Source: a bacterium (GTDB lineage: Bacteria; Patescibacteriota; Minisyncoccia; Phycocordibacterales; Zambryskibacteraceae). Taken from it: a stretch of 64,000 nucleotides of DNA. The notes beneath the pieces are model-generated. The model had not been told where the DNA came from, ran no database searches, and was given only the letters and a program-made list of their open reading frames with translations. Both the position numbers and the translations under genes were made by a program. Shown piece by piece: positions 1-64,000 of the stretch (position 1 is its first letter; each line of letters begins with the position of its first letter). Location: the NCBI GenBank assembly GCA_030650605.1, contig JAUSDP010000020.1, positions 13,486 through 77,485 on the forward strand. Direction: 5' to 3'.

Positions 1-489
1 CACTTCCCCAAGCCGCAATACTAACTCTGGCGCTCCGCCAAGAATTAACGGGTAAGCGTCGGCAAACTTCCGTGACCATGGTTCGATGCTACTGATTCTC
101 GCCGTAGCGACAACAGAACTCACTCCACTCAAGTAAACGCACACACGATCGCCTGCATCGACAACGACCCGACCTGGCGTGTGCTCCCATAATGGCCAAA
201 AACCGGCATCAAGGAGCCGCTTCGCAGCGGCCATCGCATCAACGCGTGCACCGGATTTTGCATCGTGGTCAGAACTCTTGATGAGGGCGAAATGCATCGC
301 GCCTGTTGCATCTGCTCGCCCCGACTTTTCACGCGCTCTCACACGCGCCAATTCACGCTTGTTAGTTCCGCAGCGTACGCATGCGTTTTCCTCGCGAAAT
401 AGATGGCTCCTGAACATCCGATCTACGTTACCTCCGCTGCCAGGATCACACCACATTCGTTTAACGGCTACTTCTGTCGACTCATTCAT
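1..489 (-). CDS. hypothetical protein, 5' partial at window edge (possible PUA/EVE-like fold); ATG overlaps upstream stop (ATGA)
   Basis: Manual minus-strand translation from ATG (revcomp 487-489) runs stop-free to position 1; not in the ORF track because it is incomplete; balanced composition. Confidence 0.35.
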   Translation of the reverse strand, partial: MNESTEVAVKRMWCDPGSGGNVDRMFRSHLFREENACVRCGTNKRELARVRAREKSGRADATGAMHFALIKSSDHDAKSGARVDAMAAAKRLLDAGFWPLWEHTPGRVVVDAGDRVCVYLSGVSSVVATARISSIEPWSRKFADAYPLILGGAPELVLRLGEV

Positions 490-941
490 GCGTTGCTTCC
501 CCTTTCGTCGCGCATCGAAGGTAATTTTTTCGAAAAACTCGCTGCAATTTCCTCAACTGACGGAATCGCTTCACCTGGTGCTGGAAATTCCAATACGTCG
601 ATCAGATTGCCATTGGCGGCAAAAACCTCCGACTCGACAACGCGACTATCTCCAGTACCAGCAAAATAACCAATGAATTCATGGCTTAAGCCTGAACAAT
701 TAAATACACGATTTTCTTGGTCATACTCAACCTTGAGTGTTTTAGCGAATCGCTTTTCTGACCCGATAGCAAAATCAAAATCTTGAGGCGTTTCCAATTG
801 CTCGTAACCTGGCTGGCAGCACTCCACTCCCGCAACGCCGCATGGAAATAGATCGTCAATTTTACAGCCACATTCGTCACTGAAAAGTCCGTCGAAGCCA
901 TTTTCTGTCAAATGTTTGATGGTGATTTTCTTCACGTCCAT
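486..941 (-). CDS. hypothetical Cys-rich protein
   Basis: 151-aa ORF; opposite-strand ORFs 179-676 and 403-669 are R/S-rich shadows. Confidence 0.4.
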   Translation of the reverse strand: MDVKKITIKHLTENGFDGLFSDECGCKIDDLFPCGVAGVECCQPGYEQLETPQDFDFAIGSEKRFAKTLKVEYDQENRVFNCSGLSHEFIGYFAGTGDSRVVESEVFAANGNLIDVLEFPAPGEAIPSVEEIAASFSKKLPSMRDERGSNA

Positions 942-1439
942 ATTTTTCTGTTCTATATTTGGTTAGTTAAACACTCAGGTCGGTTTGCGAATTTGTGCAA
1001 GTTTATATATTTCGCAATTTCAGAGTCATTGGCTTCTGCAAATTCAACGTCATCAGCACCACAATTAGGACAGACTCCGCGAGAACCATATTCATCCTCG
1101 ATGCCGCTTAGTATCTCAGTATCGTTACCAACCCAATCGCAATCAGCACAGTGAATTTTCCGTATGCGTGCATCATGACTCCTCTATCACAATTGGAACA
1201 TCCACCCAGGTCTCTTGCCCTAAAGAGTCGCTAACTAGGCACTGTAGGACCTTTGAGTTGGCATTTTTTAGTAGTCTCTGCTTACACACCATCAGAGAGT
1301 CGTCCGTCCGGTCTCGTTCGGCCAGAACGTCATCAGGCGTTACTACTTGCGTCACTACCAGCCATCTCAGCTTCATAGTCTTCTCTTATTTCTGATGATT
1401 TCTACCTCTACCGCCACCCGAAGATCGTTTTCCATTGAT

Positions 1440-1874
1440 CTAATCACAGTTCCATCCAAGTACCAGTATTACTGCACCTTCAGGAATGTCAACGTCAGAA
1501 ATTCCAAGATGATTCAAATTGGCAGAGGTTGCCTCCAGCGGATAAACGGCCTGTTGAAACAGATCCATACCACCCTCAACCAAACCAAATGTAGACAGAA
1601 AGCTGCCGTAAGCATCACGGTGTTCTTGCTTGATGTCCCAGTCCAAATTCTGCGGATCGCATGACTTGCAGAACTCTTCGTCCGTAATGCGGCTTATGAT
1701 TTTCAGACCCTGCGTAGATGGACTTAATGTTTTCACATAGCCAGACAAATAGTCGAGTCGGAATCCGTTACATGCATGTCCGCTCAGACGTTCCCATCCC
1801 TCAACATCAGAAATCGAATTCTTAAATAAGACTAGGCCCGGTGCATCGTTGTTCGGCATTTCATATTGCTGCAT
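1440..1874 (-). CDS. hypothetical protein (start chosen at MQQYEM with GAGGA RBS)
   Basis: ORF 1440-1913; internal ATG preceded by GAGGA 7 nt upstream. Confidence 0.4.
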   Translation of the reverse strand: MQQYEMPNNDAPGLVLFKNSISDVEGWERLSGHACNGFRLDYLSGYVKTLSPSTQGLKIISRITDEEFCKSCDPQNLDWDIKQEHRDAYGSFLSTFGLVEGGMDLFQQAVYPLEATSANLNHLGISDVDIPEGAVILVLGWNCD

Positions 1875-1884
1875 GCAATTATCC

Positions 1885-2091
1885 TCAGTCCAAGTTCTGC
1901 AAATTAATGCCACGCTCTTTGTTCACAATTCGCAAATTTTCTTTGTCGTAATCGTCAAGCTCTGCGCAATTCGCGTGCGTTAATCCAGCCTCGCGCAAAA
2001 TGTCGGCGGCAATAACTGGTGTCCTAGATGTCGCTTGGACAATTGCTGCAGCGAATAAAATACCTTTTGCAAATTCGGTGAGTTCTTCCAC
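1885..2091 (-). CDS. hypothetical small protein
   Basis: 68-aa ORF in a co-directional string. Confidence 0.3.
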   Translation of the reverse strand: MEELTEFAKGILFAAAIVQATSRTPVIAADILREAGLTHANCAELDDYDKENLRIVNKERGINLQNLD

Positions 2092-2119
2092 GGCGATTTT
2101 TCCTTCGGTTTCACTATAC

Positions 2120-2362
2120 TTATATGCTTTTCAGCATTGTGGCTGCCAGCCCGTGTTGGATAACATTTGTTGCGCGTTCTAAATCTGCCGCACTATTCGC
2201 AAACATCAGCACATGTACTGTGCCTGTTTCGGTATCGACCGGTGAAATTCGTGGCAGGATATGAGCAGAATTTACTACCACTCCTACCGGCAAACTTTTA
2301 AACAAGGCCGTAAGAGCACTTTCAAATTCAGGTCCGTATTTAAGTTCTTTTGGGTCGTTCAT
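2120..2362 (-). CDS. hypothetical small protein
   Basis: 80-aa ORF, co-directional. Confidence 0.3.
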   Translation of the reverse strand: MNDPKELKYGPEFESALTALFKSLPVGVVVNSAHILPRISPVDTETGTVHVLMFANSAADLERATNVIQHGLAATMLKSI

Positions 2363-2372
2363 ATTTGTCCTT

Positions 2373-2651
2373 TTAGTCCGCTATCATTTCAGAGAGTCTG
2401 GCAAGAACTTTGCGAGCGAAGATTGGAGCCGATTTTTTTGCTTCTTCTATCGTTTTAAAGCCGCCCGTTGTAAAACATAAATAGTGCAAATCAAATGCGC
2501 CGTTATCGTCCGTTACCGCCATCATTTCCTGACCGCCAAAACGAGCTACTTGCATAAGATTTGGTTTATCTCCAAACCATACTTGTTGAGGCATTCCAAA
2601 GGCAATTTGGCCTGTACCGTCAATATCGAGTTGCATGCTTTTTCCGATCAA
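2373..2651 (-). CDS. hypothetical protein
   Basis: 92-aa ORF. Confidence 0.35.
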   Translation of the reverse strand: MIGKSMQLDIDGTGQIAFGMPQQVWFGDKPNLMQVARFGGQEMMAVTDDNGAFDLHYLCFTTGGFKTIEEAKKSAPIFARKVLARLSEMIAD

Positions 2652-2845
2652 TGGCGCAATTGAAAAACCGCGAGACTAAACACTGCGATACCAATAACCG
2701 CGCCGATGACAAGATTCGCGGACGAGACACGTGGATCAACATCCACGAACATTGGGAAAAGAGACGTAATCGTAAGCATAGGGCCGCTAACTAGTCCATT
2801 TTTTGCGATGCTTCGGCGCTCCTGGTTCGTGTTTTTTGTTTTCAT
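2648..2845 (-). CDS. small membrane protein (start at MKTKNT; the longer 2648-2959 version overlaps a better-supported small ORF)
   Basis: C-terminal hydrophobic helix GAVIGIAVFSLAVF; ATG 10 nt after the stop of the 58-aa ORF. Confidence 0.3.
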   Translation of the reverse strand: MKTKNTNQERRSIAKNGLVSGPMLTITSLFPMFVDVDPRVSSANLVIGAVIGIAVFSLAVFQLRH

Positions 2846-2855
2846 ATTTTTCCGT

Positions 2856-3032
2856 TCAATTATCGTTAAACCATTCGCCAGCGGTAATTGCTGCTGACTC
2901 ACTACCATTAAATTCACGCTCAAACCAATCCGTATGATCTGGAACCACATGTTTTGCATCTAAGACGGGAAAGCCCAATTGAATCAACTCGCGTTCAACC
3001 GCCGCTACCCACGAATCCCAGCTCATACGCAT
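2856..3032 (-). CDS. hypothetical 58-aa protein, first gene downstream of promoter A1
   Basis: Not in the track (<60 aa); ATG preceded by AAGGGAAG RBS; stop-free 58 codons (MRMSWDSWVAAVERELIQLGF...). Confidence 0.35.
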   Translation of the reverse strand: MRMSWDSWVAAVERELIQLGFPVLDAKHVVPDHTDWFEREFNGSESAAITAGEWFNDN

Positions 3033-3070
3033 GTCGCTTCCCTTTAACTTAAATCTTGTTAAGATAATTG

Positions 3071-3098
3071 ATTATAGTTCGTAGATTGATACTGTCAA
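3071..3098 (-). promoter_or_regulatory. consensus sigma70 promoter A1 (TTGACA-16 nt-TATAAT) reading leftward
   Basis: Reverse complement of 3071-3098 = TTGACAgtatcaatctacgaacTATAAT; near-identical copy at 4492-4520. Confidence 0.5.
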
Positions 3099-3382
3099 GC
3101 GTTATTTGAATCAATATCCGAACTAATTGCACGAAGTGCCGCCGCTTTATTTAACACGCCCCAGGAAGTAATCGAATACACCGGACCAACTTTCTCAATG
3201 CCGACTAAAAAGAACTTTGAAGCACTCTCCAGTGCACGACTGGCCTCAAGCCGCGTGCAATGTATGTCTTGCGCGATATAGTGCGCTGTGGCCCGTTCCT
3301 TTAGCCTTTCAACGGCAAACAGCGCTACTAGGTAGCGCCGTGGATCGTACTTTTCAAAATCCTTGTAATTGGCGGTCGCCAT
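3095..3382 (-). CDS. hypothetical protein
   Basis: 95-aa ORF. Confidence 0.4.
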   Translation of the reverse strand: MATANYKDFEKYDPRRYLVALFAVERLKERATAHYIAQDIHCTRLEASRALESASKFFLVGIEKVGPVYSITSWGVLNKAAALRAISSDIDSNNA

Positions 3383-3400
3383 ACTAAAACTTTTCCATGA

Positions 3401-3640
3401 TCAAATTTCTGTCACGATAAGGTCATGCAAAGAATTGAATTCAACTTTGAGTTTCTGCTGCCTGGCGAGTTCCAGCCACCTTGCTGCCGTTGCCGATTTG
3501 TCGATCATTGGGTTCTGGTGATATCGGTCTACTGCATTAAGCCACTGTAGAACATTTGTACCAGTGAACAAGCGCACTATATCTGCCAACGACTGTTCAA
3601 GTGAATTGCTAAGCGCAAGCAAGTTATGCATTTCGTTCAT
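3401..3640 (-). CDS. hypothetical protein
   Basis: 79-aa ORF. Confidence 0.4.
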   Translation of the reverse strand: MNEMHNLLALSNSLEQSLADIVRLFTGTNVLQWLNAVDRYHQNPMIDKSATAARWLELARQQKLKVEFNSLHDLIVTEI

Positions 3641-3824
3641 GTTTTTCCTTTAATTGGCTGGGCGCAAACGATAGATGTCATCAAAAAGCGATTCTAGGTC
3701 TGCACGTGTGCCGCGAATTTTATCTATAACTTCCTTAGACCAATCAAAATATTCAATGAATCGACTAAGCTGCCAACCAATAGTTTCCCTTGATATTTAT
3801 TCTTAGTAGAGCAGTCTGACTCAT

Positions 3825-4080
3825 TTATTGAGGGGGATCTCCAAACTCGGATAACAAAGCAGTTTTTCTACCCAATGGAGCATTGCGGTGCTGAGGCTCC
3901 TGTAATTCACTATTACATTTTCTGCAGTAACCTGACGCCTTACCCTTGGTACCTTTATCTGACCAGGTAAAATAGAATTTCTTATACGTTGGATTCGCAT
4001 CAGTAATTACTTCGCCATTACCGCATTCACAGTGCAGCCCGCCAACGTCGCGATAAATTATTAAAGCGTTTTTACTCATA
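3825..4080 (-). CDS. zinc-ribbon-like small protein (start at MSKNAL with GGAG RBS)
   Basis: CxC...CxxC cysteines (HCECGNGE ... CRKCNSE); GGAG 4 nt before the ATG. Confidence 0.4.
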
Positions 4081-4170
4081 AAATCTCCAAACTTTTTTTT
4101 AAGGTTCCAAATTTCTTTAAATGAGTAATCCAAAAGCCAAATTGCCTTTTGATCTCTGGATATGCAAAAT

Positions 4171-4440
4171 TTAATTGACTCTAATTGCAAATACTTTTAC
4201 TGGTTCATTGCCGAAATGTGGGTGAACAATATCTCTCACCTCATATCCTTGCCATTTTCGAACGATAATTCGACTCGTGTCGGAATTACGAGGATAAGCC
4301 CATTTAATGAAAATTCGATCAAATGTCTTACCCTCTATTCGCTTTGCCCATTTTTCGTATAGCCGAAATTCGTCCGGTTTTGTGCCGGCTTTGATCTGTT
4401 GAAAGTACTCTCCTTTTACATGAAGATGAAGATCAGCCAT
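4171..4440 (-). CDS. hypothetical protein, possibly ASCH/PUA-like
   Basis: 89-aa ORF with AGGA RBS; first gene after promoter A2. Confidence 0.4.
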   Translation of the reverse strand: MADLHLHVKGEYFQQIKAGTKPDEFRLYEKWAKRIEGKTFDRIFIKWAYPRNSDTSRIIVRKWQGYEVRDIVHPHFGNEPVKVFAIRVN

Positions 4441-4491
4441 ATTTTTCCTAGTTATTCCAATGACGGGATTCTCGAATACATCTAATTACAG

Positions 4492-4520
4492 ATAATATAG
4501 TTCGTAGGTTGATACTGTCA
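4492..4520 (-). promoter_or_regulatory. sigma70 promoter A2 (TTGACA-17 nt-TATATT), second copy of the A1 module
   Basis: Reverse complement = TTGACAgtatcaacctacgaacTATATT; about 30 bp near-identical to 3071-3098. Confidence 0.5.
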
Positions 4521-4663
4521 ACCGATATTTTTCCAAACGTTCGGATTAATTTGACGCGATGCGGTTGATCCTATTAAGTTATACGTAACTTGATCATTTG
4601 GGACTGCACGTTGTCCTAAATATGCCGTTTTTCACATTGCATAACGTGTCATATCCCGAGTAC

Positions 4664-4691
4664 TTGACTCGGTTAAATTCTTCTGTATATT
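4664..4691 (+). promoter_or_regulatory. candidate sigma70 promoter (TTGACT-16-TATATT), divergent from A2
   Basis: TTGACTcggttaaattcttctgTATATT upstream of the plus-strand ORF. Confidence 0.35.
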
Positions 4692-4723
4692 GGTATGCAT
4701 CAGCAATAATTATTAGGATTATC

Positions 4724-5065
4724 ATGAACGCTCCAGACTATAGTAGTATGTGGACGAACCAATTGGCGGCGACCAATCGTGCCAACAACGATGCTGCAAC
4801 TTGGGAAGAAAATTCCCAAGAATGGAGTAAATATGCGAAGCAGATGGAAGCAAAGTTAAACTGGGTGACAGAGCAAAAAAGTGGTGTTAACGCCGTTCGT
4901 ACAGCATTACTTGAGGAACTAGGCAAAAATTTGCCGCAACATTCTTTGAATAAATTGGAAAATAGAATGTCTATTTTTTTTGATGGTGTAAATCAAGATA
5001 GACAAGAGCGCGGTTTAAGAGCGCTCACTCGTGATGAGTTCAATGAAAAAAAATATTTTGGATAA
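4724..5065 (+). CDS. hypothetical protein (start at MNAPDY after AGGA RBS)
   Basis: ORF 4598-5065 with internal RBS-supported ATG; followed by a strong terminator. Confidence 0.45.
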   Translation: MNAPDYSSMWTNQLAATNRANNDAATWEENSQEWSKYAKQMEAKLNWVTEQKSGVNAVRTALLEELGKNLPQHSLNKLENRMSIFFDGVNQDRQERGLRALTRDEFNEKKYFG

Positions 5066-5084
5066 TTGAAAAAATTAGAATCTA

Positions 5085-5118
5085 AAAATCCACTCAAAAT
5101 CGAGTGGATTTTTATTTT
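5085..5118. terminator. bidirectional rho-independent terminator
   Basis: 8-bp stem ATCCACTC/GAGTGGAT, 6-nt loop, T-run on both strands; sits between convergent genes. Confidence 0.6.
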
Positions 5119-5121
5119 GGA

Positions 5122-7305
5122 TTATCCGCTTACTGGCTTTCCGATTCCGCCAGTTGGCGGGCTTTCTCCGCTAGGTTTGGTCGCACTTTTTGATACCCTA
5201 CCTGGCTGCATACCTCCACGAATCTGAACGACACCCGCAGTAAAATGGCTTTTGGCTCGATCGTCCGTATCTTTTCCTATTGTCCCACTTACATGTCCGC
5301 CGACCCATGAAATTACCTGGTCCGGGATGATATGAATCAGGTTGAAGCAACCGTGAATAAGGGTTAAAACCAGAGATACGAAAACAAAGACAAAACCAAC
5401 GAACATGACAAATCCTGTCGTGCTGTTGAACTGTGCGTTTGCCATCGCTGGCGCAAACAACACCAAGAGAACTGATCCCAATACTTTCACGGCATACGAT
5501 GCGCCGAAAAATCCAAACACCATCAAAGATGGGCGCAGTAATACTCCAAACAAAAACAGATAGGCATGTTGCGATCTCTGGCCCATACCATCACCTTCTG
5601 CTTCCAAATGTGCAAATGCACCTACTGGCGCGGCGATAAGACCCTCAAGGACATTGGCGAACCATGCCATGATGCCACCGAACCAAATAATAAACGGCAG
5701 CATCGGAATGTAGACGGCCAGTGTAATTCCGAATGCAAATAGTCCGACAATAGCCATGACTGCAAAGGGTGAAAATGCATCAAGAGCACCCTTTGCTATG
5801 CCTCTAAGTGCACCGGCTCCGACAAAGTCGGCTGCCATGCCAATTACAGAGCTTTTGGCGCCTTCTGCGGCACCAACCGTAATATGCGCTGCCGTGTACC
5901 CGCCTACGGCGGCGCTGCCCATCCAAATTAGTCCGTCACCCAAATCCTTGAACTCAATAATTGGGTTGACGACGCCGTTCCCAGTAATCGTCCATCTGGC
6001 CACCATATTAGTAATGGTTTGACCAGGGCTATGAAAAAGCTTGGAAATAATTCCGTCTTCACCGGCAACAGCCGCATCTTTATTAAAGTGCTGAACATTC
6101 GCCAGGTTTTTCAATGCGGCTTTGTACGTATCACTATAGGCAAATTTGTCGGGATCCTGCGGCGCGGTGATCCCTGTTTTTCCTCCCGCTACCGCCGTAA
6201 TTGTATCGCCAATGACTGCCAGCGATTGATAAAATGATCCCAATGCCATCCAGCCCTTATTTGTAATCTCTGCTGTAATCCGGCTCATTGCTGCGTTGGA
6301 CAGCGACGAAGCTTTTGTTGATAACGCGTTCGTCACGATTTGCTCATAAATCGTGGCCGCAGCATCAAATTTCGCCTGAAAATCGATGGATCCGTTGCCG
6401 CTGATGGTCGAGTTAAGATAATCTTGGGCGAGTTGTTGCATGGAAGCGTTCATGGACGCTAATGCCGCCTTATGAGCGGCCTTCGCATCCACCACAATCG
6501 ACGACACATCGATGATATTGGAATTTGAACTCATCTCTGTCAAAGTGATCCTGACGCTTCCGCACGCGCCATCGCCTCCCGATGTTACAGGTGCCTGGCG
6601 GGAATAGCTGTAGTCCAACATATCGGCAGAATTGAATAAGGAAACATTTGTCTCCGGGCCGCCAATGTTCCCATTGATGTCTACGGAATTACTGCTTGCC
6701 ATTGAATTATCGTTTGCCACAGCCAGCATGCATAGATTTGAATTAAACATTGCCTTTGCTGTTTCTTGTGCATTCTGATGAATGACCGCTGATGCAGTGT
6801 TGAATCCGCCAAGTGATGACAGCGCTGCGGCCACTACCAAATTTGCCATGCCAATTCCCATTTTGGCAAAATACATCATGATTACTTGGGCGCCACAGTA
6901 ACCGCCAAACATCGGGACCAGAGTTGAAATACCTACGATGAACCGAATGGGAAACCAGATTGTTGAGAATCGCTGTCCCATGAATTCGCCTCCCTCTGCC
7001 GTTTGGACGGTTGCTGCCGTCACGTTATAGGCAAACCAGAAGATGCCAACAGCCAATAAGGCGGCATTGAAAGTACCGAACATGGTGCCGAGTGTTGTCC
7101 CAGATCCGGACCCTGGCAGTCCAGGTGTTTGGTAGAACGTTTCTCCAAAGGCTTCAGCGAGTACGCGTCCGGCGAGATCGGTTCCATTGCTAGCTGCATT
7201 GAGCATGCCGGACGCCGTTACACTTTGCGCTACCGCTAAGCCGCAACTTGCCATTAGCAGCAGAAATGGGATGAGATTTTTTCTTTGGAAAATGTGATGG
7301 CGCAT
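5122..7305 (-). CDS. TrbL/VirB6-like type IV secretion inner-membrane protein (extended form)
   Basis: Signal peptide, about 400-aa hydrophilic domain, then at least 6 TM helices and a Gly/Pro-rich C-terminal tail (PTGGIGKPVSG), typical of TrbL/VirB6. Confidence 0.5.
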   Translation of the reverse strand: MRHHIFQRKNLIPFLLLMASCGLAVAQSVTASGMLNAASNGTDLAGRVLAEAFGETFYQTPGLPGSGSGTTLGTMFGTFNAALLAVGIFWFAYNVTAATVQTAEGGEFMGQRFSTIWFPIRFIVGISTLVPMFGGYCGAQVIMMYFAKMGIGMANLVVAAALSSLGGFNTASAVIHQNAQETAKAMFNSNLCMLAVANDNSMASSNSVDINGNIGGPETNVSLFNSADMLDYSYSRQAPVTSGGDGACGSVRITLTEMSSNSNIIDVSSIVVDAKAAHKAALASMNASMQQLAQDYLNSTISGNGSIDFQAKFDAAATIYEQIVTNALSTKASSLSNAAMSRITAEITNKGWMALGSFYQSLAVIGDTITAVAGGKTGITAPQDPDKFAYSDTYKAALKNLANVQHFNKDAAVAGEDGIISKLFHSPGQTITNMVARWTITGNGVVNPIIEFKDLGDGLIWMGSAAVGGYTAAHITVGAAEGAKSSVIGMAADFVGAGALRGIAKGALDAFSPFAVMAIVGLFAFGITLAVYIPMLPFIIWFGGIMAWFANVLEGLIAAPVGAFAHLEAEGDGMGQRSQHAYLFLFGVLLRPSLMVFGFFGASYAVKVLGSVLLVLFAPAMANAQFNSTTGFVMFVGFVFVFVSLVLTLIHGCFNLIHIIPDQVISWVGGHVSGTIGKDTDDRAKSHFTAGVVQIRGGMQPGRVSKSATKPSGESPPTGGIGKPVSG

Positions 7306-7313
7306 GGCTATTA

Positions 7314-7709
7314 TTACCTTGGAATCATTGCTGTTGCGGGATCCAGTTGATCTTCTGGAGAAATTGCCAGACTGTCGCGAGGCGCAATATCGATTGGCGT
7401 TGAAATCATGTCTAATGCACCAAGCACCGCAATGCCGGCCGACGCCAGGCTGAATGCGCAGCTGGCTCCCGACATGGCTTCCATACCAGAAATAGCGGTT
7501 TCTGCGACCTCCGCTCTATTCCCGTTGGTCGCCTTTTCCGCTTTGGCCGCGAGCTGTTGCTGCTGAAAATGAATAGATGTTGGATTTAGCGTCACCGCCC
7601 CAGATTGCGCGTTAGATGGCAAGTTTCGCTTTTGTACAGCAAGATCGCGAATATTTGCAGCAATTTCAGGGTTAATTGTTTTAGTGAGTTCGTTTTTTGG
7701 AATAGGCAT
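7314..7709 (-). CDS. hypothetical protein
   Basis: 131-aa ORF upstream of the TrbL-like gene. Confidence 0.35.
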   Translation of the reverse strand: MPIPKNELTKTINPEIAANIRDLAVQKRNLPSNAQSGAVTLNPTSIHFQQQQLAAKAEKATNGNRAEVAETAISGMEAMSGASCAFSLASAGIAVLGALDMISTPIDIAPRDSLAISPEDQLDPATAMIPR

Positions 7710-7717
7710 GGTATCTC

Positions 7718-8368
7718 TTACATTTTTGGTTGATCGGAATGTTCTGGCGAATCGGCAATTTTGGTTATATCCAAGTGCAATTTAAATGAATAGGCGATGT
7801 AATTCTCGTCTTCATTTAATTCATCGCCCTGCGCATCGCATACCGAAAATTCAAAATTTTCAGGAGCCGCGACCGGGACACTACTGTGAAATGTATCCAG
7901 TGCTACACCTGCATAATCTTTCAATGGTAGGTTTGAAGGTAACTGCACTTCATAAACGCCCGCTACCTTCAGGTCGTCCACATCCAAATTTTCGCTGGAC
8001 GAAATTTGGATAACGTGAACAGTCACATAAATCGGAGGCTTTACCATACCTCCCTGCGAAACTAACAACGGAGGTGGCAAAAAACCGGCAGGTTTGTCAT
8101 TTAGTCGATAATCACCGTCCGCTTGAATGCTTGCAATTATTTGCATTGCATAGTCTTTAGCAAGTTCGGGTGTTTTACGATACGACAATTGTCTGTCGTC
8201 TACAAAAACAGGATATCCATCTTCGCAACCATGGCCGACAGACCAATCGTGCAGCCCAACTTCACCGCGCATCATATTGGTTTCGCTTGGAATCATAAAT
8301 GGGCCAATTTGTGAACCTGGAGCTGCTTTCGCACATATAAGCGCGTCTGGGCCGAGGTTTTCAATCAT
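7718..8368 (-). CDS. hypothetical protein
   Basis: 216-aa ORF. Confidence 0.4.
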   Translation of the reverse strand: MIENLGPDALICAKAAPGSQIGPFMIPSETNMMRGEVGLHDWSVGHGCEDGYPVFVDDRQLSYRKTPELAKDYAMQIIASIQADGDYRLNDKPAGFLPPPLLVSQGGMVKPPIYVTVHVIQISSSENLDVDDLKVAGVYEVQLPSNLPLKDYAGVALDTFHSSVPVAAPENFEFSVCDAQGDELNEDENYIAYSFKLHLDITKIADSPEHSDQPKM

Positions 8369-8569
8369 TTAAGCCTCCGATTTATACTCAGCATTGATTG
8401 CGCAAGCATCGCGTGCAAGCTGTTCAGTTTCGCCAGAAAAATTGTCACATGTACCGAGTCCACTGATTTGAAACGTGCGCATAACTTTCTCTCTTTATTG
8501 TCCGTAGGTATAATACCATACGAATATAAATGTCTATGTTTTCTAATCCCCCTAATCACAGGAAATCAA

Positions 8570-9223
8570 ATGTTAAATCACCAAACTACACAACGAATGA
8601 TGCTATTAGACGATTGGATGAACGAATTTCAGCCTATCGCCAATCCAAATGATGAAGGTGAATGGATGTGCCAGACGGTAAATGGACTCACTGCTGGGCT
8701 ATTCAATTTGAATCATCCGAGGGATCGAACGTTTGTCGCCCTATGGGAGCAGGATCATCCCGACTGCGTTTGGACCGTCACCGCTGAAGGATATGACGAG
8801 AGTATTTCAAACGGTCGTTGTCAGGTTAATTATGGCAATACACTATTAACGCGAATCCCGTGCCCGTTTGATTCCATGATTACGGTAGAAACGATGGATG
8901 ACGACGACCGTTTTATGATGGCATTGAACGACGGAAATGTTGAAAAGATTACAGAATATCTTAATTCTGGAAAGGCTCTCCCATTTGGTCAAATGGATCC
9001 AGATCACGTTCTTGCGATCGCTCGGGAGACTGATGGCGATCAACCTATGCAACAAGAAGCAGCCGATTTATTGCACCGCTTGATTGCTGCAGGAAGTCTT
9101 GCCGCAAATTCTCCATATGGTCATGATAGATTTCTTGTGGACGTGCTTACCGAAGAAGGATACGAGTGGGCCGCGAACGCACTCGATGGATCAGTTAGTT
9201 CCAGGCAAACCGCGCCTGGCTAA
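8570..9223 (+). CDS. hypothetical protein (start at MLNHQTT with AGGAAA RBS)
   Basis: ORF 8468-9223; internal RBS-supported ATG. Confidence 0.45.
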   Translation: MLNHQTTQRMMLLDDWMNEFQPIANPNDEGEWMCQTVNGLTAGLFNLNHPRDRTFVALWEQDHPDCVWTVTAEGYDESISNGRCQVNYGNTLLTRIPCPFDSMITVETMDDDDRFMMALNDGNVEKITEYLNSGKALPFGQMDPDHVLAIARETDGDQPMQQEAADLLHRLIAAGSLAANSPYGHDRFLVDVLTEEGYEWAANALDGSVSSRQTAPG

Positions 9224-9239
9224 CTTAGATTAATACTTC

Positions 9240-9560
9240 TTAGCGAATACGTTTGAGCGTAACCATAGGATTTTTTGCGGTATTGCGATCAACCATCGTG
9301 TAGCGGATCGCGGCCCCTTTCATCACACCATCCGTGTATGTCACTGTGACGATATTTCCATCAATGTGGTAACTGACGTGTTCAATCATTCCCATTGCTT
9401 CGGTCTCGCCATGGCGGAATACTACTTTGAAGGGAAGCGGACCTATTGCATTCCATTCGCCCTCTAGTGGCCCCGGCGATTTGCCACATCCGGCCAGGAA
9501 GATTAACAGTGTCATGCCTAAGCAGAATTTACTCAAAGATTTCATTGGTTTAGTTGGCAT
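9240..9560 (-). CDS. lipoprotein
   Basis: Lipobox LAGC after a hydrophobic signal sequence. Confidence 0.5.
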   Translation of the reverse strand: MPTKPMKSLSKFCLGMTLLIFLAGCGKSPGPLEGEWNAIGPLPFKVVFRHGETEAMGMIEHVSYHIDGNIVTVTYTDGVMKGAAIRYTMVDRNTAKNPMVTLKRIR

Positions 9561-9841
9561 CAAGTTTGTGCATCAATTTTTGCGTAAAGAGAGTTTATCT
9601 CTTCTTGCATCATCATATTTTCTTGGTCGTTAGCATCCATCTCGTCAGACAGGACACTAATTCGATCAAGCATTTCTTGCTTAGTCGGTTTTGGTGCAAG
9701 TGACGATGAGCTAGAAGCTATGGGCAAAGTCCCACAAAAACCTTGTGAGATCTTCACTGTCGTATTTATAGGAACATCTGGCAGTCCTTTCAAATGTGCG
9801 TTCTTGTATCCTAGCGATTCAACATTAATTGTTTTCATCAA
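9560..9841 (-). CDS. hypothetical protein
   Basis: 93-aa ORF coupled to neighbours. Confidence 0.35.
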   Translation of the reverse strand: MMKTINVESLGYKNAHLKGLPDVPINTTVKISQGFCGTLPIASSSSSLAPKPTKQEMLDRISVLSDEMDANDQENMMMQEEINSLYAKIDAQT

Positions 9842-10286
9842 TTGTTCCTTTAACCGCTTCGGATTGTGTCGCTGAAGTTGCTTGTGCCATTTCAGCGCGA
9901 CGACGTTTGGCGATTTCTTTGCTCATTTGACTGCGGCCGAATCCATCGGTAGCAAAGATTGGCTCTCGACAGGTTGGACATATCGGCACCATTGTTTGGC
10001 TGCGCCACGCCGCCTCAACCAGTTGGGCTGCCTTTAAATGAAGAGTCTTTTTTTCGATTGATGCCTGTTCATCGTACTTGCGCTGCAACTTAGCGAATGC
10101 CTTCTGGTAGTGCTCTGACAGCATTTGCAACGCCCAGAACGCCGACACCTGTTTCTTGCAGTCGTCGCACGTTACGATGTCGCCTTCGCCGTCCATCGAC
10201 AGGTGCATGTGTTTGCACTCGGTCGATGACCATGACCGCCTCGTTCTGGTCAATCGCATTTCCTCAATTTGGATTACATTACTCAT
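9825..10286 (-). CDS. zinc-finger protein (CxxC ... CxxC)
   Basis: CDDCKK ... CPTCRE motifs. Confidence 0.4.
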   Translation of the reverse strand: MSNVIQIEEMRLTRTRRSWSSTECKHMHLSMDGEGDIVTCDDCKKQVSAFWALQMLSEHYQKAFAKLQRKYDEQASIEKKTLHLKAAQLVEAAWRSQTMVPICPTCREPIFATDGFGRSQMSKEIAKRRRAEMAQATSATQSEAVKGTIDENN

Positions 10287-10538
10287 ACGGTTATGGTATT
10301 TTTTTTGGAAGAGGAAATTTTTTCATTTGGATTAAGTTTCTTAAAAACCTATTTGAAACTTTTCCAATTTAACGCTGGTGTCGACAGAGATTTAACTACA
10401 TCGACACTACTTGCCATGTTGCGTTTGCCAGATCTCACCAAAGTGAGGGGACCGCCAGCTGATAAATGGTTTTGTCTAGCGCGATCCACTGAACGTTGAA
10501 TTTTAGATTTTTGGGTGAGTGACATAAAAACTGTTCCG

Positions 10539-11102
10539 TTAATTGACAGTAATTGCTTTGTGAATCGTAACCGGGCTCATGCCATTCATCATCATCGCTA
10601 TCTGACGAATACGCGCCCTTTCTTCCGGTGTCTTTTGCTCATCATGAGTTTCTTCGCTATCGTCGAGAGAAGGCGCGTAAAGTTTATTTTTATGGATAAA
10701 TGCAGTAAGCAACTTAGTCATCTCTGCGTGAAGGGCTATTTGTAAGATCGCGAACATGAATTCCACTTCAATATGTTCAGCCGGAGTCAATTCGTAGGAA
10801 CACTTTGTTCTAACGCGTTTGACAGATCGCACCATGATTTCGTTCTTCCCGGTCACCTTCCTAACTATCTGAGCTAACAAGATGCGTTCATTTTCGCCAG
10901 AATAAGTCAACTCGACCCAAGCCCTTTTTGCGTCATTTTGGCTGACATCTTCCAAAGTAAGGCCATATTTGAGAAGCATTTTTGCCAGCATGGCTTCGGC
11001 AGCTGCTTTCTCTCCGTCTACACCTCGTTCTGCTAACGCCAAAATTTTCTTGATTCGGCGCATGACGTCATCGGACAATTTATTCATCTGTCTATTTTCC
11101 AA
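10539..11102 (-). CDS. DUF2786-like protein
   Basis: N-terminal RIKKILALAERGVDGEKAAAEAMLAKMLLKYGL resembles the DUF2786 signature common in plasmids and phages. Confidence 0.45.
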   Translation of the reverse strand: MENRQMNKLSDDVMRRIKKILALAERGVDGEKAAAEAMLAKMLLKYGLTLEDVSQNDAKRAWVELTYSGENERILLAQIVRKVTGKNEIMVRSVKRVRTKCSYELTPAEHIEVEFMFAILQIALHAEMTKLLTAFIHKNKLYAPSLDDSEETHDEQKTPEERARIRQIAMMMNGMSPVTIHKAITVN

Positions 11103-11282
11103 TAATAAGTACGAGAATGAACACTATCGCAAGCAAGGCAATTAGTTTCGCGATTTGCCAACGAGCAGCATCTTCACCAGCGTGTTTGCCACGGACGTAT
11201 GCTTTCTGTTCTGGCGTAATTGCGACGTGTTCCTCAAGGCTTCTAGTTAGGCGTTCAAAATCTGGCATAGTTTCTGGTCACG

Positions 11283-11786
11283 TTAGGACACAACTTCGAT
11301 TGGAGAAAAAATTTCGTCAATTTTCGGACGAGATAAGAACTCGTTTTTTAGGGCCACTCTTAGTCCTTTTCCTAGCGTTCCAAATAGGCCATACGATTTC
11401 CAGTTGCATGGATCTTTTTTAGTTGATGAAACAGCGTTGCACTCATACGGATTGGTTGACTCGCCAGAACATGATGGGCACCGATATTTTCCAGACGGAT
11501 AGCGCTTTTTAAACGCTTCAATATCATCAAATAGAACCACGCTCTCCAAACTTGGGAAATTCGCCTCCTGATAATAATTGGATGCCGAGTAGTCTCGCTT
11601 TGCCTCGATCGCCATCAATATATCTGGCTCTGATTGACCCAATATTCGAGAATATTCACACAGTGTTTTCGTGATAAACATTAACAGATCGTTGGCTCGC
11701 CCTTCACCCACTGCGCCAGGCCAAGAATTTCGCGCTTGGTCGGCTAATTTGTTAAGTGTTAATTGCAATTCTTCTGAACTACTCAT
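11283..11786 (-). CDS. hypothetical protein
   Basis: 167-aa ORF. Confidence 0.4.
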   Translation of the reverse strand: MSSSEELQLTLNKLADQARNSWPGAVGEGRANDLLMFITKTLCEYSRILGQSEPDILMAIEAKRDYSASNYYQEANFPSLESVVLFDDIEAFKKRYPSGKYRCPSCSGESTNPYECNAVSSTKKDPCNWKSYGLFGTLGKGLRVALKNEFLSRPKIDEIFSPIEVVS

Positions 11787-11913
11787 TTCAGTCTCCTTTT
11801 AATCATATTGATTTATACGATACATTAAAATTTAACCGTGTCAAATAATTCAAATCAAAAAGAAACGCCCTACAGGTGCTTCGTAGGGCGATAAGCAAAT
11901 TGAAATGGAAATA

Positions 11914-12894
11914 TTAATGCTTTGGACCGATGGCGCTTTCTTCTTCAGAATGTTCATGCGCAATGTGTGATCCATTATTTATCGTGGATTCATGTTTTTT
12001 TGAAGCGTCTGCCTTCTCTATTTCCATCAAGTTGGCGGAAAAGTCTGCTGTAATGGATTCAATACCGGCGATCGCCTTTCTAGCCAAACCGCTGACAAAT
12101 GATGTTGCCGTCATCTCGGTCGCTTTTGCAACATTGACGGTTTTGGCGACAAAAGCGTCACCCGCCTGAACAACGGTCGAGATTCGCGAACTTGCCGCAA
12201 CAACCGTGCGATCACGCATTTCCTTAGCTTCATGGATCGTAAATTGGATTATTTCGGCGCTAGCATCTGCAATGCTGATCGCTTTCGCTTTGGCAGTACT
12301 AATGACTTTCGCGGGAATGCCCTTGATCACAGCGGCCATTTTCCCCATGAAATTGGCGACTCGCCTCACTTCGTCAATAAATGCGGTGGTGACTTCCTGC
12401 CCGGTCTTGATTTTTTGGCTGGCCTGCGTTTTGGTGGCATCTATTTTCAATAGAACCGATTCAATAAATGGACTGTTTTTGATGTTTTCAGCAAATACTT
12501 CAAGCTTTTCTTTTGCATTTTCCATCGATTTCGAACTGCGATCAAACAGGGTTTCGGCTTGTTTTACGTTTCCATTGCGGAAAGATAATACGCCTTCAAG
12601 AGCGGCAATTCGGGAATCCAAAACATCCAATTTTGCGGCATTCACTTTGGTAAGAGCCTTTTCGGCCGCAAGTGAATCTTCTAACGCACGAATCCTGTTA
12701 CTTGCCAAACGAAGGGCTAAAGTTGATTCGTTCACGTTAAGCAAAGCGGCCTCTTCGAACTCCTCCATCTTGGCCTCGATTACGTCATAGCCTGCAGTTG
12801 CATTTAAAGGGCCATCATTGAGTTCCAAGTTGAAGTCTTCATTCCGCAGAATTGGTTCTTTTCGTACATCTTCATTTGCTATGTTCAGGCCCAT
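11914..12894 (-). CDS. coiled-coil protein
   Basis: 326 aa with long heptad-like A/L/E/K-rich stretches. Confidence 0.45.
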   Translation of the reverse strand: MGLNIANEDVRKEPILRNEDFNLELNDGPLNATAGYDVIEAKMEEFEEAALLNVNESTLALRLASNRIRALEDSLAAEKALTKVNAAKLDVLDSRIAALEGVLSFRNGNVKQAETLFDRSSKSMENAKEKLEVFAENIKNSPFIESVLLKIDATKTQASQKIKTGQEVTTAFIDEVRRVANFMGKMAAVIKGIPAKVISTAKAKAISIADASAEIIQFTIHEAKEMRDRTVVAASSRISTVVQAGDAFVAKTVNVAKATEMTATSFVSGLARKAIAGIESITADFSANLMEIEKADASKKHESTINNGSHIAHEHSEEESAIGPKH

Positions 12895-13180
12895 ATCATC
12901 ACTCCTTCATTATTGTGGGCAAGATGCCCAAAGAGAACATTCAAGTAAAATTACTTTACCGTAGATATAATAATATACTAAATATGAATCGTTTCAAAAT
13001 TCGCTTCATAAATCGTCACTTCCATAAAATAATGCAATGAGACTATGAAAAATTCATTTCTCATTGCCAAATTAAATAGCAATAGAAGTTTCTTGCTCGT
13101 GATGCGATAAACACTTAAAATTCTTCGTATGTTAGTGTATCTACGAATCAACAATTAACAAATTAAGAATACAACACTCG

Positions 13181-13927
13181 ATGAATACGAATCTGGGCAA
13201 TAAAAAATATTTCACAGTGACTTCACATAATTACGGTGCGGCTTACTTCGAGTTGCAACCCATTCTTAGGTTAATTGATGGTGAGATATTTGGTTATGAA
13301 ATTCTTTTTCGAGGTGAAAAAAAAATACCGTGGTTGGAAGTTGATCGATTAGTCGTTTCATATTTGTCTCTCAATCAGATGCATTCGACGTCTCTATTCG
13401 TCAATTTGAGCCATGAAGGATTACTTGATATCCCTGATGAGCAGTTTATTGACCTTACAAGAAAAAATAGGATTTATTTTGAGCTGACAGAATCCGAAAG
13501 CGAAGAAGCGATACACGCGGCATCCGCCATAAAAGTTAACAGACTTGCAGATCAAGGCGTCTTATTTGCGATTGATGATTATGGAAGCGGCAGAGACGGC
13601 AATCTCCGAGTTGAAGAGCTATCAAAAGTTGAAATCGTAAAAATAGATAAAGATCTTTTGATCTCCATGATGCTCGATGAGTGCATACGAAGTTCCACCG
13701 ATATTTTTTTAAAAAAATGCGTTTCACTCGGCATTCAAACCCTTGCAGAAGGCGTTGAAACAAAGGACTTACTTCAGTTTGCCCGTTCACGAAATTTCAA
13801 TTTCGCACAAGGATTTTACATCGATGAAATCACCTCTGTCCTTCCTCATGCACTTCACAGTTTTAAAACTGAAGCCATCAAACTTAATGCTAAAGATGTT
13901 TGGACCGAAACATGGGAACTTAGATGA
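13181..13927 (+). CDS. standalone EAL-domain protein (c-di-GMP phosphodiesterase family)
   Basis: EIL(EAL)xR, AIDDYGSG, KIDKDL, AEGVET and QGFY motifs in canonical order. Confidence 0.8.
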   Translation: MNTNLGNKKYFTVTSHNYGAAYFELQPILRLIDGEIFGYEILFRGEKKIPWLEVDRLVVSYLSLNQMHSTSLFVNLSHEGLLDIPDEQFIDLTRKNRIYFELTESESEEAIHAASAIKVNRLADQGVLFAIDDYGSGRDGNLRVEELSKVEIVKIDKDLLISMMLDECIRSSTDIFLKKCVSLGIQTLAEGVETKDLLQFARSRNFNFAQGFYIDEITSVLPHALHSFKTEAIKLNAKDVWTETWELR

Positions 13928-14576
13928 AGTAGAGGCTAAGAGAGCCCTAGTGGCGATCTCAAAACGCTTTGGTCTTTCACTGTCATGGGCAGTTGATTCG
14001 TCACCTGAAAATTTATATGTGATTCATCAGGTTATTACCGATGAAAAGGAAATTCTCGGTAGCGGCATGCTACGCGAGGAGGCGATAAAAGAAGTCTATT
14101 CAAAATGCCTTTCAACGATTCCGGTTCATGCTCAAACAATTGGCGAGTTCAGGGCAAATACCCTGGTTATCCCCGTAAGTGAAATCCGGGACAAACCAGA
14201 TACAAGAAGGGAGATTCCCCATTTGATCGTGATAAATGATCCTCTTCTATTTAATACAAAATTTCATAGTGACGAAACCGCACTAGAAAATGAACTTGGT
14301 CGAATTTTTGATCGAGGTTATTTTCCCAAAACCATCGATCGAAAGGAATGGATTGAGTCCGGAGTACAAGACCTAATGAAACCATTCAAAAATCATCTAA
14401 TTTTTTTCACCCTTCCAGGCAGCAAAAACGTCATTTTCTCCAAAACGTTCGATACCGATGTCGCTTTTCTTTTTCATAAAAACGAAGTTTCGAACGCGCT
14501 CAATCGCGGCGATGAGGTTCCTAATGAGGTGCTGTTGGATTACCCAGATCTTAAGAAACTATTTACCAATCACTAA
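13887..14576 (+). CDS. hypothetical protein (start uncertain; overlaps the EAL 3' end)
   Basis: ORF 13743-14576; first in-frame ATG near the EAL stop is at 13887. Confidence 0.4.
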   Translation: MLKMFGPKHGNLDEVEAKRALVAISKRFGLSLSWAVDSSPENLYVIHQVITDEKEILGSGMLREEAIKEVYSKCLSTIPVHAQTIGEFRANTLVIPVSEIRDKPDTRREIPHLIVINDPLLFNTKFHSDETALENELGRIFDRGYFPKTIDRKEWIESGVQDLMKPFKNHLIFFTLPGSKNVIFSKTFDTDVAFLFHKNEVSNALNRGDEVPNEVLLDYPDLKKLFTNH

Positions 14577-14872
14577 ATACCTGAATTTCAAATTTCAAAT
14601 CCCAATGCAATCAATTATTCAACACACTAATTCAGTTTGCCACACCTCCCGCAATGACCTGGAGACGCTAACCACGCCTCCTCATGAGCATTGCAGCATC
14701 ACACAAGGACACATCATGTCGCTGCGCATGATTGAAGCTTCCAGAGCGATTGCGGCCATTACTAAGGAATCTTTGGGCCAACACTTCATTGACCGCCGTT
14801 CTCGACGAAAGAAATTATTGAATCAAAATTTCACTGCCAATTCCGAAAACCGCCATATGAAAGAGCCAGAAA

Positions 14873-15697
14873 ATGAAATTCTTACGTAACGATGACAGCG
14901 ACCTATTTTCCTCCCGTGAGGCACGACTCGCCGCGATAAAAAATGCCGCTCCGCGAACCGAACTATTTCAAGGCGTAGCCAACACGGCCGCATTGGACAG
15001 TATTTTCAAATTACGATTTGATGTTTACTGCAAAGAAAAGAATTTCCTTCCTGCGGTCGACTATCCGGAATGCATTGAATATGATGAATACGATGCTCGT
15101 GCCGCCCATATTGCGTGCTATTCGCCTGACGACATTATTTTAGGTTGTGTGCGATTAGTCACGCCGACGACCGGACAAGATTTCCCATTTCAGTTGCATT
15201 GTGCGACTTTTCCTGACTTTATTGCCCCATTGAGAGCAGAGGCTGTTGAAATATCAAGATTAATGCTTAACAAAGTAAGGCGTAATCGTCAGAAGGATTC
15301 GTTTCTTGGCGTACCTGCCGATTTGATAGGGGATATCGATGGGGTGATTCCACGTCAAAAAACAACTTTGCAATTGCAAAATAGCCGCTTGGCTGGAAAT
15401 CAATTGCTTTTGCTATCCATGTTTCGTGCAATGTACCAACATTGTAAAGTCAATGGCATTCGATACTGGTATGCGTCCATGGAATTGCCGCTGGCCAGGC
15501 AACTTGCTGGCATGGGTTTTCGATTCACACCTATCGGTCCTGAAGCATCTTATTATGGAATAGTGACACCATTCATTGCTGACATTCTGTTCCTCGAAGA
15601 AGAAATGCAAAAAAATTCTTGGGAATTATGGCAATGGTTTTCGACGGTACTTGAAATACCTACTTTGCAGGATGAATACGATGAGATGCTAGCGTGA
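14873..15697 (+). CDS. GNAT-fold N-acyltransferase, LuxI/FeeM-like N-acyl amino acid synthase family
   Basis: KLRFDVYCKEKNFLP resembles the RxxVFxxExGW core of autoinducer or N-acyl amino acid synthases; length 274 aa. Confidence 0.55.
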   Translation: MKFLRNDDSDLFSSREARLAAIKNAAPRTELFQGVANTAALDSIFKLRFDVYCKEKNFLPAVDYPECIEYDEYDARAAHIACYSPDDIILGCVRLVTPTTGQDFPFQLHCATFPDFIAPLRAEAVEISRLMLNKVRRNRQKDSFLGVPADLIGDIDGVIPRQKTTLQLQNSRLAGNQLLLLSMFRAMYQHCKVNGIRYWYASMELPLARQLAGMGFRFTPIGPEASYYGIVTPFIADILFLEEEMQKNSWELWQWFSTVLEIPTLQDEYDEMLA

Positions 15698-15719
15698 AGA
15701 TGCTGAAAATTTCTTCTAT

Positions 15720-16220
15720 CTACCAAGGCCAAAGTTTATGAATGTGCACAAAATCGGATTCCATCACAGCTAACATTGGAGTTAGTGGCGTAATGAGATG
15801 CTCCCCTTGAAGTCGCACATTATCATACGTATTAATTGCTGGGTGTCCATTATGCTCAGTGAGTTCTATATGACGAATGTGGTCCGGAACAAAGAGAATG
15901 CGTTTTTCTTGATCCTGCCTGGGAGTTACATCAATGAGGTCACCATTGGGGCTTTTCCAGACTGAGTGAAAAATAGCTTCACAAAATTGTGCATTTTTGT
16001 CTTGACCGAGAATCCATCCAGCTTGTACGCTCCCCTCATCTTTTTCCCATTTTAGCCAAGCATTGAAATGACACATGGCGCCTTCAGGTAAAAAATGATC
16101 TGGTTTCTTGTACTTAAGTGACACTACGCTTTGTTCACTCAATTCCAAATATCGAAGGAGCACGCTTAGATGTGCATCTACCTTCTTTGGCGATCGTACG
16201 CGCAGACGGGAGCTAATCAT
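15720..16220 (-). CDS. hypothetical protein
   Basis: 166-aa ORF. Confidence 0.4.
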   Translation of the reverse strand: MISSRLRVRSPKKVDAHLSVLLRYLELSEQSVVSLKYKKPDHFLPEGAMCHFNAWLKWEKDEGSVQAGWILGQDKNAQFCEAIFHSVWKSPNGDLIDVTPRQDQEKRILFVPDHIRHIELTEHNGHPAINTYDNVRLQGEHLITPLTPMLAVMESDFVHIHKLWPW

Positions 16221-16261
16221 CAGGGGAAATTGGCTGGATCAGTGGAGGTTGATCAATCACA

Positions 16262-16543
16262 TTAGTAGTGGACAGTCATTGTCTCACCCGTTCGAACACC
16301 ACCAAATCTCTGCCATTGAAATTGCACTTCCGGCGCACGACGACGAATTGCAATTTCGAGATCGTCAATTGACGGAAATTCCGCTTCTGGGGAAATAATG
16401 TTTACACGGAGTGTTTTTGGTCCTGTGCTATCAATCTCTTTCAACTGAAACTCAGAACCCAATGCAAATTCAAGATTGACAAGATGGTCAGCAGTTGCGG
16501 TGCCAAGCGGTACAAAAAGTTGAACGTCCAAAATATCAAACAT
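16262..16543 (-). CDS. hypothetical protein
   Basis: 93-aa ORF. Confidence 0.35.
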   Translation of the reverse strand: MFDILDVQLFVPLGTATADHLVNLEFALGSEFQLKEIDSTGPKTLRVNIISPEAEFPSIDDLEIAIRRRAPEVQFQWQRFGGVRTGETMTVHY

Positions 16544-16795
16544 ACTGCGTTACTCCCTATATGAACCTCAGTTTTCCAGTTGTACTTTTACGCACTTGGT
16601 TTTTGAGTTCTTTGGTATATGTTGGTGCGTAATTGCCTTTGCGATTCCCAACTCTTTCGCCGCATCACTATTTTCGGCAGTGATGAGAAACTCATACGAC
16701 TTCGTAATCTCAATTAATACGCGATATGTAGCGCTACCAATTTCATTCACCATACTTTCCCGCTCTACTGGATCTGTGCGTTAATACTCGTCCCA

Positions 16796-17095
16796 TTACA
16801 TGAAAGGTGTCCAGGCGGCCTGTTCGTTCTTCAGGTGCTCAACCTCTATTAGCAGTGCCTCTGAGTCATTTTCAAGAGAAAACGGGTCACCAATTTTTGG
16901 TTGATTTCTGATGGAACTAACAATTTCGATCTGTCTTGAGTCGGCAAATAATACTTTTATGGTTGCCACCAACTTCAATAAGTTTGGAGGAACAACTGAC
17001 GGTGTTGGGTATCTTGCGGCATCAAATTCGTGCCCGGTCGCGTTCTTATATTCTTCGATTTTTTCTCTGCATGTGTTGTTCATATTTTTCCTCAT
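16796..17095 (-). CDS. hypothetical protein
   Basis: 99-aa ORF. Confidence 0.35.
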   Translation of the reverse strand: MRKNMNNTCREKIEEYKNATGHEFDAARYPTPSVVPPNLLKLVATIKVLFADSRQIEIVSSIRNQPKIGDPFSLENDSEALLIEVEHLKNEQAAWTPFM

Positions 17096-17301
17096 TTAAG
17101 ATATTCAACGTTGTACGTTGGATGCAAAATCATTCTGCCACGATAATTGGGGACTCGATCATCGACCAACACCCGCAGACGGCCATTCAGAGCTGATTTG
17201 ATCGTACAAAAAAAATTTGTGCCACGATCATCAATAAACTTTACGCGACCACCAATTTTTGCTGGCACTCCGTAGGTCTTTCGAATGTATTCGATACTCA
17301 C
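17092..17301 (-). CDS. hypothetical protein
   Basis: 69-aa ORF overlapping its upstream neighbour by 4 nt. Confidence 0.35.
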   Translation of the reverse strand: MSIEYIRKTYGVPAKIGGRVKFIDDRGTNFFCTIKSALNGRLRVLVDDRVPNYRGRMILHPTYNVEYLK

Positions 17302-17316
17302 GATTGTTCCTTTGAT

Positions 17317-17466
17317 TTAACGTTTTTTTGTGATTCTTGTGCAACAGATTGGGCATGTGAAGCAATCTGTATTCCCTACAGTGAATTTGTGAAATAACCA
17401 ATGTGGCGTAGATGCCCATGGATGAAGGGTTATTGCGGCTTCATATTTGCAGTTGGCACAGATCAC
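17317..17466 (-). CDS. 49-aa zinc-ribbon protein (GTG start)
   Basis: Not in the track; AAGAGGAAAA RBS then GTG; CANC ... CPIC cysteine pairs. Confidence 0.3.
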   Translation of the reverse strand: MICANCKYEAAITLHPWASTPHWLFHKFTVGNTDCFTCPICCTRITKKR

Positions 17467-17559
17467 AATTTTCCTCTTTGGTTGTTGCTGTCGCGAATAT
17501 TCTGACCGATCAAGAAAACATTTTGAGATACATCATTCGCGTCACATAACTTTGCGTTT

Positions 17560-17931
17560 CTAAATTAATACAACAAGCTCTGAGTATCCCACCAAGACTT
17601 CGTCGTGAGTGAAAAAATACAATCGGTCGCACACAGCCTGTGAGATTAGAATTCTGTCAAACTCATCATCGTTGAGATCGGGAAGGTGCGCGACCATAGC
17701 AGCGTGCGCAGCGGTAACAGGCAATTCCTTAAACCCATTTTGCTCAATAGCTCGTACTAGTGTACCAATCTCATTATCAAGTTTGCCTTTGTGGATAAGA
17801 ATCGATGCCTCCCATATTGATGCTGCGCTCACAAAAACATCGGTCGCCAGTGATATTTTTGTGCGAGCAATTTCCGCTAGTTCTGAACTAAGCCATAGTA
17901 AATATGTGTGTGTATCAAGTAGAATTCGCAT
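17560..17931 (-). CDS. vapC: PIN-domain toxin, VapC family
   Basis: MRILLDTHTYLLWL N-terminus and DRILISQA, classic VapC; GAGGGA RBS before MRILL. Confidence 0.75.
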   Translation of the reverse strand: MRILLDTHTYLLWLSSELAEIARTKISLATDVFVSAASIWEASILIHKGKLDNEIGTLVRAIEQNGFKELPVTAAHAAMVAHLPDLNDDEFDRILISQAVCDRLYFFTHDEVLVGYSELVVLI

Positions 17932-17988
17932 TTTTTGTCCCTCAACGATATTACGCACTTCTGGTTTTATTTCTGAAATTGCTCATGT

Positions 17989-18213
17989 TTATTTCAGACG
18001 TACAAATGAAATGATCGTGACGTAACGATTGCCAGACCAACTTTCTTTGTGCATTTCTTTGATGTGAATGAGTCCTTCATGGCTCATTCTTTCAGCTTCG
18101 GCGACGACAGTTTGAAATCCTTCTAGAGTCCCACCATCTGAGTTATCAGGTTTCATCACGCCTGCGCTTCCAACGTTAGTTGCATCGCAGGTTGTTTGTG
18201 CCACATTGCGCAT
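17989..18213 (-). CDS. putative cognate antitoxin (non-canonical; no recognisable AbrB, RHH or Phd fold)
   Basis: Small ORF 58 nt upstream of vapC on the same strand. Confidence 0.3.
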   Translation of the reverse strand: MRNVAQTTCDATNVGSAGVMKPDNSDGGTLEGFQTVVAEAERMSHEGLIHIKEMHKESWSGNRYVTIISFVRLK

Positions 18214-18221
18214 ATTGCTTC

Positions 18222-18436
18222 CTATTTGTTATACACCTGAATAAGCCAACCGTAACCTGGCGTTGCTTGATCGACTTTGACACGATGGCCCTGATAACAA
18301 AACGCGGCCTGGAATGCCTCAAGTTCTTCCACAACACAAAATGAAAAGCCGTCACCGAACTGACAAAAATTACTGGTCTTAATAACTCTATGTTCGCCGC
18401 CAACCTTCAAGTGTAAATTTCCAAGTTCTCTCGCCA
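18222..18436 (-). CDS. hypothetical protein (start at MARELG with AGGAGAA RBS)
   Basis: The ATG of the longer ORF (18473) lies inside the -10 of promoter B1, so the downstream RBS-supported ATG is preferred. Confidence 0.35.
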
Positions 18437-18471
18437 TGTTAGTTCTCCTAAGATTGTCTGAACGTGGCTCC

Positions 18472-18500
18472 ATAATAGTAACGGTGCGTTACTATGTCAA
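18472..18500 (-). promoter_or_regulatory. sigma70 promoter B1 with a palindromic spacer (TTGACA-TAGTAACGcaCCGTTAC-TATTAT)
   Basis: Reverse complement reads TTGACAtagtaacgcaccgttacTATTAT; spacer is the inverted repeat TAGTAACG/CGTTACTA; second copy at 20525-20553. Confidence 0.5.
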
Positions 18501-18782
18501 GAACAGAATTAACTTGTCTAATTTATTTTTGGGAAGTTCGATGTTCATCGCCGCTAACTCATCTGCCAGAACTTTGCGCATCATGTAACGCCGAACTGTG
18601 ACAGGACAACGTTCCAACTCGTAGCCCCGTCCTGCCACAACGGACGGCCAATTGTGCTTGTAATTTGTTCCAGCAACAGCATTCAAATCAGCGAGTATAT
18701 CAACCATTGGACGACCACTCGCACGTTCTATGGAGATCCAGCGTTCGAACAACCCAGGGATTCGTGTATTCGTCAAATCCAT
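18492..18782 (-). CDS. hypothetical protein
   Basis: 96-aa ORF. Confidence 0.35.
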   Translation of the reverse strand: MDLTNTRIPGLFERWISIERASGRPMVDILADLNAVAGTNYKHNWPSVVAGRGYELERCPVTVRRYMMRKVLADELAAMNIELPKNKLDKLILFLT

Positions 18783-18827
18783 CCGTTCTACCTATCTCGT
18801 AGTTAAATGCATAAGGATTCCTAATAT

Positions 18828-19121
18828 CTAATTTTCAAAGATATCCATCGTATGGATATCTTTCAGAGGGCTCGACAAGGGTATCAAGTCTTTGAGCGGA
18901 GTGTTTTTGTCGCCGCCATAAGGTATGCAATCGCCAGTCCACTCTGGCTCTAATCTAGCCAAATGTTCGAGACTTTCGATCGGTACGGCTGCATCTGTAC
19001 TTAACTCGCTATCGCGAACTATCTCGAAAGAATTTTCCTCCGCGACTAAATGCGCCTGCAGAAGGCTGTCGGCCATTACCACGGCCGTGACCTTCAGCTC
19101 AACAAAATATGGTTTCAACAT
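18828..19121 (-). CDS. hypothetical protein
   Basis: 97-aa ORF. Confidence 0.35.
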   Translation of the reverse strand: MLKPYFVELKVTAVVMADSLLQAHLVAEENSFEIVRDSELSTDAAVPIESLEHLARLEPEWTGDCIPYGGDKNTPLKDLIPLSSPLKDIHTMDIFEN

Positions 19122-19410
19122 GTCTGTTCCCGTTTGGAATTCTATAAATGATACGCTTCAATGAAAACCGAAATTTTAAATGTTCAAACTCTTCCACGAC
19201 TTTTCTCTATTTTAATTTAAAAAAACGCCTCGCCAAAAACAAGCAAATGATGAATAACACAAACGTGACGGATGATGTGCGACCTCTGATTGCAAACGCA
19301 AAAATGAGCGTCAAGAATCCACACAATACCAATAGCGTGGCGACGCCGGCCTTACTGTCAAGTAGCCGTAGTCCAAACACAACGAATATCCATCTCATCA
19401 TTTAATTCCT

Positions 19411-20436
19411 TTAGGCCGGGCCGACCAAAGTATCAAGACCTGCCCCGGCATTCAATACAAGATCGCGGCGGATTCGCTTGCAAAAATCTACGACTGCAGA
19501 CAGGTTAGATAGATCCATAAGCGCAATACGGTCAGCTAAATGAAGCACATCGTGTCCGGGAGTGATGCTTGGAGATAGCTCCTTCCGAGCACACTGAAAA
19601 CGCAACTCAACGGTCGGTGTCGGCACTTCAATAACAAAATCGAAGCGACGCTTGAGGGCACTGTCGAGCAAGCTGTCAGCATTGGTCGCTGCCACAAGCA
19701 CGCACGACGATGGAATGCGTTCAATAGCAATGAGCAATTGGTTGGTTACTCGCCGCATTTCGCCAATGTCCCGGTTGTCGTTCCGGTCCATGCCAATGCC
19801 GTCAAACTCATCCAAAAATAAGACGCACGGAGCAGTCTTCGTATATTCAAAAATACTTTGGAGGTTCTTGCCTGTCTCGCCAAGATGGCTGTCAATCAGC
19901 CCACCGTATTTGACGCGAAGAAATGGGATTGACAACTCGAACGCAAGTGCCTCGGCTAACATCGTTTTACCGTTACCAGGTGCTCCATGCAAAAGCACCT
20001 TGTGTCGAGGAACCAATCCATACGCCGCCAGATCACTGCTACGGTTATGTTCGGCAACAATTTCCATGCACTCTCGTTGAATTTCAAGCGGCAGAATGAC
20101 AGCGTCAAAACCGTGCCTTGCCTCTTCAAATTCCAGAAGTCTTTCGGGCTTGACGGCCAACTGCCGCATCTCTTTGCCGAACATTGATCGAATCTTCTTC
20201 GACACATCTGGATGGTGGGCTTCTACAGCGCTAGCAATACTCTCACCGACCACCGAAATACGATCTTTTTGATTCCATTGGAATGCCTCAATTAACTTCG
20301 GGAGCTGCTTTATCGCCGCTGTCTCAGCTAGTCGTTTTTGCACCTTGACCGGAATTGGTGGTTCGTCCAGGAGATTATTTTGAGTATTAATTTGATTATT
20401 CACTTTTGTCCTCTTAATTTGCCTTAGCAACGCCAA
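19411..20436 (-). CDS. AAA+ ATPase (classic AAA clade)
   Basis: Walker A GAPGNGKT, Walker B LFLDEFD, and second region of homology (ATNADSLLDSALKRRFD). Confidence 0.8.
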   Translation of the reverse strand: MALLRQIKRTKVNNQINTQNNLLDEPPIPVKVQKRLAETAAIKQLPKLIEAFQWNQKDRISVVGESIASAVEAHHPDVSKKIRSMFGKEMRQLAVKPERLLEFEEARHGFDAVILPLEIQRECMEIVAEHNRSSDLAAYGLVPRHKVLLHGAPGNGKTMLAEALAFELSIPFLRVKYGGLIDSHLGETGKNLQSIFEYTKTAPCVLFLDEFDGIGMDRNDNRDIGEMRRVTNQLLIAIERIPSSCVLVAATNADSLLDSALKRRFDFVIEVPTPTVELRFQCARKELSPSITPGHDVLHLADRIALMDLSNLSAVVDFCKRIRRDLVLNAGAGLDTLVGPA

Positions 20437-20524
20437 TCAACTTATCGCAGTCCATGTAAAACTTAGACTGAACCGAATTCGTTCAAAATCTCTAGCTAAT
20501 AACGTTTAGCCTTCAATTCAATTG

Positions 20525-20553
20525 AGTATAGTAACGTAGCGTTACTATGTCAA
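20525..20553 (-). promoter_or_regulatory. sigma70 promoter B2 (TTGACA-TAGTAACGctaCGTTAC-TATACT)
   Basis: Same module as B1; lies between the XRE regulator gene and the AAA ATPase gene. Confidence 0.5.
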
Positions 20554-20564
20554 GATTATTTACA

Positions 20565-20867
20565 TCAGGTAGATTCTTTTCTAGTTCTAGGGCGGGACGC
20601 TCTTTGGCGCAATTGTAATGGCGCTTTAAATGCATTCATTGTTGGCAGGGTATCAGGCACTGCAACATCTAAGCCTCCAAGCATACCAAGGGCACGAAAT
20701 TGTTTAATAAAACTCGATATGCGAATATCTTCGCCGGCTTCCAATTTTGCTAAAGTTTTTTTATTTAAGCCGGACTTAGTCGCCATCGTATCGAGAGACA
20801 TATTTTTGTCTAAGCGACGCTGACGCATACGAGACCCAAGTTCCGCAAGGATCTCACTGTCCGTCAT
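20565..20867 (-). CDS. XRE-family helix-turn-helix transcriptional regulator
   Basis: MSLDTMATKSGLNKKTLAKLEAG is a typical Cro/CI-type HTH. Confidence 0.7.
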   Translation of the reverse strand: MTDSEILAELGSRMRQRRLDKNMSLDTMATKSGLNKKTLAKLEAGEDIRISSFIKQFRALGMLGGLDVAVPDTLPTMNAFKAPLQLRQRASRPRTRKEST

Positions 20868-21064
20868 ATAGGTAGCTAGGCAATAAAGACCATGATAGTG
20901 GATTAAACAGAAACGGCAAGAAGTTACTTATCGAATGGATAGGTCGGAATCTTCACCGTCAAACTCACTCTGTCGTAGGTGGATCGATGTTGTGCCTTGA
21001 AGCCCATGGTCTTTCGAAATGGCATTAATTACGTCTTCCGAAATTTTCCATTTGATCGTCTGCG

Positions 21065-21988
21065 TTACGCAGCTTTTTCGTCACTGTCTTCCAATATTAA
21101 TCCGCCCAGAGCAAAGAACAAATCATCAAGCATTTTCGAGAGTTCGCCGGCCATTAAGATAAAGTCCGCATCAAATCTTTCTCCTTCGTCGCGTGGTTGG
21201 GCGTCTGCCTCTCCACTTAGAATATCGAGTGGTTTAATACTTTTAATCGCCAAAGTATCCGTAAGCACAAACGAAATTCGATCGTTCCAGGTTAGCGCGA
21301 GTTTTGTGCATTCTTTTCCTGCGGCAATATGCCGGTGCACATCGTCAGCGTCTAAACTATGTCTTACATACCGCACTGTCGCTTTGTCCTCTGTATGCGC
21401 CTTTAACTCGGTATCCTGATCGATCGTGAAGCCTTTCGGCGCCTCATTTCCGAGTAGCCAGGACGTCATGGCTTGCTGAGGCGAGATCTTAACGCGAACA
21501 CTTTCAAGTCCAATGTCGTTAAAAGATTTTAAAAACATTTTGATAATTTCATCCGACTTGGTTGGTGATGACGTATTAAAGATCAACCAGCCATTGACTG
21601 AATCGATCCAAACCAGAACGCTTCCAGTTAAGCTAAATGCCCGTGGCAGTAATTCGTCTGTGACCCGTTCCTTGAGTTCTTTCATGTGCTTTCGTCCAGG
21701 CTTGAAGCCTTGCTCCTCCTCAATTTCGCACGCTTTCATTTTTGTGAAATGCGTAATGACCGAGGCTGGCAGTAATTTTTTCTCGGTCTCGAATCGGAGC
21801 AATAATTGCCTATCAACGTGATGAACGAATTTCCCGTTGTCGCATGGTGAAATCCAACCCGAACTAATCATATCCATGCTCGTGCATGGCTGAAATGCAT
21901 GCGCTAACAGCATCGATTCCATCTTTTCTTGAATCAGTCTTAACTTCGCAACTGAAATTTGATAGATCTGAAGATTTCTGAAAAACAT
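21065..21988 (-). CDS. rdgC: recombination-associated protein RdgC
   Basis: N-terminus MFFRNLQIYQIS and C-terminal RFDADFILMAGEL match RdgC along its full 300-aa length. Confidence 0.9.
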   Translation of the reverse strand: MFFRNLQIYQISVAKLRLIQEKMESMLLAHAFQPCTSMDMISSGWISPCDNGKFVHHVDRQLLLRFETEKKLLPASVITHFTKMKACEIEEEQGFKPGRKHMKELKERVTDELLPRAFSLTGSVLVWIDSVNGWLIFNTSSPTKSDEIIKMFLKSFNDIGLESVRVKISPQQAMTSWLLGNEAPKGFTIDQDTELKAHTEDKATVRYVRHSLDADDVHRHIAAGKECTKLALTWNDRISFVLTDTLAIKSIKPLDILSGEADAQPRDEGERFDADFILMAGELSKMLDDLFFALGGLILEDSDEKAA

Positions 21989-22039
21989 GGGATGGTCCTT
22001 TTGCAGTGAAGTTTGTAGTTTTGTTATGTCAGAGTAAAT

Positions 22040-22660
22040 TTATCCACGCACTAATTGATGACGCGTGGAACTAGGAATAACTTCTGCGTTGTGTTGATGG
22101 ATTGAGTCCAAAGTAAAATCAACTTTTTGAACAACTTTATTGCGCCAGAAGTCAGTAAGCGATTCCATTTCAAAACATAATTGCTTGAGCTGAATGACTC
22201 CGTGAGCGCCATTCAATTTTGAGGAATCCAAAGTGGATAGAAATACTTTATGCGCTTGATTCATGGTTGTAGGCATGAAGCCCGCAATCCGCTCCATCGT
22301 TTCGCCATTAACAGCGTCAAGAATATTGAATGCTTCTTTGGAGATTGCTCCAATGTTGAGTGCCTCATCGTTTAATTTCTTAAAAAGCGTTACAAGCGTC
22401 CCACCATGTTTTACCACGGCAGTAATACTATCTTTACGATGATCCAACCTAGCGAACGCATCTTGTAGCCGTGATTTTACGAGTTCAGCTTCATCCATCC
22501 TATCCGAGAGATTCTTCGCTCGAAAACTGAATAACGCAAGCCTGGCGGACCTTCCTATCGCTAGGCTTGTTGAATCAAAATGCTGTAGGGGCTTCATGCC
22601 AACAAACAGCAAACCAACTGGTAAGCCTGCTGCTTTTTTTTTTAATTTACCTTCATTCAT
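22040..22660 (-). CDS. hypothetical protein
   Basis: 206-aa ORF, coupled (2-nt gap) to the upstream 457-aa gene. Confidence 0.45.
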   Translation of the reverse strand: MNEGKLKKKAAGLPVGLLFVGMKPLQHFDSTSLAIGRSARLALFSFRAKNLSDRMDEAELVKSRLQDAFARLDHRKDSITAVVKHGGTLVTLFKKLNDEALNIGAISKEAFNILDAVNGETMERIAGFMPTTMNQAHKVFLSTLDSSKLNGAHGVIQLKQLCFEMESLTDFWRNKVVQKVDFTLDSIHQHNAEVIPSSTRHQLVRG

Positions 22661-22661
22661 T

Positions 22662-24035
22662 TCAGCACCTCGTCGCTACGTCATTATTTTGCAAATCTTC
22701 TGGAGTCAATTGATGCAAGACATTGCCTTCAAAATCCACCACTTCGATGTGATCAAAACAGAATAAATCTTTCTGTAGTTCCGCCATTTCTTTTGCTGTT
22801 TTAAGACCGCTCTTTACAAGTTCTCGGGTTATTTTGGAATCGACCGTCACCACCAATTCATAAGCAGTAAAGATTGCGGCTATGTCGTCAGTTTCCTCAG
22901 AAATAATCGTTTCCGGATGTTGCCAATCGCAGATCTGAAGTAATTGAAATGCAGCGTGCTCTTTCATTGCTTCGGTTTGAGATGGGTATTCACGATCAAC
23001 CACTTCTACGAATTCATTTTTTGACATTGGTTCGTCGGAATTCTCCGGCCAATAAACGAGCGCCGATGAAGGCAACGCACTCCATTGCTCATGCGTCATA
23101 TCTTTTTTTGCGTCGGCTGTCACTCGTTGAAAAGTGTCTTTTTCAAGCACTGCTTTTGGCGCGTAACACATAATCCACGTGACATATTCCGGTCGAACTT
23201 TGCTACGCATTTTGTGAGATGCTTCGATCGTTTTTGCAATATCTGATCGCAATGCATCAACTCCATTGTGTAAATCATCACCAATATCCTGGCTAGCCTT
23301 TTCAAGGCTAAAATCTAAGCTTCGTGCCTCTGGTACCCTTGATGTCTTTACAGCGATGGCACCGGGAATGCAATGCTCAAGTGCGCTAGATACATTACCG
23401 TCCAGGGAAACAAGTTTTACGAATTCTGCGAATTTCCCTAAACTTTCTAGGTCACGCCATTGGTCCCCGGTTAATAAATAGTTGTCGATTGGCGCGGATG
23501 AACTGCGCTGCGATCCGCTTGTTGGCTTGTCAATTGAAACTCGCACATACATAGTCTCGGAGTCTAAGTCGAAAGGGCTTGAGTGATCTTCAGTTGTCAT
23601 GCGCAGCCGACCGGAGAAAGGCGAACGAGAAACCGTTGAAGAAAATTCTATGGACTCACCGTAAAGGGTGTTTTGATTAAAGGTAATTCTTGCTCCAGGT
23701 GACCGAGTTGCGGAAAACTGGGGATTCGCCAATTCATTCTGTTTTGCCAAATGTATTCTATTTCGCAGGTCTACACCAAAGTCATTGGCTAACTTTTTGG
23801 TTGGAAAATCGGCGATCCATTCAACACCACCAAAGTCGCAATTTTCCGGATGATTTGGGTCACATTCACCGTAAACCGACCACATAAATATATTTGGATT
23901 ATTCTCATCTTTCGTTACCGTTAGCTGCCCTCCGAACTCTCTGCTGGCGGCAGCATCTCTCGATAATTCATTACCATCATCGTCCACACCCACAACAGGA
24001 GAAACTTCAACTCCGGCGTACACTGCGAGGCTCAT
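22662..24035 (-). CDS. hypothetical protein
   Basis: 457-aa ORF, no recognisable motifs. Confidence 0.5.
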   Translation of the reverse strand: MSLAVYAGVEVSPVVGVDDDGNELSRDAAASREFGGQLTVTKDENNPNIFMWSVYGECDPNHPENCDFGGVEWIADFPTKKLANDFGVDLRNRIHLAKQNELANPQFSATRSPGARITFNQNTLYGESIEFSSTVSRSPFSGRLRMTTEDHSSPFDLDSETMYVRVSIDKPTSGSQRSSSAPIDNYLLTGDQWRDLESLGKFAEFVKLVSLDGNVSSALEHCIPGAIAVKTSRVPEARSLDFSLEKASQDIGDDLHNGVDALRSDIAKTIEASHKMRSKVRPEYVTWIMCYAPKAVLEKDTFQRVTADAKKDMTHEQWSALPSSALVYWPENSDEPMSKNEFVEVVDREYPSQTEAMKEHAAFQLLQICDWQHPETIISEETDDIAAIFTAYELVVTVDSKITRELVKSGLKTAKEMAELQKDLFCFDHIEVVDFEGNVLHQLTPEDLQNNDVATRC

Positions 24036-24227
24036 GAAAAACTCCTAAATTTCAATTTTGTACTACGTAAAGATATATCTCTACGAAATAATATATTAAA
24101 AATTGAAATTTGAAACGATTATTTGAATGGATTCATAAATGCGGTTGAAATTGACGAGCACATTATCGATACAGAATATTAACCGCGTATGCAGAAGTTC
24201 ATGAAATAACTACCCACAAAAAGAAAT

Positions 24228-24271
24228 CTTATCAAAATTGATAATACTATCAATTTTGATAAGATTGAAGT
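24228..24271. repeat. 19-bp perfect inverted repeat (AATCTTATCAAAATTGATA / TATCAATTTTGATAAGATT) with a 4-nt spacer
   Basis: Read directly from the sequence; lies in a 600-bp non-coding AT-rich region. Confidence 0.7.
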
Positions 24272-24370
24272 TGGGCGCAGCTTTGCGGCCTATAGAACGT
24301 GCAAATCAGCACTGGCGTGCCGGATTTACTGCGTGAAAAATTGAAAGAGTACATCATTTTAGGAACAAAA

Positions 24371-24429
24371 AATGTTCTCGTTTAATATGGATTGTTATCG
24401 TTTAATTCGGATGTTCTCAATTAATGTGG
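24371..24429. repeat. three tandem ~20-bp imperfect direct repeats (iteron-like): TGTTCTCGTTTAATATGG / TGTTATCGTTTAATTCGG / TGTTCTCAATTAATGTGG
   Basis: Read directly; head-to-tail with 20-bp periodicity. Confidence 0.5.
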
Positions 24430-24544
24430 GTTTTTACAACCAAACAGCGGTCGCCTGCCACCTTGTCGCCACTTTTGAACAGGACTCCACTCATCCAACA
24501 ATAAAAACACCCAGGCTCTCATGAGTCAAATGCAAACGAATTAA

Positions 24545-24584
24545 ATTGAAGTATTTACTGTGTTTAAATACAGTAAATACTTCA
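24545..24584 (-). terminator. 16-bp stem hairpin (TTGAAGTATTTACTGT ... ACAGTAAATACTTCAA), candidate terminator for the minus-strand gene ending at 24650
   Basis: Perfect 16-bp arms and 7-nt loop; T-rich tract follows on the minus strand. Confidence 0.35.
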
Positions 24585-24649
24585 AGCCCCAAGCAATGGA
24601 ATATTCTACGGCGATGTGCAGAATATTCTACGATGTGTGCCCATCCCCT

Positions 24650-25297
24650 TTATTTTTTAGCAGTGCTATCTGCTTGAAGGGTCGAACTCAAGGGCTTTTT
24701 TTCTGATAGAGAATTGTCAGTATCTGGATATTGCACAATTGGGTCCATGCTTAAATAAGTTTTGGCGCTGGGCGTAACTTCATGATTTCTATCTGATTGT
24801 TCCCAGGGAACAAGGTAACCGGCAAGTCGTAACGATATTGAAATCAAAAATACACACACTATTATTGCAGTAAGAATTGACAACACTATCAAGACTGGTG
24901 AAATATGTTTCCCATTATCAATATGCGGTTGCGATGATCTCACGCCCGAATAAGCATCATCATCCTTGTGGTCGCCGTCAAACGCTGTTAACAAAATATG
25001 ATATGCGTCTGTGTAAGCTTTCATTGCCAATTCATTATTTGCAAATATTAAGATGGTTTTGGCATTAAAAACTAGATCCGAATATTCAGGATTATCGTCA
25101 TTTTTTTGAACTAAGAGAGTAGCCGACCGCTCCCCATACGACTCTTCAATTTTAATGAAATGAAGAATGCCGTGGGGACTAGCAAAAAGTAACTTTCTGG
25201 AAGGTCCATCTCCAGTTACGGTCACTGCGTCAAAAAGGCAGCCTTCAATGTGACCGACTCCGTTACTTGTTGGTGCCGAAATATCTAAAATCTCCAT
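24650..25297 (-). CDS. hypothetical protein with a C-terminal transmembrane segment
   Basis: 215 aa; hydrophobic stretch ISPVLIVLSILTAIIVCVFLISISL. Confidence 0.45.
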   Translation of the reverse strand: MEILDISAPTSNGVGHIEGCLFDAVTVTGDGPSRKLLFASPHGILHFIKIEESYGERSATLLVQKNDDNPEYSDLVFNAKTILIFANNELAMKAYTDAYHILLTAFDGDHKDDDAYSGVRSSQPHIDNGKHISPVLIVLSILTAIIVCVFLISISLRLAGYLVPWEQSDRNHEVTPSAKTYLSMDPIVQYPDTDNSLSEKKPLSSTLQADSTAKK

Positions 25298-25323
25298 GAA
25301 AAATCCTATGTCCTAAATCAGTG

Positions 25324-25749
25324 TTAAGGGGCAATACCTGGCACACGATGATCATCATCCTCAGCGGGAAGCATCGCTTTTACGATTGCACTTTGCTTTG
25401 CAATATCGTCAGGGTAGTTTCGTTCAATTGATACCACTAATTTGCGTACGTTATCGGTGAATTCAGTCATGGGATCAGTAACCGAATTAATTACGTGCGC
25501 AAGCTGAAATTCAAGTGTGTGTTCTGCATCCATGATAAATCCGGCCACATTTTTCAATGGGTGATCAGATATTGGATCCCAGACAGTTATCTTTAGCTCC
25601 TCAATTAACTCCTCATCATCAGAGTACATAGCATCTATCACTTCGTCTTGGCGCGTTTCGTCCCAATTTGAAAGAAACTGGCTCAAAGCCATTCTTAAAC
25701 AATATGATTTAATATTAAAACTTGGCTTTTGACTGTTGCTGTCGCCCAT
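25324..25749 (-). CDS. hypothetical acidic protein
   Basis: 141-aa ORF. Confidence 0.4.
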   Translation of the reverse strand: MGDSNSQKPSFNIKSYCLRMALSQFLSNWDETRQDEVIDAMYSDDEELIEELKITVWDPISDHPLKNVAGFIMDAEHTLEFQLAHVINSVTDPMTEFTDNVRKLVVSIERNYPDDIAKQSAIVKAMLPAEDDDHRVPGIAP

Positions 25750-25806
25750 TATTTACGCTCTTTTTCAAAATTTTATTGTAACGATCAGTCGTCATTATTT
25801 AGAGAC

Positions 25807-26316
25807 CTAAGGACTACTCCGAACGGCATTCGGATCTTCATTGTCGTCGTCATGATCGACCACAGCATTTGAATCATTGTCTTCCAAAGGCAATTCACGT
25901 TTCACAAATTGATAGTGCTCTGAAATAGTCTGGGGATCTCCCTCTTCAATAGCGCTTAAGAGTAGGCGTACGTTGTCAACCAGCTTGCCAAGTGATTGAT
26001 GATCCTGAGATTTTGTAGAGAATGGAGGATTCCATTTTCCGGTGTCTACATTCATAATCCGCGCAACATCGATGTGTTGATATAGTTGTGTTTGCCAATC
26101 GACGCCATCAAATAAAACCCTAAGATCGAGAAAAATACCGGCCGCTTTAGCTAGCTCCGCTGGCACAGCGCAATCATTTTCGTCAGCAACCAACTTGACA
26201 GCCTTAGTGTCATTCAATGCTGAGAACGCTGATGCAACTAATAGGGCCTTATATGGCATAGGCAAGGCAACGATAGCTGCGTCAAAGAGTGCTTCAGCTT
26301 GTTTCAAATTTTTCAT
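25807..26316 (-). CDS. hypothetical acidic protein
   Basis: 169-aa ORF. Confidence 0.4.
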   Translation of the reverse strand: MKNLKQAEALFDAAIVALPMPYKALLVASAFSALNDTKAVKLVADENDCAVPAELAKAAGIFLDLRVLFDGVDWQTQLYQHIDVARIMNVDTGKWNPPFSTKSQDHQSLGKLVDNVRLLLSAIEEGDPQTISEHYQFVKRELPLEDNDSNAVVDHDDDNEDPNAVRSSP

Positions 26317-26519
26317 ACAATTTTTTCGATAGATTTACGCCAAACCAAATCGTCAACAAGTTTCATCTCGCCAAACCATTGGAAAGTTACTTTGTCAGCT
26401 TTTCCGTCGTTGACAACATCAACAACAACGTATTGCAACCCAGCGTTATATAGCCCCGTTTCGGCCTCACCTGATTCGATCATTGCCTTAATCAGGGCTT
26501 CGATTTCTTCTTGATCCAT
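26313..26519 (-). CDS. hypothetical small protein
   Basis: 68-aa ORF overlapping its upstream neighbour by 4 nt. Confidence 0.3.
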   Translation of the reverse strand: MDQEEIEALIKAMIESGEAETGLYNAGLQYVVVDVVNDGKADKVTFQWFGEMKLVDDLVWRKSIEKIV

Positions 26520-26534
26520 AGTTTTTGCACCTCT

Positions 26535-27806
26535 TTAAAAACCTGCACGTTGCATTTCACCGCGTTTGGCTTCCAGCTTGGGGATATATTCTTGTCTTGC
26601 CTGTGACGCTAAAATTGCGCCAAGATAGATGCCTATTTTTTCTTGACGTTTTAAGTTTTCTAGCGCGAGGTAATTGGACTGTGCTTGCATAAACATAGAT
26701 TCACGCGCTACCGCTTCAGGTGTAGCCGCCGACATTGCGGTATACCATTCAGCGTTCCCATATCGACGCATAACGTCGATATCCATTAAGTCCATCCACG
26801 ATATTCCTTTGGGATATCCGCCTGCCGCTGCTGCACGCTTATTGTAGAAATCCTTGGCGCCTGGTGAATTGACCGTAATGGTACTCATCAAGGTTTTTGT
26901 GATGGCCTGCGGAGTTGAGTTGGCAGCAGATTCAGTGAATGGCTCTTTTGCCAATAAAAGAACTTGTTCCAACTCTTTTTGTAGACCAAAATATTGGCCA
27001 CCAAATGCACTTTTGGCCTGTTTTTCGGTCAGTGCTGCACCAAGCGCAGAGCCACCGCCAATATTACGTAAATACGCATTGACCGCATCCATTTGGCGGT
27101 CGTCAAATGTTCTTGTCGCGATACCTCGTTTAACTGAGCCAGCACCTCTAAATAATGTCTCTGGATCAACGTCGCCATTGGGATAACCACCCTCGCCTCT
27201 GCAATATTGTTTGGTTCCGGGTCCATTAGATTCATCTGCGGTACAGTACAAATTGCCGTCGACATGCTGTTTTGCTGTACGCGCATTGCTAATTTCTCGC
27301 GATGGACTATTTGCGGGTCCCACTTCTCTCACCGCTAGTGCTACTGCTGCTGTGCCAGGTTGTACGCGACCACCGCCACCGCCACTACCAAAGCGGCCAT
27401 AGGACCCCGCCACACTACGTCCCGTCTCATCGATGATGTCAGACATACTGCCAGTGGTACACGGATCCGCCGCTAATTGATATTTATCGGCGACCTCCGC
27501 ATTCTGTTTAATCCTAATGGCTTCTAACTGCCCATCCTGTAATTGTTTTGTTTGTTGTTCGGCTGCTGCCATCGCCTTGTCCGAGCTGGCACCTACGGCG
27601 GCGGCAGTTTGATTGATCGCGCCTATGGTGGTATTGAAATTATAGTTAGTTAAATTGGCCGCTGCTAACATCGCTTCCTGCCAAATTGCAGTCGCGATGT
27701 CAGTCACATTGGTATCCATAACACCTAAATACGCCCACGCCCCACCGGATGTCACAATTAACGATCCGGCGACAGAGATTGCAATGATTTTTTTTCGGAG
27801 TCTCAT
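26535..27806 (-). CDS. secreted protein with an N-terminal coiled coil, possibly transfer-related
   Basis: Signal peptide; coiled-coil Q/A/E-rich region; Gly-rich middle. Confidence 0.45.
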   Translation of the reverse strand: MRLRKKIIAISVAGSLIVTSGGAWAYLGVMDTNVTDIATAIWQEAMLAAANLTNYNFNTTIGAINQTAAAVGASSDKAMAAAEQQTKQLQDGQLEAIRIKQNAEVADKYQLAADPCTTGSMSDIIDETGRSVAGSYGRFGSGGGGGRVQPGTAAVALAVREVGPANSPSREISNARTAKQHVDGNLYCTADESNGPGTKQYCRGEGGYPNGDVDPETLFRGAGSVKRGIATRTFDDRQMDAVNAYLRNIGGGSALGAALTEKQAKSAFGGQYFGLQKELEQVLLLAKEPFTESAANSTPQAITKTLMSTITVNSPGAKDFYNKRAAAAGGYPKGISWMDLMDIDVMRRYGNAEWYTAMSAATPEAVARESMFMQAQSNYLALENLKRQEKIGIYLGAILASQARQEYIPKLEAKRGEMQRAGF

Positions 27807-28294
27807 TTAAAAATGCTCCTGACGGTTTCTAAAATTGAATTCGAAGGAACCTGCGCGGCCATTGGCGTAACAATGTTGTTGATCGTTTGAGTCGGGTTCT
27901 GAATAATATTTCCAACATTATTGATTTTTCCTAGAGTGTCACCGGCTCGCACTCTCGCCTGGTCACAAAATCTTGAAAATTGATTGTTAATGACCTGACC
28001 CATGACGCGGGAGACAATGGGACCGACTAAAGAAGGAAGTGGGAGATCCGAAGTGCCAGGAACAATAGCTGGTATTGACTTGAGCATATTGAAGCATTGG
28101 GTATTTGCATCACGAAGAGAGTCTTGTGTTCGCGCTACATATCCATCGATCGCATTCATACTTCTGTTCATTGCGGAGTTTCCTGAGTCAGCCATTTTTT
28201 GACCTGTCCCGCAAGTAACCGTCCCCGCGTTTACTTGTAGTGTTAGGATAGGTACCAGGACGGCGATCACAAATTTTCGTATTAACATTTTCAT
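27803..28294 (-). CDS. secreted small protein
   Basis: Signal peptide MKMLIRKFVIAVLVPILTLQVNA; 4-nt overlap with the next gene. Confidence 0.4.
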   Translation of the reverse strand: MKMLIRKFVIAVLVPILTLQVNAGTVTCGTGQKMADSGNSAMNRSMNAIDGYVARTQDSLRDANTQCFNMLKSIPAIVPGTSDLPLPSLVGPIVSRVMGQVINNQFSRFCDQARVRAGDTLGKINNVGNIIQNPTQTINNIVTPMAAQVPSNSILETVRSIFK

Positions 28295-29274
28295 GCTCCT
28301 TTGTTTTTGTCTTTTTCTGCGTTCGGTTGATCATTTCCATATTGCGTCAGCATTTCTGCATACGAATCAGCAGCTGCAATCAACGCGGCATAACTAGATT
28401 GTGAATATTTCTCAACAACTGTCATGACGGTTTCAATACCGCCCTTTTTTAAATCGTTTTTGGCGGCGTCGAATTTTGCTACATTTGTAGACGCCAAATC
28501 ATCAAGTCGTCCTTTGTTAAAACGAGCAATACGCTCATATTCGGCAGAAACGATGGCGCTAGCGCGATTTAGAAGCGATTGTCGATACCCTATGGCAGCG
28601 CTTGGTGCAATAGAGCGCACATCATCTTCGCTAGAAAATGCCAACTTGTGCGTTAGCTTGAGCAGTCTGGCGATCAACTCCGCATGATCTTCTTGAAAGA
28701 AATCGAACTCTCTCACGTTGTCGATAAAACGCTGGCTTGCGTCCATAGCGGTTAATCGCATCGCAGAAATACCATCCAATGGATCATTGATTCTATGGTT
28801 CCAATCCAATGCACCAATCTCCACGGAAAACGACTTAAATTCACGCATTCCGGCAACAGCAGTCAACAACGCTATTGAATCCGATATGTCGGAACTGTTT
28901 CTGTTCTTCCACGCATCACATACCATTCCATTGAGAATATTTGCCGTCATTGCGGTTGCCCAAGGACCTTCCGCAGATACCAGTTCAGCCATCGCAGGCA
29001 AGTGTTTACCCGACGTCGTGAGCAATTCAGAAACAATCTTTTTTTTCAGTGCGTCCGACGAAGCCGTGCCTGGTTTCGCGATCACAGCTTCTAAGATCGG
29101 TTGCAAAGCCTTCAATGCTGACAATCGCTTTTTAATGTCAAGGCTTAAAAAATGATTGTCAGTCGCGGCCTTTGTGGTGGGAAGAGTCGATGAATTATCG
29201 TCACTCTTCCCTACGTCGTTTGCCGAAGAAGTAGTGTTGGCATCCATCGAATTTACAGATTGCGTGGCTTCCAT
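28291..29274 (-). CDS. hypothetical protein
   Basis: 327-aa ORF. Confidence 0.45.
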   Translation of the reverse strand: MEATQSVNSMDANTTSSANDVGKSDDNSSTLPTTKAATDNHFLSLDIKKRLSALKALQPILEAVIAKPGTASSDALKKKIVSELLTTSGKHLPAMAELVSAEGPWATAMTANILNGMVCDAWKNRNSSDISDSIALLTAVAGMREFKSFSVEIGALDWNHRINDPLDGISAMRLTAMDASQRFIDNVREFDFFQEDHAELIARLLKLTHKLAFSSEDDVRSIAPSAAIGYRQSLLNRASAIVSAEYERIARFNKGRLDDLASTNVAKFDAAKNDLKKGGIETVMTVVEKYSQSSYAALIAAADSYAEMLTQYGNDQPNAEKDKNKGA

Positions 29275-29687
29275 TCTTTTGTCTCGCGATCGCCAAGGGG
29301 CGTTGTGAAGTATTCATAAATTTGATCTAGATTTGCTTTAACTCCATATGACAAAGGAGTGCCATCTAAAAGCAAATCTACTGAAAGTTGCGTCAACACA
29401 TATTTAAACAAAGGATGTTTATGTAGTACTTCAGCCGGCATAAAAATAGATTTTCCGAAAATTCCATTTTCATCCTCGGTGTACTGCACTTCGGATTCAA
29501 CATCAATGTTCACATTTGCATATTGACGCAAACGTGGGATTGCATAAAACGCGACCAATGGCAAAAATCCTCTAGGTGAAAACACTTCAGATACCGTTAG
29601 ATCAGTGCCATTGAGCGAAAATCTAATATTTAATTCCTCATAAATTGCCGTGAGAAAGGCTGCTGGAGAATCAATATTTAATTTCAT
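29253..29687 (-). CDS. hypothetical protein (possibly translated from a leaderless mRNA)
   Basis: 144-aa ORF; TTTACA-17-ATATAAT ends 3-4 nt before the ATG. Confidence 0.45.
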   Translation of the reverse strand: MKLNIDSPAAFLTAIYEELNIRFSLNGTDLTVSEVFSPRGFLPLVAFYAIPRLRQYANVNIDVESEVQYTEDENGIFGKSIFMPAEVLHKHPLFKYVLTQLSVDLLLDGTPLSYGVKANLDQIYEYFTTPLGDRETKEWKPRNL

Positions 29688-29723
29688 ATAATTATATATC
29701 TACGAACAGTTTAATGTAAAAAA

Positions 29724-30179
29724 TTAAGGACGTGAAGACATCAATTCGTTTTCCTGATCGACTGTCATATCCTCATCCAGTTCAAGCTCAGATTTGGTTT
29801 TAAAAGTTTTTCTAGTGAAAGTGATAATTCTGTTTGAAACATTCGTCAGATATTCACTCATCGCATCCTCAACCGTAATGGGGTCGGCGAACATTCTCTC
29901 TTTTACGACCTGCACGATGTCTTTTGGAAACACATCTTCCGGAAAAACTTTATTCACGCACAAGTTGAAAGGTAACTGTGTTTCGTGGCCGTTATTGATC
30001 CAAATTTCAGCATCCAATTTAACATCCTTCTTGCCGCGTGCCATATCAATGGCGGCCTCCCTGAGCATACTTGCCGCCAGACGCGAAATAGCGCGATCCA
30101 TATTTTCATCACTTTCCAAGAGTGCCAGCTGCAGTGGATCTCGGTCACGTATTTCTGAGCTAAAGTTAGTTTGTTGCAT
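29724..30179 (-). CDS. hypothetical protein
   Basis: 151-aa ORF. Confidence 0.4.
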   Translation of the reverse strand: MQQTNFSSEIRDRDPLQLALLESDENMDRAISRLAASMLREAAIDMARGKKDVKLDAEIWINNGHETQLPFNLCVNKVFPEDVFPKDIVQVVKERMFADPITVEDAMSEYLTNVSNRIITFTRKTFKTKSELELDEDMTVDQENELMSSRP

Positions 30180-30369
30180 TTGTCACTCCCACAGGTGTAC
30201 GGAGCGAGCGCAACATATTTTCTTCAATATCGTCACCCAACTCCATTTCACGACGAACAACAGACGAATTTTCATTATTAACAAAAACGCGATTGAAATA
30301 CTCTTGTTGAACAGTAGTCATTGATGAGCGGAGTCTTCGAATGATTACTTGATTGATTGATACGGTCAT
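30166..30369 (-). CDS. hypothetical small protein
   Basis: 67-aa ORF coupled to neighbours. Confidence 0.3.
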   Translation of the reverse strand: MTVSINQVIIRRLRSSMTTVQQEYFNRVFVNNENSSVVRREMELGDDIEENMLRSLRTPVGVTNATN

Positions 30370-30380
30370 ATCATCTCCCT

Positions 30381-32711
30381 TTAATGTTGGCCAGAACGCG
30401 CCGAAAAAACTTCACTATCTTCTATCTCAGAAACTTCATTTAAGTCCAGATTATTTTGATTTTCAAATGCAATACTCGCTTTTACGCAAAACGTGTTCAT
30501 CAAGTTAACTATTAGGACTCGGTCTAATGCTTTTGGATAGCGATCGTCATCTGCTGATTCATCACGATTTGCACGAACCAGAAAATCATCGATCCAACCT
30601 CGCTCTTTCATTTTTTCATAAGTCCAGGTCTCGAAACTACGAGCAAACATCTCCACTGGTGTCGCCCAATAATCTCCACGCGCTGTATCCTTTTTAACAG
30701 ATGCGAGCAGAAAATTTGTATGAAAAACAGAAGATGAAAAATAATCACGCCAAAAGAATTCCGGTTTCGGACCACACATCTTTGCTTGAACCATTTGTTC
30801 AGATAAAGTGACGATGGATGAAGCTAATGCCACTGAAAACGCAGTGTCGCCACTATTCGAAAAATGTTTAGCTAGTTCAGGCAAACTACCTTCTGACAAC
30901 GCCAAATCTATCATTTCAGCCGCATTCTCCCAACTTTGAGAATGGGAGACGCCAGTTGCTATCAACGCGCAGGCTACTTTATCTTTTAGAATCGATACTT
31001 TGTGAACTAGCGAGTTCGCGCATTTCTTTTCTGCGTCCGAATCGTCAAACTTTCGAATATAAATACGACGCATTGCCTCATCTAAAGCGTGGCAGGCATC
31101 GCCAAATTCTCTTATTGATTGTGGTGCTCTCGCATTGTGCCCTGCGGCGACAAACTCTCGTGGCATTTCCATGCTGATGTTATATATTTTTTGACGGCCA
31201 CGTCGCTGATCTTTATTAATAAAAAACTGAGACGCCATGAAACGCCCGGACTGAGAAATTTGCATATTATTTGTGCGCATAGCCACAATGGCGTGCTTTG
31301 CCAACATATAATCCAATGCATGTCCCCATTCGTGCGCAAGTGAGCCTGCACCACTCATCCGGGTGAGATGAATTACTTCGCGACCGGGTTCAAAATGTGC
31401 GGCGGCACCTGAGCGCCCTCTGGCACCAAAACTTAACGCCAATGCACCATCAAAGCCAATTTTCTTCTTCCCTATATCCATAATGGACACTAAGGCCGAA
31501 AACGCATCGTAAGCGCGATTCATCACTTCTTGGCGCTCTTGTTGCGGCAACCAATTTCCAAATTCAATAGCGCGAAATCCAAAATCTCCCATCAATTGTT
31601 CTGCTGTTACATCGAGTTGACAACGCCAATCAACCCCAACTTTTCTGACGTTTTCAAGGTGCGCTATTTTTGTACCATCCGCATCAATGTCTTCACTACT
31701 TTCTGACTTTTTCTGACGGGGAGCAACAAATTTTTCGGGAAATAGAATTGCCCATTTTTTCTCTTCTAGTTCCGTCTCATCCTCGATCTGAAAAAGATCC
31801 CGATGGCGAATTTTCTGATGGATGGGTGCGTCCACTTCGTGGTACCAACTGGAGAGCAGGCAATTGAACTGCCGGCCAAAGAGTCTTGATATATCTCGCC
31901 AGTTCCCAGTTGTTTCGATCCAATCAATATTGCCTGTTTTGGTATTTGTTTCACAGATCAATAAGTCGCATTCGCTTAGCGCTAGAAGGTATCTATCGTG
32001 GACATCTTTCGTTGTCTTCGGAAGTGGTTCAGCAAAAATGGAATTCTTTAAAACCGTCAATGTTTCAATATAAAGAAGTGCGTCTTTCGCAAATTTTGCT
32101 TCGGTTTCGTACAGTTTTTTAATATTCGAGTTGATTTTCCGACGAAGAACCCGGATTGCAAAAAGTGCCTCAGCACCGACACCGAGTGCTTTTGCATCGT
32201 CAGCAGTAACGGAAGGCCAAATATTGTCACGCATCACAGAGTTCGTTTTTTCGACTTCGGTCATGCCTTCGAGATCGGAGTAAATCAATACTTTAGAGAA
32301 AAAGTCTTTCCTTGCGCCGCCAATTTTCTCACCAAAATCCTCAATACGTTCTGCGTTTTCTGTTGTTCTAGTTCGTGTCTTTTCCCGAGATTTAGATGCC
32401 TTCTTCGTTAAAGCGTCATTCTTCTTTACCATGGCAGCATAAGCTAGAGCATCAATAAAGATCTGAGTATTTGGAATTTCTTGAATTAAGGACCTTAAAT
32501 CAACATCAATATGCGGAAACCAGCTTTTACAGTCGGATAGCGTAAAAGATGTACCAGGCTTTTTACACGTAAAGCCATTCGCAAACACATCAAAATTTTC
32601 GTTGGTAGAGAGATCTGCCCCTCTCACAAATAAGCGCGTTGGAGCATCTCTCTGCGATCCAGGGATCACAGAGAGATGTATACCAAACGCAGACAGATCA
32701 GGCCATTTCAT
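30381..32711 (-). CDS. large multidomain polyvalent-type protein with an HExxH zincin-like metallopeptidase motif
   Basis: 776 aa; HEWGHALDYM (HExxH) preceded by a Gly-rich segment; this architecture recurs in plasmid and phage polyvalent proteins. Confidence 0.45.
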   Translation of the reverse strand: MKWPDLSAFGIHLSVIPGSQRDAPTRLFVRGADLSTNENFDVFANGFTCKKPGTSFTLSDCKSWFPHIDVDLRSLIQEIPNTQIFIDALAYAAMVKKNDALTKKASKSREKTRTRTTENAERIEDFGEKIGGARKDFFSKVLIYSDLEGMTEVEKTNSVMRDNIWPSVTADDAKALGVGAEALFAIRVLRRKINSNIKKLYETEAKFAKDALLYIETLTVLKNSIFAEPLPKTTKDVHDRYLLALSECDLLICETNTKTGNIDWIETTGNWRDISRLFGRQFNCLLSSWYHEVDAPIHQKIRHRDLFQIEDETELEEKKWAILFPEKFVAPRQKKSESSEDIDADGTKIAHLENVRKVGVDWRCQLDVTAEQLMGDFGFRAIEFGNWLPQQERQEVMNRAYDAFSALVSIMDIGKKKIGFDGALALSFGARGRSGAAAHFEPGREVIHLTRMSGAGSLAHEWGHALDYMLAKHAIVAMRTNNMQISQSGRFMASQFFINKDQRRGRQKIYNISMEMPREFVAAGHNARAPQSIREFGDACHALDEAMRRIYIRKFDDSDAEKKCANSLVHKVSILKDKVACALIATGVSHSQSWENAAEMIDLALSEGSLPELAKHFSNSGDTAFSVALASSIVTLSEQMVQAKMCGPKPEFFWRDYFSSSVFHTNFLLASVKKDTARGDYWATPVEMFARSFETWTYEKMKERGWIDDFLVRANRDESADDDRYPKALDRVLIVNLMNTFCVKASIAFENQNNLDLNEVSEIEDSEVFSARSGQH

Positions 32712-32722
32712 GTTACTTAAAG

Positions 32723-33052
32723 CTATCCGCGAGGAGCAAAAGAATTTTCATGCTCGGTACTAATTAGGATGTTTTCCTTGACGGAAGTACCAGGCATAAA
32801 TGCCGCCATATCATCAGCAGAAGCCTGTTGCTGAAACATTTTTTCTGCTTTATCCAAAAAACCATTAATAGATTTCGCTGCAGTTTCGTAGTTTTCGGCA
32901 CATTGCTCGGCCAAGCCAGTGCTTACTGGTATTCCAAGACGACTGCCTACCAACACGATATCGTGCAAGTCTTTACCAGCTCCGCGAAATTTACCGATAC
33001 CATTCGCGATTTTTAGCGCTTCATTCATCATCATAACAACTCCTCTTCTCAC
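32723..33052 (-). CDS. hypothetical protein
   Basis: 109-aa ORF. Confidence 0.35.
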   Translation of the reverse strand: MRRGVVMMMNEALKIANGIGKFRGAGKDLHDIVLVGSRLGIPVSTGLAEQCAENYETAAKSINGFLDKAEKMFQQQASADDMAAFMPGTSVKENILISTEHENSFAPRG

Positions 33053-33055
33053 ATT

Positions 33056-33709
33056 TTACGACTGAATATTTTTACATTTTGGATATGCGTTACAACCCAA
33101 AAAGGTTTTATTGTTCTTGCTACTTAAGCGGGTTTCCATCTTTCCTTCGCCGCATTTGGAACAGGTTTCGCCATGACCTGGCAATGAATCAAACTGAGGG
33201 CGTTCTTTTTTAGCGTACCCTCCTTTTTCGCGCTTACTTTGAATGTGAGTACCATCAATTTCAAGCATGAGGGCGCGATCCACTACTTGCTGAACATATT
33301 TTTCAATTCCACTCATAAACGCTACAGGAGTCGTTTTTCCTTCTGCCACATTTTGCAATCCAAATTCCAATAAGGCGGTTCGCCCTGGATCCCCTAGGCC
33401 CTCATCAATAAAAGAATCCAACTCGATTGCCAATGGTGAGGCATCCAAATATTTTCCATCGCGAAGAACCAAACCATCCGCAACGACTTTTTCAATCACG
33501 TCAGGTCTGGTTCTTTCCGTACCCAAACCTTTTGTCTTCATTAAAATTGATCGCATCCGATCATCAGTGACGAATTTATGGACGCCAACCATGTCATCCA
33601 ATAGCGTCGCATCGGTATATCTTGAAGGCGGAGCGGTCTTTCTTGCATCTACCCGACCACCACGAACCGATACCTGTTGGCCGGCCTGAAATGGAAGTTG
33701 AGTGGCCAC
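33056..33709 (-). CDS. C-terminal fragment of a type IA DNA topoisomerase (Topo III-like) with a Zn-ribbon; GTG start right after a TAG
   Basis: KTAPPSRYTDATLL ... TKGLGTERTRPDVIEKV matches the PPxRYTEAxL ... GIGTPATRAxII region; C-terminal CSKCG ... CNAYPKC zinc ribbon. Confidence 0.6.
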   Translation of the reverse strand: MATQLPFQAGQQVSVRGGRVDARKTAPPSRYTDATLLDDMVGVHKFVTDDRMRSILMKTKGLGTERTRPDVIEKVVADGLVLRDGKYLDASPLAIELDSFIDEGLGDPGRTALLEFGLQNVAEGKTTPVAFMSGIEKYVQQVVDRALMLEIDGTHIQSKREKGGYAKKERPQFDSLPGHGETCSKCGEGKMETRLSSKNNKTFLGCNAYPKCKNIQS

Positions 33710-33715
33710 CTATTC

Positions 33716-33886
33716 AATCTCCGTACTTTTTTCAGGCTTTATCCTAGCGAAGTCGTATTTCACCAGATCAGGCGCTATTGACTCAACAAGGCTTTCTTGA
33801 TCAACCTCGGCAGTGCGAACATCTTGTTCGCCGTCAGCTCCAAAAACCAATGTTTTGTCGCTATTGGACGGTGTTATTGACATAGT
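33716..33886 (-). CDS. 57-aa ORF immediately upstream of the topo C-terminal fragment
   Basis: Not in the track; AAGGAATAACT-ATG RBS; ends in TAG directly followed by the GTG of the next ORF. Confidence 0.3.
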
Positions 33887-33892
33887 TATTCC

Positions 33893-34198
33893 TTAATGTG
33901 GATGGCTGTTTCTGGTTAGCTCGTCTCGTTGAACAAGTGCATTTTCAAATACTAAAACTTCGTTTTTCAATTTCTGAACAAAATGTTCTAGCCGGTTATC
34001 CTCGCTGAGCAAAAACAAAGAGAACCGTTCCAAACCTTTACGATCGGTTCTAATACCAATGTCTTCTTGATCTAATAGCTCCGATGCCTTCGATAAGAGA
34101 ATGCACTCATCTTCATCTGGCAAACGTTGCCGGAAATAGTTTTCCGCCGCCTGCTCAGAATGATAACGTTCCAAATCTTCGTATTGAATTTCATTCAT
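33893..34198 (-). CDS. hypothetical protein
   Basis: 101-aa ORF, 4-nt overlap with ardC. Confidence 0.4.
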   Translation of the reverse strand: MNEIQYEDLERYHSEQAAENYFRQRLPDEDECILLSKASELLDQEDIGIRTDRKGLERFSLFLLSEDNRLEHFVQKLKNEVLVFENALVQRDELTRNSHPH

Positions 34199-35172
34199 TT
34201 TGGGCTTATGGAAAACGTTTCTTCCTCATCCATTAGAGAAGAAATGCTGTCAAAATCAAAAGTAAAGTCGCTGAGATCAATTTCATTCATAGGAACGTAA
34301 TCGGGGTTATTTGTGAACTGCATCAAATAATCACTCGATTTTTCTGCCTCGGCCGCAGCTCTGAAGAAAACGTTTTTATCATTGTCGATCGCTTCCATCC
34401 AATCGCCGATATAACTTACGTGCTTATCGAGCTTATAAGAAACGCCAAAATCTGAGCATAAATAGACCGAAGTCAATTCTGCGACAAGTTCTTCTGCTGC
34501 ATAAGTTTTCATGTCACGATCCATGCGACCAGACGCCTTCGTCCAGTGAGCCATTTCATGTAGTAGGGTCGCGTAATATCCTTCCGTGTCATGAAATGAT
34601 TCTTTGGCTGGCATAGAAATCAAATCTTGACTCGGTATGTAACATGGGACATCTCTCATTCCAAACTCAAGGACGGCGCCAGATGCAGCGACCATCGCTT
34701 CAATTGCGTCATTTGAATGAATCTTAAGATCTGGAACGATAACCTCGGGCATGGAGGTCATTTGTTGAGCATTAAATACAGTGGCGTAAAAAGGACAAGG
34801 GCGATCGAGCTTCTTGTTTACGTAAACTGGCTTACCGGTTGCGGGATCGGTCTCATCAGTTTTGACACTTTTAGTGAACGACCAATATTCAATTGTTGTC
34901 CCCTTCTCTCCCTTTTTAACACTCACTTCAAGTTTTTTGGCTTGGTTGAAAGTCATCCAGCGAGAGTCGGTATAACCTCGCGCTAGAGCGACCATACCGA
35001 GCACAACTCGATTCCCTCCACGATAGCGCTTTCCGGTCGTCGGATTGAGTGGAGACATAACTGAAACAGCGCGTGCAGATGAAACGCTCCAATCCGGTTC
35101 CCAAGGCTTAAAGCCTAGGCTCAATTGATTAACAATTTCCTTGGAAAGGTTTTCGCGCAACTCTTTTGACAT
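34195..35172 (-). CDS. ardC: ArdC-family antirestriction / ssDNA-binding protein with a C-terminal zincin-like metallopeptidase
   Basis: N-terminal DUF1738-like region and C-terminal LLHEMAHWTKASGRMDRD (HExxH) as in ArdC; AGAGGA RBS. Confidence 0.8.
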   Translation of the reverse strand: MSKELRENLSKEIVNQLSLGFKPWEPDWSVSSARAVSVMSPLNPTTGKRYRGGNRVVLGMVALARGYTDSRWMTFNQAKKLEVSVKKGEKGTTIEYWSFTKSVKTDETDPATGKPVYVNKKLDRPCPFYATVFNAQQMTSMPEVIVPDLKIHSNDAIEAMVAASGAVLEFGMRDVPCYIPSQDLISMPAKESFHDTEGYYATLLHEMAHWTKASGRMDRDMKTYAAEELVAELTSVYLCSDFGVSYKLDKHVSYIGDWMEAIDNDKNVFFRAAAEAEKSSDYLMQFTNNPDYVPMNEIDLSDFTFDFDSISSLMDEEETFSISPK

Positions 35173-35383
35173 CACATCCTCTGTTTATTAATTTCGTATA
35201 TGTAATATTACACGGAAATTATAATAAAAGGAATTATGAAACGATACAAAATTAATTGGCGTACTAGCTACTCTACGAAATTCTATGGTGATTTTTTGTT
35301 TGGTTGCCGCTTCTCAAAAATTAATGCCTCACGGCCAATATAGCGAGATCGAGTTCCTACCTGCCGGCACCTTTAACTTCTTT

Positions 35384-35717
35384 TTCTCACCCCTGCACGC
35401 AGGGTATAACCATCCGAGCAACGTGTTGGTGGCACACGATCACTTCTCAACCCTGCACGCAGGGGGGATAACATGGCTGTCGGTGCTGGCGTCGTCATGT
35501 TTAATTTCTCACCCCTGCACGCAGGGGGGTAACAAACCGGTGTGGCACAACTCTTTACGTCTTCCATTCTCACCTCCGCACGCAGGGGGATAACAAGGTT
35601 AGTACAGTCGGTTGGTTTTCTGCCCTATTCTCACCCCTGCATGCAGGGGGATAACAGCATTGCAAATTGCCGGAGGATCGCCGGACCCGTTCTCACCCCT
35701 GCACGCAGGGGGATAAC
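35384..35717 (-). CRISPR. CRISPR array: 6 repeats of 27-29 nt (consensus GTTCTCACCCCTGCACGCAGGGGGATAAC on the plus strand) with 5 spacers of 32-33 nt; I-E-like hairpin repeat. Strand is uncertain: minus is inferred from the cas operon orientation and the degenerate distal repeat
   Basis: Repeats at 35384-35410 (degenerate, AGGGTATAAC), 35444-35472, 35505-35533, 35566-35594 (two substitutions), 35627-35655 (one substitution) and 35689-35717; spacers are unique. Confidence 0.85.
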
Positions 35718-35738
35718 TCTCATTATAACCTGATGATT

Positions 35739-36068
35739 TTAATCAATAATTTTGATGTCTTCACTTGTGCCAAGTTTTACATTACTATTTACGGTTAAAT
35801 ATTTTATTAGTTGTAGTCCGTGATTATCACAAACCTGTCTCGCATTTTGACCATGACTTGCAACAATAAAACCTGTTTCTGTTTTGGCAGCAAAAATGCA
35901 AATTGCCGAACATTCCGTATTTTTGATTTCATCCCAAATTTGCTTTGTTTTTCGTGAAGATAATTTCCAAACAAAAGTGCCTGGCCGAATCTCCAACATT
36001 ATCCGTTGCAGGTAACCAGTTAAACTTTTAGGGGCCTTTTTTATGTCCAAAACAACTAAACTAGTCAT
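35739..36068 (-). CDS. cas2: Cas2, I-E-like
   Basis: 109 aa; MTSLVVLD ... ETGF pattern aligns to I-E Cas2; 4-nt overlap with cas1. Confidence 0.85.
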   Translation of the reverse strand: MTSLVVLDIKKAPKSLTGYLQRIMLEIRPGTFVWKLSSRKTKQIWDEIKNTECSAICIFAAKTETGFIVASHGQNARQVCDNHGLQLIKYLTVNSNVKLGTSEDIKIID

Positions 36069-36889
36069 TTATCAGACCTCATTAAATGTTCGATAATATT
36101 AATAATTTTTGAAGCAGTGTTATCTCGCCTAAAGACATCTCTACACAACACTCGAATTCCAGATTCATTTACATTTATATTAGTTGAATATAATTCGATC
36201 GCAGCAGGAACAATTGTCTTAAATTTAATCGTGTCAGCAATATCAAATACAAATGATCGTGGATCGCCAGAATGAATGAACCCAATCGCCGGTGAATATC
36301 CAAGTGCAAGAATCGCAGCTTCGACCAATCCATAAAGCGCAGCGTTTGCTGTACTTATTGCGCGATTTAACGGATCTGACAACGAAGAACGTTGATCTCT
36401 TCCTAGCCATTTAACATTGTATCTTGCAGAAATTTCACGATACAAATCATAAACTTTTGCACCTTCGATCCCACGCAGTTGATCAATACTTCTTCCAGCT
36501 GGAGGTTCAACATCAAACATCTCCCGATAAATATTTCTCGCCATCTCCAAACGTCGCGATGGATCTAAATGAATGGAAGCTTGATGTAACAATTTTTGCG
36601 CTACAGCCCCACCTGGATTGCCAGCCGAATAACATCTAACTCCTGCCTCACCAATCCAAAGTATTAAACATCCCGATTCGGCACATGCCTTGACTGCGGC
36701 ATGTGTAACAACAGTCCCAGGTTCAATACAGATAACGCTTGTTGCACCGACAGGAAAATGTATTTTGCTATCGCCTTGTCGTAAAACGACCGCGTGCCCA
36801 TCAAGTTCAAGCACACCATATTCTGCATAAATAAAAGTTACCCGATCCACGATAGGGATCGGGTAATCTATCAACGAACGTCCACTCAA
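36065..36889 (-). CDS. cas1: Cas1 integrase, I-E-like
   Basis: 274 aa; long collinear similarity to E. coli Cas1 (GEAGVRCYSAG ... LRGIEGAKVY ... GFIHSGDPRSFVFDIAD). Confidence 0.9.
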   Translation of the reverse strand: MSGRSLIDYPIPIVDRVTFIYAEYGVLELDGHAVVLRQGDSKIHFPVGATSVICIEPGTVVTHAAVKACAESGCLILWIGEAGVRCYSAGNPGGAVAQKLLHQASIHLDPSRRLEMARNIYREMFDVEPPAGRSIDQLRGIEGAKVYDLYREISARYNVKWLGRDQRSSLSDPLNRAISTANAALYGLVEAAILALGYSPAIGFIHSGDPRSFVFDIADTIKFKTIVPAAIELYSTNINVNESGIRVLCRDVFRRDNTASKIINIIEHLMRSDK

Positions 36890-37602
36890 GCGATTAATTC
36901 CTTGGACATTACCCGATCAGTTTTTCTCCAATACGGCGGCCGGATACACGCCTGAACAGTGGCATAGGAAAATCCTGCTTTACCTGGCTCATCCAAAGGC
37001 AATACACGTAAGCGCCAATCATCTTCACGGTCATGTGATGACACATCAATGCTTGCTACACGACCGTAACCATTGCGTCCGACTTTGCCAATGTATTTAA
37101 TATGCTGAGTGAGATAATACTCAATGGCGTCAATGTCTCCAACGCCATACGCCGTAATATCACGGACCCAACGGCTTGCAGTCAACCATTGATAACCACG
37201 TTGTTGACCGCTAGCGGTTTTAATCCCAAACGTTTCAGGATCAATACCTCGCACGTTCCCATTTTTCAGAAAGCCTGAAACCCACACACCATCGGGCGTA
37301 TCTTCTGTATACAAATCCTTGAAGTACATCTCCGGATCAGATTTACGAATTTGATTCGACAGCATGATGTCACTCGATGCGGCCACAATCAATTTTGACG
37401 TTTTCCACACCCAGTCCTTGCCATCGGTGCGTGCAAGAAAATCTGACATATGCTGATCGGTCTTGGCCCAGCAATCATCCTCGCCAGCACGCTCCATTTC
37501 CTGCACGCTTGCATAGGCCAGAAGAGCATCCAGATGAATCGGATATTCCGAATCCATAAAAAGCGGCGAAGCAAGAGTGATCTTAACTTTAAAAGGCTGC
37601 AT
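36886..37602 (-). CDS. csf3: Cas5-group RAMP, Csf3-like
   Basis: N-terminal ASPLFMD ... HLD RAMP motif and C-terminal Gly-rich loop GKVGRNGYGRV; position matches csf3 in type IV-A; 4-nt overlap with cas1. Confidence 0.55.
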   Translation of the reverse strand: MQPFKVKITLASPLFMDSEYPIHLDALLAYASVQEMERAGEDDCWAKTDQHMSDFLARTDGKDWVWKTSKLIVAASSDIMLSNQIRKSDPEMYFKDLYTEDTPDGVWVSGFLKNGNVRGIDPETFGIKTASGQQRGYQWLTASRWVRDITAYGVGDIDAIEYYLTQHIKYIGKVGRNGYGRVASIDVSSHDREDDWRLRVLPLDEPGKAGFSYATVQACIRPPYWRKTDRVMSKELIA

Positions 37603-37631
37603 AAAAATGCTCCTGATTGAGGTGTTGATTT

Positions 37632-38846
37632 CTATCGAGCTAATTTTTTAGCAGCAGCTTTGGCTTCTTTTTCAAGTGCCTTTGCCGCCTTTTCTTCAGC
37701 TGCTTTCAGCGCTTTTTCTTCGGCTTTGCGCTCCTTATCAACCGCTTTGGCCGCTTTTTCTTCGTCAGTGGCAATCACTGGTGGCTTCATGATGGCGTCC
37801 AGACGCTCTCCACTCAATTCAGACGCAGCAATTTTCCACGCATTCAAATAGACAGCAATTGATGGATCAGCTTTGATCAACGAGTTATTGTTAAAAATCG
37901 TATCGGTCACATCAACATTGTCACCAGTATTAATCGCGATCGCCACATCATTGAGGCGAATACGGCCAAGTCCATTACGAGTTTGTCCACCGATGGACGT
38001 TTTTGCCAGTCCATCAAGACTTAACAAAAATAGACCAATTTGTGCATCGGTAACATCGGTCAATTCAACAGTAAAATCAAAATCAACGCCTGGATCTACA
38101 AATTCAAATGCACTCCACGCTTTAGTGCTGTTGCGACTTCCTTTTTCTTCTGCGTCCTTCGCTAGCTGATCCTCAATGATCAACCGCTGACGTGCATTAA
38201 ATTGAACTTCAAAGTCCGTTACAACACCTTCCATCCGATCTACATCAAGAAGTGCACTAACGTCATCGCCGCGTCGAAATGCCGCCCCGCGCGAAATATT
38301 CATGCCCGATGTTGCTTTCCCTACTCCCCGTGGGTGACCTACAGAAAAGCCAGATGATCGCAGACTATCCATGACGGGCACTGCATCAAGAACACGCATA
38401 CGACGACGCAACATACGCGGACCACCACCAAAAAGTCCAACATAAGGATGTGACGATACCTCCTTATATTCAGCAAACGTCAGATCGCGAGAATCGGGCT
38501 TTCCTGTCACAGCGCCGCAAGTAATTGCAGAGTACGTTTGCAAAGTGATCTTTTGATTCTTCTCACGAAGAACATTGACAAGAATTTGAGCACCCTGACG
38601 ACGCAAACGACCTGCAATATTATTCGCGGCAATGACAGCGACACCATAATCGAGTCCATCGACAGATCCAGGGGCAAAACGACGACGCTGAATACCGGCA
38701 CAGGCGATGCCTCCTTTGGTTCCGTTTTTAACAAGGCCATAGCCGGTTGAATCGCTTACTTCGTAGCGGAAGGTTTCTGGTGATGCGATGTGCAATGGAG
38801 ACAAAGTAGTCAAGATTGCGTGGATGGTGACTGATTTTTTGGACAT
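37632..38846 (-). CDS. csf2: Cas7-group RAMP, Csf2-like backbone protein, with an unusual Lys/Ala/Glu-rich C-terminal tail
   Basis: N-terminal TTLSPLHIASPE (Cas7 signature); about 350-aa RAMP body; C-terminal EEKAAKAVDKERKAEEKALKAAEEKAAKALEKEAKAAAKKLAR. Confidence 0.55.
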   Translation of the reverse strand: MSKKSVTIHAILTTLSPLHIASPETFRYEVSDSTGYGLVKNGTKGGIACAGIQRRRFAPGSVDGLDYGVAVIAANNIAGRLRRQGAQILVNVLREKNQKITLQTYSAITCGAVTGKPDSRDLTFAEYKEVSSHPYVGLFGGGPRMLRRRMRVLDAVPVMDSLRSSGFSVGHPRGVGKATSGMNISRGAAFRRGDDVSALLDVDRMEGVVTDFEVQFNARQRLIIEDQLAKDAEEKGSRNSTKAWSAFEFVDPGVDFDFTVELTDVTDAQIGLFLLSLDGLAKTSIGGQTRNGLGRIRLNDVAIAINTGDNVDVTDTIFNNNSLIKADPSIAVYLNAWKIAASELSGERLDAIMKPPVIATDEEKAAKAVDKERKAEEKALKAAEEKAAKALEKEAKAAAKKLAR

Positions 38847-38902
38847 GATATTAAGCTTTCTAGTTGAGTTAAATGAACAGCTAATAAATTACAAATACGG
38901 GA

Positions 38903-39670
38903 TTAATCACTGGTTTCTGCAGGTGTGAAATCATCGATACCGGCACCTGGGGTCAATAAGAATCGTAGTCCCCATGTTTCGCCTAGCGTCAAATTTCTCA
39001 AAAATTCAATTTCATTCTTAAATTGTTTCAATAGATCAGCATGTATTTCCGCTTTCGCTGGATCTGAAGGCATGTTGAGACGAAGCGTTCCATGTCCGAT
39101 TTCTTTCAAATCGGCAGACAAACGAAGAAATGGATGGACCAATGTTTTCGCCGTTGCTTCAAATCCAAACGCTTTACCAACCTGCTGACTGACCTCGACG
39201 GCCTGCATCAAAATGGCATGTCTGATTTTTACATCCCGCAGTCCAACCCGTACATAAAACAATTCGGGAGAGAAATTCACGGGCGCTCGCCATGCCATAT
39301 GTTGATTATTTGCCGTGGCATACACCGCCACAAAGGGTTCTTGCGGTGGATTAGTCAATGCGGAAGAAATTTCGAGCCACTTGCGAAATGGAATATAGGC
39401 AGACTTGGTAAATACGCCATATCCTGTTTCTTTCAATGCAGTTGCACTCATCAAAGTGGCGCAATATCCACACATCAAATCACTACCACGTGCAGCGAGA
39501 GACAAGTCATCCATGAAAGCTGCAGATACTGAGAACGGGCTAGACAGATCACCAACGGCAATATGCAATCCGCAAAAAGCACAGCAACCTTCTTTTTTGG
39601 AAGCAACCCCTTCAGGCGATTCACCTCGGGACTGCGTCACAATCACAGAGGAAGTTATAGTTAAGCTCAT
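38903..39670 (-). CDS. csf1: Csf1-like zinc-finger small subunit (Cas8-like)
   Basis: CCAFCG ... CGYC zinc finger; ATG overlaps the cas6 stop (ATGA) with GGAGGA RBS; position matches csf1. Confidence 0.5.
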   Translation of the reverse strand: MSLTITSSVIVTQSRGESPEGVASKKEGCCAFCGLHIAVGDLSSPFSVSAAFMDDLSLAARGSDLMCGYCATLMSATALKETGYGVFTKSAYIPFRKWLEISSALTNPPQEPFVAVYATANNQHMAWRAPVNFSPELFYVRVGLRDVKIRHAILMQAVEVSQQVGKAFGFEATAKTLVHPFLRLSADLKEIGHGTLRLNMPSDPAKAEIHADLLKQFKNEIEFLRNLTLGETWGLRFLLTPGAGIDDFTPAETSD

Positions 39671-40416
39671 CGTTCTATCCTCCGACGAATCAATCCATAT
39701 CCACGCGAACGCAGTTTTCCTGCCATCCAAGGACCATTTAGTGAAATGTTGGTACAAAAGGTAATATTCTTAAAAGCCGCTGCAGGAATCCCGGGCTTAA
39801 TCGGAATTGGTACTGACTCTCCTTCTAAAATATCCAAAATAAGACTGTCGTCAGATGGGATACCATGCTCTAGAAGATGTGGCGTACCAAGGTCTTCATC
39901 GAGCCACCGAGCCATAGAGATCAGACCGTTTAAAATTTCTTTTTTAATTTCAGGCGCTCGCTCTTGAGCCGTCACACCAAAAAAGTGAGAAAGCTTCGCC
40001 GGTTTTTTTGACACGATCAATTTACGGATGGAGTAAAGGATCGGTTCGCTCATTTGAAGCTCACAATCACCGTGTTTAAATTCCATACGGTATGGCCCAC
40101 CGAGATGTTTGGACAGTGCTGTCACGATCGACGCAGTATGTTCTGCCAATAAGTCCGTGCCAGATTTGCCAATACCATAGATGCGAATAAATCCGTTTCC
40201 ACCATCAAAAATAATGCTTGGAGGTAGACCGAAACCTTCTCCCTTGCGATCATCTCCATAACGACCCTGGAGTGTTTTACCATCTGGGCCGCGAGCGAAA
40301 ATAGCAGGATCAATTGATCGACCATCACAAGCCTTGGCCACTAACGATCGGGCATCTTCAGGATAGATCTGCTGCCCTTTTAGTACTTCAGGAAATAACA
40401 AAAGTTCTTTATACAT
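39667..40416 (-). CDS. cas6: Cas6 endoribonuclease (Cas6e/Csf5-like)
   Basis: C-terminal Gly-rich loop AGKLRSRGYGLI resembles Cas6e GxxKSMGCGLL; first gene of the operon. Confidence 0.6.
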   Translation of the reverse strand: MYKELLLFPEVLKGQQIYPEDARSLVAKACDGRSIDPAIFARGPDGKTLQGRYGDDRKGEGFGLPPSIIFDGGNGFIRIYGIGKSGTDLLAEHTASIVTALSKHLGGPYRMEFKHGDCELQMSEPILYSIRKLIVSKKPAKLSHFFGVTAQERAPEIKKEILNGLISMARWLDEDLGTPHLLEHGIPSDDSLILDILEGESVPIPIKPGIPAAAFKNITFCTNISLNGPWMAGKLRSRGYGLIRRRIER

Positions 40417-40574
40417 GTTGTGTGTCCAATTATTTGTTTAGTTGGTGTAACGAATATTACTCTACAAAAAAAATATAGCAAGTAGGAATTTAATTTTAAT
40501 AAGTAAATACACTTGATGAAATTTTCTTTATTTGGGCTATAATTTGCCCATATTAACCAATGCCGAGGATTCTC
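40417..40574. promoter_or_regulatory. divergent promoter region between the cas operon (minus) and dinG (plus)
   Basis: AT-rich 158 bp; TATAAT at about 40538 on the plus strand; TTGCTA-16-TAATAT on the minus strand. Confidence 0.35.
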
Positions 40575-42872
40575 ATGAACGCAGCCGCACAGCGAAATGT
40601 ACAAGTGCCTTTGGTAGATCCCGTCAAAAACCACGTCGGGGCCTCGATCTCAGATGCTTATCGCAGTCTTATTCGTTTTGCCATTAATGCAAAACTACCT
40701 CCGAAAGCAGTAGAACTTGAAGGTATTCCTCGTGTAAGCGTGTTTTTCCCGCCTGCGTTATTCGCTCAAATCTCAGAAATCGCTGAACTTCATCAACTGT
40801 CATATCAATCTACAGTAGCTGGGCTGGCGATAGCCGGTGCAGAAAAAATAGCCGAAAAAAATGAATTGGTAGAACAATTCAAAAGTGATGTTCCATTTAG
40901 GGCGCGTCCGGAACAAGTTCTTTTCTACCAATCAATTATGGCCGGGCTGTCATCATCTAAAATCGTCGTTGCAGAAGCCTCTACTGGCGCAGGCAAGGGA
41001 CGTGCATTGATGGCTGCCGCTATCGCATCAGCTCAAAACGGAAAACTCCCTGTCATCGTCGCAGCACCAACAATCGTCGTCGTTAATCAACTATGGGCTG
41101 AACTGCAGGTACTTCGCACGCAAGACAATATGGGACCGCTTATTTCAGCAACGATCCTACCTGGCTCTGCAGATCTGGCAGATGACGTCAAACTTTTGGA
41201 GTGGGCAAACGATCCTGATTTTAATCAACTCGATCCTGCGGTGACAGAATGGATCCTTAAGGGTGGACCTCACAAAGCTAACGATGCGATGGCGCAAGTA
41301 GCCAAAGAACAAGGAATTACCCTTTGCTGGATGATGTCCGACTTGCAAGAGATTGCAACTAACTTCCCTTCTGATGACTATGTTTTAACGACGAATAGCG
41401 AAGACAAGACAACGCTCTCGCAATCGCGAGAATTGTTAGCCAAAATTCGTGAAGCCGCCAATCGGAAAGACGTCGATAAAAATATGAACACGGTTCACGC
41501 CGGTGCGGACATTATCCTTTGCACCCACGCCATGTTAGCGCTTGGACAAATGACAAAATGGGTTGTGCTCCCGCAACCAAAAGTGCTGATCGTCGACGAA
41601 GCCCATCTTCTAGAAGAAACAATTTCAAGAATGAATAGTCAGCAAATTTCACTATTTTCGATTAGTTATCGCCTAAGCCGTTTTTGCCGCGCAACAGGGG
41701 CAGGAAAAGGAACCGTAGCCAGGGACACTCAAGCAAAGGCCAAACAGTTCCTGCGTACTTGTATGGAAATGTCAAACAATGATATTCGTCAAAAACTCAA
41801 TGACGATCCGTCTAAATATGACACTGTTCAAAAGGGATTGGCCAGTCTCGCCAATATGGTTAAAAACAAGGTTTTTAAGTCGGATCCAACCATTCAAAAA
41901 GATATGTATTCTCTTTTGTCTGGCACAGCCAATATGATGGAGAAGGATCGGTCCAAAAACAGTACGCATCTTCAATTCTCTCCTGATAGGCGGTACCCAT
42001 TGATCAGTGTCGGAGCCGATACGATCGGAATGCAGGCTGGAGCCATTTGGAAGACCGTAGACGGTGGTGCCGTACTTGCGTCGGCTACCATGTACATCAC
42101 CGATGAATATGGCAACCAGAAGTGCGATTACGTGGTTCGAAATCTTTCAATCCCGCTCTCCAGGCTGGACACCCCTCTTCCTGTCGTGAGCAGCTATATT
42201 TACACCCTTCCAACACTATACTTACCAAAAAAAGAAAACTATGCGGCACTGTCTCGCCCAGCATTGAAAGAGAGGGAGGACCCTCAAGTGGAGAAAGAAT
42301 GGTTGAAAAATATTGCTGATGTTGTCGCCAAAAATGCTAAAACATGCAAAGGCGGAACGCTGGTACTCACAAATTCCTATGACCAGATTGACGAGATCTC
42401 CACGCAACTGAAAGAAAAATACCCTGAGATCGCGGCCAGAGTCATTGTCCAGGTACGCAAGGCAAAATTTTCAGCCGCAGTGAACGCATTCACTCTGGCG
42501 CATAGCAATGGCGTAAAGCCGATTTTGATTGGGCTTGGCCCGGCCTGGACAGGGCTCAATTTGTCGCAAGATGTATCCGATCCTAAAAAAGATACTCTGC
42601 TGATGGACCTTGTCATCGCCTGTAGCCCGATCGGACTGAACCAAACTGCGACAATGCTTCGCCGTATTGAGCAAACCAATACAAGTGCGATAGCGAAAGA
42701 AGGACTACTTATTTTAAAACAAGGGCTTGGGCGGTTGATTCGTCGCGATGGTGTTGAAGGACGTCGAATTTGGATCTTGGATGGCAGAATCTGGTCAGAT
42801 AATTGGCTGAAGCAATTTACGGGGCCGGCTAAACGTTTGTTGGGTAAATATAAAAATGTGGATTATTTTTAG
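40575..42872 (+). CDS. csf4: DinG-family (Rad3/XPD-like) SF2 helicase, CasDinG/Csf4-like
   Basis: Walker A AEASTGAGKGRA; DEAH box VDEAHLLEE; about 766 aa; GAGGA RBS; divergent from the cas operon. Confidence 0.8.
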   Translation: MNAAAQRNVQVPLVDPVKNHVGASISDAYRSLIRFAINAKLPPKAVELEGIPRVSVFFPPALFAQISEIAELHQLSYQSTVAGLAIAGAEKIAEKNELVEQFKSDVPFRARPEQVLFYQSIMAGLSSSKIVVAEASTGAGKGRALMAAAIASAQNGKLPVIVAAPTIVVVNQLWAELQVLRTQDNMGPLISATILPGSADLADDVKLLEWANDPDFNQLDPAVTEWILKGGPHKANDAMAQVAKEQGITLCWMMSDLQEIATNFPSDDYVLTTNSEDKTTLSQSRELLAKIREAANRKDVDKNMNTVHAGADIILCTHAMLALGQMTKWVVLPQPKVLIVDEAHLLEETISRMNSQQISLFSISYRLSRFCRATGAGKGTVARDTQAKAKQFLRTCMEMSNNDIRQKLNDDPSKYDTVQKGLASLANMVKNKVFKSDPTIQKDMYSLLSGTANMMEKDRSKNSTHLQFSPDRRYPLISVGADTIGMQAGAIWKTVDGGAVLASATMYITDEYGNQKCDYVVRNLSIPLSRLDTPLPVVSSYIYTLPTLYLPKKENYAALSRPALKEREDPQVEKEWLKNIADVVAKNAKTCKGGTLVLTNSYDQIDEISTQLKEKYPEIAARVIVQVRKAKFSAAVNAFTLAHSNGVKPILIGLGPAWTGLNLSQDVSDPKKDTLLMDLVIACSPIGLNQTATMLRRIEQTNTSAIAKEGLLILKQGLGRLIRRDGVEGRRIWILDGRIWSDNWLKQFTGPAKRLLGKYKNVDYF

Positions 42873-43130
42873 AAAGCTCATTTACCCTCATTATTTTTTT
42901 AAAATTCAACCTTCGCTGAACCAGTTCCAATTAAGGCGGTCATGCAAACGTCTCTAGTTGCCACTGCTTAATGAGCAGTTGCAATTCCAGCGAAATTTTA
43001 AGCAATCCAGGCCGGCCCACTTCCTAGTATTGCTGCAATCCTGATCATTTCTTAAAAAAACTAGCGTTGGTGTGGAATATATATATAATTGATTCATTAG
43101 TGAGGCATAAACAAATTTAATGCATCACAA

Positions 43131-43463
43131 ATGAATCAGAAAGCTTCCATGAAAAACTCCTTCATACCCTCATTCCAGTGTGAATCTGCCCTTGAAGACA
43201 TGGGTAGTAAGTTGCGCATTGCGCGACTTCGCCGTAACGAGTCGGTGCAAATCGCCGCGCAACGTCTTGGCATCTCTCGCGCCAAGTATCAACGGCTTGA
43301 AAATGGCGACTCGAACGTATCCGCTGGCGCATTGATTGAAGCGCTCATCCTGTACGGCTTTGAATCGCAGGTATTTGCCCTGGCGGACCCAGATTTAGAT
43401 GAAACTGGAAAAAGGTTAGAAAAACAATTGCTCCCAAAACGAGGACGTACTCATGCAAAGTAA
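43131..43463 (+). CDS. hipB: HipB-like XRE HTH antitoxin (start uncertain)
   Basis: LRIARLRRNESVQIAAQRLGISRAKYQRLENG is an XRE HTH; overlaps the downstream hipA by 11 nt. Confidence 0.7.
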   Translation: MNQKASMKNSFIPSFQCESALEDMGSKLRIARLRRNESVQIAAQRLGISRAKYQRLENGDSNVSAGALIEALILYGFESQVFALADPDLDETGKRLEKQLLPKRGRTHAK

Positions 43464-44775
43464 ATCGAAATTAATAGAAACACCACTCTATGTTTACAAG
43501 ACGGGCGAGGATCTCCCTATATTAATTGGAGAACTTGGCTTTATTTCCGACACGCAGAATGAGTTCCTTGCACAATTTAATTACGATGCGTCGTACATAA
43601 TTCGACCTGATGCATTCGCAATCGATCCGTTGAATATGCCGTTGGCTGCACCAACCAAAGAATACAGCACCACAAATAGGTATCACGTTCTTGGAGCATT
43701 GTTTGACGCAGCTCCAGATGCTTGGGGCCGTAAGGTAATCAGTGCGAAAGTTGGCGTTTCCCAGGCATCAGAAAAAACCATTCTGTTAAAGGGAAACGGA
43801 ATGGGTGTCGGTGAGCTTTTCTTTTCAGCATCCCTGCTTGAAAGTAACCCCACTTTTCTTAAAATTCCAACTATTGACCAAATTGAGCAACTGGCCAGCC
43901 CGATCACGCAAGTAGATGAAGGGGCTAAATTTAATCCAGCTTGGGAAAATCTATTGATCAGTTCCTGGGACATTGGCGGGGCCAGGCCGAAGGCAATTGT
44001 TTTGGACGAATCGGGCGAGCACTGGATTGCAAAATTTCCTCGCAAGGGTGAAACATATGATCGCCAACGCGTCGAATGGGCGAACCTTGAAATGGCGGCC
44101 GACATTGGCATGGATGTACCGGAACGCAGGCTTATCGAGACGCAATATGGCGCCGTATTGCTGGTCAAACGATTTGATCGCAGCTTGGACAAGAAAAGCC
44201 ACTATCTGAGCGCAGCATCAGTCATCAGTCCGTCGCCGACAATTGATAAACGTCAAATCGATGCTCCAATCGGACAGGCAACGTTTTCCTATGCACGTAT
44301 CGCCGACACGATACAACGAATCTCAAATTATCCTAGTCGGGATCTGCAGGAACTTTATGCAAGAATGGTTTTCAATGTTCTTACCCACAATACGGACGAC
44401 CATCTAAAAAATACAGGCTTTCTAAGAGTAAAAGATGCACGGGATCCATATGCATATCGACTGTCGCCATTGTTCGATGTGGTGACCCAGGAGGGATCTC
44501 TAAAGCACATGCTACAGATCGGGAAAGCTGGGCGCGAGAGCACTATAGAAAATGCACTCTCCAACGTGCGTCGCATGAGAATAAAAGAGGACGCGGCGCA
44601 AAAAATCGTGCAAATAGCGCGATCTGTGTTTGATCGCCGAGCAGAATATTACGACAGAGCCGGATTGCAATCAGATGAAGTTGAGGCATTGGAAAGGTGT
44701 TTCACATGGCTGAGATCTGCTCGGGTTGCGGATGTTGAAATTGAAGACGAAGAGAGTGGATCGGCACCGCGATAG
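43453..44775 (+). CDS. hipA: HipA-family serine/threonine kinase toxin
   Basis: DIGGARPKAIV and VLTHNTDDHLKNTGF motifs (HipA P-loop-like and catalytic motifs). Confidence 0.85.
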   Translation: MQSKSKLIETPLYVYKTGEDLPILIGELGFISDTQNEFLAQFNYDASYIIRPDAFAIDPLNMPLAAPTKEYSTTNRYHVLGALFDAAPDAWGRKVISAKVGVSQASEKTILLKGNGMGVGELFFSASLLESNPTFLKIPTIDQIEQLASPITQVDEGAKFNPAWENLLISSWDIGGARPKAIVLDESGEHWIAKFPRKGETYDRQRVEWANLEMAADIGMDVPERRLIETQYGAVLLVKRFDRSLDKKSHYLSAASVISPSPTIDKRQIDAPIGQATFSYARIADTIQRISNYPSRDLQELYARMVFNVLTHNTDDHLKNTGFLRVKDARDPYAYRLSPLFDVVTQEGSLKHMLQIGKAGRESTIENALSNVRRMRIKEDAAQKIVQIARSVFDRRAEYYDRAGLQSDEVEALERCFTWLRSARVADVEIEDEESGSAPR

Positions 44776-44789
44776 TTTATCGTGCGTAT

Positions 44790-44880
44790 TTTTCCTCTCA
44801 AAACAACATAAATTACAAATTGAGAGGAAAAATACTGCTTTACTCCATCTAAATATTACATCTCAAATTTGAGAAATAAT
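44790..44880. promoter_or_regulatory. palindromic operator-like elements upstream of the second hipBA pair
   Basis: CCTCTCAA-N17-TTGAGAGG inverted repeat and the perfect 14-bp palindrome TCTCAAATTTGAGA; further TCTCAAA/AGAAA half-sites up to 44990. Confidence 0.4.
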
Positions 44881-45030
44881 GTTTGCATTGTGGGCTCATT
44901 CTATCTATATTTATCAAATACGAGAAACGATGTAACGAAAAAGTCAAAAATAATCATTATTTCTCAAAAATTAGAAATAATTGTGAACATCGCTCATAAC
45001 TTATTAAAGATTTATCAGATTTAGACAATT

Positions 45031-45336
45031 ATGGCTGGCAAATTCCCTAAAATTACCAATCCTCCATCACCTCAAATTTCCTCAGCGCAGGAATTAGGGC
45101 TATGGATACGCGCACGCCGCATTGCGGCCGGCATTCGTATTGATGATGCCGCCGCACTTTCTAACGTGTCGGTGCAATTGTTGTCGGATTTGGAAAATGG
45201 CAATCGCTCGGTCGGTATCGATAAAGTGTTTGCGGTAATCAATTGCTTAGGGCTGGACCTGATGGTAAAGCCACGCGGTGAAGATCTCGACGACAGAGAT
45301 GCAGAAACTGAGGCTGACAATGCTCCCAAAAACTAA
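45031..45336 (+). CDS. hipB: HipB-like XRE HTH antitoxin (second copy)
   Basis: LWIRARRIAAGIRIDDAAALSNVSVQLLSDLENG. Confidence 0.7.
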   Translation: MAGKFPKITNPPSPQISSAQELGLWIRARRIAAGIRIDDAAALSNVSVQLLSDLENGNRSVGIDKVFAVINCLGLDLMVKPRGEDLDDRDAETEADNAPKN

Positions 45337-46696
45337 CGAACTGATTATCTGGATCGAAAATATTCGGGTAGGTGCGCTTGAGGTCAATGAGCTGGGGCAA
45401 TTCCGACTGAATTATGAGTCCGCCTGGGTCGCATCCCCCACTGGCTATCCAATTTCACCAACACTTCCTCTTGCAGGCAGCGAGGATTCTGCCGAAATAC
45501 ACTCCGCAAAAGTACGTTTCTTCTTTTCGAATCTATTGCCAGAGGGAAAAAGCCTTGACGAAGCCGTCCTGGCGAATGGACTATCGAAGTCAAATGTCTT
45601 CGGCCTGCTTCACGCCTTGGGCAAAGAGAGTGCCGGCGCATTAATGCTCTTGCCTCCAAGTCAGCACCCAGAAACGCTTACTAGCGATAGTGATTTGCGC
45701 GAAATCACCAATGCTGAACTTTCCGAGCGAATTCGGGCGATGCCCAACGTCCCCTTTTCCGTTTGGGATGGCAAAGTGCGTATGTCCATCGCCGGATACC
45801 AAGCCAAACTGGCCGTCCACAAGACTCAAGATGGACGCCTGTGGTTAGCGAGCGGGAAGAGCGCTTCCACGCACATTTTAAAGCCTCAGGCGAGCGCATT
45901 GAATGAATGCCAAGTCGCCAATGAGTATTTCTGCATGCGCTTAGCCGCTATGTCAGGCATCGAGTCGGCCGAGGTTGATATTCTGCGCGTGCCAGAACCT
46001 ATCTTAGTGATCAAACGATTTGATCGCCAGCTGATCAGTGGCGTTGCACGCCGCTTGCATATCATTGATGCCTGCCAGGCGCTCAACAAGTCACCAGAAC
46101 AAAAATATGAACGCAATTTCGGAGCCGGCGAACACGTAAAACACATCCGGGATGGCGTCTCGATTAAAAACTTGTTCTCGATCACCGACTTAGCAACCAA
46201 TAAGGCCGATATGACCTTGCGCCAGTTGCGCTGGCTTATTTTTCAGCACTTGATCGGCAACTCGGATGCACACGGAAAAAACATGTCGTTTTACGTGGCG
46301 CGTGATGGGCTGAAAATGGCTCCAGCCTACGATCAACTCAGTGTAACTATCTACCCGACAATCAATCATGAATTTGCCATGGCAATTGGTGATGAGTTCC
46401 TGGAAGAGGCAATTCGGGCTTACCAGTGGGCCGACTTCGCCATTCAAGTCGGACTCAACCCTGGCTTGGTCGCACGCACGATTAAACATGTCGCTAACAA
46501 AGCAAATCGTGCGCTGCCAACTCTCTTGGCAGATCCGATATTGACTGATGTTGAGAAGAACTTTCTCAACAGGTTGGCGAATCAAATCCAGGTGCGAGTT
46601 GAAAAGTTTTTGGAAATTGCAAAAATTCTTCCTGGCGTTGCTCGCGATATCGCTGATGAAGACGTTGCTGTAACTCTTACTGATATTTGCAAATAA
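45320..46696 (+). CDS. hipA: HipA-family kinase toxin (second, divergent paralogue)
   Basis: SIAGYQAKLAV and LIGNSDAHGKNMSF motifs; GAGG RBS before MLPKTNE; overlaps hipB by 17 nt. Confidence 0.85.
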   Translation: MLPKTNELIIWIENIRVGALEVNELGQFRLNYESAWVASPTGYPISPTLPLAGSEDSAEIHSAKVRFFFSNLLPEGKSLDEAVLANGLSKSNVFGLLHALGKESAGALMLLPPSQHPETLTSDSDLREITNAELSERIRAMPNVPFSVWDGKVRMSIAGYQAKLAVHKTQDGRLWLASGKSASTHILKPQASALNECQVANEYFCMRLAAMSGIESAEVDILRVPEPILVIKRFDRQLISGVARRLHIIDACQALNKSPEQKYERNFGAGEHVKHIRDGVSIKNLFSITDLATNKADMTLRQLRWLIFQHLIGNSDAHGKNMSFYVARDGLKMAPAYDQLSVTIYPTINHEFAMAIGDEFLEEAIRAYQWADFAIQVGLNPGLVARTIKHVANKANRALPTLLADPILTDVEKNFLNRLANQIQVRVEKFLEIAKILPGVARDIADEDVAVTLTDICK

Positions 46697-46704
46697 AAAA
46701 ATGA

Positions 46705-46730
46705 ATTCAAAATTTTGAATCCTTCAATCG
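46705..46730 (-). terminator. AT-rich palindrome (TTCAAAATTTTGAA core), candidate minus-strand terminator
   Basis: Perfect 14-bp palindrome flanked by an A-run on plus and a T-run on minus; follows the 92-aa minus-strand gene. Confidence 0.3.
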
Positions 46731-46754
46731 CAAACGTTTCTGAACATTGAAATA

Positions 46755-47033
46755 TCAACGTGGCAATTGAATCGGAATGCCATATCCCATCTTAAATCGA
46801 TCTCGAATCGTTGGTTCACGTTTCAGTATAGATCGCCATTCAGCATCATCCTCAATCAGCCAGAAATACCGTTGAGCGGAAACGAAGTCACACCCAGTTT
46901 GCTCATGAAAATGAATCGCTGCGTCTTCACATCCCCACCGCGTGTCGTGGTACAACGGATCAAAATATTTCCGTTCAAGATAGCGTCTCAAATTACGCAA
47001 GAGTAGTCTTACTGACTTATGATTTCTCATCAC
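46755..47033 (-). CDS. hypothetical protein
   Basis: 92-aa ORF downstream of the GHKL gene. Confidence 0.35.
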   Translation of the reverse strand: MMRNHKSVRLLLRNLRRYLERKYFDPLYHDTRWGCEDAAIHFHEQTGCDFVSAQRYFWLIEDDAEWRSILKREPTIRDRFKMGYGIPIQLPR

Positions 47034-47087
47034 TCAAATACCTTCTAATAACCGTCACTCACGAAAATTATCAAAGCTGCGATTCAC

Positions 47088-48803
47088 CTATTGACGTGCA
47101 TTCTTTTCTTGCACTCTTGTGGGCAATTTTAGAGCAATCTTCGCTATTTGTTTCGCGTGGTATCCAACTTCTTTTGACGGCACAATGGCAATCTTTGCCA
47201 ATCCTGATAAGTAATGCCGCATCATCCCATTAACGATGAATCCAAATTGGTATTTCAGAATACAGGAGTGGAAGCGTGCATAGAAATTTCGGTCGTGCGG
47301 ATGGCTCTCAATACTACTTTCATCATGGCAGTATTCGTGTGCCATTAATGCCACCAATACGTGCGGGCCGCTCTCACGAATGCCCCTCAATTCCTTTCGG
47401 TTAATCGCAATATAAGAATGTCCATCAGTCCAAGCGTTCATTTGATTCGATACGCCTATGATTATTCGCCGCTTCTTGCGCTCAAAAAGAACTGACATGT
47501 CCCTGTTGTATCGGTTAAGTCCAACAAGAACAAGTTTTTCTTCGGCAGTTAATTCGCTTTCCTTCACAAGCGTATTTAGACCATCCATCTCATGAACGAG
47601 GTCCGAAAATAACACGAAAGTTGGACTAGCGTTTGTGCCGCTTAATGCCCTGAACAAAGACGTAATGACATGTTCAAAATTATCTTCATTACTTTCAAGC
47701 CCACATGTGCGCATGAATTCCGGCATGATGACATTGGCACGACCCAGTTGTTGCACCCGCTCTGCCACCATCGAATGGCGCCCGTTATAGAGCGTATAGA
47801 TATTATTGATAAACAGATCTTTCGGACTACGATTCTCTCCAAATATGTTTGGAATAAACCGGACTGTTTCAATATTTTTACATATGTTATGGTTGAATCT
47901 CTCCCTACTGCCTAAAATCATTTTCATCAACAGATAACACTCGTTGCTATCCAATTTTTTTGCACTGAGAATTCGATTGTTAAATTGTGTTTGTAGCGTT
48001 GCTAGAATGCATTTCCAAACGTGACACTCGCGTCTAAGAATCTCGTTGCGTGCCATATTGACAGTCAGAGGATGCTTAGTAACGATCGTTCCTGTAAGGC
48101 CAAACGTGGATCCCGGATAATAAGTAACGAAGGCACCTCGGTTATATACTTTCAAATTACATTGATCCGAATCAAATTTGTACCAGGCATTCTCATCCTC
48201 CACTGACCACTCAATTTCTAAAGGCGGAGTGTTAATCTGCATCCCATTGACGAAAACTGGTACAGACACGAATTTGACCATCGCTTTGATTGAATTGCCA
48301 TAGTCGCATTCCTCATCAAATCCAGAGAAATCGTGCTGATCATAAAACTCACCTTTGATCACGCACCCAGGCGCTGCGTCCTTGAACGTTGTCAACTCAT
48401 AGCCAAGATCACCACGCCGATGAATATCAACGTGCATGCCGAAAAACCCACTACGCCAATCCGTTTTGGCGAACGACATAATTTGTCCGCGCCCAATGCG
48501 AAATTTGCCGAAATAGGCATCATCTTTTTTGTGCGGCGTCCCAAATATTTCGAAGAAAGTCTCAATTTCTTCTCTCGAAGAAAACCCCTTCCCATTGTCC
48601 GCGATTGAAAATCCAACTTCGTTAATAAGCACGTCTATTCGAGTTGCCCCGGCATCTACTGAATTCATAATCAATTCGCACAAGGCTTTACTGCTACTTC
48701 CAGCCTGTTCTTTGATCAACGTCAGAATAATGGCTGGGTGAACGCCAAATTGTCGCGCTTCAGAAGTATTGTTGACGGTGGCAAGACTGCTTGATTTAGA
48801 CAT
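47088..48803 (-). CDS. GHKL-superfamily (Hsp90/MutL/histidine-kinase-like) ATPase
   Basis: N-box ELIMNSVDAGAT and G1 box ADNGKGF; ATG at 48803 overlaps the upstream stop by 8 nt (ATGTCTAA). Confidence 0.7.
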   Translation of the reverse strand: MSKSSSLATVNNTSEARQFGVHPAIILTLIKEQAGSSSKALCELIMNSVDAGATRIDVLINEVGFSIADNGKGFSSREEIETFFEIFGTPHKKDDAYFGKFRIGRGQIMSFAKTDWRSGFFGMHVDIHRRGDLGYELTTFKDAAPGCVIKGEFYDQHDFSGFDEECDYGNSIKAMVKFVSVPVFVNGMQINTPPLEIEWSVEDENAWYKFDSDQCNLKVYNRGAFVTYYPGSTFGLTGTIVTKHPLTVNMARNEILRRECHVWKCILATLQTQFNNRILSAKKLDSNECYLLMKMILGSRERFNHNICKNIETVRFIPNIFGENRSPKDLFINNIYTLYNGRHSMVAERVQQLGRANVIMPEFMRTCGLESNEDNFEHVITSLFRALSGTNASPTFVLFSDLVHEMDGLNTLVKESELTAEEKLVLVGLNRYNRDMSVLFERKKRRIIIGVSNQMNAWTDGHSYIAINRKELRGIRESGPHVLVALMAHEYCHDESSIESHPHDRNFYARFHSCILKYQFGFIVNGMMRHYLSGLAKIAIVPSKEVGYHAKQIAKIALKLPTRVQEKNARQ

Positions 48804-49500
48804 AGGCGTAAAGTTTAAAAAAGAAGGGGATGTTCTTCGTTTCGCATGCGCTACGTAATGCACTGACCCAACTCATTTTCATTGGCCGCGCATGGGGGCC
48901 AGATTCACCTCCAACCACGATCCAATCCAATGTTTCACCGAATTGACCATGTGTCTCAGGCAGAGATACGGGACCAAGTAAGGGCTCCATACTCAACCAA
49001 CGCGTTGCAGCTGGCGTACCCAATAACTTTGCTATATCGCGGTCTGCTTCATCTTGGTTAACCACAGAGATACCCAACCAAACATTCGAATAGCCACATC
49101 CCCAATCTGCCGGAAGCATGTCTGCCACATTACCGATGCGCTTGGTGAGAATCAACCAATCCAGATTTGGTGTTGATCTGACGAGTGCCCAAAGATCATC
49201 GCGCCAGGTTGTATCAACTCGATTATCAAATACGTCGGAGAGTGAGGCGCAAAAAACACGACGCTTACGACCATGCATCGCAAAAAAATCGGGATGCCCG
49301 GAATTCCAACGAATTGGTAACTTCCAGTTTGCGGCGCTGGTACGTTGACGAGTTTCCTTCGGGCCCCAGACTATCTTCATAGTGCGTGATGGAGTGCTTA
49401 CTTCTGCATAGCAGTGATCGCATCCAGGCGAAATCTTGGAGCATCCAATCCACGGATTGAAAGTGCTATCTGTCCAAGAAATATTTGTTTCAGCGGCCAC
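48796..49500 (-). CDS. phage Gp37/Gp68-family protein (DUF5131, three-Cys motif)
   Basis: ISWTDSTFNPWIGCSKISPGCDHCYAE matches the family signature WTxxTWNPxxGCxxxSxGCxxCYA. Confidence 0.75.
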   Translation of the reverse strand: MAAETNISWTDSTFNPWIGCSKISPGCDHCYAEVSTPSRTMKIVWGPKETRQRTSAANWKLPIRWNSGHPDFFAMHGRKRRVFCASLSDVFDNRVDTTWRDDLWALVRSTPNLDWLILTKRIGNVADMLPADWGCGYSNVWLGISVVNQDEADRDIAKLLGTPAATRWLSMEPLLGPVSLPETHGQFGETLDWIVVGGESGPHARPMKMSWVSALRSACETKNIPFFFKLYAYV

Positions 49501-49553
49501 TGTTTTTCCTAATGACGTAGGGGGGTCGGAGTAATCAAATTATTGATTAAAGC

Positions 49554-49988
49554 TTATGCAGCTTTCAGGGTGACTTTTAATTCGATGCCATTCGCCGCTG
49601 GTAATTTGATGACGTCACCTGGTTTAGCGTGGATGTGATGCCTACCTTTTGAAAGCACCGTTCCTTGTTCCAGTATTTGATATTCGATGACGGCATCAAC
49701 GTCAACAGTGCGTGCGCTTTCGTCTTGAACGTATATGACCTTACCGGACATTCCAGATTCAATTTTTACCTGCTTATATTGAACTTCACCAAGATTCGAA
49801 TTGACTTCGTTGGCAATACTTTGTGATGCTATCGCCCCAAAGAACGCTTCACTCCCTGGCCGGGTGGTCACTTCGAATTGTTTTATTGGTTCCTTGCCTT
49901 TGTTGGCGGTAATTTGGAATTGCACACCATCTTGTGCACTTGCTGCGACTGCAAAAAAACAAAAAAACACAGAAATTAACTTTTTCAT
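49554..49988 (-). CDS. periplasmic/secreted protein
   Basis: Signal peptide MKKLISVFFCFFAVAASAQ. Confidence 0.45.
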   Translation of the reverse strand: MKKLISVFFCFFAVAASAQDGVQFQITANKGKEPIKQFEVTTRPGSEAFFGAIASQSIANEVNSNLGEVQYKQVKIESGMSGKVIYVQDESARTVDVDAVIEYQILEQGTVLSKGRHHIHAKPGDVIKLPAANGIELKVTLKAA

Positions 49989-50099
49989 CTTAGCTCCGTT
50001 TTACCCCAGGGCTCGCGAGGTGCCGATTGAGCGATTGCTCGGAATTTTTCACAGCGCCTTTTCATAATGTGTCCGTAGCGTCCCTATTCATACTGAGCT

Positions 50100-51620
50100 C
50101 TATTGCTTCATACGAACAACATTACGTTTCTCAATCGACTCACCTTCATCCGTACTTTCTGGCTTACTACCTTCGGATACGTGCCATCCAGGATCAATTG
50201 TTTCCGTCGTATTTGACTTGAATATATCAAGGCCAGCTTCAGCTTCTATTTGAATAGAGTTGTATCGATAGTCTGGATAGAACTGAGACAAGTAGCGACG
50301 ACAAATGGAGTCATATACTTTCGCTTCGTCGCCAGTTAGCGCGCTCTTCGGTGGGACATTGCCAGTGGGAATAATGGCGTGATGCGCAGAACCTTGATCA
50401 ATTAATTTTTGTGCATTCCAGCATCCTGAGACCTGAGACAAATCAGCTTTTGCTGTCAAGCCAGCTAATATTGGTGCTATATTCTTCAAGATATCAGTTG
50501 AATCGGCGTGTTGTGACTCAGGCACATGCCGCGCATCGGTTCCGATGTAACTAATCGCCTTATGTTTTTCATAGAGTCCTTGCGCGGCCTTGGCTACTTG
50601 TTTCGCGGTCATACCGTGTTTCTTACCCACGGCTGAGCCCAGCGCACTCCCAGAAAAAGGCAAAGGTGGCGGCTGTTTCTTCTCTTCGATAGTGGCTCGC
50701 GTGATAGTCGTAGCCACGTGGGCAGCTAGAATATTTTTTAGAATAGCCTCGGCAACTTGCTTGTCGATAATTCGTCCATGCGCATCGATACCGAGCATGC
50801 TTCCACCTTCTTTACGCGACTGCCAGGCCAATTCGTGCCCACTCTCCAACGTGATAACGGGCACGTAATAGTCTTGCTTCACGAATTTTTGAATATCAAG
50901 CGTTCGTTTGACGACGAGTCGTGTCACTGGCGTGCGCACACGCCCCACAGGAACAACCGTCTTGGCCGATATTGAATAAGACCTAGAACCTGCCATGCCT
51001 ATCATCCAATCAGCCTTAGCTCGGCACTCGCCAGCAAAACGGCCTTGAACAAATTCAGACTCTCCATTCGAGCGACGCGGGGCATCTATAACGCGACGCA
51101 AGGATTTATCGTCCAGACTGGTAATCAGTACACGCTCAACAGGCTTTTGCGAGCCGTCAGGATTTATTCCGGCCCACTCAATGAGTTCGTCGGCCAAATA
51201 TTGCCCTTCGCGGTCAATATCTCCCGCGTTGACGATAATTTTGGCGTCTTTTAAGAGCTTCGTCACAATCGCCAATTGCGGCATCGGCACAGGATCCCCG
51301 CTACGACTCAGCTTAATGCGTCCTTTTTCATCACGCTCAGACTTTGGACGTTTAATCCATTTCGAGTCTTCCACCATTAAATAAGGTATCGCTTCTTTCG
51401 CGAAAAATTTTCCCTTGAGTGCTTCTGGTAAGTAGGCATCAGGTTCAGCTTGCTCAACCAAGTGCCCTATCGCATGCGTGACAATATCGCCGTTCTTCAA
51501 CAGGTAATAGCCTGGGAACCGTTTATCAACACCGAAATATTCTGCGAGGGCTTTTGCCACAGACGGTTTTTCTGTGAGCCAAGTTCTTGTCACCATTAGA
51601 TTAGGCTTCTCCGCAGACAA
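50100..51620 (-). CDS. N-terminal 506-aa portion of a type IA DNA topoisomerase (Topo III-like): Toprim plus catalytic-Tyr domains, lacking the C-terminal third
   Basis: LMVTRTWLTEKPSVAKALAEYFG (Toprim start), NAGDIDREGQ, AISYIGTDARHV (active-site Tyr region), HHAIIPTGN; ends where the 33056-33709 fragment begins. Confidence 0.7.
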   Translation of the reverse strand: MSAEKPNLMVTRTWLTEKPSVAKALAEYFGVDKRFPGYYLLKNGDIVTHAIGHLVEQAEPDAYLPEALKGKFFAKEAIPYLMVEDSKWIKRPKSERDEKGRIKLSRSGDPVPMPQLAIVTKLLKDAKIIVNAGDIDREGQYLADELIEWAGINPDGSQKPVERVLITSLDDKSLRRVIDAPRRSNGESEFVQGRFAGECRAKADWMIGMAGSRSYSISAKTVVPVGRVRTPVTRLVVKRTLDIQKFVKQDYYVPVITLESGHELAWQSRKEGGSMLGIDAHGRIIDKQVAEAILKNILAAHVATTITRATIEEKKQPPPLPFSGSALGSAVGKKHGMTAKQVAKAAQGLYEKHKAISYIGTDARHVPESQHADSTDILKNIAPILAGLTAKADLSQVSGCWNAQKLIDQGSAHHAIIPTGNVPPKSALTGDEAKVYDSICRRYLSQFYPDYRYNSIQIEAEAGLDIFKSNTTETIDPGWHVSEGSKPESTDEGESIEKRNVVRMKQ

Positions 51621-51930
51621 TCAAAGGCACGTCTTTGACAAATTCAGCAAAAGCAATTATTTCGCGTTGTCTCAATTCACCTTCGATCACTTCAATGACG
51701 TCATTCGAATTTATATTAATATCGGTTTCAAAAAATTCTGTTCGTCCGTCTTCGTGACTAATGGAGTAATCAATAGAAAGGCGTCGACTAACGGCATCAT
51801 CCAGAATTGTTAGTGACCCTCGCACGGGTTGTTCTTGACCGACTGGCTTGGTTCCCCATTGAAAATGCGTGTGTCGCTGTCTCTCGCGAGGGATTCCGCA
51901 TTTATCAAAAAAGCCTGTAATGGTTAGCAT
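51601..51930 (-). CDS. hypothetical protein
   Basis: 109-aa ORF overlapping the topo start by 20 nt. Confidence 0.3.
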   Translation of the reverse strand: MLTITGFFDKCGIPRERQRHTHFQWGTKPVGQEQPVRGSLTILDDAVSRRLSIDYSISHEDGRTEFFETDININSNDVIEVIEGELRQREIIAFAEFVKDVPLIVCGEA

Positions 51931-51982
51931 AAAATCTCCTTTTAATTATCGAATGATAGTATATATACGAACTAAAAACAAT

Positions 51983-52225
51983 TCAATTTGAAGGACTTCG
52001 AACCAATGCACTCAACTGAATTTCAGACAATTGAGAGATTGCGATATTTGTCCAACCGCTATAAATCATAAGCCCATACACATCGGCAAGTGCCTTGACG
52101 TTGGGGCCCAAAGTCAACCCACCTTGCTCCAATTTTCTCCAAAGATTAATGGCCGCTTCAATTTCTTGAATTGAAAAAGTAACTTTTTGGGTCACATTTC
52201 CAGCATGAGTCGTTAGCATTTCCAT
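51983..52225 (-). CDS. small protein, DUF3717-like
   Basis: FSIQEIEAAINLWR motif. Confidence 0.4.
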   Translation of the reverse strand: MEMLTTHAGNVTQKVTFSIQEIEAAINLWRKLEQGGLTLGPNVKALADVYGLMIYSGWTNIAISQLSEIQLSALVRSPSN

Positions 52226-52243
52226 TATTAGTCCTTTTTTGTT

Positions 52244-52801
52244 TTAGGCGCATCCATACTGTTTTTTTCCGTCAACAATTCTAAAACGTCCCCCACGCGG
52301 TCCAACGAGACAATCAGAAACGTCAGTTGCAACAAGCCCAGTTTTTTTATGGCGATAATCCCAGGGCGGCACGGGATCAACATCATGCCAAAGACCGATA
52401 TGTCCATTTTTTGCTTGCAATTGGAGAAGTGGCAAAGTCACGTCATGGTTATACCTTGTGTAGACCCAGGCCAAACCTCGTTCAACTTGAGCACGATTTA
52501 CGTCAATTCCACCGCATTGCACAATCGCGATCGTTCTTTTTTTCTCGCGAATAGTTTGTTCCATTCCTGTTACATGCACGATAGCTTCTTTGCCATAGCA
52601 CATGTCGGATAGTGATTTTTTTGATGCTTGACCAAAAGCTTGTGTTTTCTCCGGCGCATCGACATTTGCTAGTCGAATCCTTAACGGACTACCGTTTTCC
52701 ATCACGTCCAGTGTGTCACCATCCAACACGCCAATGACTTTGCTTGCATAGCAGGGAAAACAAAGCAAAGCACCTACGATGAGCACATAATATTTTTTCA
52801 T
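52244..52801 (-). CDS. nuc: secreted thermonuclease (staphylococcal nuclease-like)
   Basis: Signal peptide; VLDGDTLDV ... RLANVDAPE ... AFGQ SNase core. Confidence 0.8.
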   Translation of the reverse strand: MKKYYVLIVGALLCFPCYASKVIGVLDGDTLDVMENGSPLRIRLANVDAPEKTQAFGQASKKSLSDMCYGKEAIVHVTGMEQTIREKKRTIAIVQCGGIDVNRAQVERGLAWVYTRYNHDVTLPLLQLQAKNGHIGLWHDVDPVPPWDYRHKKTGLVATDVSDCLVGPRGGRFRIVDGKKQYGCA

Positions 52802-52901
52802 TTTTGTGTAATTTTTCTAAATTCTAGCCGCCGCCCCTCAGTGGGTCGCTGAGCCAATATGCAGTGCACGACGAATATTCACTTTCCTCATGCGCGAGCG
52901 A

Positions 52902-53396
52902 TCAGGCAATCACCCCTTCAAAAGAACATTGAAAATTTGGCGACGGATTAATGTCGATAAGCTTCATCGGCGAATATTCCTTCAATTTGTGACGCCACAA
53001 GATATCGCTCTTTTGCGCTTGCTCACTCAATACCATTGTCGGCATTGATCCAAAAGTTTCCAAGACAACTTGGATAACAGAGACACTACATAAATCGGAG
53101 CAAACGTCTGGCCAAATTCTAATTTCGGCAGAATTGACATCGACCGCTTGACCTTCAAACTTTTTGAATTCACCATGCAACGATTCCAGTGTCGGCCCGA
53201 ACTTCCAAAGTGAAAATGATTCACTGGAAATAAGTGGGCGACTAAAATGATCTAACATGACACGATGTGCCACATACATCAACTTGATCAATTTGAATCC
53301 ACTTAAAGAAATGCCACGTTCGGCCGCAACTATAAGAAAAGTTTTTGCAATTGCTCTAGTTTGAAAGTTGATTTTTGCATTCATCGGAATCACCAT
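52902..53396 (-). CDS. Panacea-domain (DUF4065, SocA-like) putative antitoxin
   Basis: FKLIKLMYVAHRVMLDHFSRPLISSESFSLWKFGP matches the DUF4065 core KLxKLLYxA ... G.PL....F.AW..GP. Confidence 0.55.
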   Translation of the reverse strand: MVIPMNAKINFQTRAIAKTFLIVAAERGISLSGFKLIKLMYVAHRVMLDHFSRPLISSESFSLWKFGPTLESLHGEFKKFEGQAVDVNSAEIRIWPDVCSDLCSVSVIQVVLETFGSMPTMVLSEQAQKSDILWRHKLKEYSPMKLIDINPSPNFQCSFEGVIA

Positions 53397-53492
53397 TGGT
53401 TTAGAAAAAAAGTATTTCGATGAATTAACAATACAGGAAATTTTGACCGTGTCAAATTTAAGGATTTAATTCGGGTACAAATGAAAGCTTTT

Positions 53493-54179
53493 TTATGAGC
53501 ATCCATACGTAAAATTAGTATTTTGATGCGACTCTTCTTCACATCTTAATTTGAGCAGGAACGATAGTTCGCCAAGGAATCGTTCGGCGGCAAGGTTAGA
53601 CGGCCATGGAGACCAGGGTGCGCAGTCATATATTTTGACAAGTGGATCGACCACCAAAATAGGATGCATGATACCAAGTACATCACGTACTTCGTGATGC
53701 GTCCATCCTGCACAATGGACTGCTTCGGATGCAGCCGCGATCAAATCGGCACGTTTGTGAATAAGATGAATATCTGGACGCCATGCCGGCAGGTCATAGC
53801 GAGTACAAATAGCTGACATTAGTCGGTCACTAACATCTTTGAAGGGTTGACCAAGAACACCCTTCAAAGGTGAAATGCAATCAAATCCAATAAAGCCTTC
53901 CTCTGCATCATGTAGAAGTTCGTGAAGCGCTTCCTCAGGCGTCAGTGGCGAATTGGACCATTCGCGACGTAGTGCAAGAACTGTCAAGCAATGTTGGGCT
54001 ACAGAGAGGGGTTCTGTCCATGCCGACTCCCCTCCCCAGCGATAAGTACGCGAAAGGCGTATTGCAAGGTCTGAATCAAGCCAATCTTCAGATGATGGGT
54101 TGATAAGATCAAGGCGCAGACCCGAGGGCAAACGTGTCCATGCTCTTGGTCTTGCCGCGCCAATTTTCATTTCTCTCAT
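53493..54179 (-). CDS. HD-domain phosphohydrolase, YfbR-like (5'-deoxynucleotidase family)
   Basis: SVAQHCLTVLAL ... ALHELLHDAEEGFIGFD parallels YfbR HSxxVA ... LLHDxxExxxGD. Confidence 0.5.
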   Translation of the reverse strand: MREMKIGAARPRAWTRLPSGLRLDLINPSSEDWLDSDLAIRLSRTYRWGGESAWTEPLSVAQHCLTVLALRREWSNSPLTPEEALHELLHDAEEGFIGFDCISPLKGVLGQPFKDVSDRLMSAICTRYDLPAWRPDIHLIHKRADLIAAASEAVHCAGWTHHEVRDVLGIMHPILVVDPLVKIYDCAPWSPWPSNLAAERFLGELSFLLKLRCEEESHQNTNFTYGCS

Positions 54180-54343
54180 GCCTTAATGGTTCAAATACCC
54201 TCAATCTATTCCAAGCATCAGGGATTTAAACGTTTACCCTGCGTAACGGTTGATTATTGAAAATATCAACAGCATCGAAAACGAAAAAGCGATAGGTCGC
54301 AGAAACACAAAAAGCAAAGCAATATTCATATTTTCTTCCGTGC

Positions 54344-54682
54344 TTAGGATGGTGAAACGACTTCGACTTCGTAAGATTCAAACAAAGACTTACAAAGATC
54401 ATGATCCACAACGCTGCCCGGATCATAAATGGAGGCATTCGTATCCCATGCTTTAATAAAATGGTCTGATTCATCTTGGTCAGCTACCAATATATCCATT
54501 TGACAATTTGTCGTAGCGCCCTGGACGACACCCCCGGCAGCTCCGATAAATACTTTTGGCACAAACGAATTACCGCTCAAAATATTTTTACATTCGGCTA
54601 TTTGTCTATCAAGATTGCGAAATGAATCAAAAAAAATGGAAAGTGCCGTAACTTGCACATCCGTTAGTTGAATTAATTTCAT
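54344..54682 (-). CDS. hypothetical protein
   Basis: 112-aa ORF. Confidence 0.3.
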   Translation of the reverse strand: MKLIQLTDVQVTALSIFFDSFRNLDRQIAECKNILSGNSFVPKVFIGAAGGVVQGATTNCQMDILVADQDESDHFIKAWDTNASIYDPGSVVDHDLCKSLFESYEVEVVSPS

Positions 54683-54687
54683 GAATA

Positions 54688-54906
54688 TTATCCTCGCGGC
54701 CCAAAGCTACATTCATCAGAATTCTCATCATCATCGTCATTCATTAACGATGGCAAAGCATCAAGATGCATTTTTATGTTCTGAAATCTACTATCCAAAG
54801 TAGACGATGACAAATCCACGGTCACACCAGGTACATTTGATAAATGACCGGAAAATTGCGCAAAGATATTGTTTGCCTTAGCTTTGATAGTTTGTAGATT
54901 ATTCAT
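54688..54906 (-). CDS. hypothetical small protein
   Basis: 72-aa ORF. Confidence 0.3.
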   Translation of the reverse strand: MNNLQTIKAKANNIFAQFSGHLSNVPGVTVDLSSSTLDSRFQNIKMHLDALPSLMNDDDDENSDECSFGPRG

Positions 54907-55186
54907 GATTTGACTCCTCGATTAGTACACAAAACGACTCAATCAGAGCGATCATTTTTAAAACGACCCCACTGAATGCCACACGACCAGCGCTCAAATC
55001 ACTCAAAAAACTGGCGAAAATGAGCGCTTCTTCCTTGAACTCGGCAAGTATTTTCTTATCCTGTTCCTCGCATCTTTTTGCGGCATCCAATTCAGCATTT
55101 GAAATCATGCTAAAAACTTTATCAAGCCGCGAAATAATGGCTGAAAAATTCACTTCCGTGACCACCATTGAGTTTTCCATTTTCAA
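54899..55186 (-). CDS. hypothetical small protein
   Basis: 95-aa ORF overlapping by 8 nt. Confidence 0.3.
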   Translation of the reverse strand: MKMENSMVVTEVNFSAIISRLDKVFSMISNAELDAAKRCEEQDKKILAEFKEEALIFASFLSDLSAGRVAFSGVVLKMIALIESFCVLIEESNHE

Positions 55187-55252
55187 TTACTTTCTTTACG
55201 CATATTACGTACTATACGATAAATAAACTACAAATATAATCTATTTGTAAGC

Positions 55253-58200
55253 TCAAGCAGCCAATTTTTCAATCAAATTTGGTTCTTCGCTGGTGCCAAA
55301 AACAATCTCGTTCGCACGATCTCGATGAGACGCCGCCGCAACGAATTTGGCCCCCAGTTTTGTCATCTGCTTCACGATCTCTTCGAGGTTATCCGCAGAA
55401 GTAGTAGCAGACATACGATCACGATTTCCGCTAAATTCCCCACCCTTGACGAGATTCAACAAGTCTTTATTTTCAAAGAACCTTCCTCCTGCAGTTTTAG
55501 TGCCAGGGACTGTAATTTTAACCACACCAAGACGCTGATCAAATGCGATCGTCGTGGTCAAATCCTTACGCCCCAAAAGAGTATGTTCAGCCGGCTCGTC
55601 AGTCCGAATCAAAGCAGATCCGCTGTCACTCTCAGCTACTAAAAATCGAAGATACTCGTAGGCGCATCGTGCGTCCGGCAAATCAATAGGAAAGTTTTTG
55701 ATGTCTTCGATTTTTATTGAAGATTTCACGAACACACCGCGCTGACGTCGACCTTCATCATCCGTATAAACAACCGCTGATCCCAAGTTTTTCTGTGAGG
55801 CGATTTCAGCAGCTCTGAATAAATTCCCTGTCAACGCATTAGTCGAGCGCGTCATAAATCCTTTGGGTGCAGTATCAAACGCATCTTTAGTTTGCCCTTC
55901 TTTATAGCCATAGAGCTCCGTTACTTGAGCAAAGGAAGCATCACTATGCAAATGATAGAACGACACCCGTTCGCATTTGTCTTGCCCAGGAATTGCAACG
56001 AGCGCGACATATTTCCCCAAATTGTGCTCCTGCCCATCTGGCGGGAATTCAACGTCAACTACTACACCTCGTTTATTGCCATCAAGTTTTGTGCTCCATT
56101 CAATCAAATTTCCCGGACAAGTGCGCGTTAGAGCTGTATTCAAAAACTCTTTACGTTCATCGAGTTTTTTAACGATATTATCCTTCTCGCTGCTCATTGC
56201 CTCTTCTACAGTTTTAAACGCGATCGGCAATGCTGCTGCCTTTGCGCGATCTATCGTTTTATTGACAGCAGTCATAAATGGCTTAACATTCAATGTTGGT
56301 TCTGCCCAAGCATAGATTTTTTCTTTTTTCAATCCACGCACAGCAAAACTGGCCACACCAGAAGATACATACGCCTGAACCGTGGCATATCGAATGGGAT
56401 CTCGTTCTTCTTTCCATTCAATAATTGATAAATAGACCGGATGATCAAAAACAGAGTCATACCGTTCTTTTTCAACTCCCACCATTATTTCCGAATGAAC
56501 TATTTTCCCCTTGATATCGAGTTCTCGCGATTTCAAGGGGTTGATACCTTGTTCGTCCAGTTCCTTCAATTGGCGCTCGAATTCATCAGTAACGTCTTTA
56601 ATCACCCGTTTTTGATCTAAAACAGAGAGCAACGCAATTCGCCCAAACAATTTATTGGCGAAATAACATTCATCTTGATTGCGCCCCTCAGTTTCCAGTT
56701 CGCTATCCAATTCGATATCAAGAATTGAGGCAATTTCAGGATTATTCTCTAAGAATTCTTTACACACTTTATTGCCAAATCCATTGAGAAGATCTGGCAC
56801 GTCCACGATTTCCGCTGAGTTCCGTCGATTAGATTGGGTATTTGCTGACAACCTGCGCAATTTTCTATTTTGCATGGCCAGTGGACGGAGTTCAAAAGGT
56901 AATCCGCTCGAAACCGATGTGATCCTTGGAGAGCAAACTTGCCCCTTCCGATTGACTCGCCCAAAGAACTGCACGCGATCATTCACATCCTCTGCAATTT
57001 GCAGTTCAAAAAAATGGCGCTGACGCTGGTCTGCAAATCGTTCAGAAGCATGGGCGGACATTCCTGTCGAACCCGCTTTAGTAAGAATCATTGCATCAGC
57101 CTGACCATTATTAAAGTTGTAGATAGCGTCGAGTCTATAATCTGGCCTCGGCAATACCAGCATATTGTTGTCCGTACCAATTCGAACACTCACCTTACGT
57201 CCAGACACTTCAGACACGCTAAACCCGCCAGATTCAGCTCCAGAACCTTTCGTACCCGCTTCTTCTATTTTTTGAGCTATCGCGTCGATTGGCGATAACG
57301 GTAATGATGGCAAGGCATCGATCAGTGCGGAAATCCGTGCTTCGTTATCTTTGTAATTTTTATGAAAAACGGCAGCGGCGTCAGCGCTCATTCCAGGCGG
57401 GACAATTGTTGTAGCAGAATTTTCGCTAACGTTTCCATAAAAATCTGTCGTTTTAATTGATGACAAACGTCTTAACATTCGCTTTAACACATGACGAAAA
57501 TCAATGATTGGAATTTCTTTCACGCCCTTCATCAAGTTATCAACAGAGTTTTCGGTGAACGCATTTTTTGTTGCAACTTGCGCTGCGCTCACTTCGGCAA
57601 ACAACACATCTTCACCGGGTTCCTCAACATTTAACGTATCACCGCCAATGTTATATAAAGACTCCATTAGTATCTGTTCGTTTGTTTGTTCAAGTGCGAT
57701 CACTGGTTTACGACCCTCACGTATTGCCTTGATCGCTTCATCTGCCACAAAGTCCGTTTTGATTGCCAACGCAAACTGACGCTGCAGGTTATAGAGTCTG
57801 GAACCAAAATTGACGTAATTCACGCCCATGCGCGAACCTTTACGTTGTTCTGGCGAAAGGGTTTCCATGCTATTTTTTATATCTGCCTGCAAGCGATCAA
57901 CCATTATTTTTGACACGTCGCCAGAGAGATACGACATGCCACGCAATATCTCGGAAACCTTGTCTGCTAGCGCTTCATTCCGCTCAACATTTTTTTCATC
58001 AATCAAAACATTGAATTCCAAATCGGACAAATCATGTTCACGACGAATCAGCGCTCCATCCGCAGCTAATTGAGCCGATAAAACCTCTTGCAATGGCTCA
58101 CCACCAATTTCTAAAACGTCCGCTAGCTTGTCCATCGTTACAGATTCAGGAAATGCTTTTGCATACACCTGCATATTTTTCGCGCCTTTGCAGTACGTAG

Positions 58201-60574
58201 CAGATGAATATACGGTACTGCTGGACTCGTTCACTGCGTCAGCAATATTGAAACCAACATTCGATGCACCTGCAGCTTCGTGTGACTCATCCAAAATCAG
58301 CAAGGTGTCCTCACCGCAAACGCGTCTCAGGAACGCAGATTTCTCCGTTCCGAGTCGATTTACCTGCGAGTAAGTGGCGAATAGCAGGTTATATCCCTGC
58401 GTTGTCATCGGATCACTCCCATTCACAATGCGCTTGAACTCAGTCCGAGGTGTCGGCTTAATTGCGACTTCATTATTTTGGTCGAGCACCGGGGTGTCTG
58501 CATTCATTATTAGTGGCGTAAACAAAGAGGTGGAATTGATGTCTTCAACATCACGCCAAAAATCGGTAAACAGATTCGGTTTCTTTGTCATGAATACGAC
58601 CGGTTTGCCAATTAAGGCTGCATAGCGAGCAATACCAGCCAAGGTGCGGCCTTTTCCGATCCCAGTCTGATCACCAAGGATGAATCCACGTCCACCTTCA
58701 AACCGATGAATAGCCAAAGCAATGGCGTCAATTTGTTCGGGCGAGTACGCTTTCAACTCTTCATTTCCAACTTGAAGCTTGTCTTTCACGAAATCGTCCG
58801 TTGACAAACCGGTTTTGAAATTGAAGTTCTCCAACGCCTGTGCAATTGGAGCCTCTAAATTGCGCGGCACCATCGTCGATGCCTCGCCAGTTTTTGATTG
58901 TGAAATATAAGGTGCCTGAAATTCATTTATTTTGAATTCCTCTTTTTTAGGCTCATCGACAATTTCAGCATCACCGCCAGGTACAGGATTAATCAGATCG
59001 TTTTCGTCGACGCCAAACAAATCGATTTCAGGAATATCACCTCCTGCGCCCATATCGTCTTTTTCATTCATCACATTTAGAACGCCTATCATGTGATTCC
59101 ACGCTTCTGACCACGTACGTACGACCGGCAACTTCTCTGAGATGATTTTGTCGTTGATATGAAATATCGTGTCACCAATCTGTATTTCTGGTTCTTTGAA
59201 TCTTGCAGCTGCGTCTTCGGCATGACGGCGACGGCCGATCGAGATCATTCTCGTCGGGAATTCGGCACCCTGTTTTGCATACAAACGACCGTCAAACTCT
59301 GTAATATCTTCAATTTCATAGTGATCAGAAAGCCACTTAAAAAACGTTCGCGATGATCCATGGATTTCACCTGCGTTTTTCTCGAATTTATTTTCGTTGT
59401 CGGCACCCACGATGAAAATACCCCGACCTTCATCAATTCGTTGTGAGAGTGCGTGCAAGACTATCTGATAGTCAAGACGATGTACTTGCAATTTATCGAC
59501 TGTAATCACTTTATCCAACCCGCCAAATGGGGGATTAGCAATAACTGCGTCTACTTGCAAAGGGGCTTTGTTATAGAGCGTATTCCCTTCAATTACTTGC
59601 ATATTTGCGCGGAGTTGGTTCACTTGCGCGACACGTTTAGGGTCAATCTCAAATCCGAAAATCTTTGCTGATTCTGGCAGACTCATCACTAACGAACCGT
59701 TACCTATTGTCGGCTCAAGCACGCTCTTTTCTTCCATTGAACCGAGAAGCATCTGTGCCAGGATTGACATCGGCAATGGTGTTGAATATTGTTGATTGAT
59801 AACTGACGTAGAACTACGAAAGTTCAATGCTGGCTGATTCTCGTTGAGCTTTACAGCGAACGTAAAGGCATTTTCGTCTACGCCGGGCATGCCGTGCTGC
59901 TTGCGTTGAAGCGCTGCTTCTACGGCCTCCTGTACGTGCCTTAAACGGATGTCATCAAGACGCATGAAACCTGATTCACTTGAAACCACAGACGCAAATC
60001 GCCGAAGATCGTTTGAACGCAGTACCTCGCCATTCACCATGCGCAAGACAAATCCATCAGCACATAAAGCTAAATTTTTTTCATCAGCCGCACGCAGGAA
60101 TACAGCTGGATCTACAACAGATGCGCTTTCGCGAATGGCGCGGCCTTCATTGTCTTTGACAAACCGACCCGTCTCACCTTCAAAAACATTTTGCCCAAGA
60201 TAATTGAGCCCAACAGGCGCCACATCTCGCAAATCACTAGAGGCTGACTTTGTGTCATCCTCTGTTTTAGCTCTCATGAATACTTGATTTTGAGCCATCT
60301 TAATTGGGATAGCTCGCGGAAAAATCACACGAATAGTTGGCATGGATAACTTCTCGCCAGCTTTGAGCGGGCGCATAAGATACTTTCCGCTCCTGGAAAC
60401 GGAGTATCCAGATTCTTGGGCTGTAGACCATTCATTCATTGCTGAGGTCAATCCAGAAATCACCATCGCGGTTTCGCCCGAGGGCAATTTAGTTACGAAT
60501 AATTTGGCGGAGTGATGCTTCGTATCAATCCAATCCATCATTGGAATTGCTGGTTTTGTCGCTTGAACTGACAT
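55253..60574 (-). CDS. giant N6-adenine DNA methyltransferase plus Sbn/SNF2-type helicase fusion (P1 DarB-like)
   Basis: MTase motif I LEPTIGNGSL and motif IV IANPPFGG; helicase motif I GDQTGIGKGRT (strawberry-notch type) and DExH LILDESHEAAG; 1773 aa. Confidence 0.75.
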   Translation of the reverse strand: MSVQATKPAIPMMDWIDTKHHSAKLFVTKLPSGETAMVISGLTSAMNEWSTAQESGYSVSRSGKYLMRPLKAGEKLSMPTIRVIFPRAIPIKMAQNQVFMRAKTEDDTKSASSDLRDVAPVGLNYLGQNVFEGETGRFVKDNEGRAIRESASVVDPAVFLRAADEKNLALCADGFVLRMVNGEVLRSNDLRRFASVVSSESGFMRLDDIRLRHVQEAVEAALQRKQHGMPGVDENAFTFAVKLNENQPALNFRSSTSVINQQYSTPLPMSILAQMLLGSMEEKSVLEPTIGNGSLVMSLPESAKIFGFEIDPKRVAQVNQLRANMQVIEGNTLYNKAPLQVDAVIANPPFGGLDKVITVDKLQVHRLDYQIVLHALSQRIDEGRGIFIVGADNENKFEKNAGEIHGSSRTFFKWLSDHYEIEDITEFDGRLYAKQGAEFPTRMISIGRRRHAEDAAARFKEPEIQIGDTIFHINDKIISEKLPVVRTWSEAWNHMIGVLNVMNEKDDMGAGGDIPEIDLFGVDENDLINPVPGGDAEIVDEPKKEEFKINEFQAPYISQSKTGEASTMVPRNLEAPIAQALENFNFKTGLSTDDFVKDKLQVGNEELKAYSPEQIDAIALAIHRFEGGRGFILGDQTGIGKGRTLAGIARYAALIGKPVVFMTKKPNLFTDFWRDVEDINSTSLFTPLIMNADTPVLDQNNEVAIKPTPRTEFKRIVNGSDPMTTQGYNLLFATYSQVNRLGTEKSAFLRRVCGEDTLLILDESHEAAGASNVGFNIADAVNESSSTVYSSATYCKGAKNMQVYAKAFPESVTMDKLADVLEIGGEPLQEVLSAQLAADGALIRREHDLSDLEFNVLIDEKNVERNEALADKVSEILRGMSYLSGDVSKIMVDRLQADIKNSMETLSPEQRKGSRMGVNYVNFGSRLYNLQRQFALAIKTDFVADEAIKAIREGRKPVIALEQTNEQILMESLYNIGGDTLNVEEPGEDVLFAEVSAAQVATKNAFTENSVDNLMKGVKEIPIIDFRHVLKRMLRRLSSIKTTDFYGNVSENSATTIVPPGMSADAAAVFHKNYKDNEARISALIDALPSLPLSPIDAIAQKIEEAGTKGSGAESGGFSVSEVSGRKVSVRIGTDNNMLVLPRPDYRLDAIYNFNNGQADAMILTKAGSTGMSAHASERFADQRQRHFFELQIAEDVNDRVQFFGRVNRKGQVCSPRITSVSSGLPFELRPLAMQNRKLRRLSANTQSNRRNSAEIVDVPDLLNGFGNKVCKEFLENNPEIASILDIELDSELETEGRNQDECYFANKLFGRIALLSVLDQKRVIKDVTDEFERQLKELDEQGINPLKSRELDIKGKIVHSEIMVGVEKERYDSVFDHPVYLSIIEWKEERDPIRYATVQAYVSSGVASFAVRGLKKEKIYAWAEPTLNVKPFMTAVNKTIDRAKAAALPIAFKTVEEAMSSEKDNIVKKLDERKEFLNTALTRTCPGNLIEWSTKLDGNKRGVVVDVEFPPDGQEHNLGKYVALVAIPGQDKCERVSFYHLHSDASFAQVTELYGYKEGQTKDAFDTAPKGFMTRSTNALTGNLFRAAEIASQKNLGSAVVYTDDEGRRQRGVFVKSSIKIEDIKNFPIDLPDARCAYEYLRFLVAESDSGSALIRTDEPAEHTLLGRKDLTTTIAFDQRLGVVKITVPGTKTAGGRFFENKDLLNLVKGGEFSGNRDRMSATTSADNLEEIVKQMTKLGAKFVAAASHRDRANEIVFGTSEEPNLIEKLAA

Positions 60575-60615
60575 GATTGGTTCCTATTATTTATAACTAA
60601 ACTAAATTTTTGTCG

Positions 60616-60647
60616 AAAAAAAGCGCACTCTGAAGTGCGCTTTTTTT
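60616..60647. terminator. bidirectional rho-independent terminator (AAAAAAGCGCACTctgaAGTGCGCTTTTTTT)
   Basis: 7-bp GC-rich stem, 4-nt loop, A-run and T-run flanks. Confidence 0.7.
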
Positions 60648-60664
60648 ACTTGTTACGTCAACGA

Positions 60665-61513
60665 TTACTTGGCACCAGGTACGGCCGCCGCAGGGTCAAT
60701 TGAAAATTCACCATCTTCATAACTGGCACCACCTTCATCAGATTCTGACGCGACATGATGCTGGTCGGACTCTTCATGTTCTGCTGCTGTCGTTTTGTAG
60801 TGAGCCTCAATGCGCCCCAAAATTTCTTTAAAGTAGCTGATGCCAACAGATTTGCGAGCCTTCGCAAACATTTCTTTGTTTTCTGCGCGTTTGAAATCAG
60901 CACCTTCGAGTTTCGCGTATTTTTCGTCCACTAAAACTTTCACAACATCGTAATGCTTGACGCCTTCGGCGACTTTGACTTCAAGCCCATTCTGTTTGAC
61001 CGAAACATTGTGTTTGGCATACAGCGGACCATCTGGATCTTTTGGATTTGCTTCGAGTGATGACCACGCGCCGATTTCGACTTCTTCGCCAGGGATCGCA
61101 TATTCGAGTTTTTGGATGAGTTTTTGTGCGAGGTCGCTACCCATGTCTAAAGTCAGGATGGTATTTTCCTTCACTCCACCGACTTCGTCTTGTAAGAAAA
61201 CACGCAAGTTTTCGTATTTGTTTTTTGTAGCTGGATCTTCGTTTTCACGGTAAAAGACATTTTTCAATTTGCCAGAGATGCTAAAACCGACTGGAACTTT
61301 GGCTTCTTTCAGATGCTTGCGAGCCTTGGCTGTCGCTGAATCTGTGCCCAAGCCGGAAAAAGATTTCTTTACAACGGCCTCGCCGACCAGAGCTTTTGCA
61401 TCTGCGTAGGCTTTTTTGTTTGCCGCAGTTTCTAACGTAAGCGAACCAAGGAAGCTGGAAAAGCCTACATAGTTAGTTGTCGTACCTTCACCAGAATTTG
61501 TGTTAATTGCCAT
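60665..61513 (-). CDS. hypothetical protein with an acidic C-terminus (start at MAINTN with AGGAG RBS)
   Basis: ORF 60665-61558; AGGAGtatgaaaATG supports the internal start. Confidence 0.5.
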   Translation of the reverse strand: MAINTNSGEGTTTNYVGFSSFLGSLTLETAANKKAYADAKALVGEAVVKKSFSGLGTDSATAKARKHLKEAKVPVGFSISGKLKNVFYRENEDPATKNKYENLRVFLQDEVGGVKENTILTLDMGSDLAQKLIQKLEYAIPGEEVEIGAWSSLEANPKDPDGPLYAKHNVSVKQNGLEVKVAEGVKHYDVVKVLVDEKYAKLEGADFKRAENKEMFAKARKSVGISYFKEILGRIEAHYKTTAAEHEESDQHHVASESDEGGASYEDGEFSIDPAAAVPGAK

Positions 61514-61887
61514 TTTCATACTCCTATAGGATTTCAAAGTTAATTTTTTGCCGCCCAACTCGCAGACATCTTCAACTTGCCACGCCTGCTCGTTGTGCGG
61601 CTTTCAACGACAGGATTACTACCATGCAATCAAAACATCTTTCGTTTAGATATACATTTACGAACTAATATAACCGTTTGCAATCCACTCTGCAAGTTTT
61701 TTTGCAACGATCCATAAATTATTTTTGAATCGATTCATAATTAAACAAATGAGATGGGGCCCGCTCGGCATTAAATGTCGTTAGCGGCGAGCATCGAGCA
61801 GTTTTTCGGCTTTTTATGTTGTTTGTTTAAATCCGTGTCTTGGGGGCGCCAGCAACCTCGTATTACAGCTGGCACCAAAACGAAATA

Positions 61888-62139
61888 TTAGTGATTTTGG
61901 TATGCAAGCCGCGCCGCATCAATCCCATCTCCGACATTGATTCCGTCACCATTTTCCCAACCAACAAAAGAAGGTTGAGTGCAACCGGTCAGGAGTGTTG
62001 AAACTTGACGAATGTATTCGCGGGCCAGTTGCAACTCAATGCAAATCGAAACCAAGTCATCGTTTGTGAGTTGCTCAGTGCATCCAGTGGCGGCCGTTTC
62101 CAGCGCTACATCATTTATTTTCGTCACGATAAACCTCAT
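61888..62139 (-). CDS. hypothetical protein
   Basis: 83-aa ORF. Confidence 0.3.
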   Translation of the reverse strand: MRFIVTKINDVALETAATGCTEQLTNDDLVSICIELQLAREYIRQVSTLLTGCTQPSFVGWENGDGINVGDGIDAARLAYQNH

Positions 62140-62154
62140 TAGTAGTAAATGGCA

Positions 62155-62553
62155 TTAGTGGCAAGATGTCTCTGACATCAGTAATGGTGTTTTATGATGC
62201 GCGGTTTGCGCCGAAAAAAAGCTACCCGAACATATAACGGTCTTACCTAGGAAGGGACGTAAAGATTTGTAAGTGGATCTACCATTTAGTACCAATTGAA
62301 CCGAGGATATATTCCTCTGCGCCGGCTCCGAATAATGTTCCATTTTTTGCTCCAAAATGCAGACTGGCCGTGGAAGCACAAGAATGAAATACGTTTCCTC
62401 TTCATCTCCAGCTTCGATACTTTCATAATTTGGACGGCCAGGGTATGTCACTGATTTCAACCTTCCTGTGAGTACACCTTCGCTATAACTGAGACAGTTA
62501 TGCGCAAAAGACAGGACCGGAAATAGCAATTGAAGGATAAAAAAATATTTCAT
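62155..62553 (-). CDS. secreted protein
   Basis: Signal peptide MKYFFILQLLFPVLSFA. Confidence 0.4.
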   Translation of the reverse strand: MKYFFILQLLFPVLSFAHNCLSYSEGVLTGRLKSVTYPGRPNYESIEAGDEEETYFILVLPRPVCILEQKMEHYSEPAQRNISSVQLVLNGRSTYKSLRPFLGKTVICSGSFFSAQTAHHKTPLLMSETSCH

Positions 62554-62655
62554 TTATAGATACGTTGCGACGGTATCCCGTCAGCTATTCGGTTTAAAGT
62601 CCAATTCGGATCGAGTCACTCTCACTATTAAGTCAAAATCTAGTGCATCCATTAT

Positions 62656-63549
62656 TCACTTATGCTCGTAAGATCGATGCACCGGAGGGATTTTGTACGT
62701 CTGGTAGTCCCATATCCCAAGAATTCTCCCGAGGTCTTTAAAGAGCAAAAAACGCTCCAAATGGTAGTCTGTCAAACTATGAGAAGCGTTTGGATTTTCA
62801 AATATTTGACACGCCAAATTAACAGCAAAATCTTTCCGCTTGCAGTATTCAGAGAGTAAAACGAACGATCTCTCCATGTGTGATGAACTCGTAACCAGAC
62901 AAATCCCTTTGGTGGAGTGCTTCTCCCAAATGTCCATTGATAAAATAATGCTCTCAACGGTGTCCCTGGATTTATCTTCAACGATGATATCCTCTGCAGC
63001 GACACCATGCGCCATCAACCAATGCCGCATAACTTCGGCTTCAGTAATCCCTTTAGCTATACCTCCTCCGGAGACAATCACTTTCAATTCCGGATTATTT
63101 TGATACAGCTGGCGAGTAACTTCCAAACGCCCCAATAACTCTACAGATGGCTCAGCATTTGGGCTAAGTACGTTTGCCAGCACCAAGATGAAATCAACAG
63201 CGTGCAACTGTTGATCGATGTTGAAATTTGCCTCTGTCACACTCATGAATTTACGTGCTAACTCGGTGAGCTTACTGTGAGGAAGATACGTCGCCAAGTC
63301 CGATAGCAATATGTTAGCAACCGCAGGCGTTTTAATCCATGTTTCCCGCTGCAATAGGCGTCCATCGACAAGCCATGCCAGCCGACTAATGGGATCAATC
63401 ATTCGATCATTTTGACTAAAACTTGACTGCAAAGCGCGTAATGATTGCATGTCTTCAAACGCAATAATTTTGGCGGCCTCATTAAGTTGCCATTTTAAAG
63501 AATCTATATTGACAGGCTTTTTTTTCTTGAACATTTCAAGCAAATTCAT
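62656..63549 (-). CDS. DUF218 (ElyC/SanA/YdcF family) protein
   Basis: VIVSGGGIAKG ... EAEVMRHWL ... VEDKSRDTVESI is the DUF218 core. Confidence 0.65.
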   Translation of the reverse strand: MNLLEMFKKKKPVNIDSLKWQLNEAAKIIAFEDMQSLRALQSSFSQNDRMIDPISRLAWLVDGRLLQRETWIKTPAVANILLSDLATYLPHSKLTELARKFMSVTEANFNIDQQLHAVDFILVLANVLSPNAEPSVELLGRLEVTRQLYQNNPELKVIVSGGGIAKGITEAEVMRHWLMAHGVAAEDIIVEDKSRDTVESIILSMDIWEKHSTKGICLVTSSSHMERSFVLLSEYCKRKDFAVNLACQIFENPNASHSLTDYHLERFLLFKDLGRILGIWDYQTYKIPPVHRSYEHK

Positions 63550-63604
63550 ATTTTTCCTTTAGGACTTTAGGCAAGACACGTGATAGTTTTACTAGGATCT
63601 AATA

Positions 63605-64000
63605 TCAAGCGACCATCAAATGCTTTTCGGCGTAAACGCACACCTCTGCGGCCATCACGTCGAGCAATCCCAAATCGTCTTTACTGTCAAACGTGAGGGA
63701 TCTCTTTTCGAAGTCTCGCTGGCAAGATCCTGCTGGATAGATTGCCGATAAAGCCTGTCTCGCGAACTTGCCAGGCAATTTTTCGTAGACGCGTTTGCGC
63801 AACCCCATGTCTTGGGCTGTAGTGGTCAATGCCCAAAGTTCAAGGGGAGACGCAGTATTCACCAAAAGCTGCTCGATCGTTCCTAATTTGGTTTTATACA
63901 GAACTAAGAATGGCGCACCTGTTGGCGTTGGGCCCAAGCATTCGTATTTAAACCGCTCCAACGCAGTTGCGGAAAATCCAAAACGTAAGCGAAGCTCTTC
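63605..64000 (-). CDS. hypothetical protein, 5' partial (reading frame stays open to the window edge)
   Basis: The track's M at 63961 is a TTG; the frame is stop-free upstream to position 64000. Confidence 0.35.
   Translation of the reverse strand, partial: EELRLRFGFSATALERFKYECLGPTPTGAPFLVLYKTKLGTIEQLLVNTASPLELWALTTTAQDMGLRKRVYEKLPGKFARQALSAIYPAGSCQRDFEKRSLTFDSKDDLGLLDVMAAEVCVYAEKHLMVA

Follow-up and report, generated by a model that had tools for sequence, protein, structure and literature searches.

HipBA modules are known from Escherichia coli K-12 (PDB 3DNT, 3DNV, 2WIU) and from Shewanella oneidensis MR-1 (SO0705/SO0706; PDB 4PU3, 4PU4, 4PU5, 4PU7; Wen et al., 2014, PMC4150777). S. oneidensis hipBA is controlled by four 16-bp operators lying 34 bp apart, which gives a 50-bp period, and the E. 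coli operators are 10, 21 and 10 bp apart (PMC4150777). That one replicon may carry several diverged HipA kinases is known from Caulobacter crescentus, with its paralogous hipBA1, hipBA2 and hipBA3 and different reported synthetase targets (GltX, LysS and TrpS; Table 1 in PMC8262856). A hipBA operon on a large plasmid of Klebsiella michiganensis is reported to be a plasmid stabilisation system (PMC11487325). Two further systems share the kinase: HipBST of E. coli O127 and Legionella pneumophila, which has the kinase core in common with the proteins studied here, and HipAD/DS-6, in which a catalytic residue of a HipA-family kinase is needed for phage defence (PMC13092281).

The window (the whole 64-kb stretch analysed here) belongs to a metagenome-assembled contig, 164.8 kb long, on which conjugation-type genes occur. 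It contains two intact operons of overlapping HTH and HipA-kinase genes on the forward strand, hipB1/hipA1 (43131-44775) and hipB2/hipA2 (45031-46696). ORFs, Pfam domains and gene overlaps bear out the proposal of an earlier note on this DNA that both are complete hipBA-type modules, and the 255-bp spacer (44776-45030), the HipA sizes of 440 and 458 aa and the motifs GGARPKAIV/HNTDDHLKN and SIAGYQAKLAV/GNSDAHGKN that it quoted were all found. Neither pair is pseudogenised: both kinases are full length and purifying selection acts on each of the four genes (dN/dS 0.03-0.13). Gene order, HTH antitoxin/autorepressor logic and kinase fold are shared with E. coli K-12, and the equivalents of D309, N314 and D332 are conserved in HipA1 and HipA2. 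Unlike in HipBST, the N-terminal subdomain is part of both kinases; a separate hipS gene is accordingly absent, and each operon consists of two genes. The modules are of a known kind, and GenBank annotation already covers both kinases. We consider it highly probable that they are two independent, self-regulated type II HipBA operons that modular accretion brought together in a conjugative element, within its variable cargo slot.

The second module is the closer to S. oneidensis. hipA2 (45320..46696, forward strand; GenBank MDO8728583.1) encodes a classical HipA kinase toxin of 458 aa that belongs to the S. oneidensis type; the mechanically called ORF, which starts at GTG 45278, would give 472 aa. 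In the 458-aa form, which starts from ATG, hipA2 overlaps hipB2 by 17 nt, whereas a 3-bp gap separates the S. oneidensis genes. HipA2 matched Pfam HipA_C (1.2e-47) and Couple_hipA (3.7e-19), PDB 4pu3_A at 7.4e-76 across residues 5-433, and E. coli HipA at 2e-27. Ser156 (the equivalent of E. coli Ser150), D316, N321 and D338 were invariant in 122 sequences. The Ser of the phosphorylated loop is kept (RMSIAGYQAK in HipA2, LSVAGVQPK in S. oneidensis), as are the GN(S/A)DAHGKN catalytic motif and the YD motif. hipB2 (45031..45336, forward strand) encodes a 101-aa Xre/HTH_3 antitoxin-repressor (HTH_3 at 1.5e-8), which scored 1.8e-12 with TIGR03070 (couple_hipB), under the cut-off of that model. Its top PDB match was S. 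oneidensis HipB, 4pu3_D, although the similarity is weak (1.4e-4). The dN/dS values were 0.06-0.10 for hipA2 and 0.09-0.13 for hipB2. A further difference is that the S. oneidensis module is chromosomal and hipBA2 lies on a conjugative element.

A putative sigma-70-like promoter of hipBA2, assigned by consensus match only, was found at 44882..44911 (forward strand; TTTGCA, 18-nt spacer, TATATT); it gave 9 of 12 matches in the promoter scan, and both hexamers are conserved in the related elements L001, L004 and L009. Four candidate HipB2 operators of the type TTTCTC-N6-GAGAAA surround it, spaced by 51, 50 and 51 bp. O1 (44859..44876, CATCTCAAATTTGAGAAA), which includes the 14-bp palindrome TCTCAAATTTGAGA (44861-44874), stops 5 bp short of the -35-like hexamer. 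O2 (44910..44927, TTTATCAAATACGAGAAA) covers the last part of the -10 hexamer as well as the position where transcription is expected to start, O3 (44960..44977, TTTCTCAAAAATTAGAAA) lies within the longer palindrome ATTATTTCT-N8-AGAAATAAT, and O4 (45011..45028, TTTATCAGATTTAGACAA) directly precedes the hipB2 ATG. In the alignment, O4 is degenerate in the window, with 7 of 12 specified bases versus 10-11 of 12 in L001, L004 and L009. Of 1000 shuffled versions of the spacer, 64 had a perfect 14-bp palindrome; TCTCAAATTTGAGA alone is therefore unremarkable, and it matters because it is repeated and conserved. O1-O3 place three sites inside 115 bp, and with at most one mismatch the motif occurs twice in the window, both times among O1-O3 (O2 being one of the two sites). 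Degenerate operator motifs showed no enrichment across the window, so that the argument is one of local clustering and conservation: L001, L004 and L009 have kept the sites, and it is exactly there that their homology to the window begins. Being one of four regularly spaced sites that independent hipBA2-type modules share, TCTCAAATTTGAGA is a credible HipB operator, as the earlier note had suggested. The layout is that of S. oneidensis: four palindromic operators, each with N6 at its centre, follow one another with a period of 50 bp. The operator sequence differs (GTGTA-N6-TACAC in S. oneidensis), and the fourth site lies inside hipB there but just upstream of hipB2 here. The E. coli operator spacing is unlike that of either promoter of this locus.

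The first module is more divergent. hipA1 (43453..44775, forward strand; GenBank MDO8728581.1), which overlaps hipB1 by 11 nt, encodes a 440-aa HipA-family Ser/Thr kinase toxin that matched Pfam HipA_C at 2e-43. Its N-terminal subdomain is just below threshold (Couple_hipA 2e-4, 22.3 bits versus the 22.5-bit Pfam cut-off). In contrast to HipA2, HipA1 is 16-17% identical to E. coli HipA with no phmmer match at E<0.01, and no solved HipA structure in the PDB matched its sequence better than E=5e-4, the value for L. pneumophila HipT, its top match. An AF2 model (pLDDT 88, pTM 0.88) had full-length E. coli and S. oneidensis HipA as top fold matches (TM 0.65-0.73, 16-17% identity), and in hhalign the HipA1 clade matched the E. 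coli/HipA2 clade with a probability of 99% (E=3e-18). As judged from the model, HipA1 has a complete HipA fold. The clade is large, mostly betaproteobacterial and without a solved structure. The two HipA proteins belong to different subfamilies, a question that the earlier note had raised. The catalytic residues D315, N320, D342, K180 and K194 were invariant in 121 relatives. Asp173 occupies the position of Ser150, which is autophosphorylated in E. coli, and Asp is found there in 117 of the 121 clade members; regulation of HipA1 may therefore differ from that of the model systems.

hipB1 (43131..43463, forward strand) encodes an Xre/HTH_31 antitoxin-repressor (HTH_31 at 1.2e-8) of 110 aa from ATG 43131 or 104 aa from the in-frame ATG 43149. 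The latter is the likelier start, with 104 aa as in relatives. The top PDB sequence match was 9u9g_A ('XRE family transcriptional regulator, HipB', 2.4e-6). The dN/dS was 0.03-0.06 for hipB1, in comparisons with L001, L091 and L092, and about 0.05 for hipA1. Upstream, at 43090-43138, lie hipBA1 operators that do not figure in the earlier note. These candidates are two 18-bp palindromes of the type TGnnTCA-N4-TGAnnCA, 31 bp apart: O1 (43090..43107, TGATTCATTAGTGAGGCA), and O2 (43121..43138, TGCATCACAAATGAATCA), which overlaps the first ATG and sits just upstream of the likelier one. The motif had these two matches in the 64-kb window (0.14 expected), and L001, L002 and L003 have conserved it upstream of their hipB1-type genes. 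Among 61 HipA1-type loci, its density was 0.61 per kb upstream versus 0.007 per kb elsewhere, an approximately 80-fold enrichment in the 500-bp upstream zone. A perfect TATAAT abuts O1 (43084..43089, forward strand). A convincing -35 for hipBA1 was not found, and the consensus promoter scan did not call the TATAAT, so that its assignment as the hipBA1 -10 is tentative.

The spacer also contains a perfect inverted repeat, GTATTTTTCCTCTCAA-N18-TTGAGAGGAAAAATAC (44786..44835, forward strand), which begins 10 nt past the hipA1 stop codon and has 16-nt arms at 44786-44801 and 44820-44835. The earlier note had reported such a repeat with 17 nt between the arms; it is present, but as CCTCTCAA-N18-TTGAGAGG, with 18. 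An arm of 16 nt was obtained in none of 1000 shuffles of the spacer, and the RNA folds into a hairpin of -27.7 kcal/mol (z = -6.7), with no U-tract in the sequence 3' of the repeat. The hipBA1 block common with L091 ends at 44793 and the hipBA2 block common with L004-L009 starts at 44845-44862; the repeat lies outside both conserved blocks, in a junction segment of about 50 bp seen only in the window and L001. Because it is confined to this segment, has an 18-nt spacing unlike the four conserved sites and forms a stable hairpin, CCTCTCAA...TTGAGAGG did not hold up as an operator. It is part of neither module, and a hairpin is the likelier reading: probably a 3' hairpin, a terminator or insulator, or a relic of the junction.

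If HipB1 and HipB2 read related sites, the TCTCAA/TTGAGA half-sites of the repeat could couple the two operons in one cross-regulated circuit. Both operator types have a TCA-N4-TGA centre, the arms of the repeat contain the HipB2 half-site sequence, and the repeat is kept in L001, the sole other element with the tandem. We nevertheless find such a circuit improbable: the flanking specificity bases differ (TGCC/GGCA versus TTTC/GAAA), the two HTH proteins are 27% identical, the 18-nt spacing misfits a single dimer site, and each module stands alone elsewhere without the repeat. The modules have strongly different operators, antitoxins and kinases, and on these grounds they are most likely orthogonal.

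The same divergence bears on the origin of the pair. HipA1 and HipA2 are 22% identical, and single copies of each module type occur elsewhere with 62-86% protein identity: hipBA1 types without the partner module in L002, L003, L091, L092 and on Achromobacter and Bordetella chromosomes, hipBA2 types in L004-L009. These identities and the solitary occurrence of each module argue for accretion, and they rule out duplication, contrary to the earlier description of the kinases as 'duplicated'. All the Caulobacter kinases belong to clade I of the Hip tree (PMC8262856), whereas the pair described here is adjacent and far more divergent.

A single module might do the work, the other being in decay or retained mainly for an antitoxin against a related incoming toxin (anti-addiction). 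In L001, hipA2 ends after about 95 codons, abutting a truncated IS605 tnpB, and hipB2 is intact; the second toxin is therefore dispensable for that element. The degenerate O4 of the window points in the same direction. This explanation is nonetheless unlikely for the window, in which every catalytic residue of both full-length kinases is intact and the toxin genes together span dN/dS values of 0.04-0.10.

The hipBA pairs lie next to a type IV-A CRISPR-Cas locus: the end of csf4/dinG is at 42872, and 258 bp separate it from hipB1, which follows on the same strand. The earlier note had suggested a role of the toxins linked to CRISPR and dinG. They could guard CRISPR against loss or cooperate with it in inter-plasmid conflict, and theory and experiments are reported to show an interplay of toxin-antitoxin activity and plasmid-borne CRISPR when plasmids compete (PMC12945316). 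However, in the sister elements L001 and L091, whose backbone is 81-87% identical to the window at the nucleotide level, the 7.8-kb CRISPR-Cas block (window 35271-43028) is replaced by 57-80 bp and ardC is directly beside hipBA1. The ardC-hipBA1 adjacency was found in three of three sister elements. L001 holds hipBA2 with its shortened toxin, and L091 has a different toxin-antitoxin pair at that place. Since L001 and L091 carry ardC-hipBA1 without CRISPR-Cas, the link is not supported. The hipBA1 promoter and operators are within the block conserved in elements that lack cas, and are thus kept irrespective of upstream cas genes; other relatives of either module are not beside CRISPR. We regard a tie to CRISPR as very improbable.

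A role mainly in abortive infection, in which phage shut-off of host transcription would deplete HipB and the kinases would arrest translation before the phage cycle ends, is conceivable but doubtful. It would fit a defence island with defence-type neighbours: the CRISPR-Cas locus upstream of hipBA1 and a downstream HATPase_c_3 and DUF5131 pair that matches the PADLOC candidates PDC-M41B/M30B at about 5e-49. Elsewhere, hipBA2-type modules adjoin ApeA/HEPN genes, NB-ARC genes and integrases, and one hipBA1-type module adjoins AbiEii. HipAD/DS-6, validated as anti-phage, indicates that the fold can serve abortive infection; its partner, however, is a DUF3037/DUF1829 protein unrelated to HipB (PMC13092281), and the partners here are Xre-type HTH proteins. 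The PADLOC matches of both HipAs were weak and partial, covering only the kinase core (E 1e-5 to 3e-7), and so give no positive sign of a defence role. HipA1-type genes are common on Achromobacter and Bordetella chromosomes, and the constant position of hipBA1 beside ardC looks like that of a maintenance gene.

We return to two independent, self-regulated operons. By analogy with E. coli and S. oneidensis, each HipB dimer would bind the palindromes at its own promoter and keep its own HipA kinase inactive. HipB1 is predicted to use the two sites abutting TATAAT, and HipB2 the four sites around the -35/-10 hexamers. If the supply of HipB stops, by loss of the element or host transcription shut-off, free HipA would phosphorylate an aminoacyl-tRNA synthetase, translation would halt and the cell would arrest; HipA1 and HipA2 may hit different synthetases. 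In conclusion, the hipBA pair is ordinary mobile-element cargo of the conjugative element and its adjacency to CRISPR is incidental. Abortive infection is a possible second role; the main payoff is most likely stabilisation of the element and its cargo by post-segregational arrest, the role ascribed to the K. michiganensis plasmid module.

The two hipBA modules lie in tandem on the plus strand. hipB1 (43131-43463) encodes a protein of 110 aa, or of 104 aa from the in-frame ATG at 43149, the latter being the length annotated in three other loci with hipBA1-type modules (L002, L003 and L092), and is followed by hipA1 (43453-44775, 440 aa). In the second module, hipB2 (45031-45336, 101 aa) precedes hipA2 (45320-46696, 458 aa). 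Both kinases are already labelled as HipA-family proteins in GenBank (MDO8728581.1 for HipA1 and MDO8728583.1 for HipA2). The overlap between antitoxin and toxin ORFs is 11 nt in hipBA1 and 17 nt in hipBA2, a spacer of 255 bp separates the modules, and neither operon contains a third gene; an HTH gene upstream of an overlapping kinase gene is also the arrangement found in relatives of both modules. Pfam detected HTH_31/HTH_3 in HipB1 and HipB2, HipA_C in HipA1 (2e-43) and HipA2 (1e-47), and the N-terminal Couple_hipA domain in HipA2 (3.7e-19); the latter was marginal in HipA1 (22.3 bits for a cut-off of 22.5), and the NCBIfam couple_hipB match of HipB2 was below the model threshold. No frameshift or internal stop was present in the four hip genes of the window. 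Pairwise Nei-Gojobori comparisons with relatives gave dN/dS values of 0.03-0.06 for hipB1 (dS 0.6-1.3), 0.04-0.05 for hipA1 (dS 0.7-1.7), 0.09-0.13 for hipB2 (dS 0.14-1.0) and 0.06-0.10 for hipA2 (dS 1.0-1.6). In conclusion, the two hipBA pairs with overlapping ORFs described in the earlier note are real, all four ORFs being intact with HTH and HipA_C domains present, and both modules appear functional. The window belongs to a metagenome-assembled contig of 164,825 bp; no near-identical DNA was found in the plasmid collection, and an Rfam scan of 42800-47100 returned no match at E<=1.

The kinases had been presented as duplicated. Only 22% of 342 aligned residues are identical between HipA1 and HipA2, the two HipB proteins are 27% identical, and each module is found singly elsewhere, so the pair is not a duplication. 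Single hipBA1-type modules were observed in another conjugative element (L002), in a chromosome-like locus (L003), beside AbiEii (L092) and on chromosomes of Achromobacter and Bordetella; solitary hipBA2-type modules adjoin ApeA/HEPN, NB-ARC and integrase genes. We conclude that two cassettes, each mobile on its own, came together by accretion to form the tandem. A recurrent tandem arrangement of hipA genes was rejected, as another hipA was present within 8 kb in only two of 80 HipA1-type genome loci. These two loci, both from Desulfuromonadales MAGs (L072, 3782-11929, and L074, 1128-5976), each contain three HipA-like kinase genes in about 8 kb and are the only multi-hipA clusters of the set.

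HipA2 matches Shewanella oneidensis HipA (PDB 4PU3) over nearly its full length (E=7e-76) and Escherichia coli HipA with E=2e-27, and the closest solved relative of HipB2 is S. oneidensis HipB; for HipB1, the top match among solved structures is PDB 9U9G. By its sequence HipA2 is a classical HipA, and its E-values are consistent with clade I (the E. coli / S. oneidensis / Caulobacter group). HipA1 is far more distant and, on the same measure, not consistent with clade I: no clade I structure was matched at E<0.01 in a phmmer search of solved structures, the best match being Legionella pneumophila HipT (E=5e-4); it is described here by E-values, profile-profile alignment and fold comparison. 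An AlphaFold2 model of HipA1 built on 33 relatives (pLDDT 88, pTM 0.88) superimposed on the full-length HipA of E. coli and of S. oneidensis with TM scores of 0.65-0.73 at 16-17% identity, the alignment with E. coli HipA extending over about 455 columns. Profile-profile alignment (hhalign) of the HipA1 and HipA2 clades gave a probability of 99% and covered HipA1 residues 23-421. N-terminal subdomain 1 is therefore fused to the kinase in HipA2 and, as predicted from the model and from hhalign, in HipA1, a feature that sets HipA apart from HipT and from clade XI kinases. The HipA1 clade is mostly betaproteobacterial, also plasmid-borne, and has thousands of database matches; the GGARPK motif of HipA1 is absent from those Table S1 sequences, a part of the supplement of PMC8262856, that were examined.

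Without exception, 121 HipA1-clade and 122 HipA2-clade sequences keep the Gly-rich-loop Lys (K180 in HipA1), the catalytic Asp/Asn and the Mg-binding Asp, so that both proteins carry the residues expected of HipA-family kinases (PMC8262856). The two clades differ at the position of the autophosphorylated Ser (S150 in E. coli, S147 in S. oneidensis). HipA2 has Ser156 there, and Ser is found in all 122 sequences of its clade; in HipA1, the residue aligned with S150 by hhalign is Asp173, and Asp is conserved in 117 of 121 members. Ser171, two residues upstream of Asp173, is invariant in the HipA1 clade. Gerdes et al. (2021, PMC8262856) regard the autophosphorylated Ser as a matter of regulation and do not require it for membership of the family, and it is absent from some Hip families, which are perhaps then not regulated by autophosphorylation (PMC8262856).

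Two repeats in the spacer had been proposed as HipB operators. The first, a 14-bp palindrome (44861-44874), is not significant by itself, as 6.4% of shuffled spacers yielded a similar one. A repeat search showed that it lies within the first of three copies of a 20-nt unit, spaced by 51 and 50 bp. The corresponding sites match TTTCTC-N6-GAGAAA at 10 of the 12 specified bases (44859-44876), at 11 of 12 (44910-44927) and again at 11 of 12 (44960-44977); a fourth, degenerate site (45011-45028) matches at 7 of 12 in the window and at 10-11 of 12 in relatives. Sites 2 and 3 are the only matches with at most one mismatch in the 64-kb window. DNA homology to independent hipBA2-type modules (L004-L009, 78-80% identity) starts at 44845-44862, right at site 1, and all four sites are kept in these modules, together with a -35-like TTGCAT and a -10-like TATATT located between sites 1 and 2. 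In S. oneidensis, hipBA has four GTGTA-N6-TACAC operators, 34 bp apart (PMC4150777), and the hipBA2 sites have the N6 centre and the 50-bp period in common with them. Since the window-wide excess of degenerate operator motifs was not significant (11 observed for 6.5 expected, 36 for 31 and 55 for 47), weight was given only to strict matches, local clustering and conservation across loci. On these grounds the four sites are probably HipB2 operators, and the proposed 14-bp palindrome would be the first of a conserved, periodic series.

At the hipBA1 promoter, a long imperfect palindrome that the earlier note did not mention resolves into two 18-bp sites, TGATTCATTAGTGAGGCA (43090-43107) and TGCATCACAAATGAATCA (43121-43138), both with the pattern TGnnTCA-N4-TGAnnCA. 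This pattern occurs only at these two places in the window, for 0.14 occurrences expected, and is conserved upstream of the hipB1-type genes of L002 and L003, the promoters of which are otherwise dissimilar. In 61 HipA1-type loci, 18 sites were found in the 500-bp upstream zone compared with seven in about 940 kb elsewhere (0.61 versus 0.007 per kb); this count is zone-based, rigid regular expressions used earlier with guessed hipB starts having given patchy results. Several of the sites in these loci are perfect palindromes, for example TGCCTCATTAATGAGGCA. A perfect TATAAT hexamer (43084-43089) directly adjoins site 1, and no convincing -35 element was found at the hipBA1 promoter. Both hipBA promoters thus carry repeated, conserved palindromes that are putative operators, and predictions are now at hand for two HipB types; the four-operator architecture with a 50-bp period of S. 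oneidensis would extend to a divergent relative. It was also observed that the HipB1-type (43090-43138) and HipB2-type (44859-44977) consensuses have a common centre, TCA-N4-TGA, despite the identity of only 27% between the HTH proteins; the likeness may go back to a shared origin of HipB recognition and not to cross-talk.

The other proposed operator is a perfect 16-nt inverted repeat (arms 44786-44801 and 44820-44835, 18 nt between them); an arm of this length was obtained in none of 1000 shuffles. Homology to L091, a sister element in which hipBA1 is present and hipBA2 absent, ends at 44793, and homology to solitary hipBA2 modules begins at 44845 or later; the repeat therefore belongs to neither module. 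It was found elsewhere only in L001, the sole other element with the tandem. RNA folding predicts a hairpin of -27.7 kcal/mol (z = -6.7). An intrinsic terminator was rejected, as the terminator scan made no call there and no U-tract follows the repeat; the scan did detect a smaller terminator-like hairpin at 44768-44784, overlapping the hipA1 stop. As the half-site TCTCAA of HipB2 occurs in the arms, weak binding is possible. Being outside both module blocks, shared with L001 only and able to fold as a hairpin, the repeat is better interpreted as a 3' hairpin, an insulator or a junction relic than as an operator.

The type IV-A CRISPR-Cas system upstream of hipBA1 is complete: the minus strand carries csf5, csf1, csf2 and csf3, the plus strand carries csf4/dinG, and the array has six repeats; NCBIfam confirmed the identities of csf4/dinG and csf5. 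The array (35384-35717) consists of six 28-nt repeats (TTCTCACCCCTGCACGCAGGGGGATAAC) spaced by 60-62 bp, and the two repeats farthest from the cas genes are degenerate (79% identity). Adaptation genes are present between csf3 and the array, at 35739-36068 and 36065-36889 on the minus strand; cas1 belongs to type I-E (TIGR03638, 5e-84, above cut-off) and cas2 matches Cas2CT1978 (2.6e-17). Type IV loci are almost exclusively devoid of adaptation modules, Cas1-Cas2 being thought to be borrowed in trans (PMC7038947), which makes the presence of their own Cas1-Cas2 here a rare configuration.

The earlier note had linked the toxin-antitoxin pairs to this CRISPR locus and dinG. Two sister elements, L001 (Logan SRR32573211) and L091 (JGI 3300060282), share 81-87% nucleotide identity with the window over a backbone made up of TraW-like, LPD1, the topoisomerase C-terminal fragment and ardC. 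In both, ardC is directly followed by hipBA1 and 35271-43028 of the window, which comprises the array, the cas genes and dinG, is replaced by 57-80 bp; the hipBA1 promoter lies within the block conserved among the three elements. We conclude that hipBA1 is a stable anchor adjoining ardC and that the CRISPR block was gained or lost separately, in particular lineages. The sister comparison depicts the insertion of a type IV-A block between ardC and a toxin-antitoxin anchor already in place, and calls for caution in inferring function from adjacency. The earlier interpretation is thus partly supported: two modules are present, they are not duplicates, and the link with CRISPR is not supported.

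The slot downstream of hipBA1 is variable, being occupied by an intact hipBA2 in the window, by a PhdYeFM/DUF6036 pair in L091, and in L001 by hipB2 and the first 95 or so codons of hipA2, adjoining a truncated IS605 tnpB. In this L001 segment (11828-12840), the cut hipA2 keeps only the Couple_hipA/HipS-like N-subdomain, and hipB2 and its predicted operators are intact; the IS605-family tnpB, within which the contig ends, is on the opposite strand and C-terminally truncated (OrfB_IS605, 1e-21). Between L001 and the window, dS is much lower for hipB2 (0.14) than for hipB1 (0.6), suggesting that the hipBA2 segment has a common origin of more recent date.

The topoisomerase III gene of the window is split into an ORF at 50100-51620 (minus strand; 506 aa, Toprim and Topoisom_bac profile positions 9-299) and one at 33056-33709 (minus strand; 217 aa, profile positions 299-410 and a Zn ribbon). 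The 16.4 kb between them (33710-50099) carries ardC, the type IV-A system, both hipBA modules and an HATPase/DUF5131 pair. Joined together, the halves give a single alignment over 99-100% of their length with intact plasmid topoisomerase III genes. As L001 and L091 likewise have the C-terminal fragment as an ORF of its own (dN/dS 0.02 at dS 1.3-1.6), the split is old and the fragment apparently still functional. In L002, an N-terminal topoisomerase ORF of 517 aa precedes unrelated cargo, and the 10-nt word AAAGTACGGA occurs near both junctions of the split in the window, which may be chance. The split gene could be a hotspot of cargo integration. The hipBA pair itself is arguably less unusual than two of these side observations, the split topoisomerase III gene that is still under purifying selection and the type IV-A locus that has Cas1-Cas2 of its own.

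Other neighbours were noted. A 591-aa HATPase_c_3 protein (MutL/sacsin-like ATPase; 47088-48863, minus strand) and a DUF5131 protein encoded by an overlapping gene (48796-49500, minus strand; PADLOC PDC-M41B 4.8e-49, PDC-M30B 2.8e-48) are likely a further defence-candidate pair directly after hipBA2; the 92-aa ORF between this pair and hipA2 (46755-47033, minus strand) had no family match. A 1773-aa protein (55253-60574, minus strand) contains both an N6 DNA methylase and a Strawberry-notch-type helicase (AAA_34, Helicase_C_4), and an LPD1 domain is present in a 776-aa protein (30381-32711, minus strand). Together with ArdC and RdgC, they form a set of polyvalent proteins, leading-region or anti-restriction, that is typical of conjugative elements.

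By analogy with E. coli and S. oneidensis, each HipB dimer would repress its own promoter and sequester its own kinase, and HipB depletion would free HipA, which would phosphorylate an aminoacyl-tRNA synthetase and arrest translation; GltX, TrpS and LysS are the reported targets of classical HipA (PMC8262856). As operators, antitoxins and kinases are all distinct, the two modules can be argued to be orthogonal. Two known variants of the family do not apply here. HipBST combines a short HipT devoid of the N-subdomain with a separate hipS, whereas HipA1 and HipA2 (440-458 aa) include the N-subdomain; HipAD/DS-6 has a DUF3037/DUF1829 partner, whereas the partners in the window are HTH proteins. 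PADLOC PDC-M03A matched the kinases weakly and partially, over the kinase core only (E 1.4e-5 to 2.6e-7).

Element stabilisation would be the most economical role, as hipBA1 is kept beside ardC in all three sister elements and a plasmid-borne hipBA is reported to be a stabilisation system (PMC11487325). Abortive infection is a further possible role, in view of the defence-type neighbours and of HipAD, a validated defence system of the HipA family (PMC13092281). The modules are of a well-known kind: the two kinases match 316 and 1702 plasmid records, respectively, at E<=1e-20, HipBA modules are abundant on plasmids, and stacked toxin-antitoxin cassettes are commonplace in cargo hotspots.

The modest twist is the Asp found at the autophosphorylation position in the HipA1 clade. 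HipA1 may typify a large HipA clade that awaits structural and biochemical characterisation and in which a conserved Asp replaces the self-inactivating Ser; taken jointly with an altered switch and a two-lock device, this is a speculative reading to which we give a low probability. If the Asp abolishes the off-switch or shifts its role to Ser171, HipA1-clade kinases would be differently regulated, might have a different target, and would be toxins harder to reverse than classical HipA. A HipA1-type kinase and an orthogonal classical HipA would then constitute a two-lock addiction or abortive-infection device for the element, able to withstand any single antitoxin mimic or single target mutation. 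The HipA1 clade, which has Asp at this position and no characterised member, would be a sensible choice for structural and biochemical studies of how HipA kinases are turned off.
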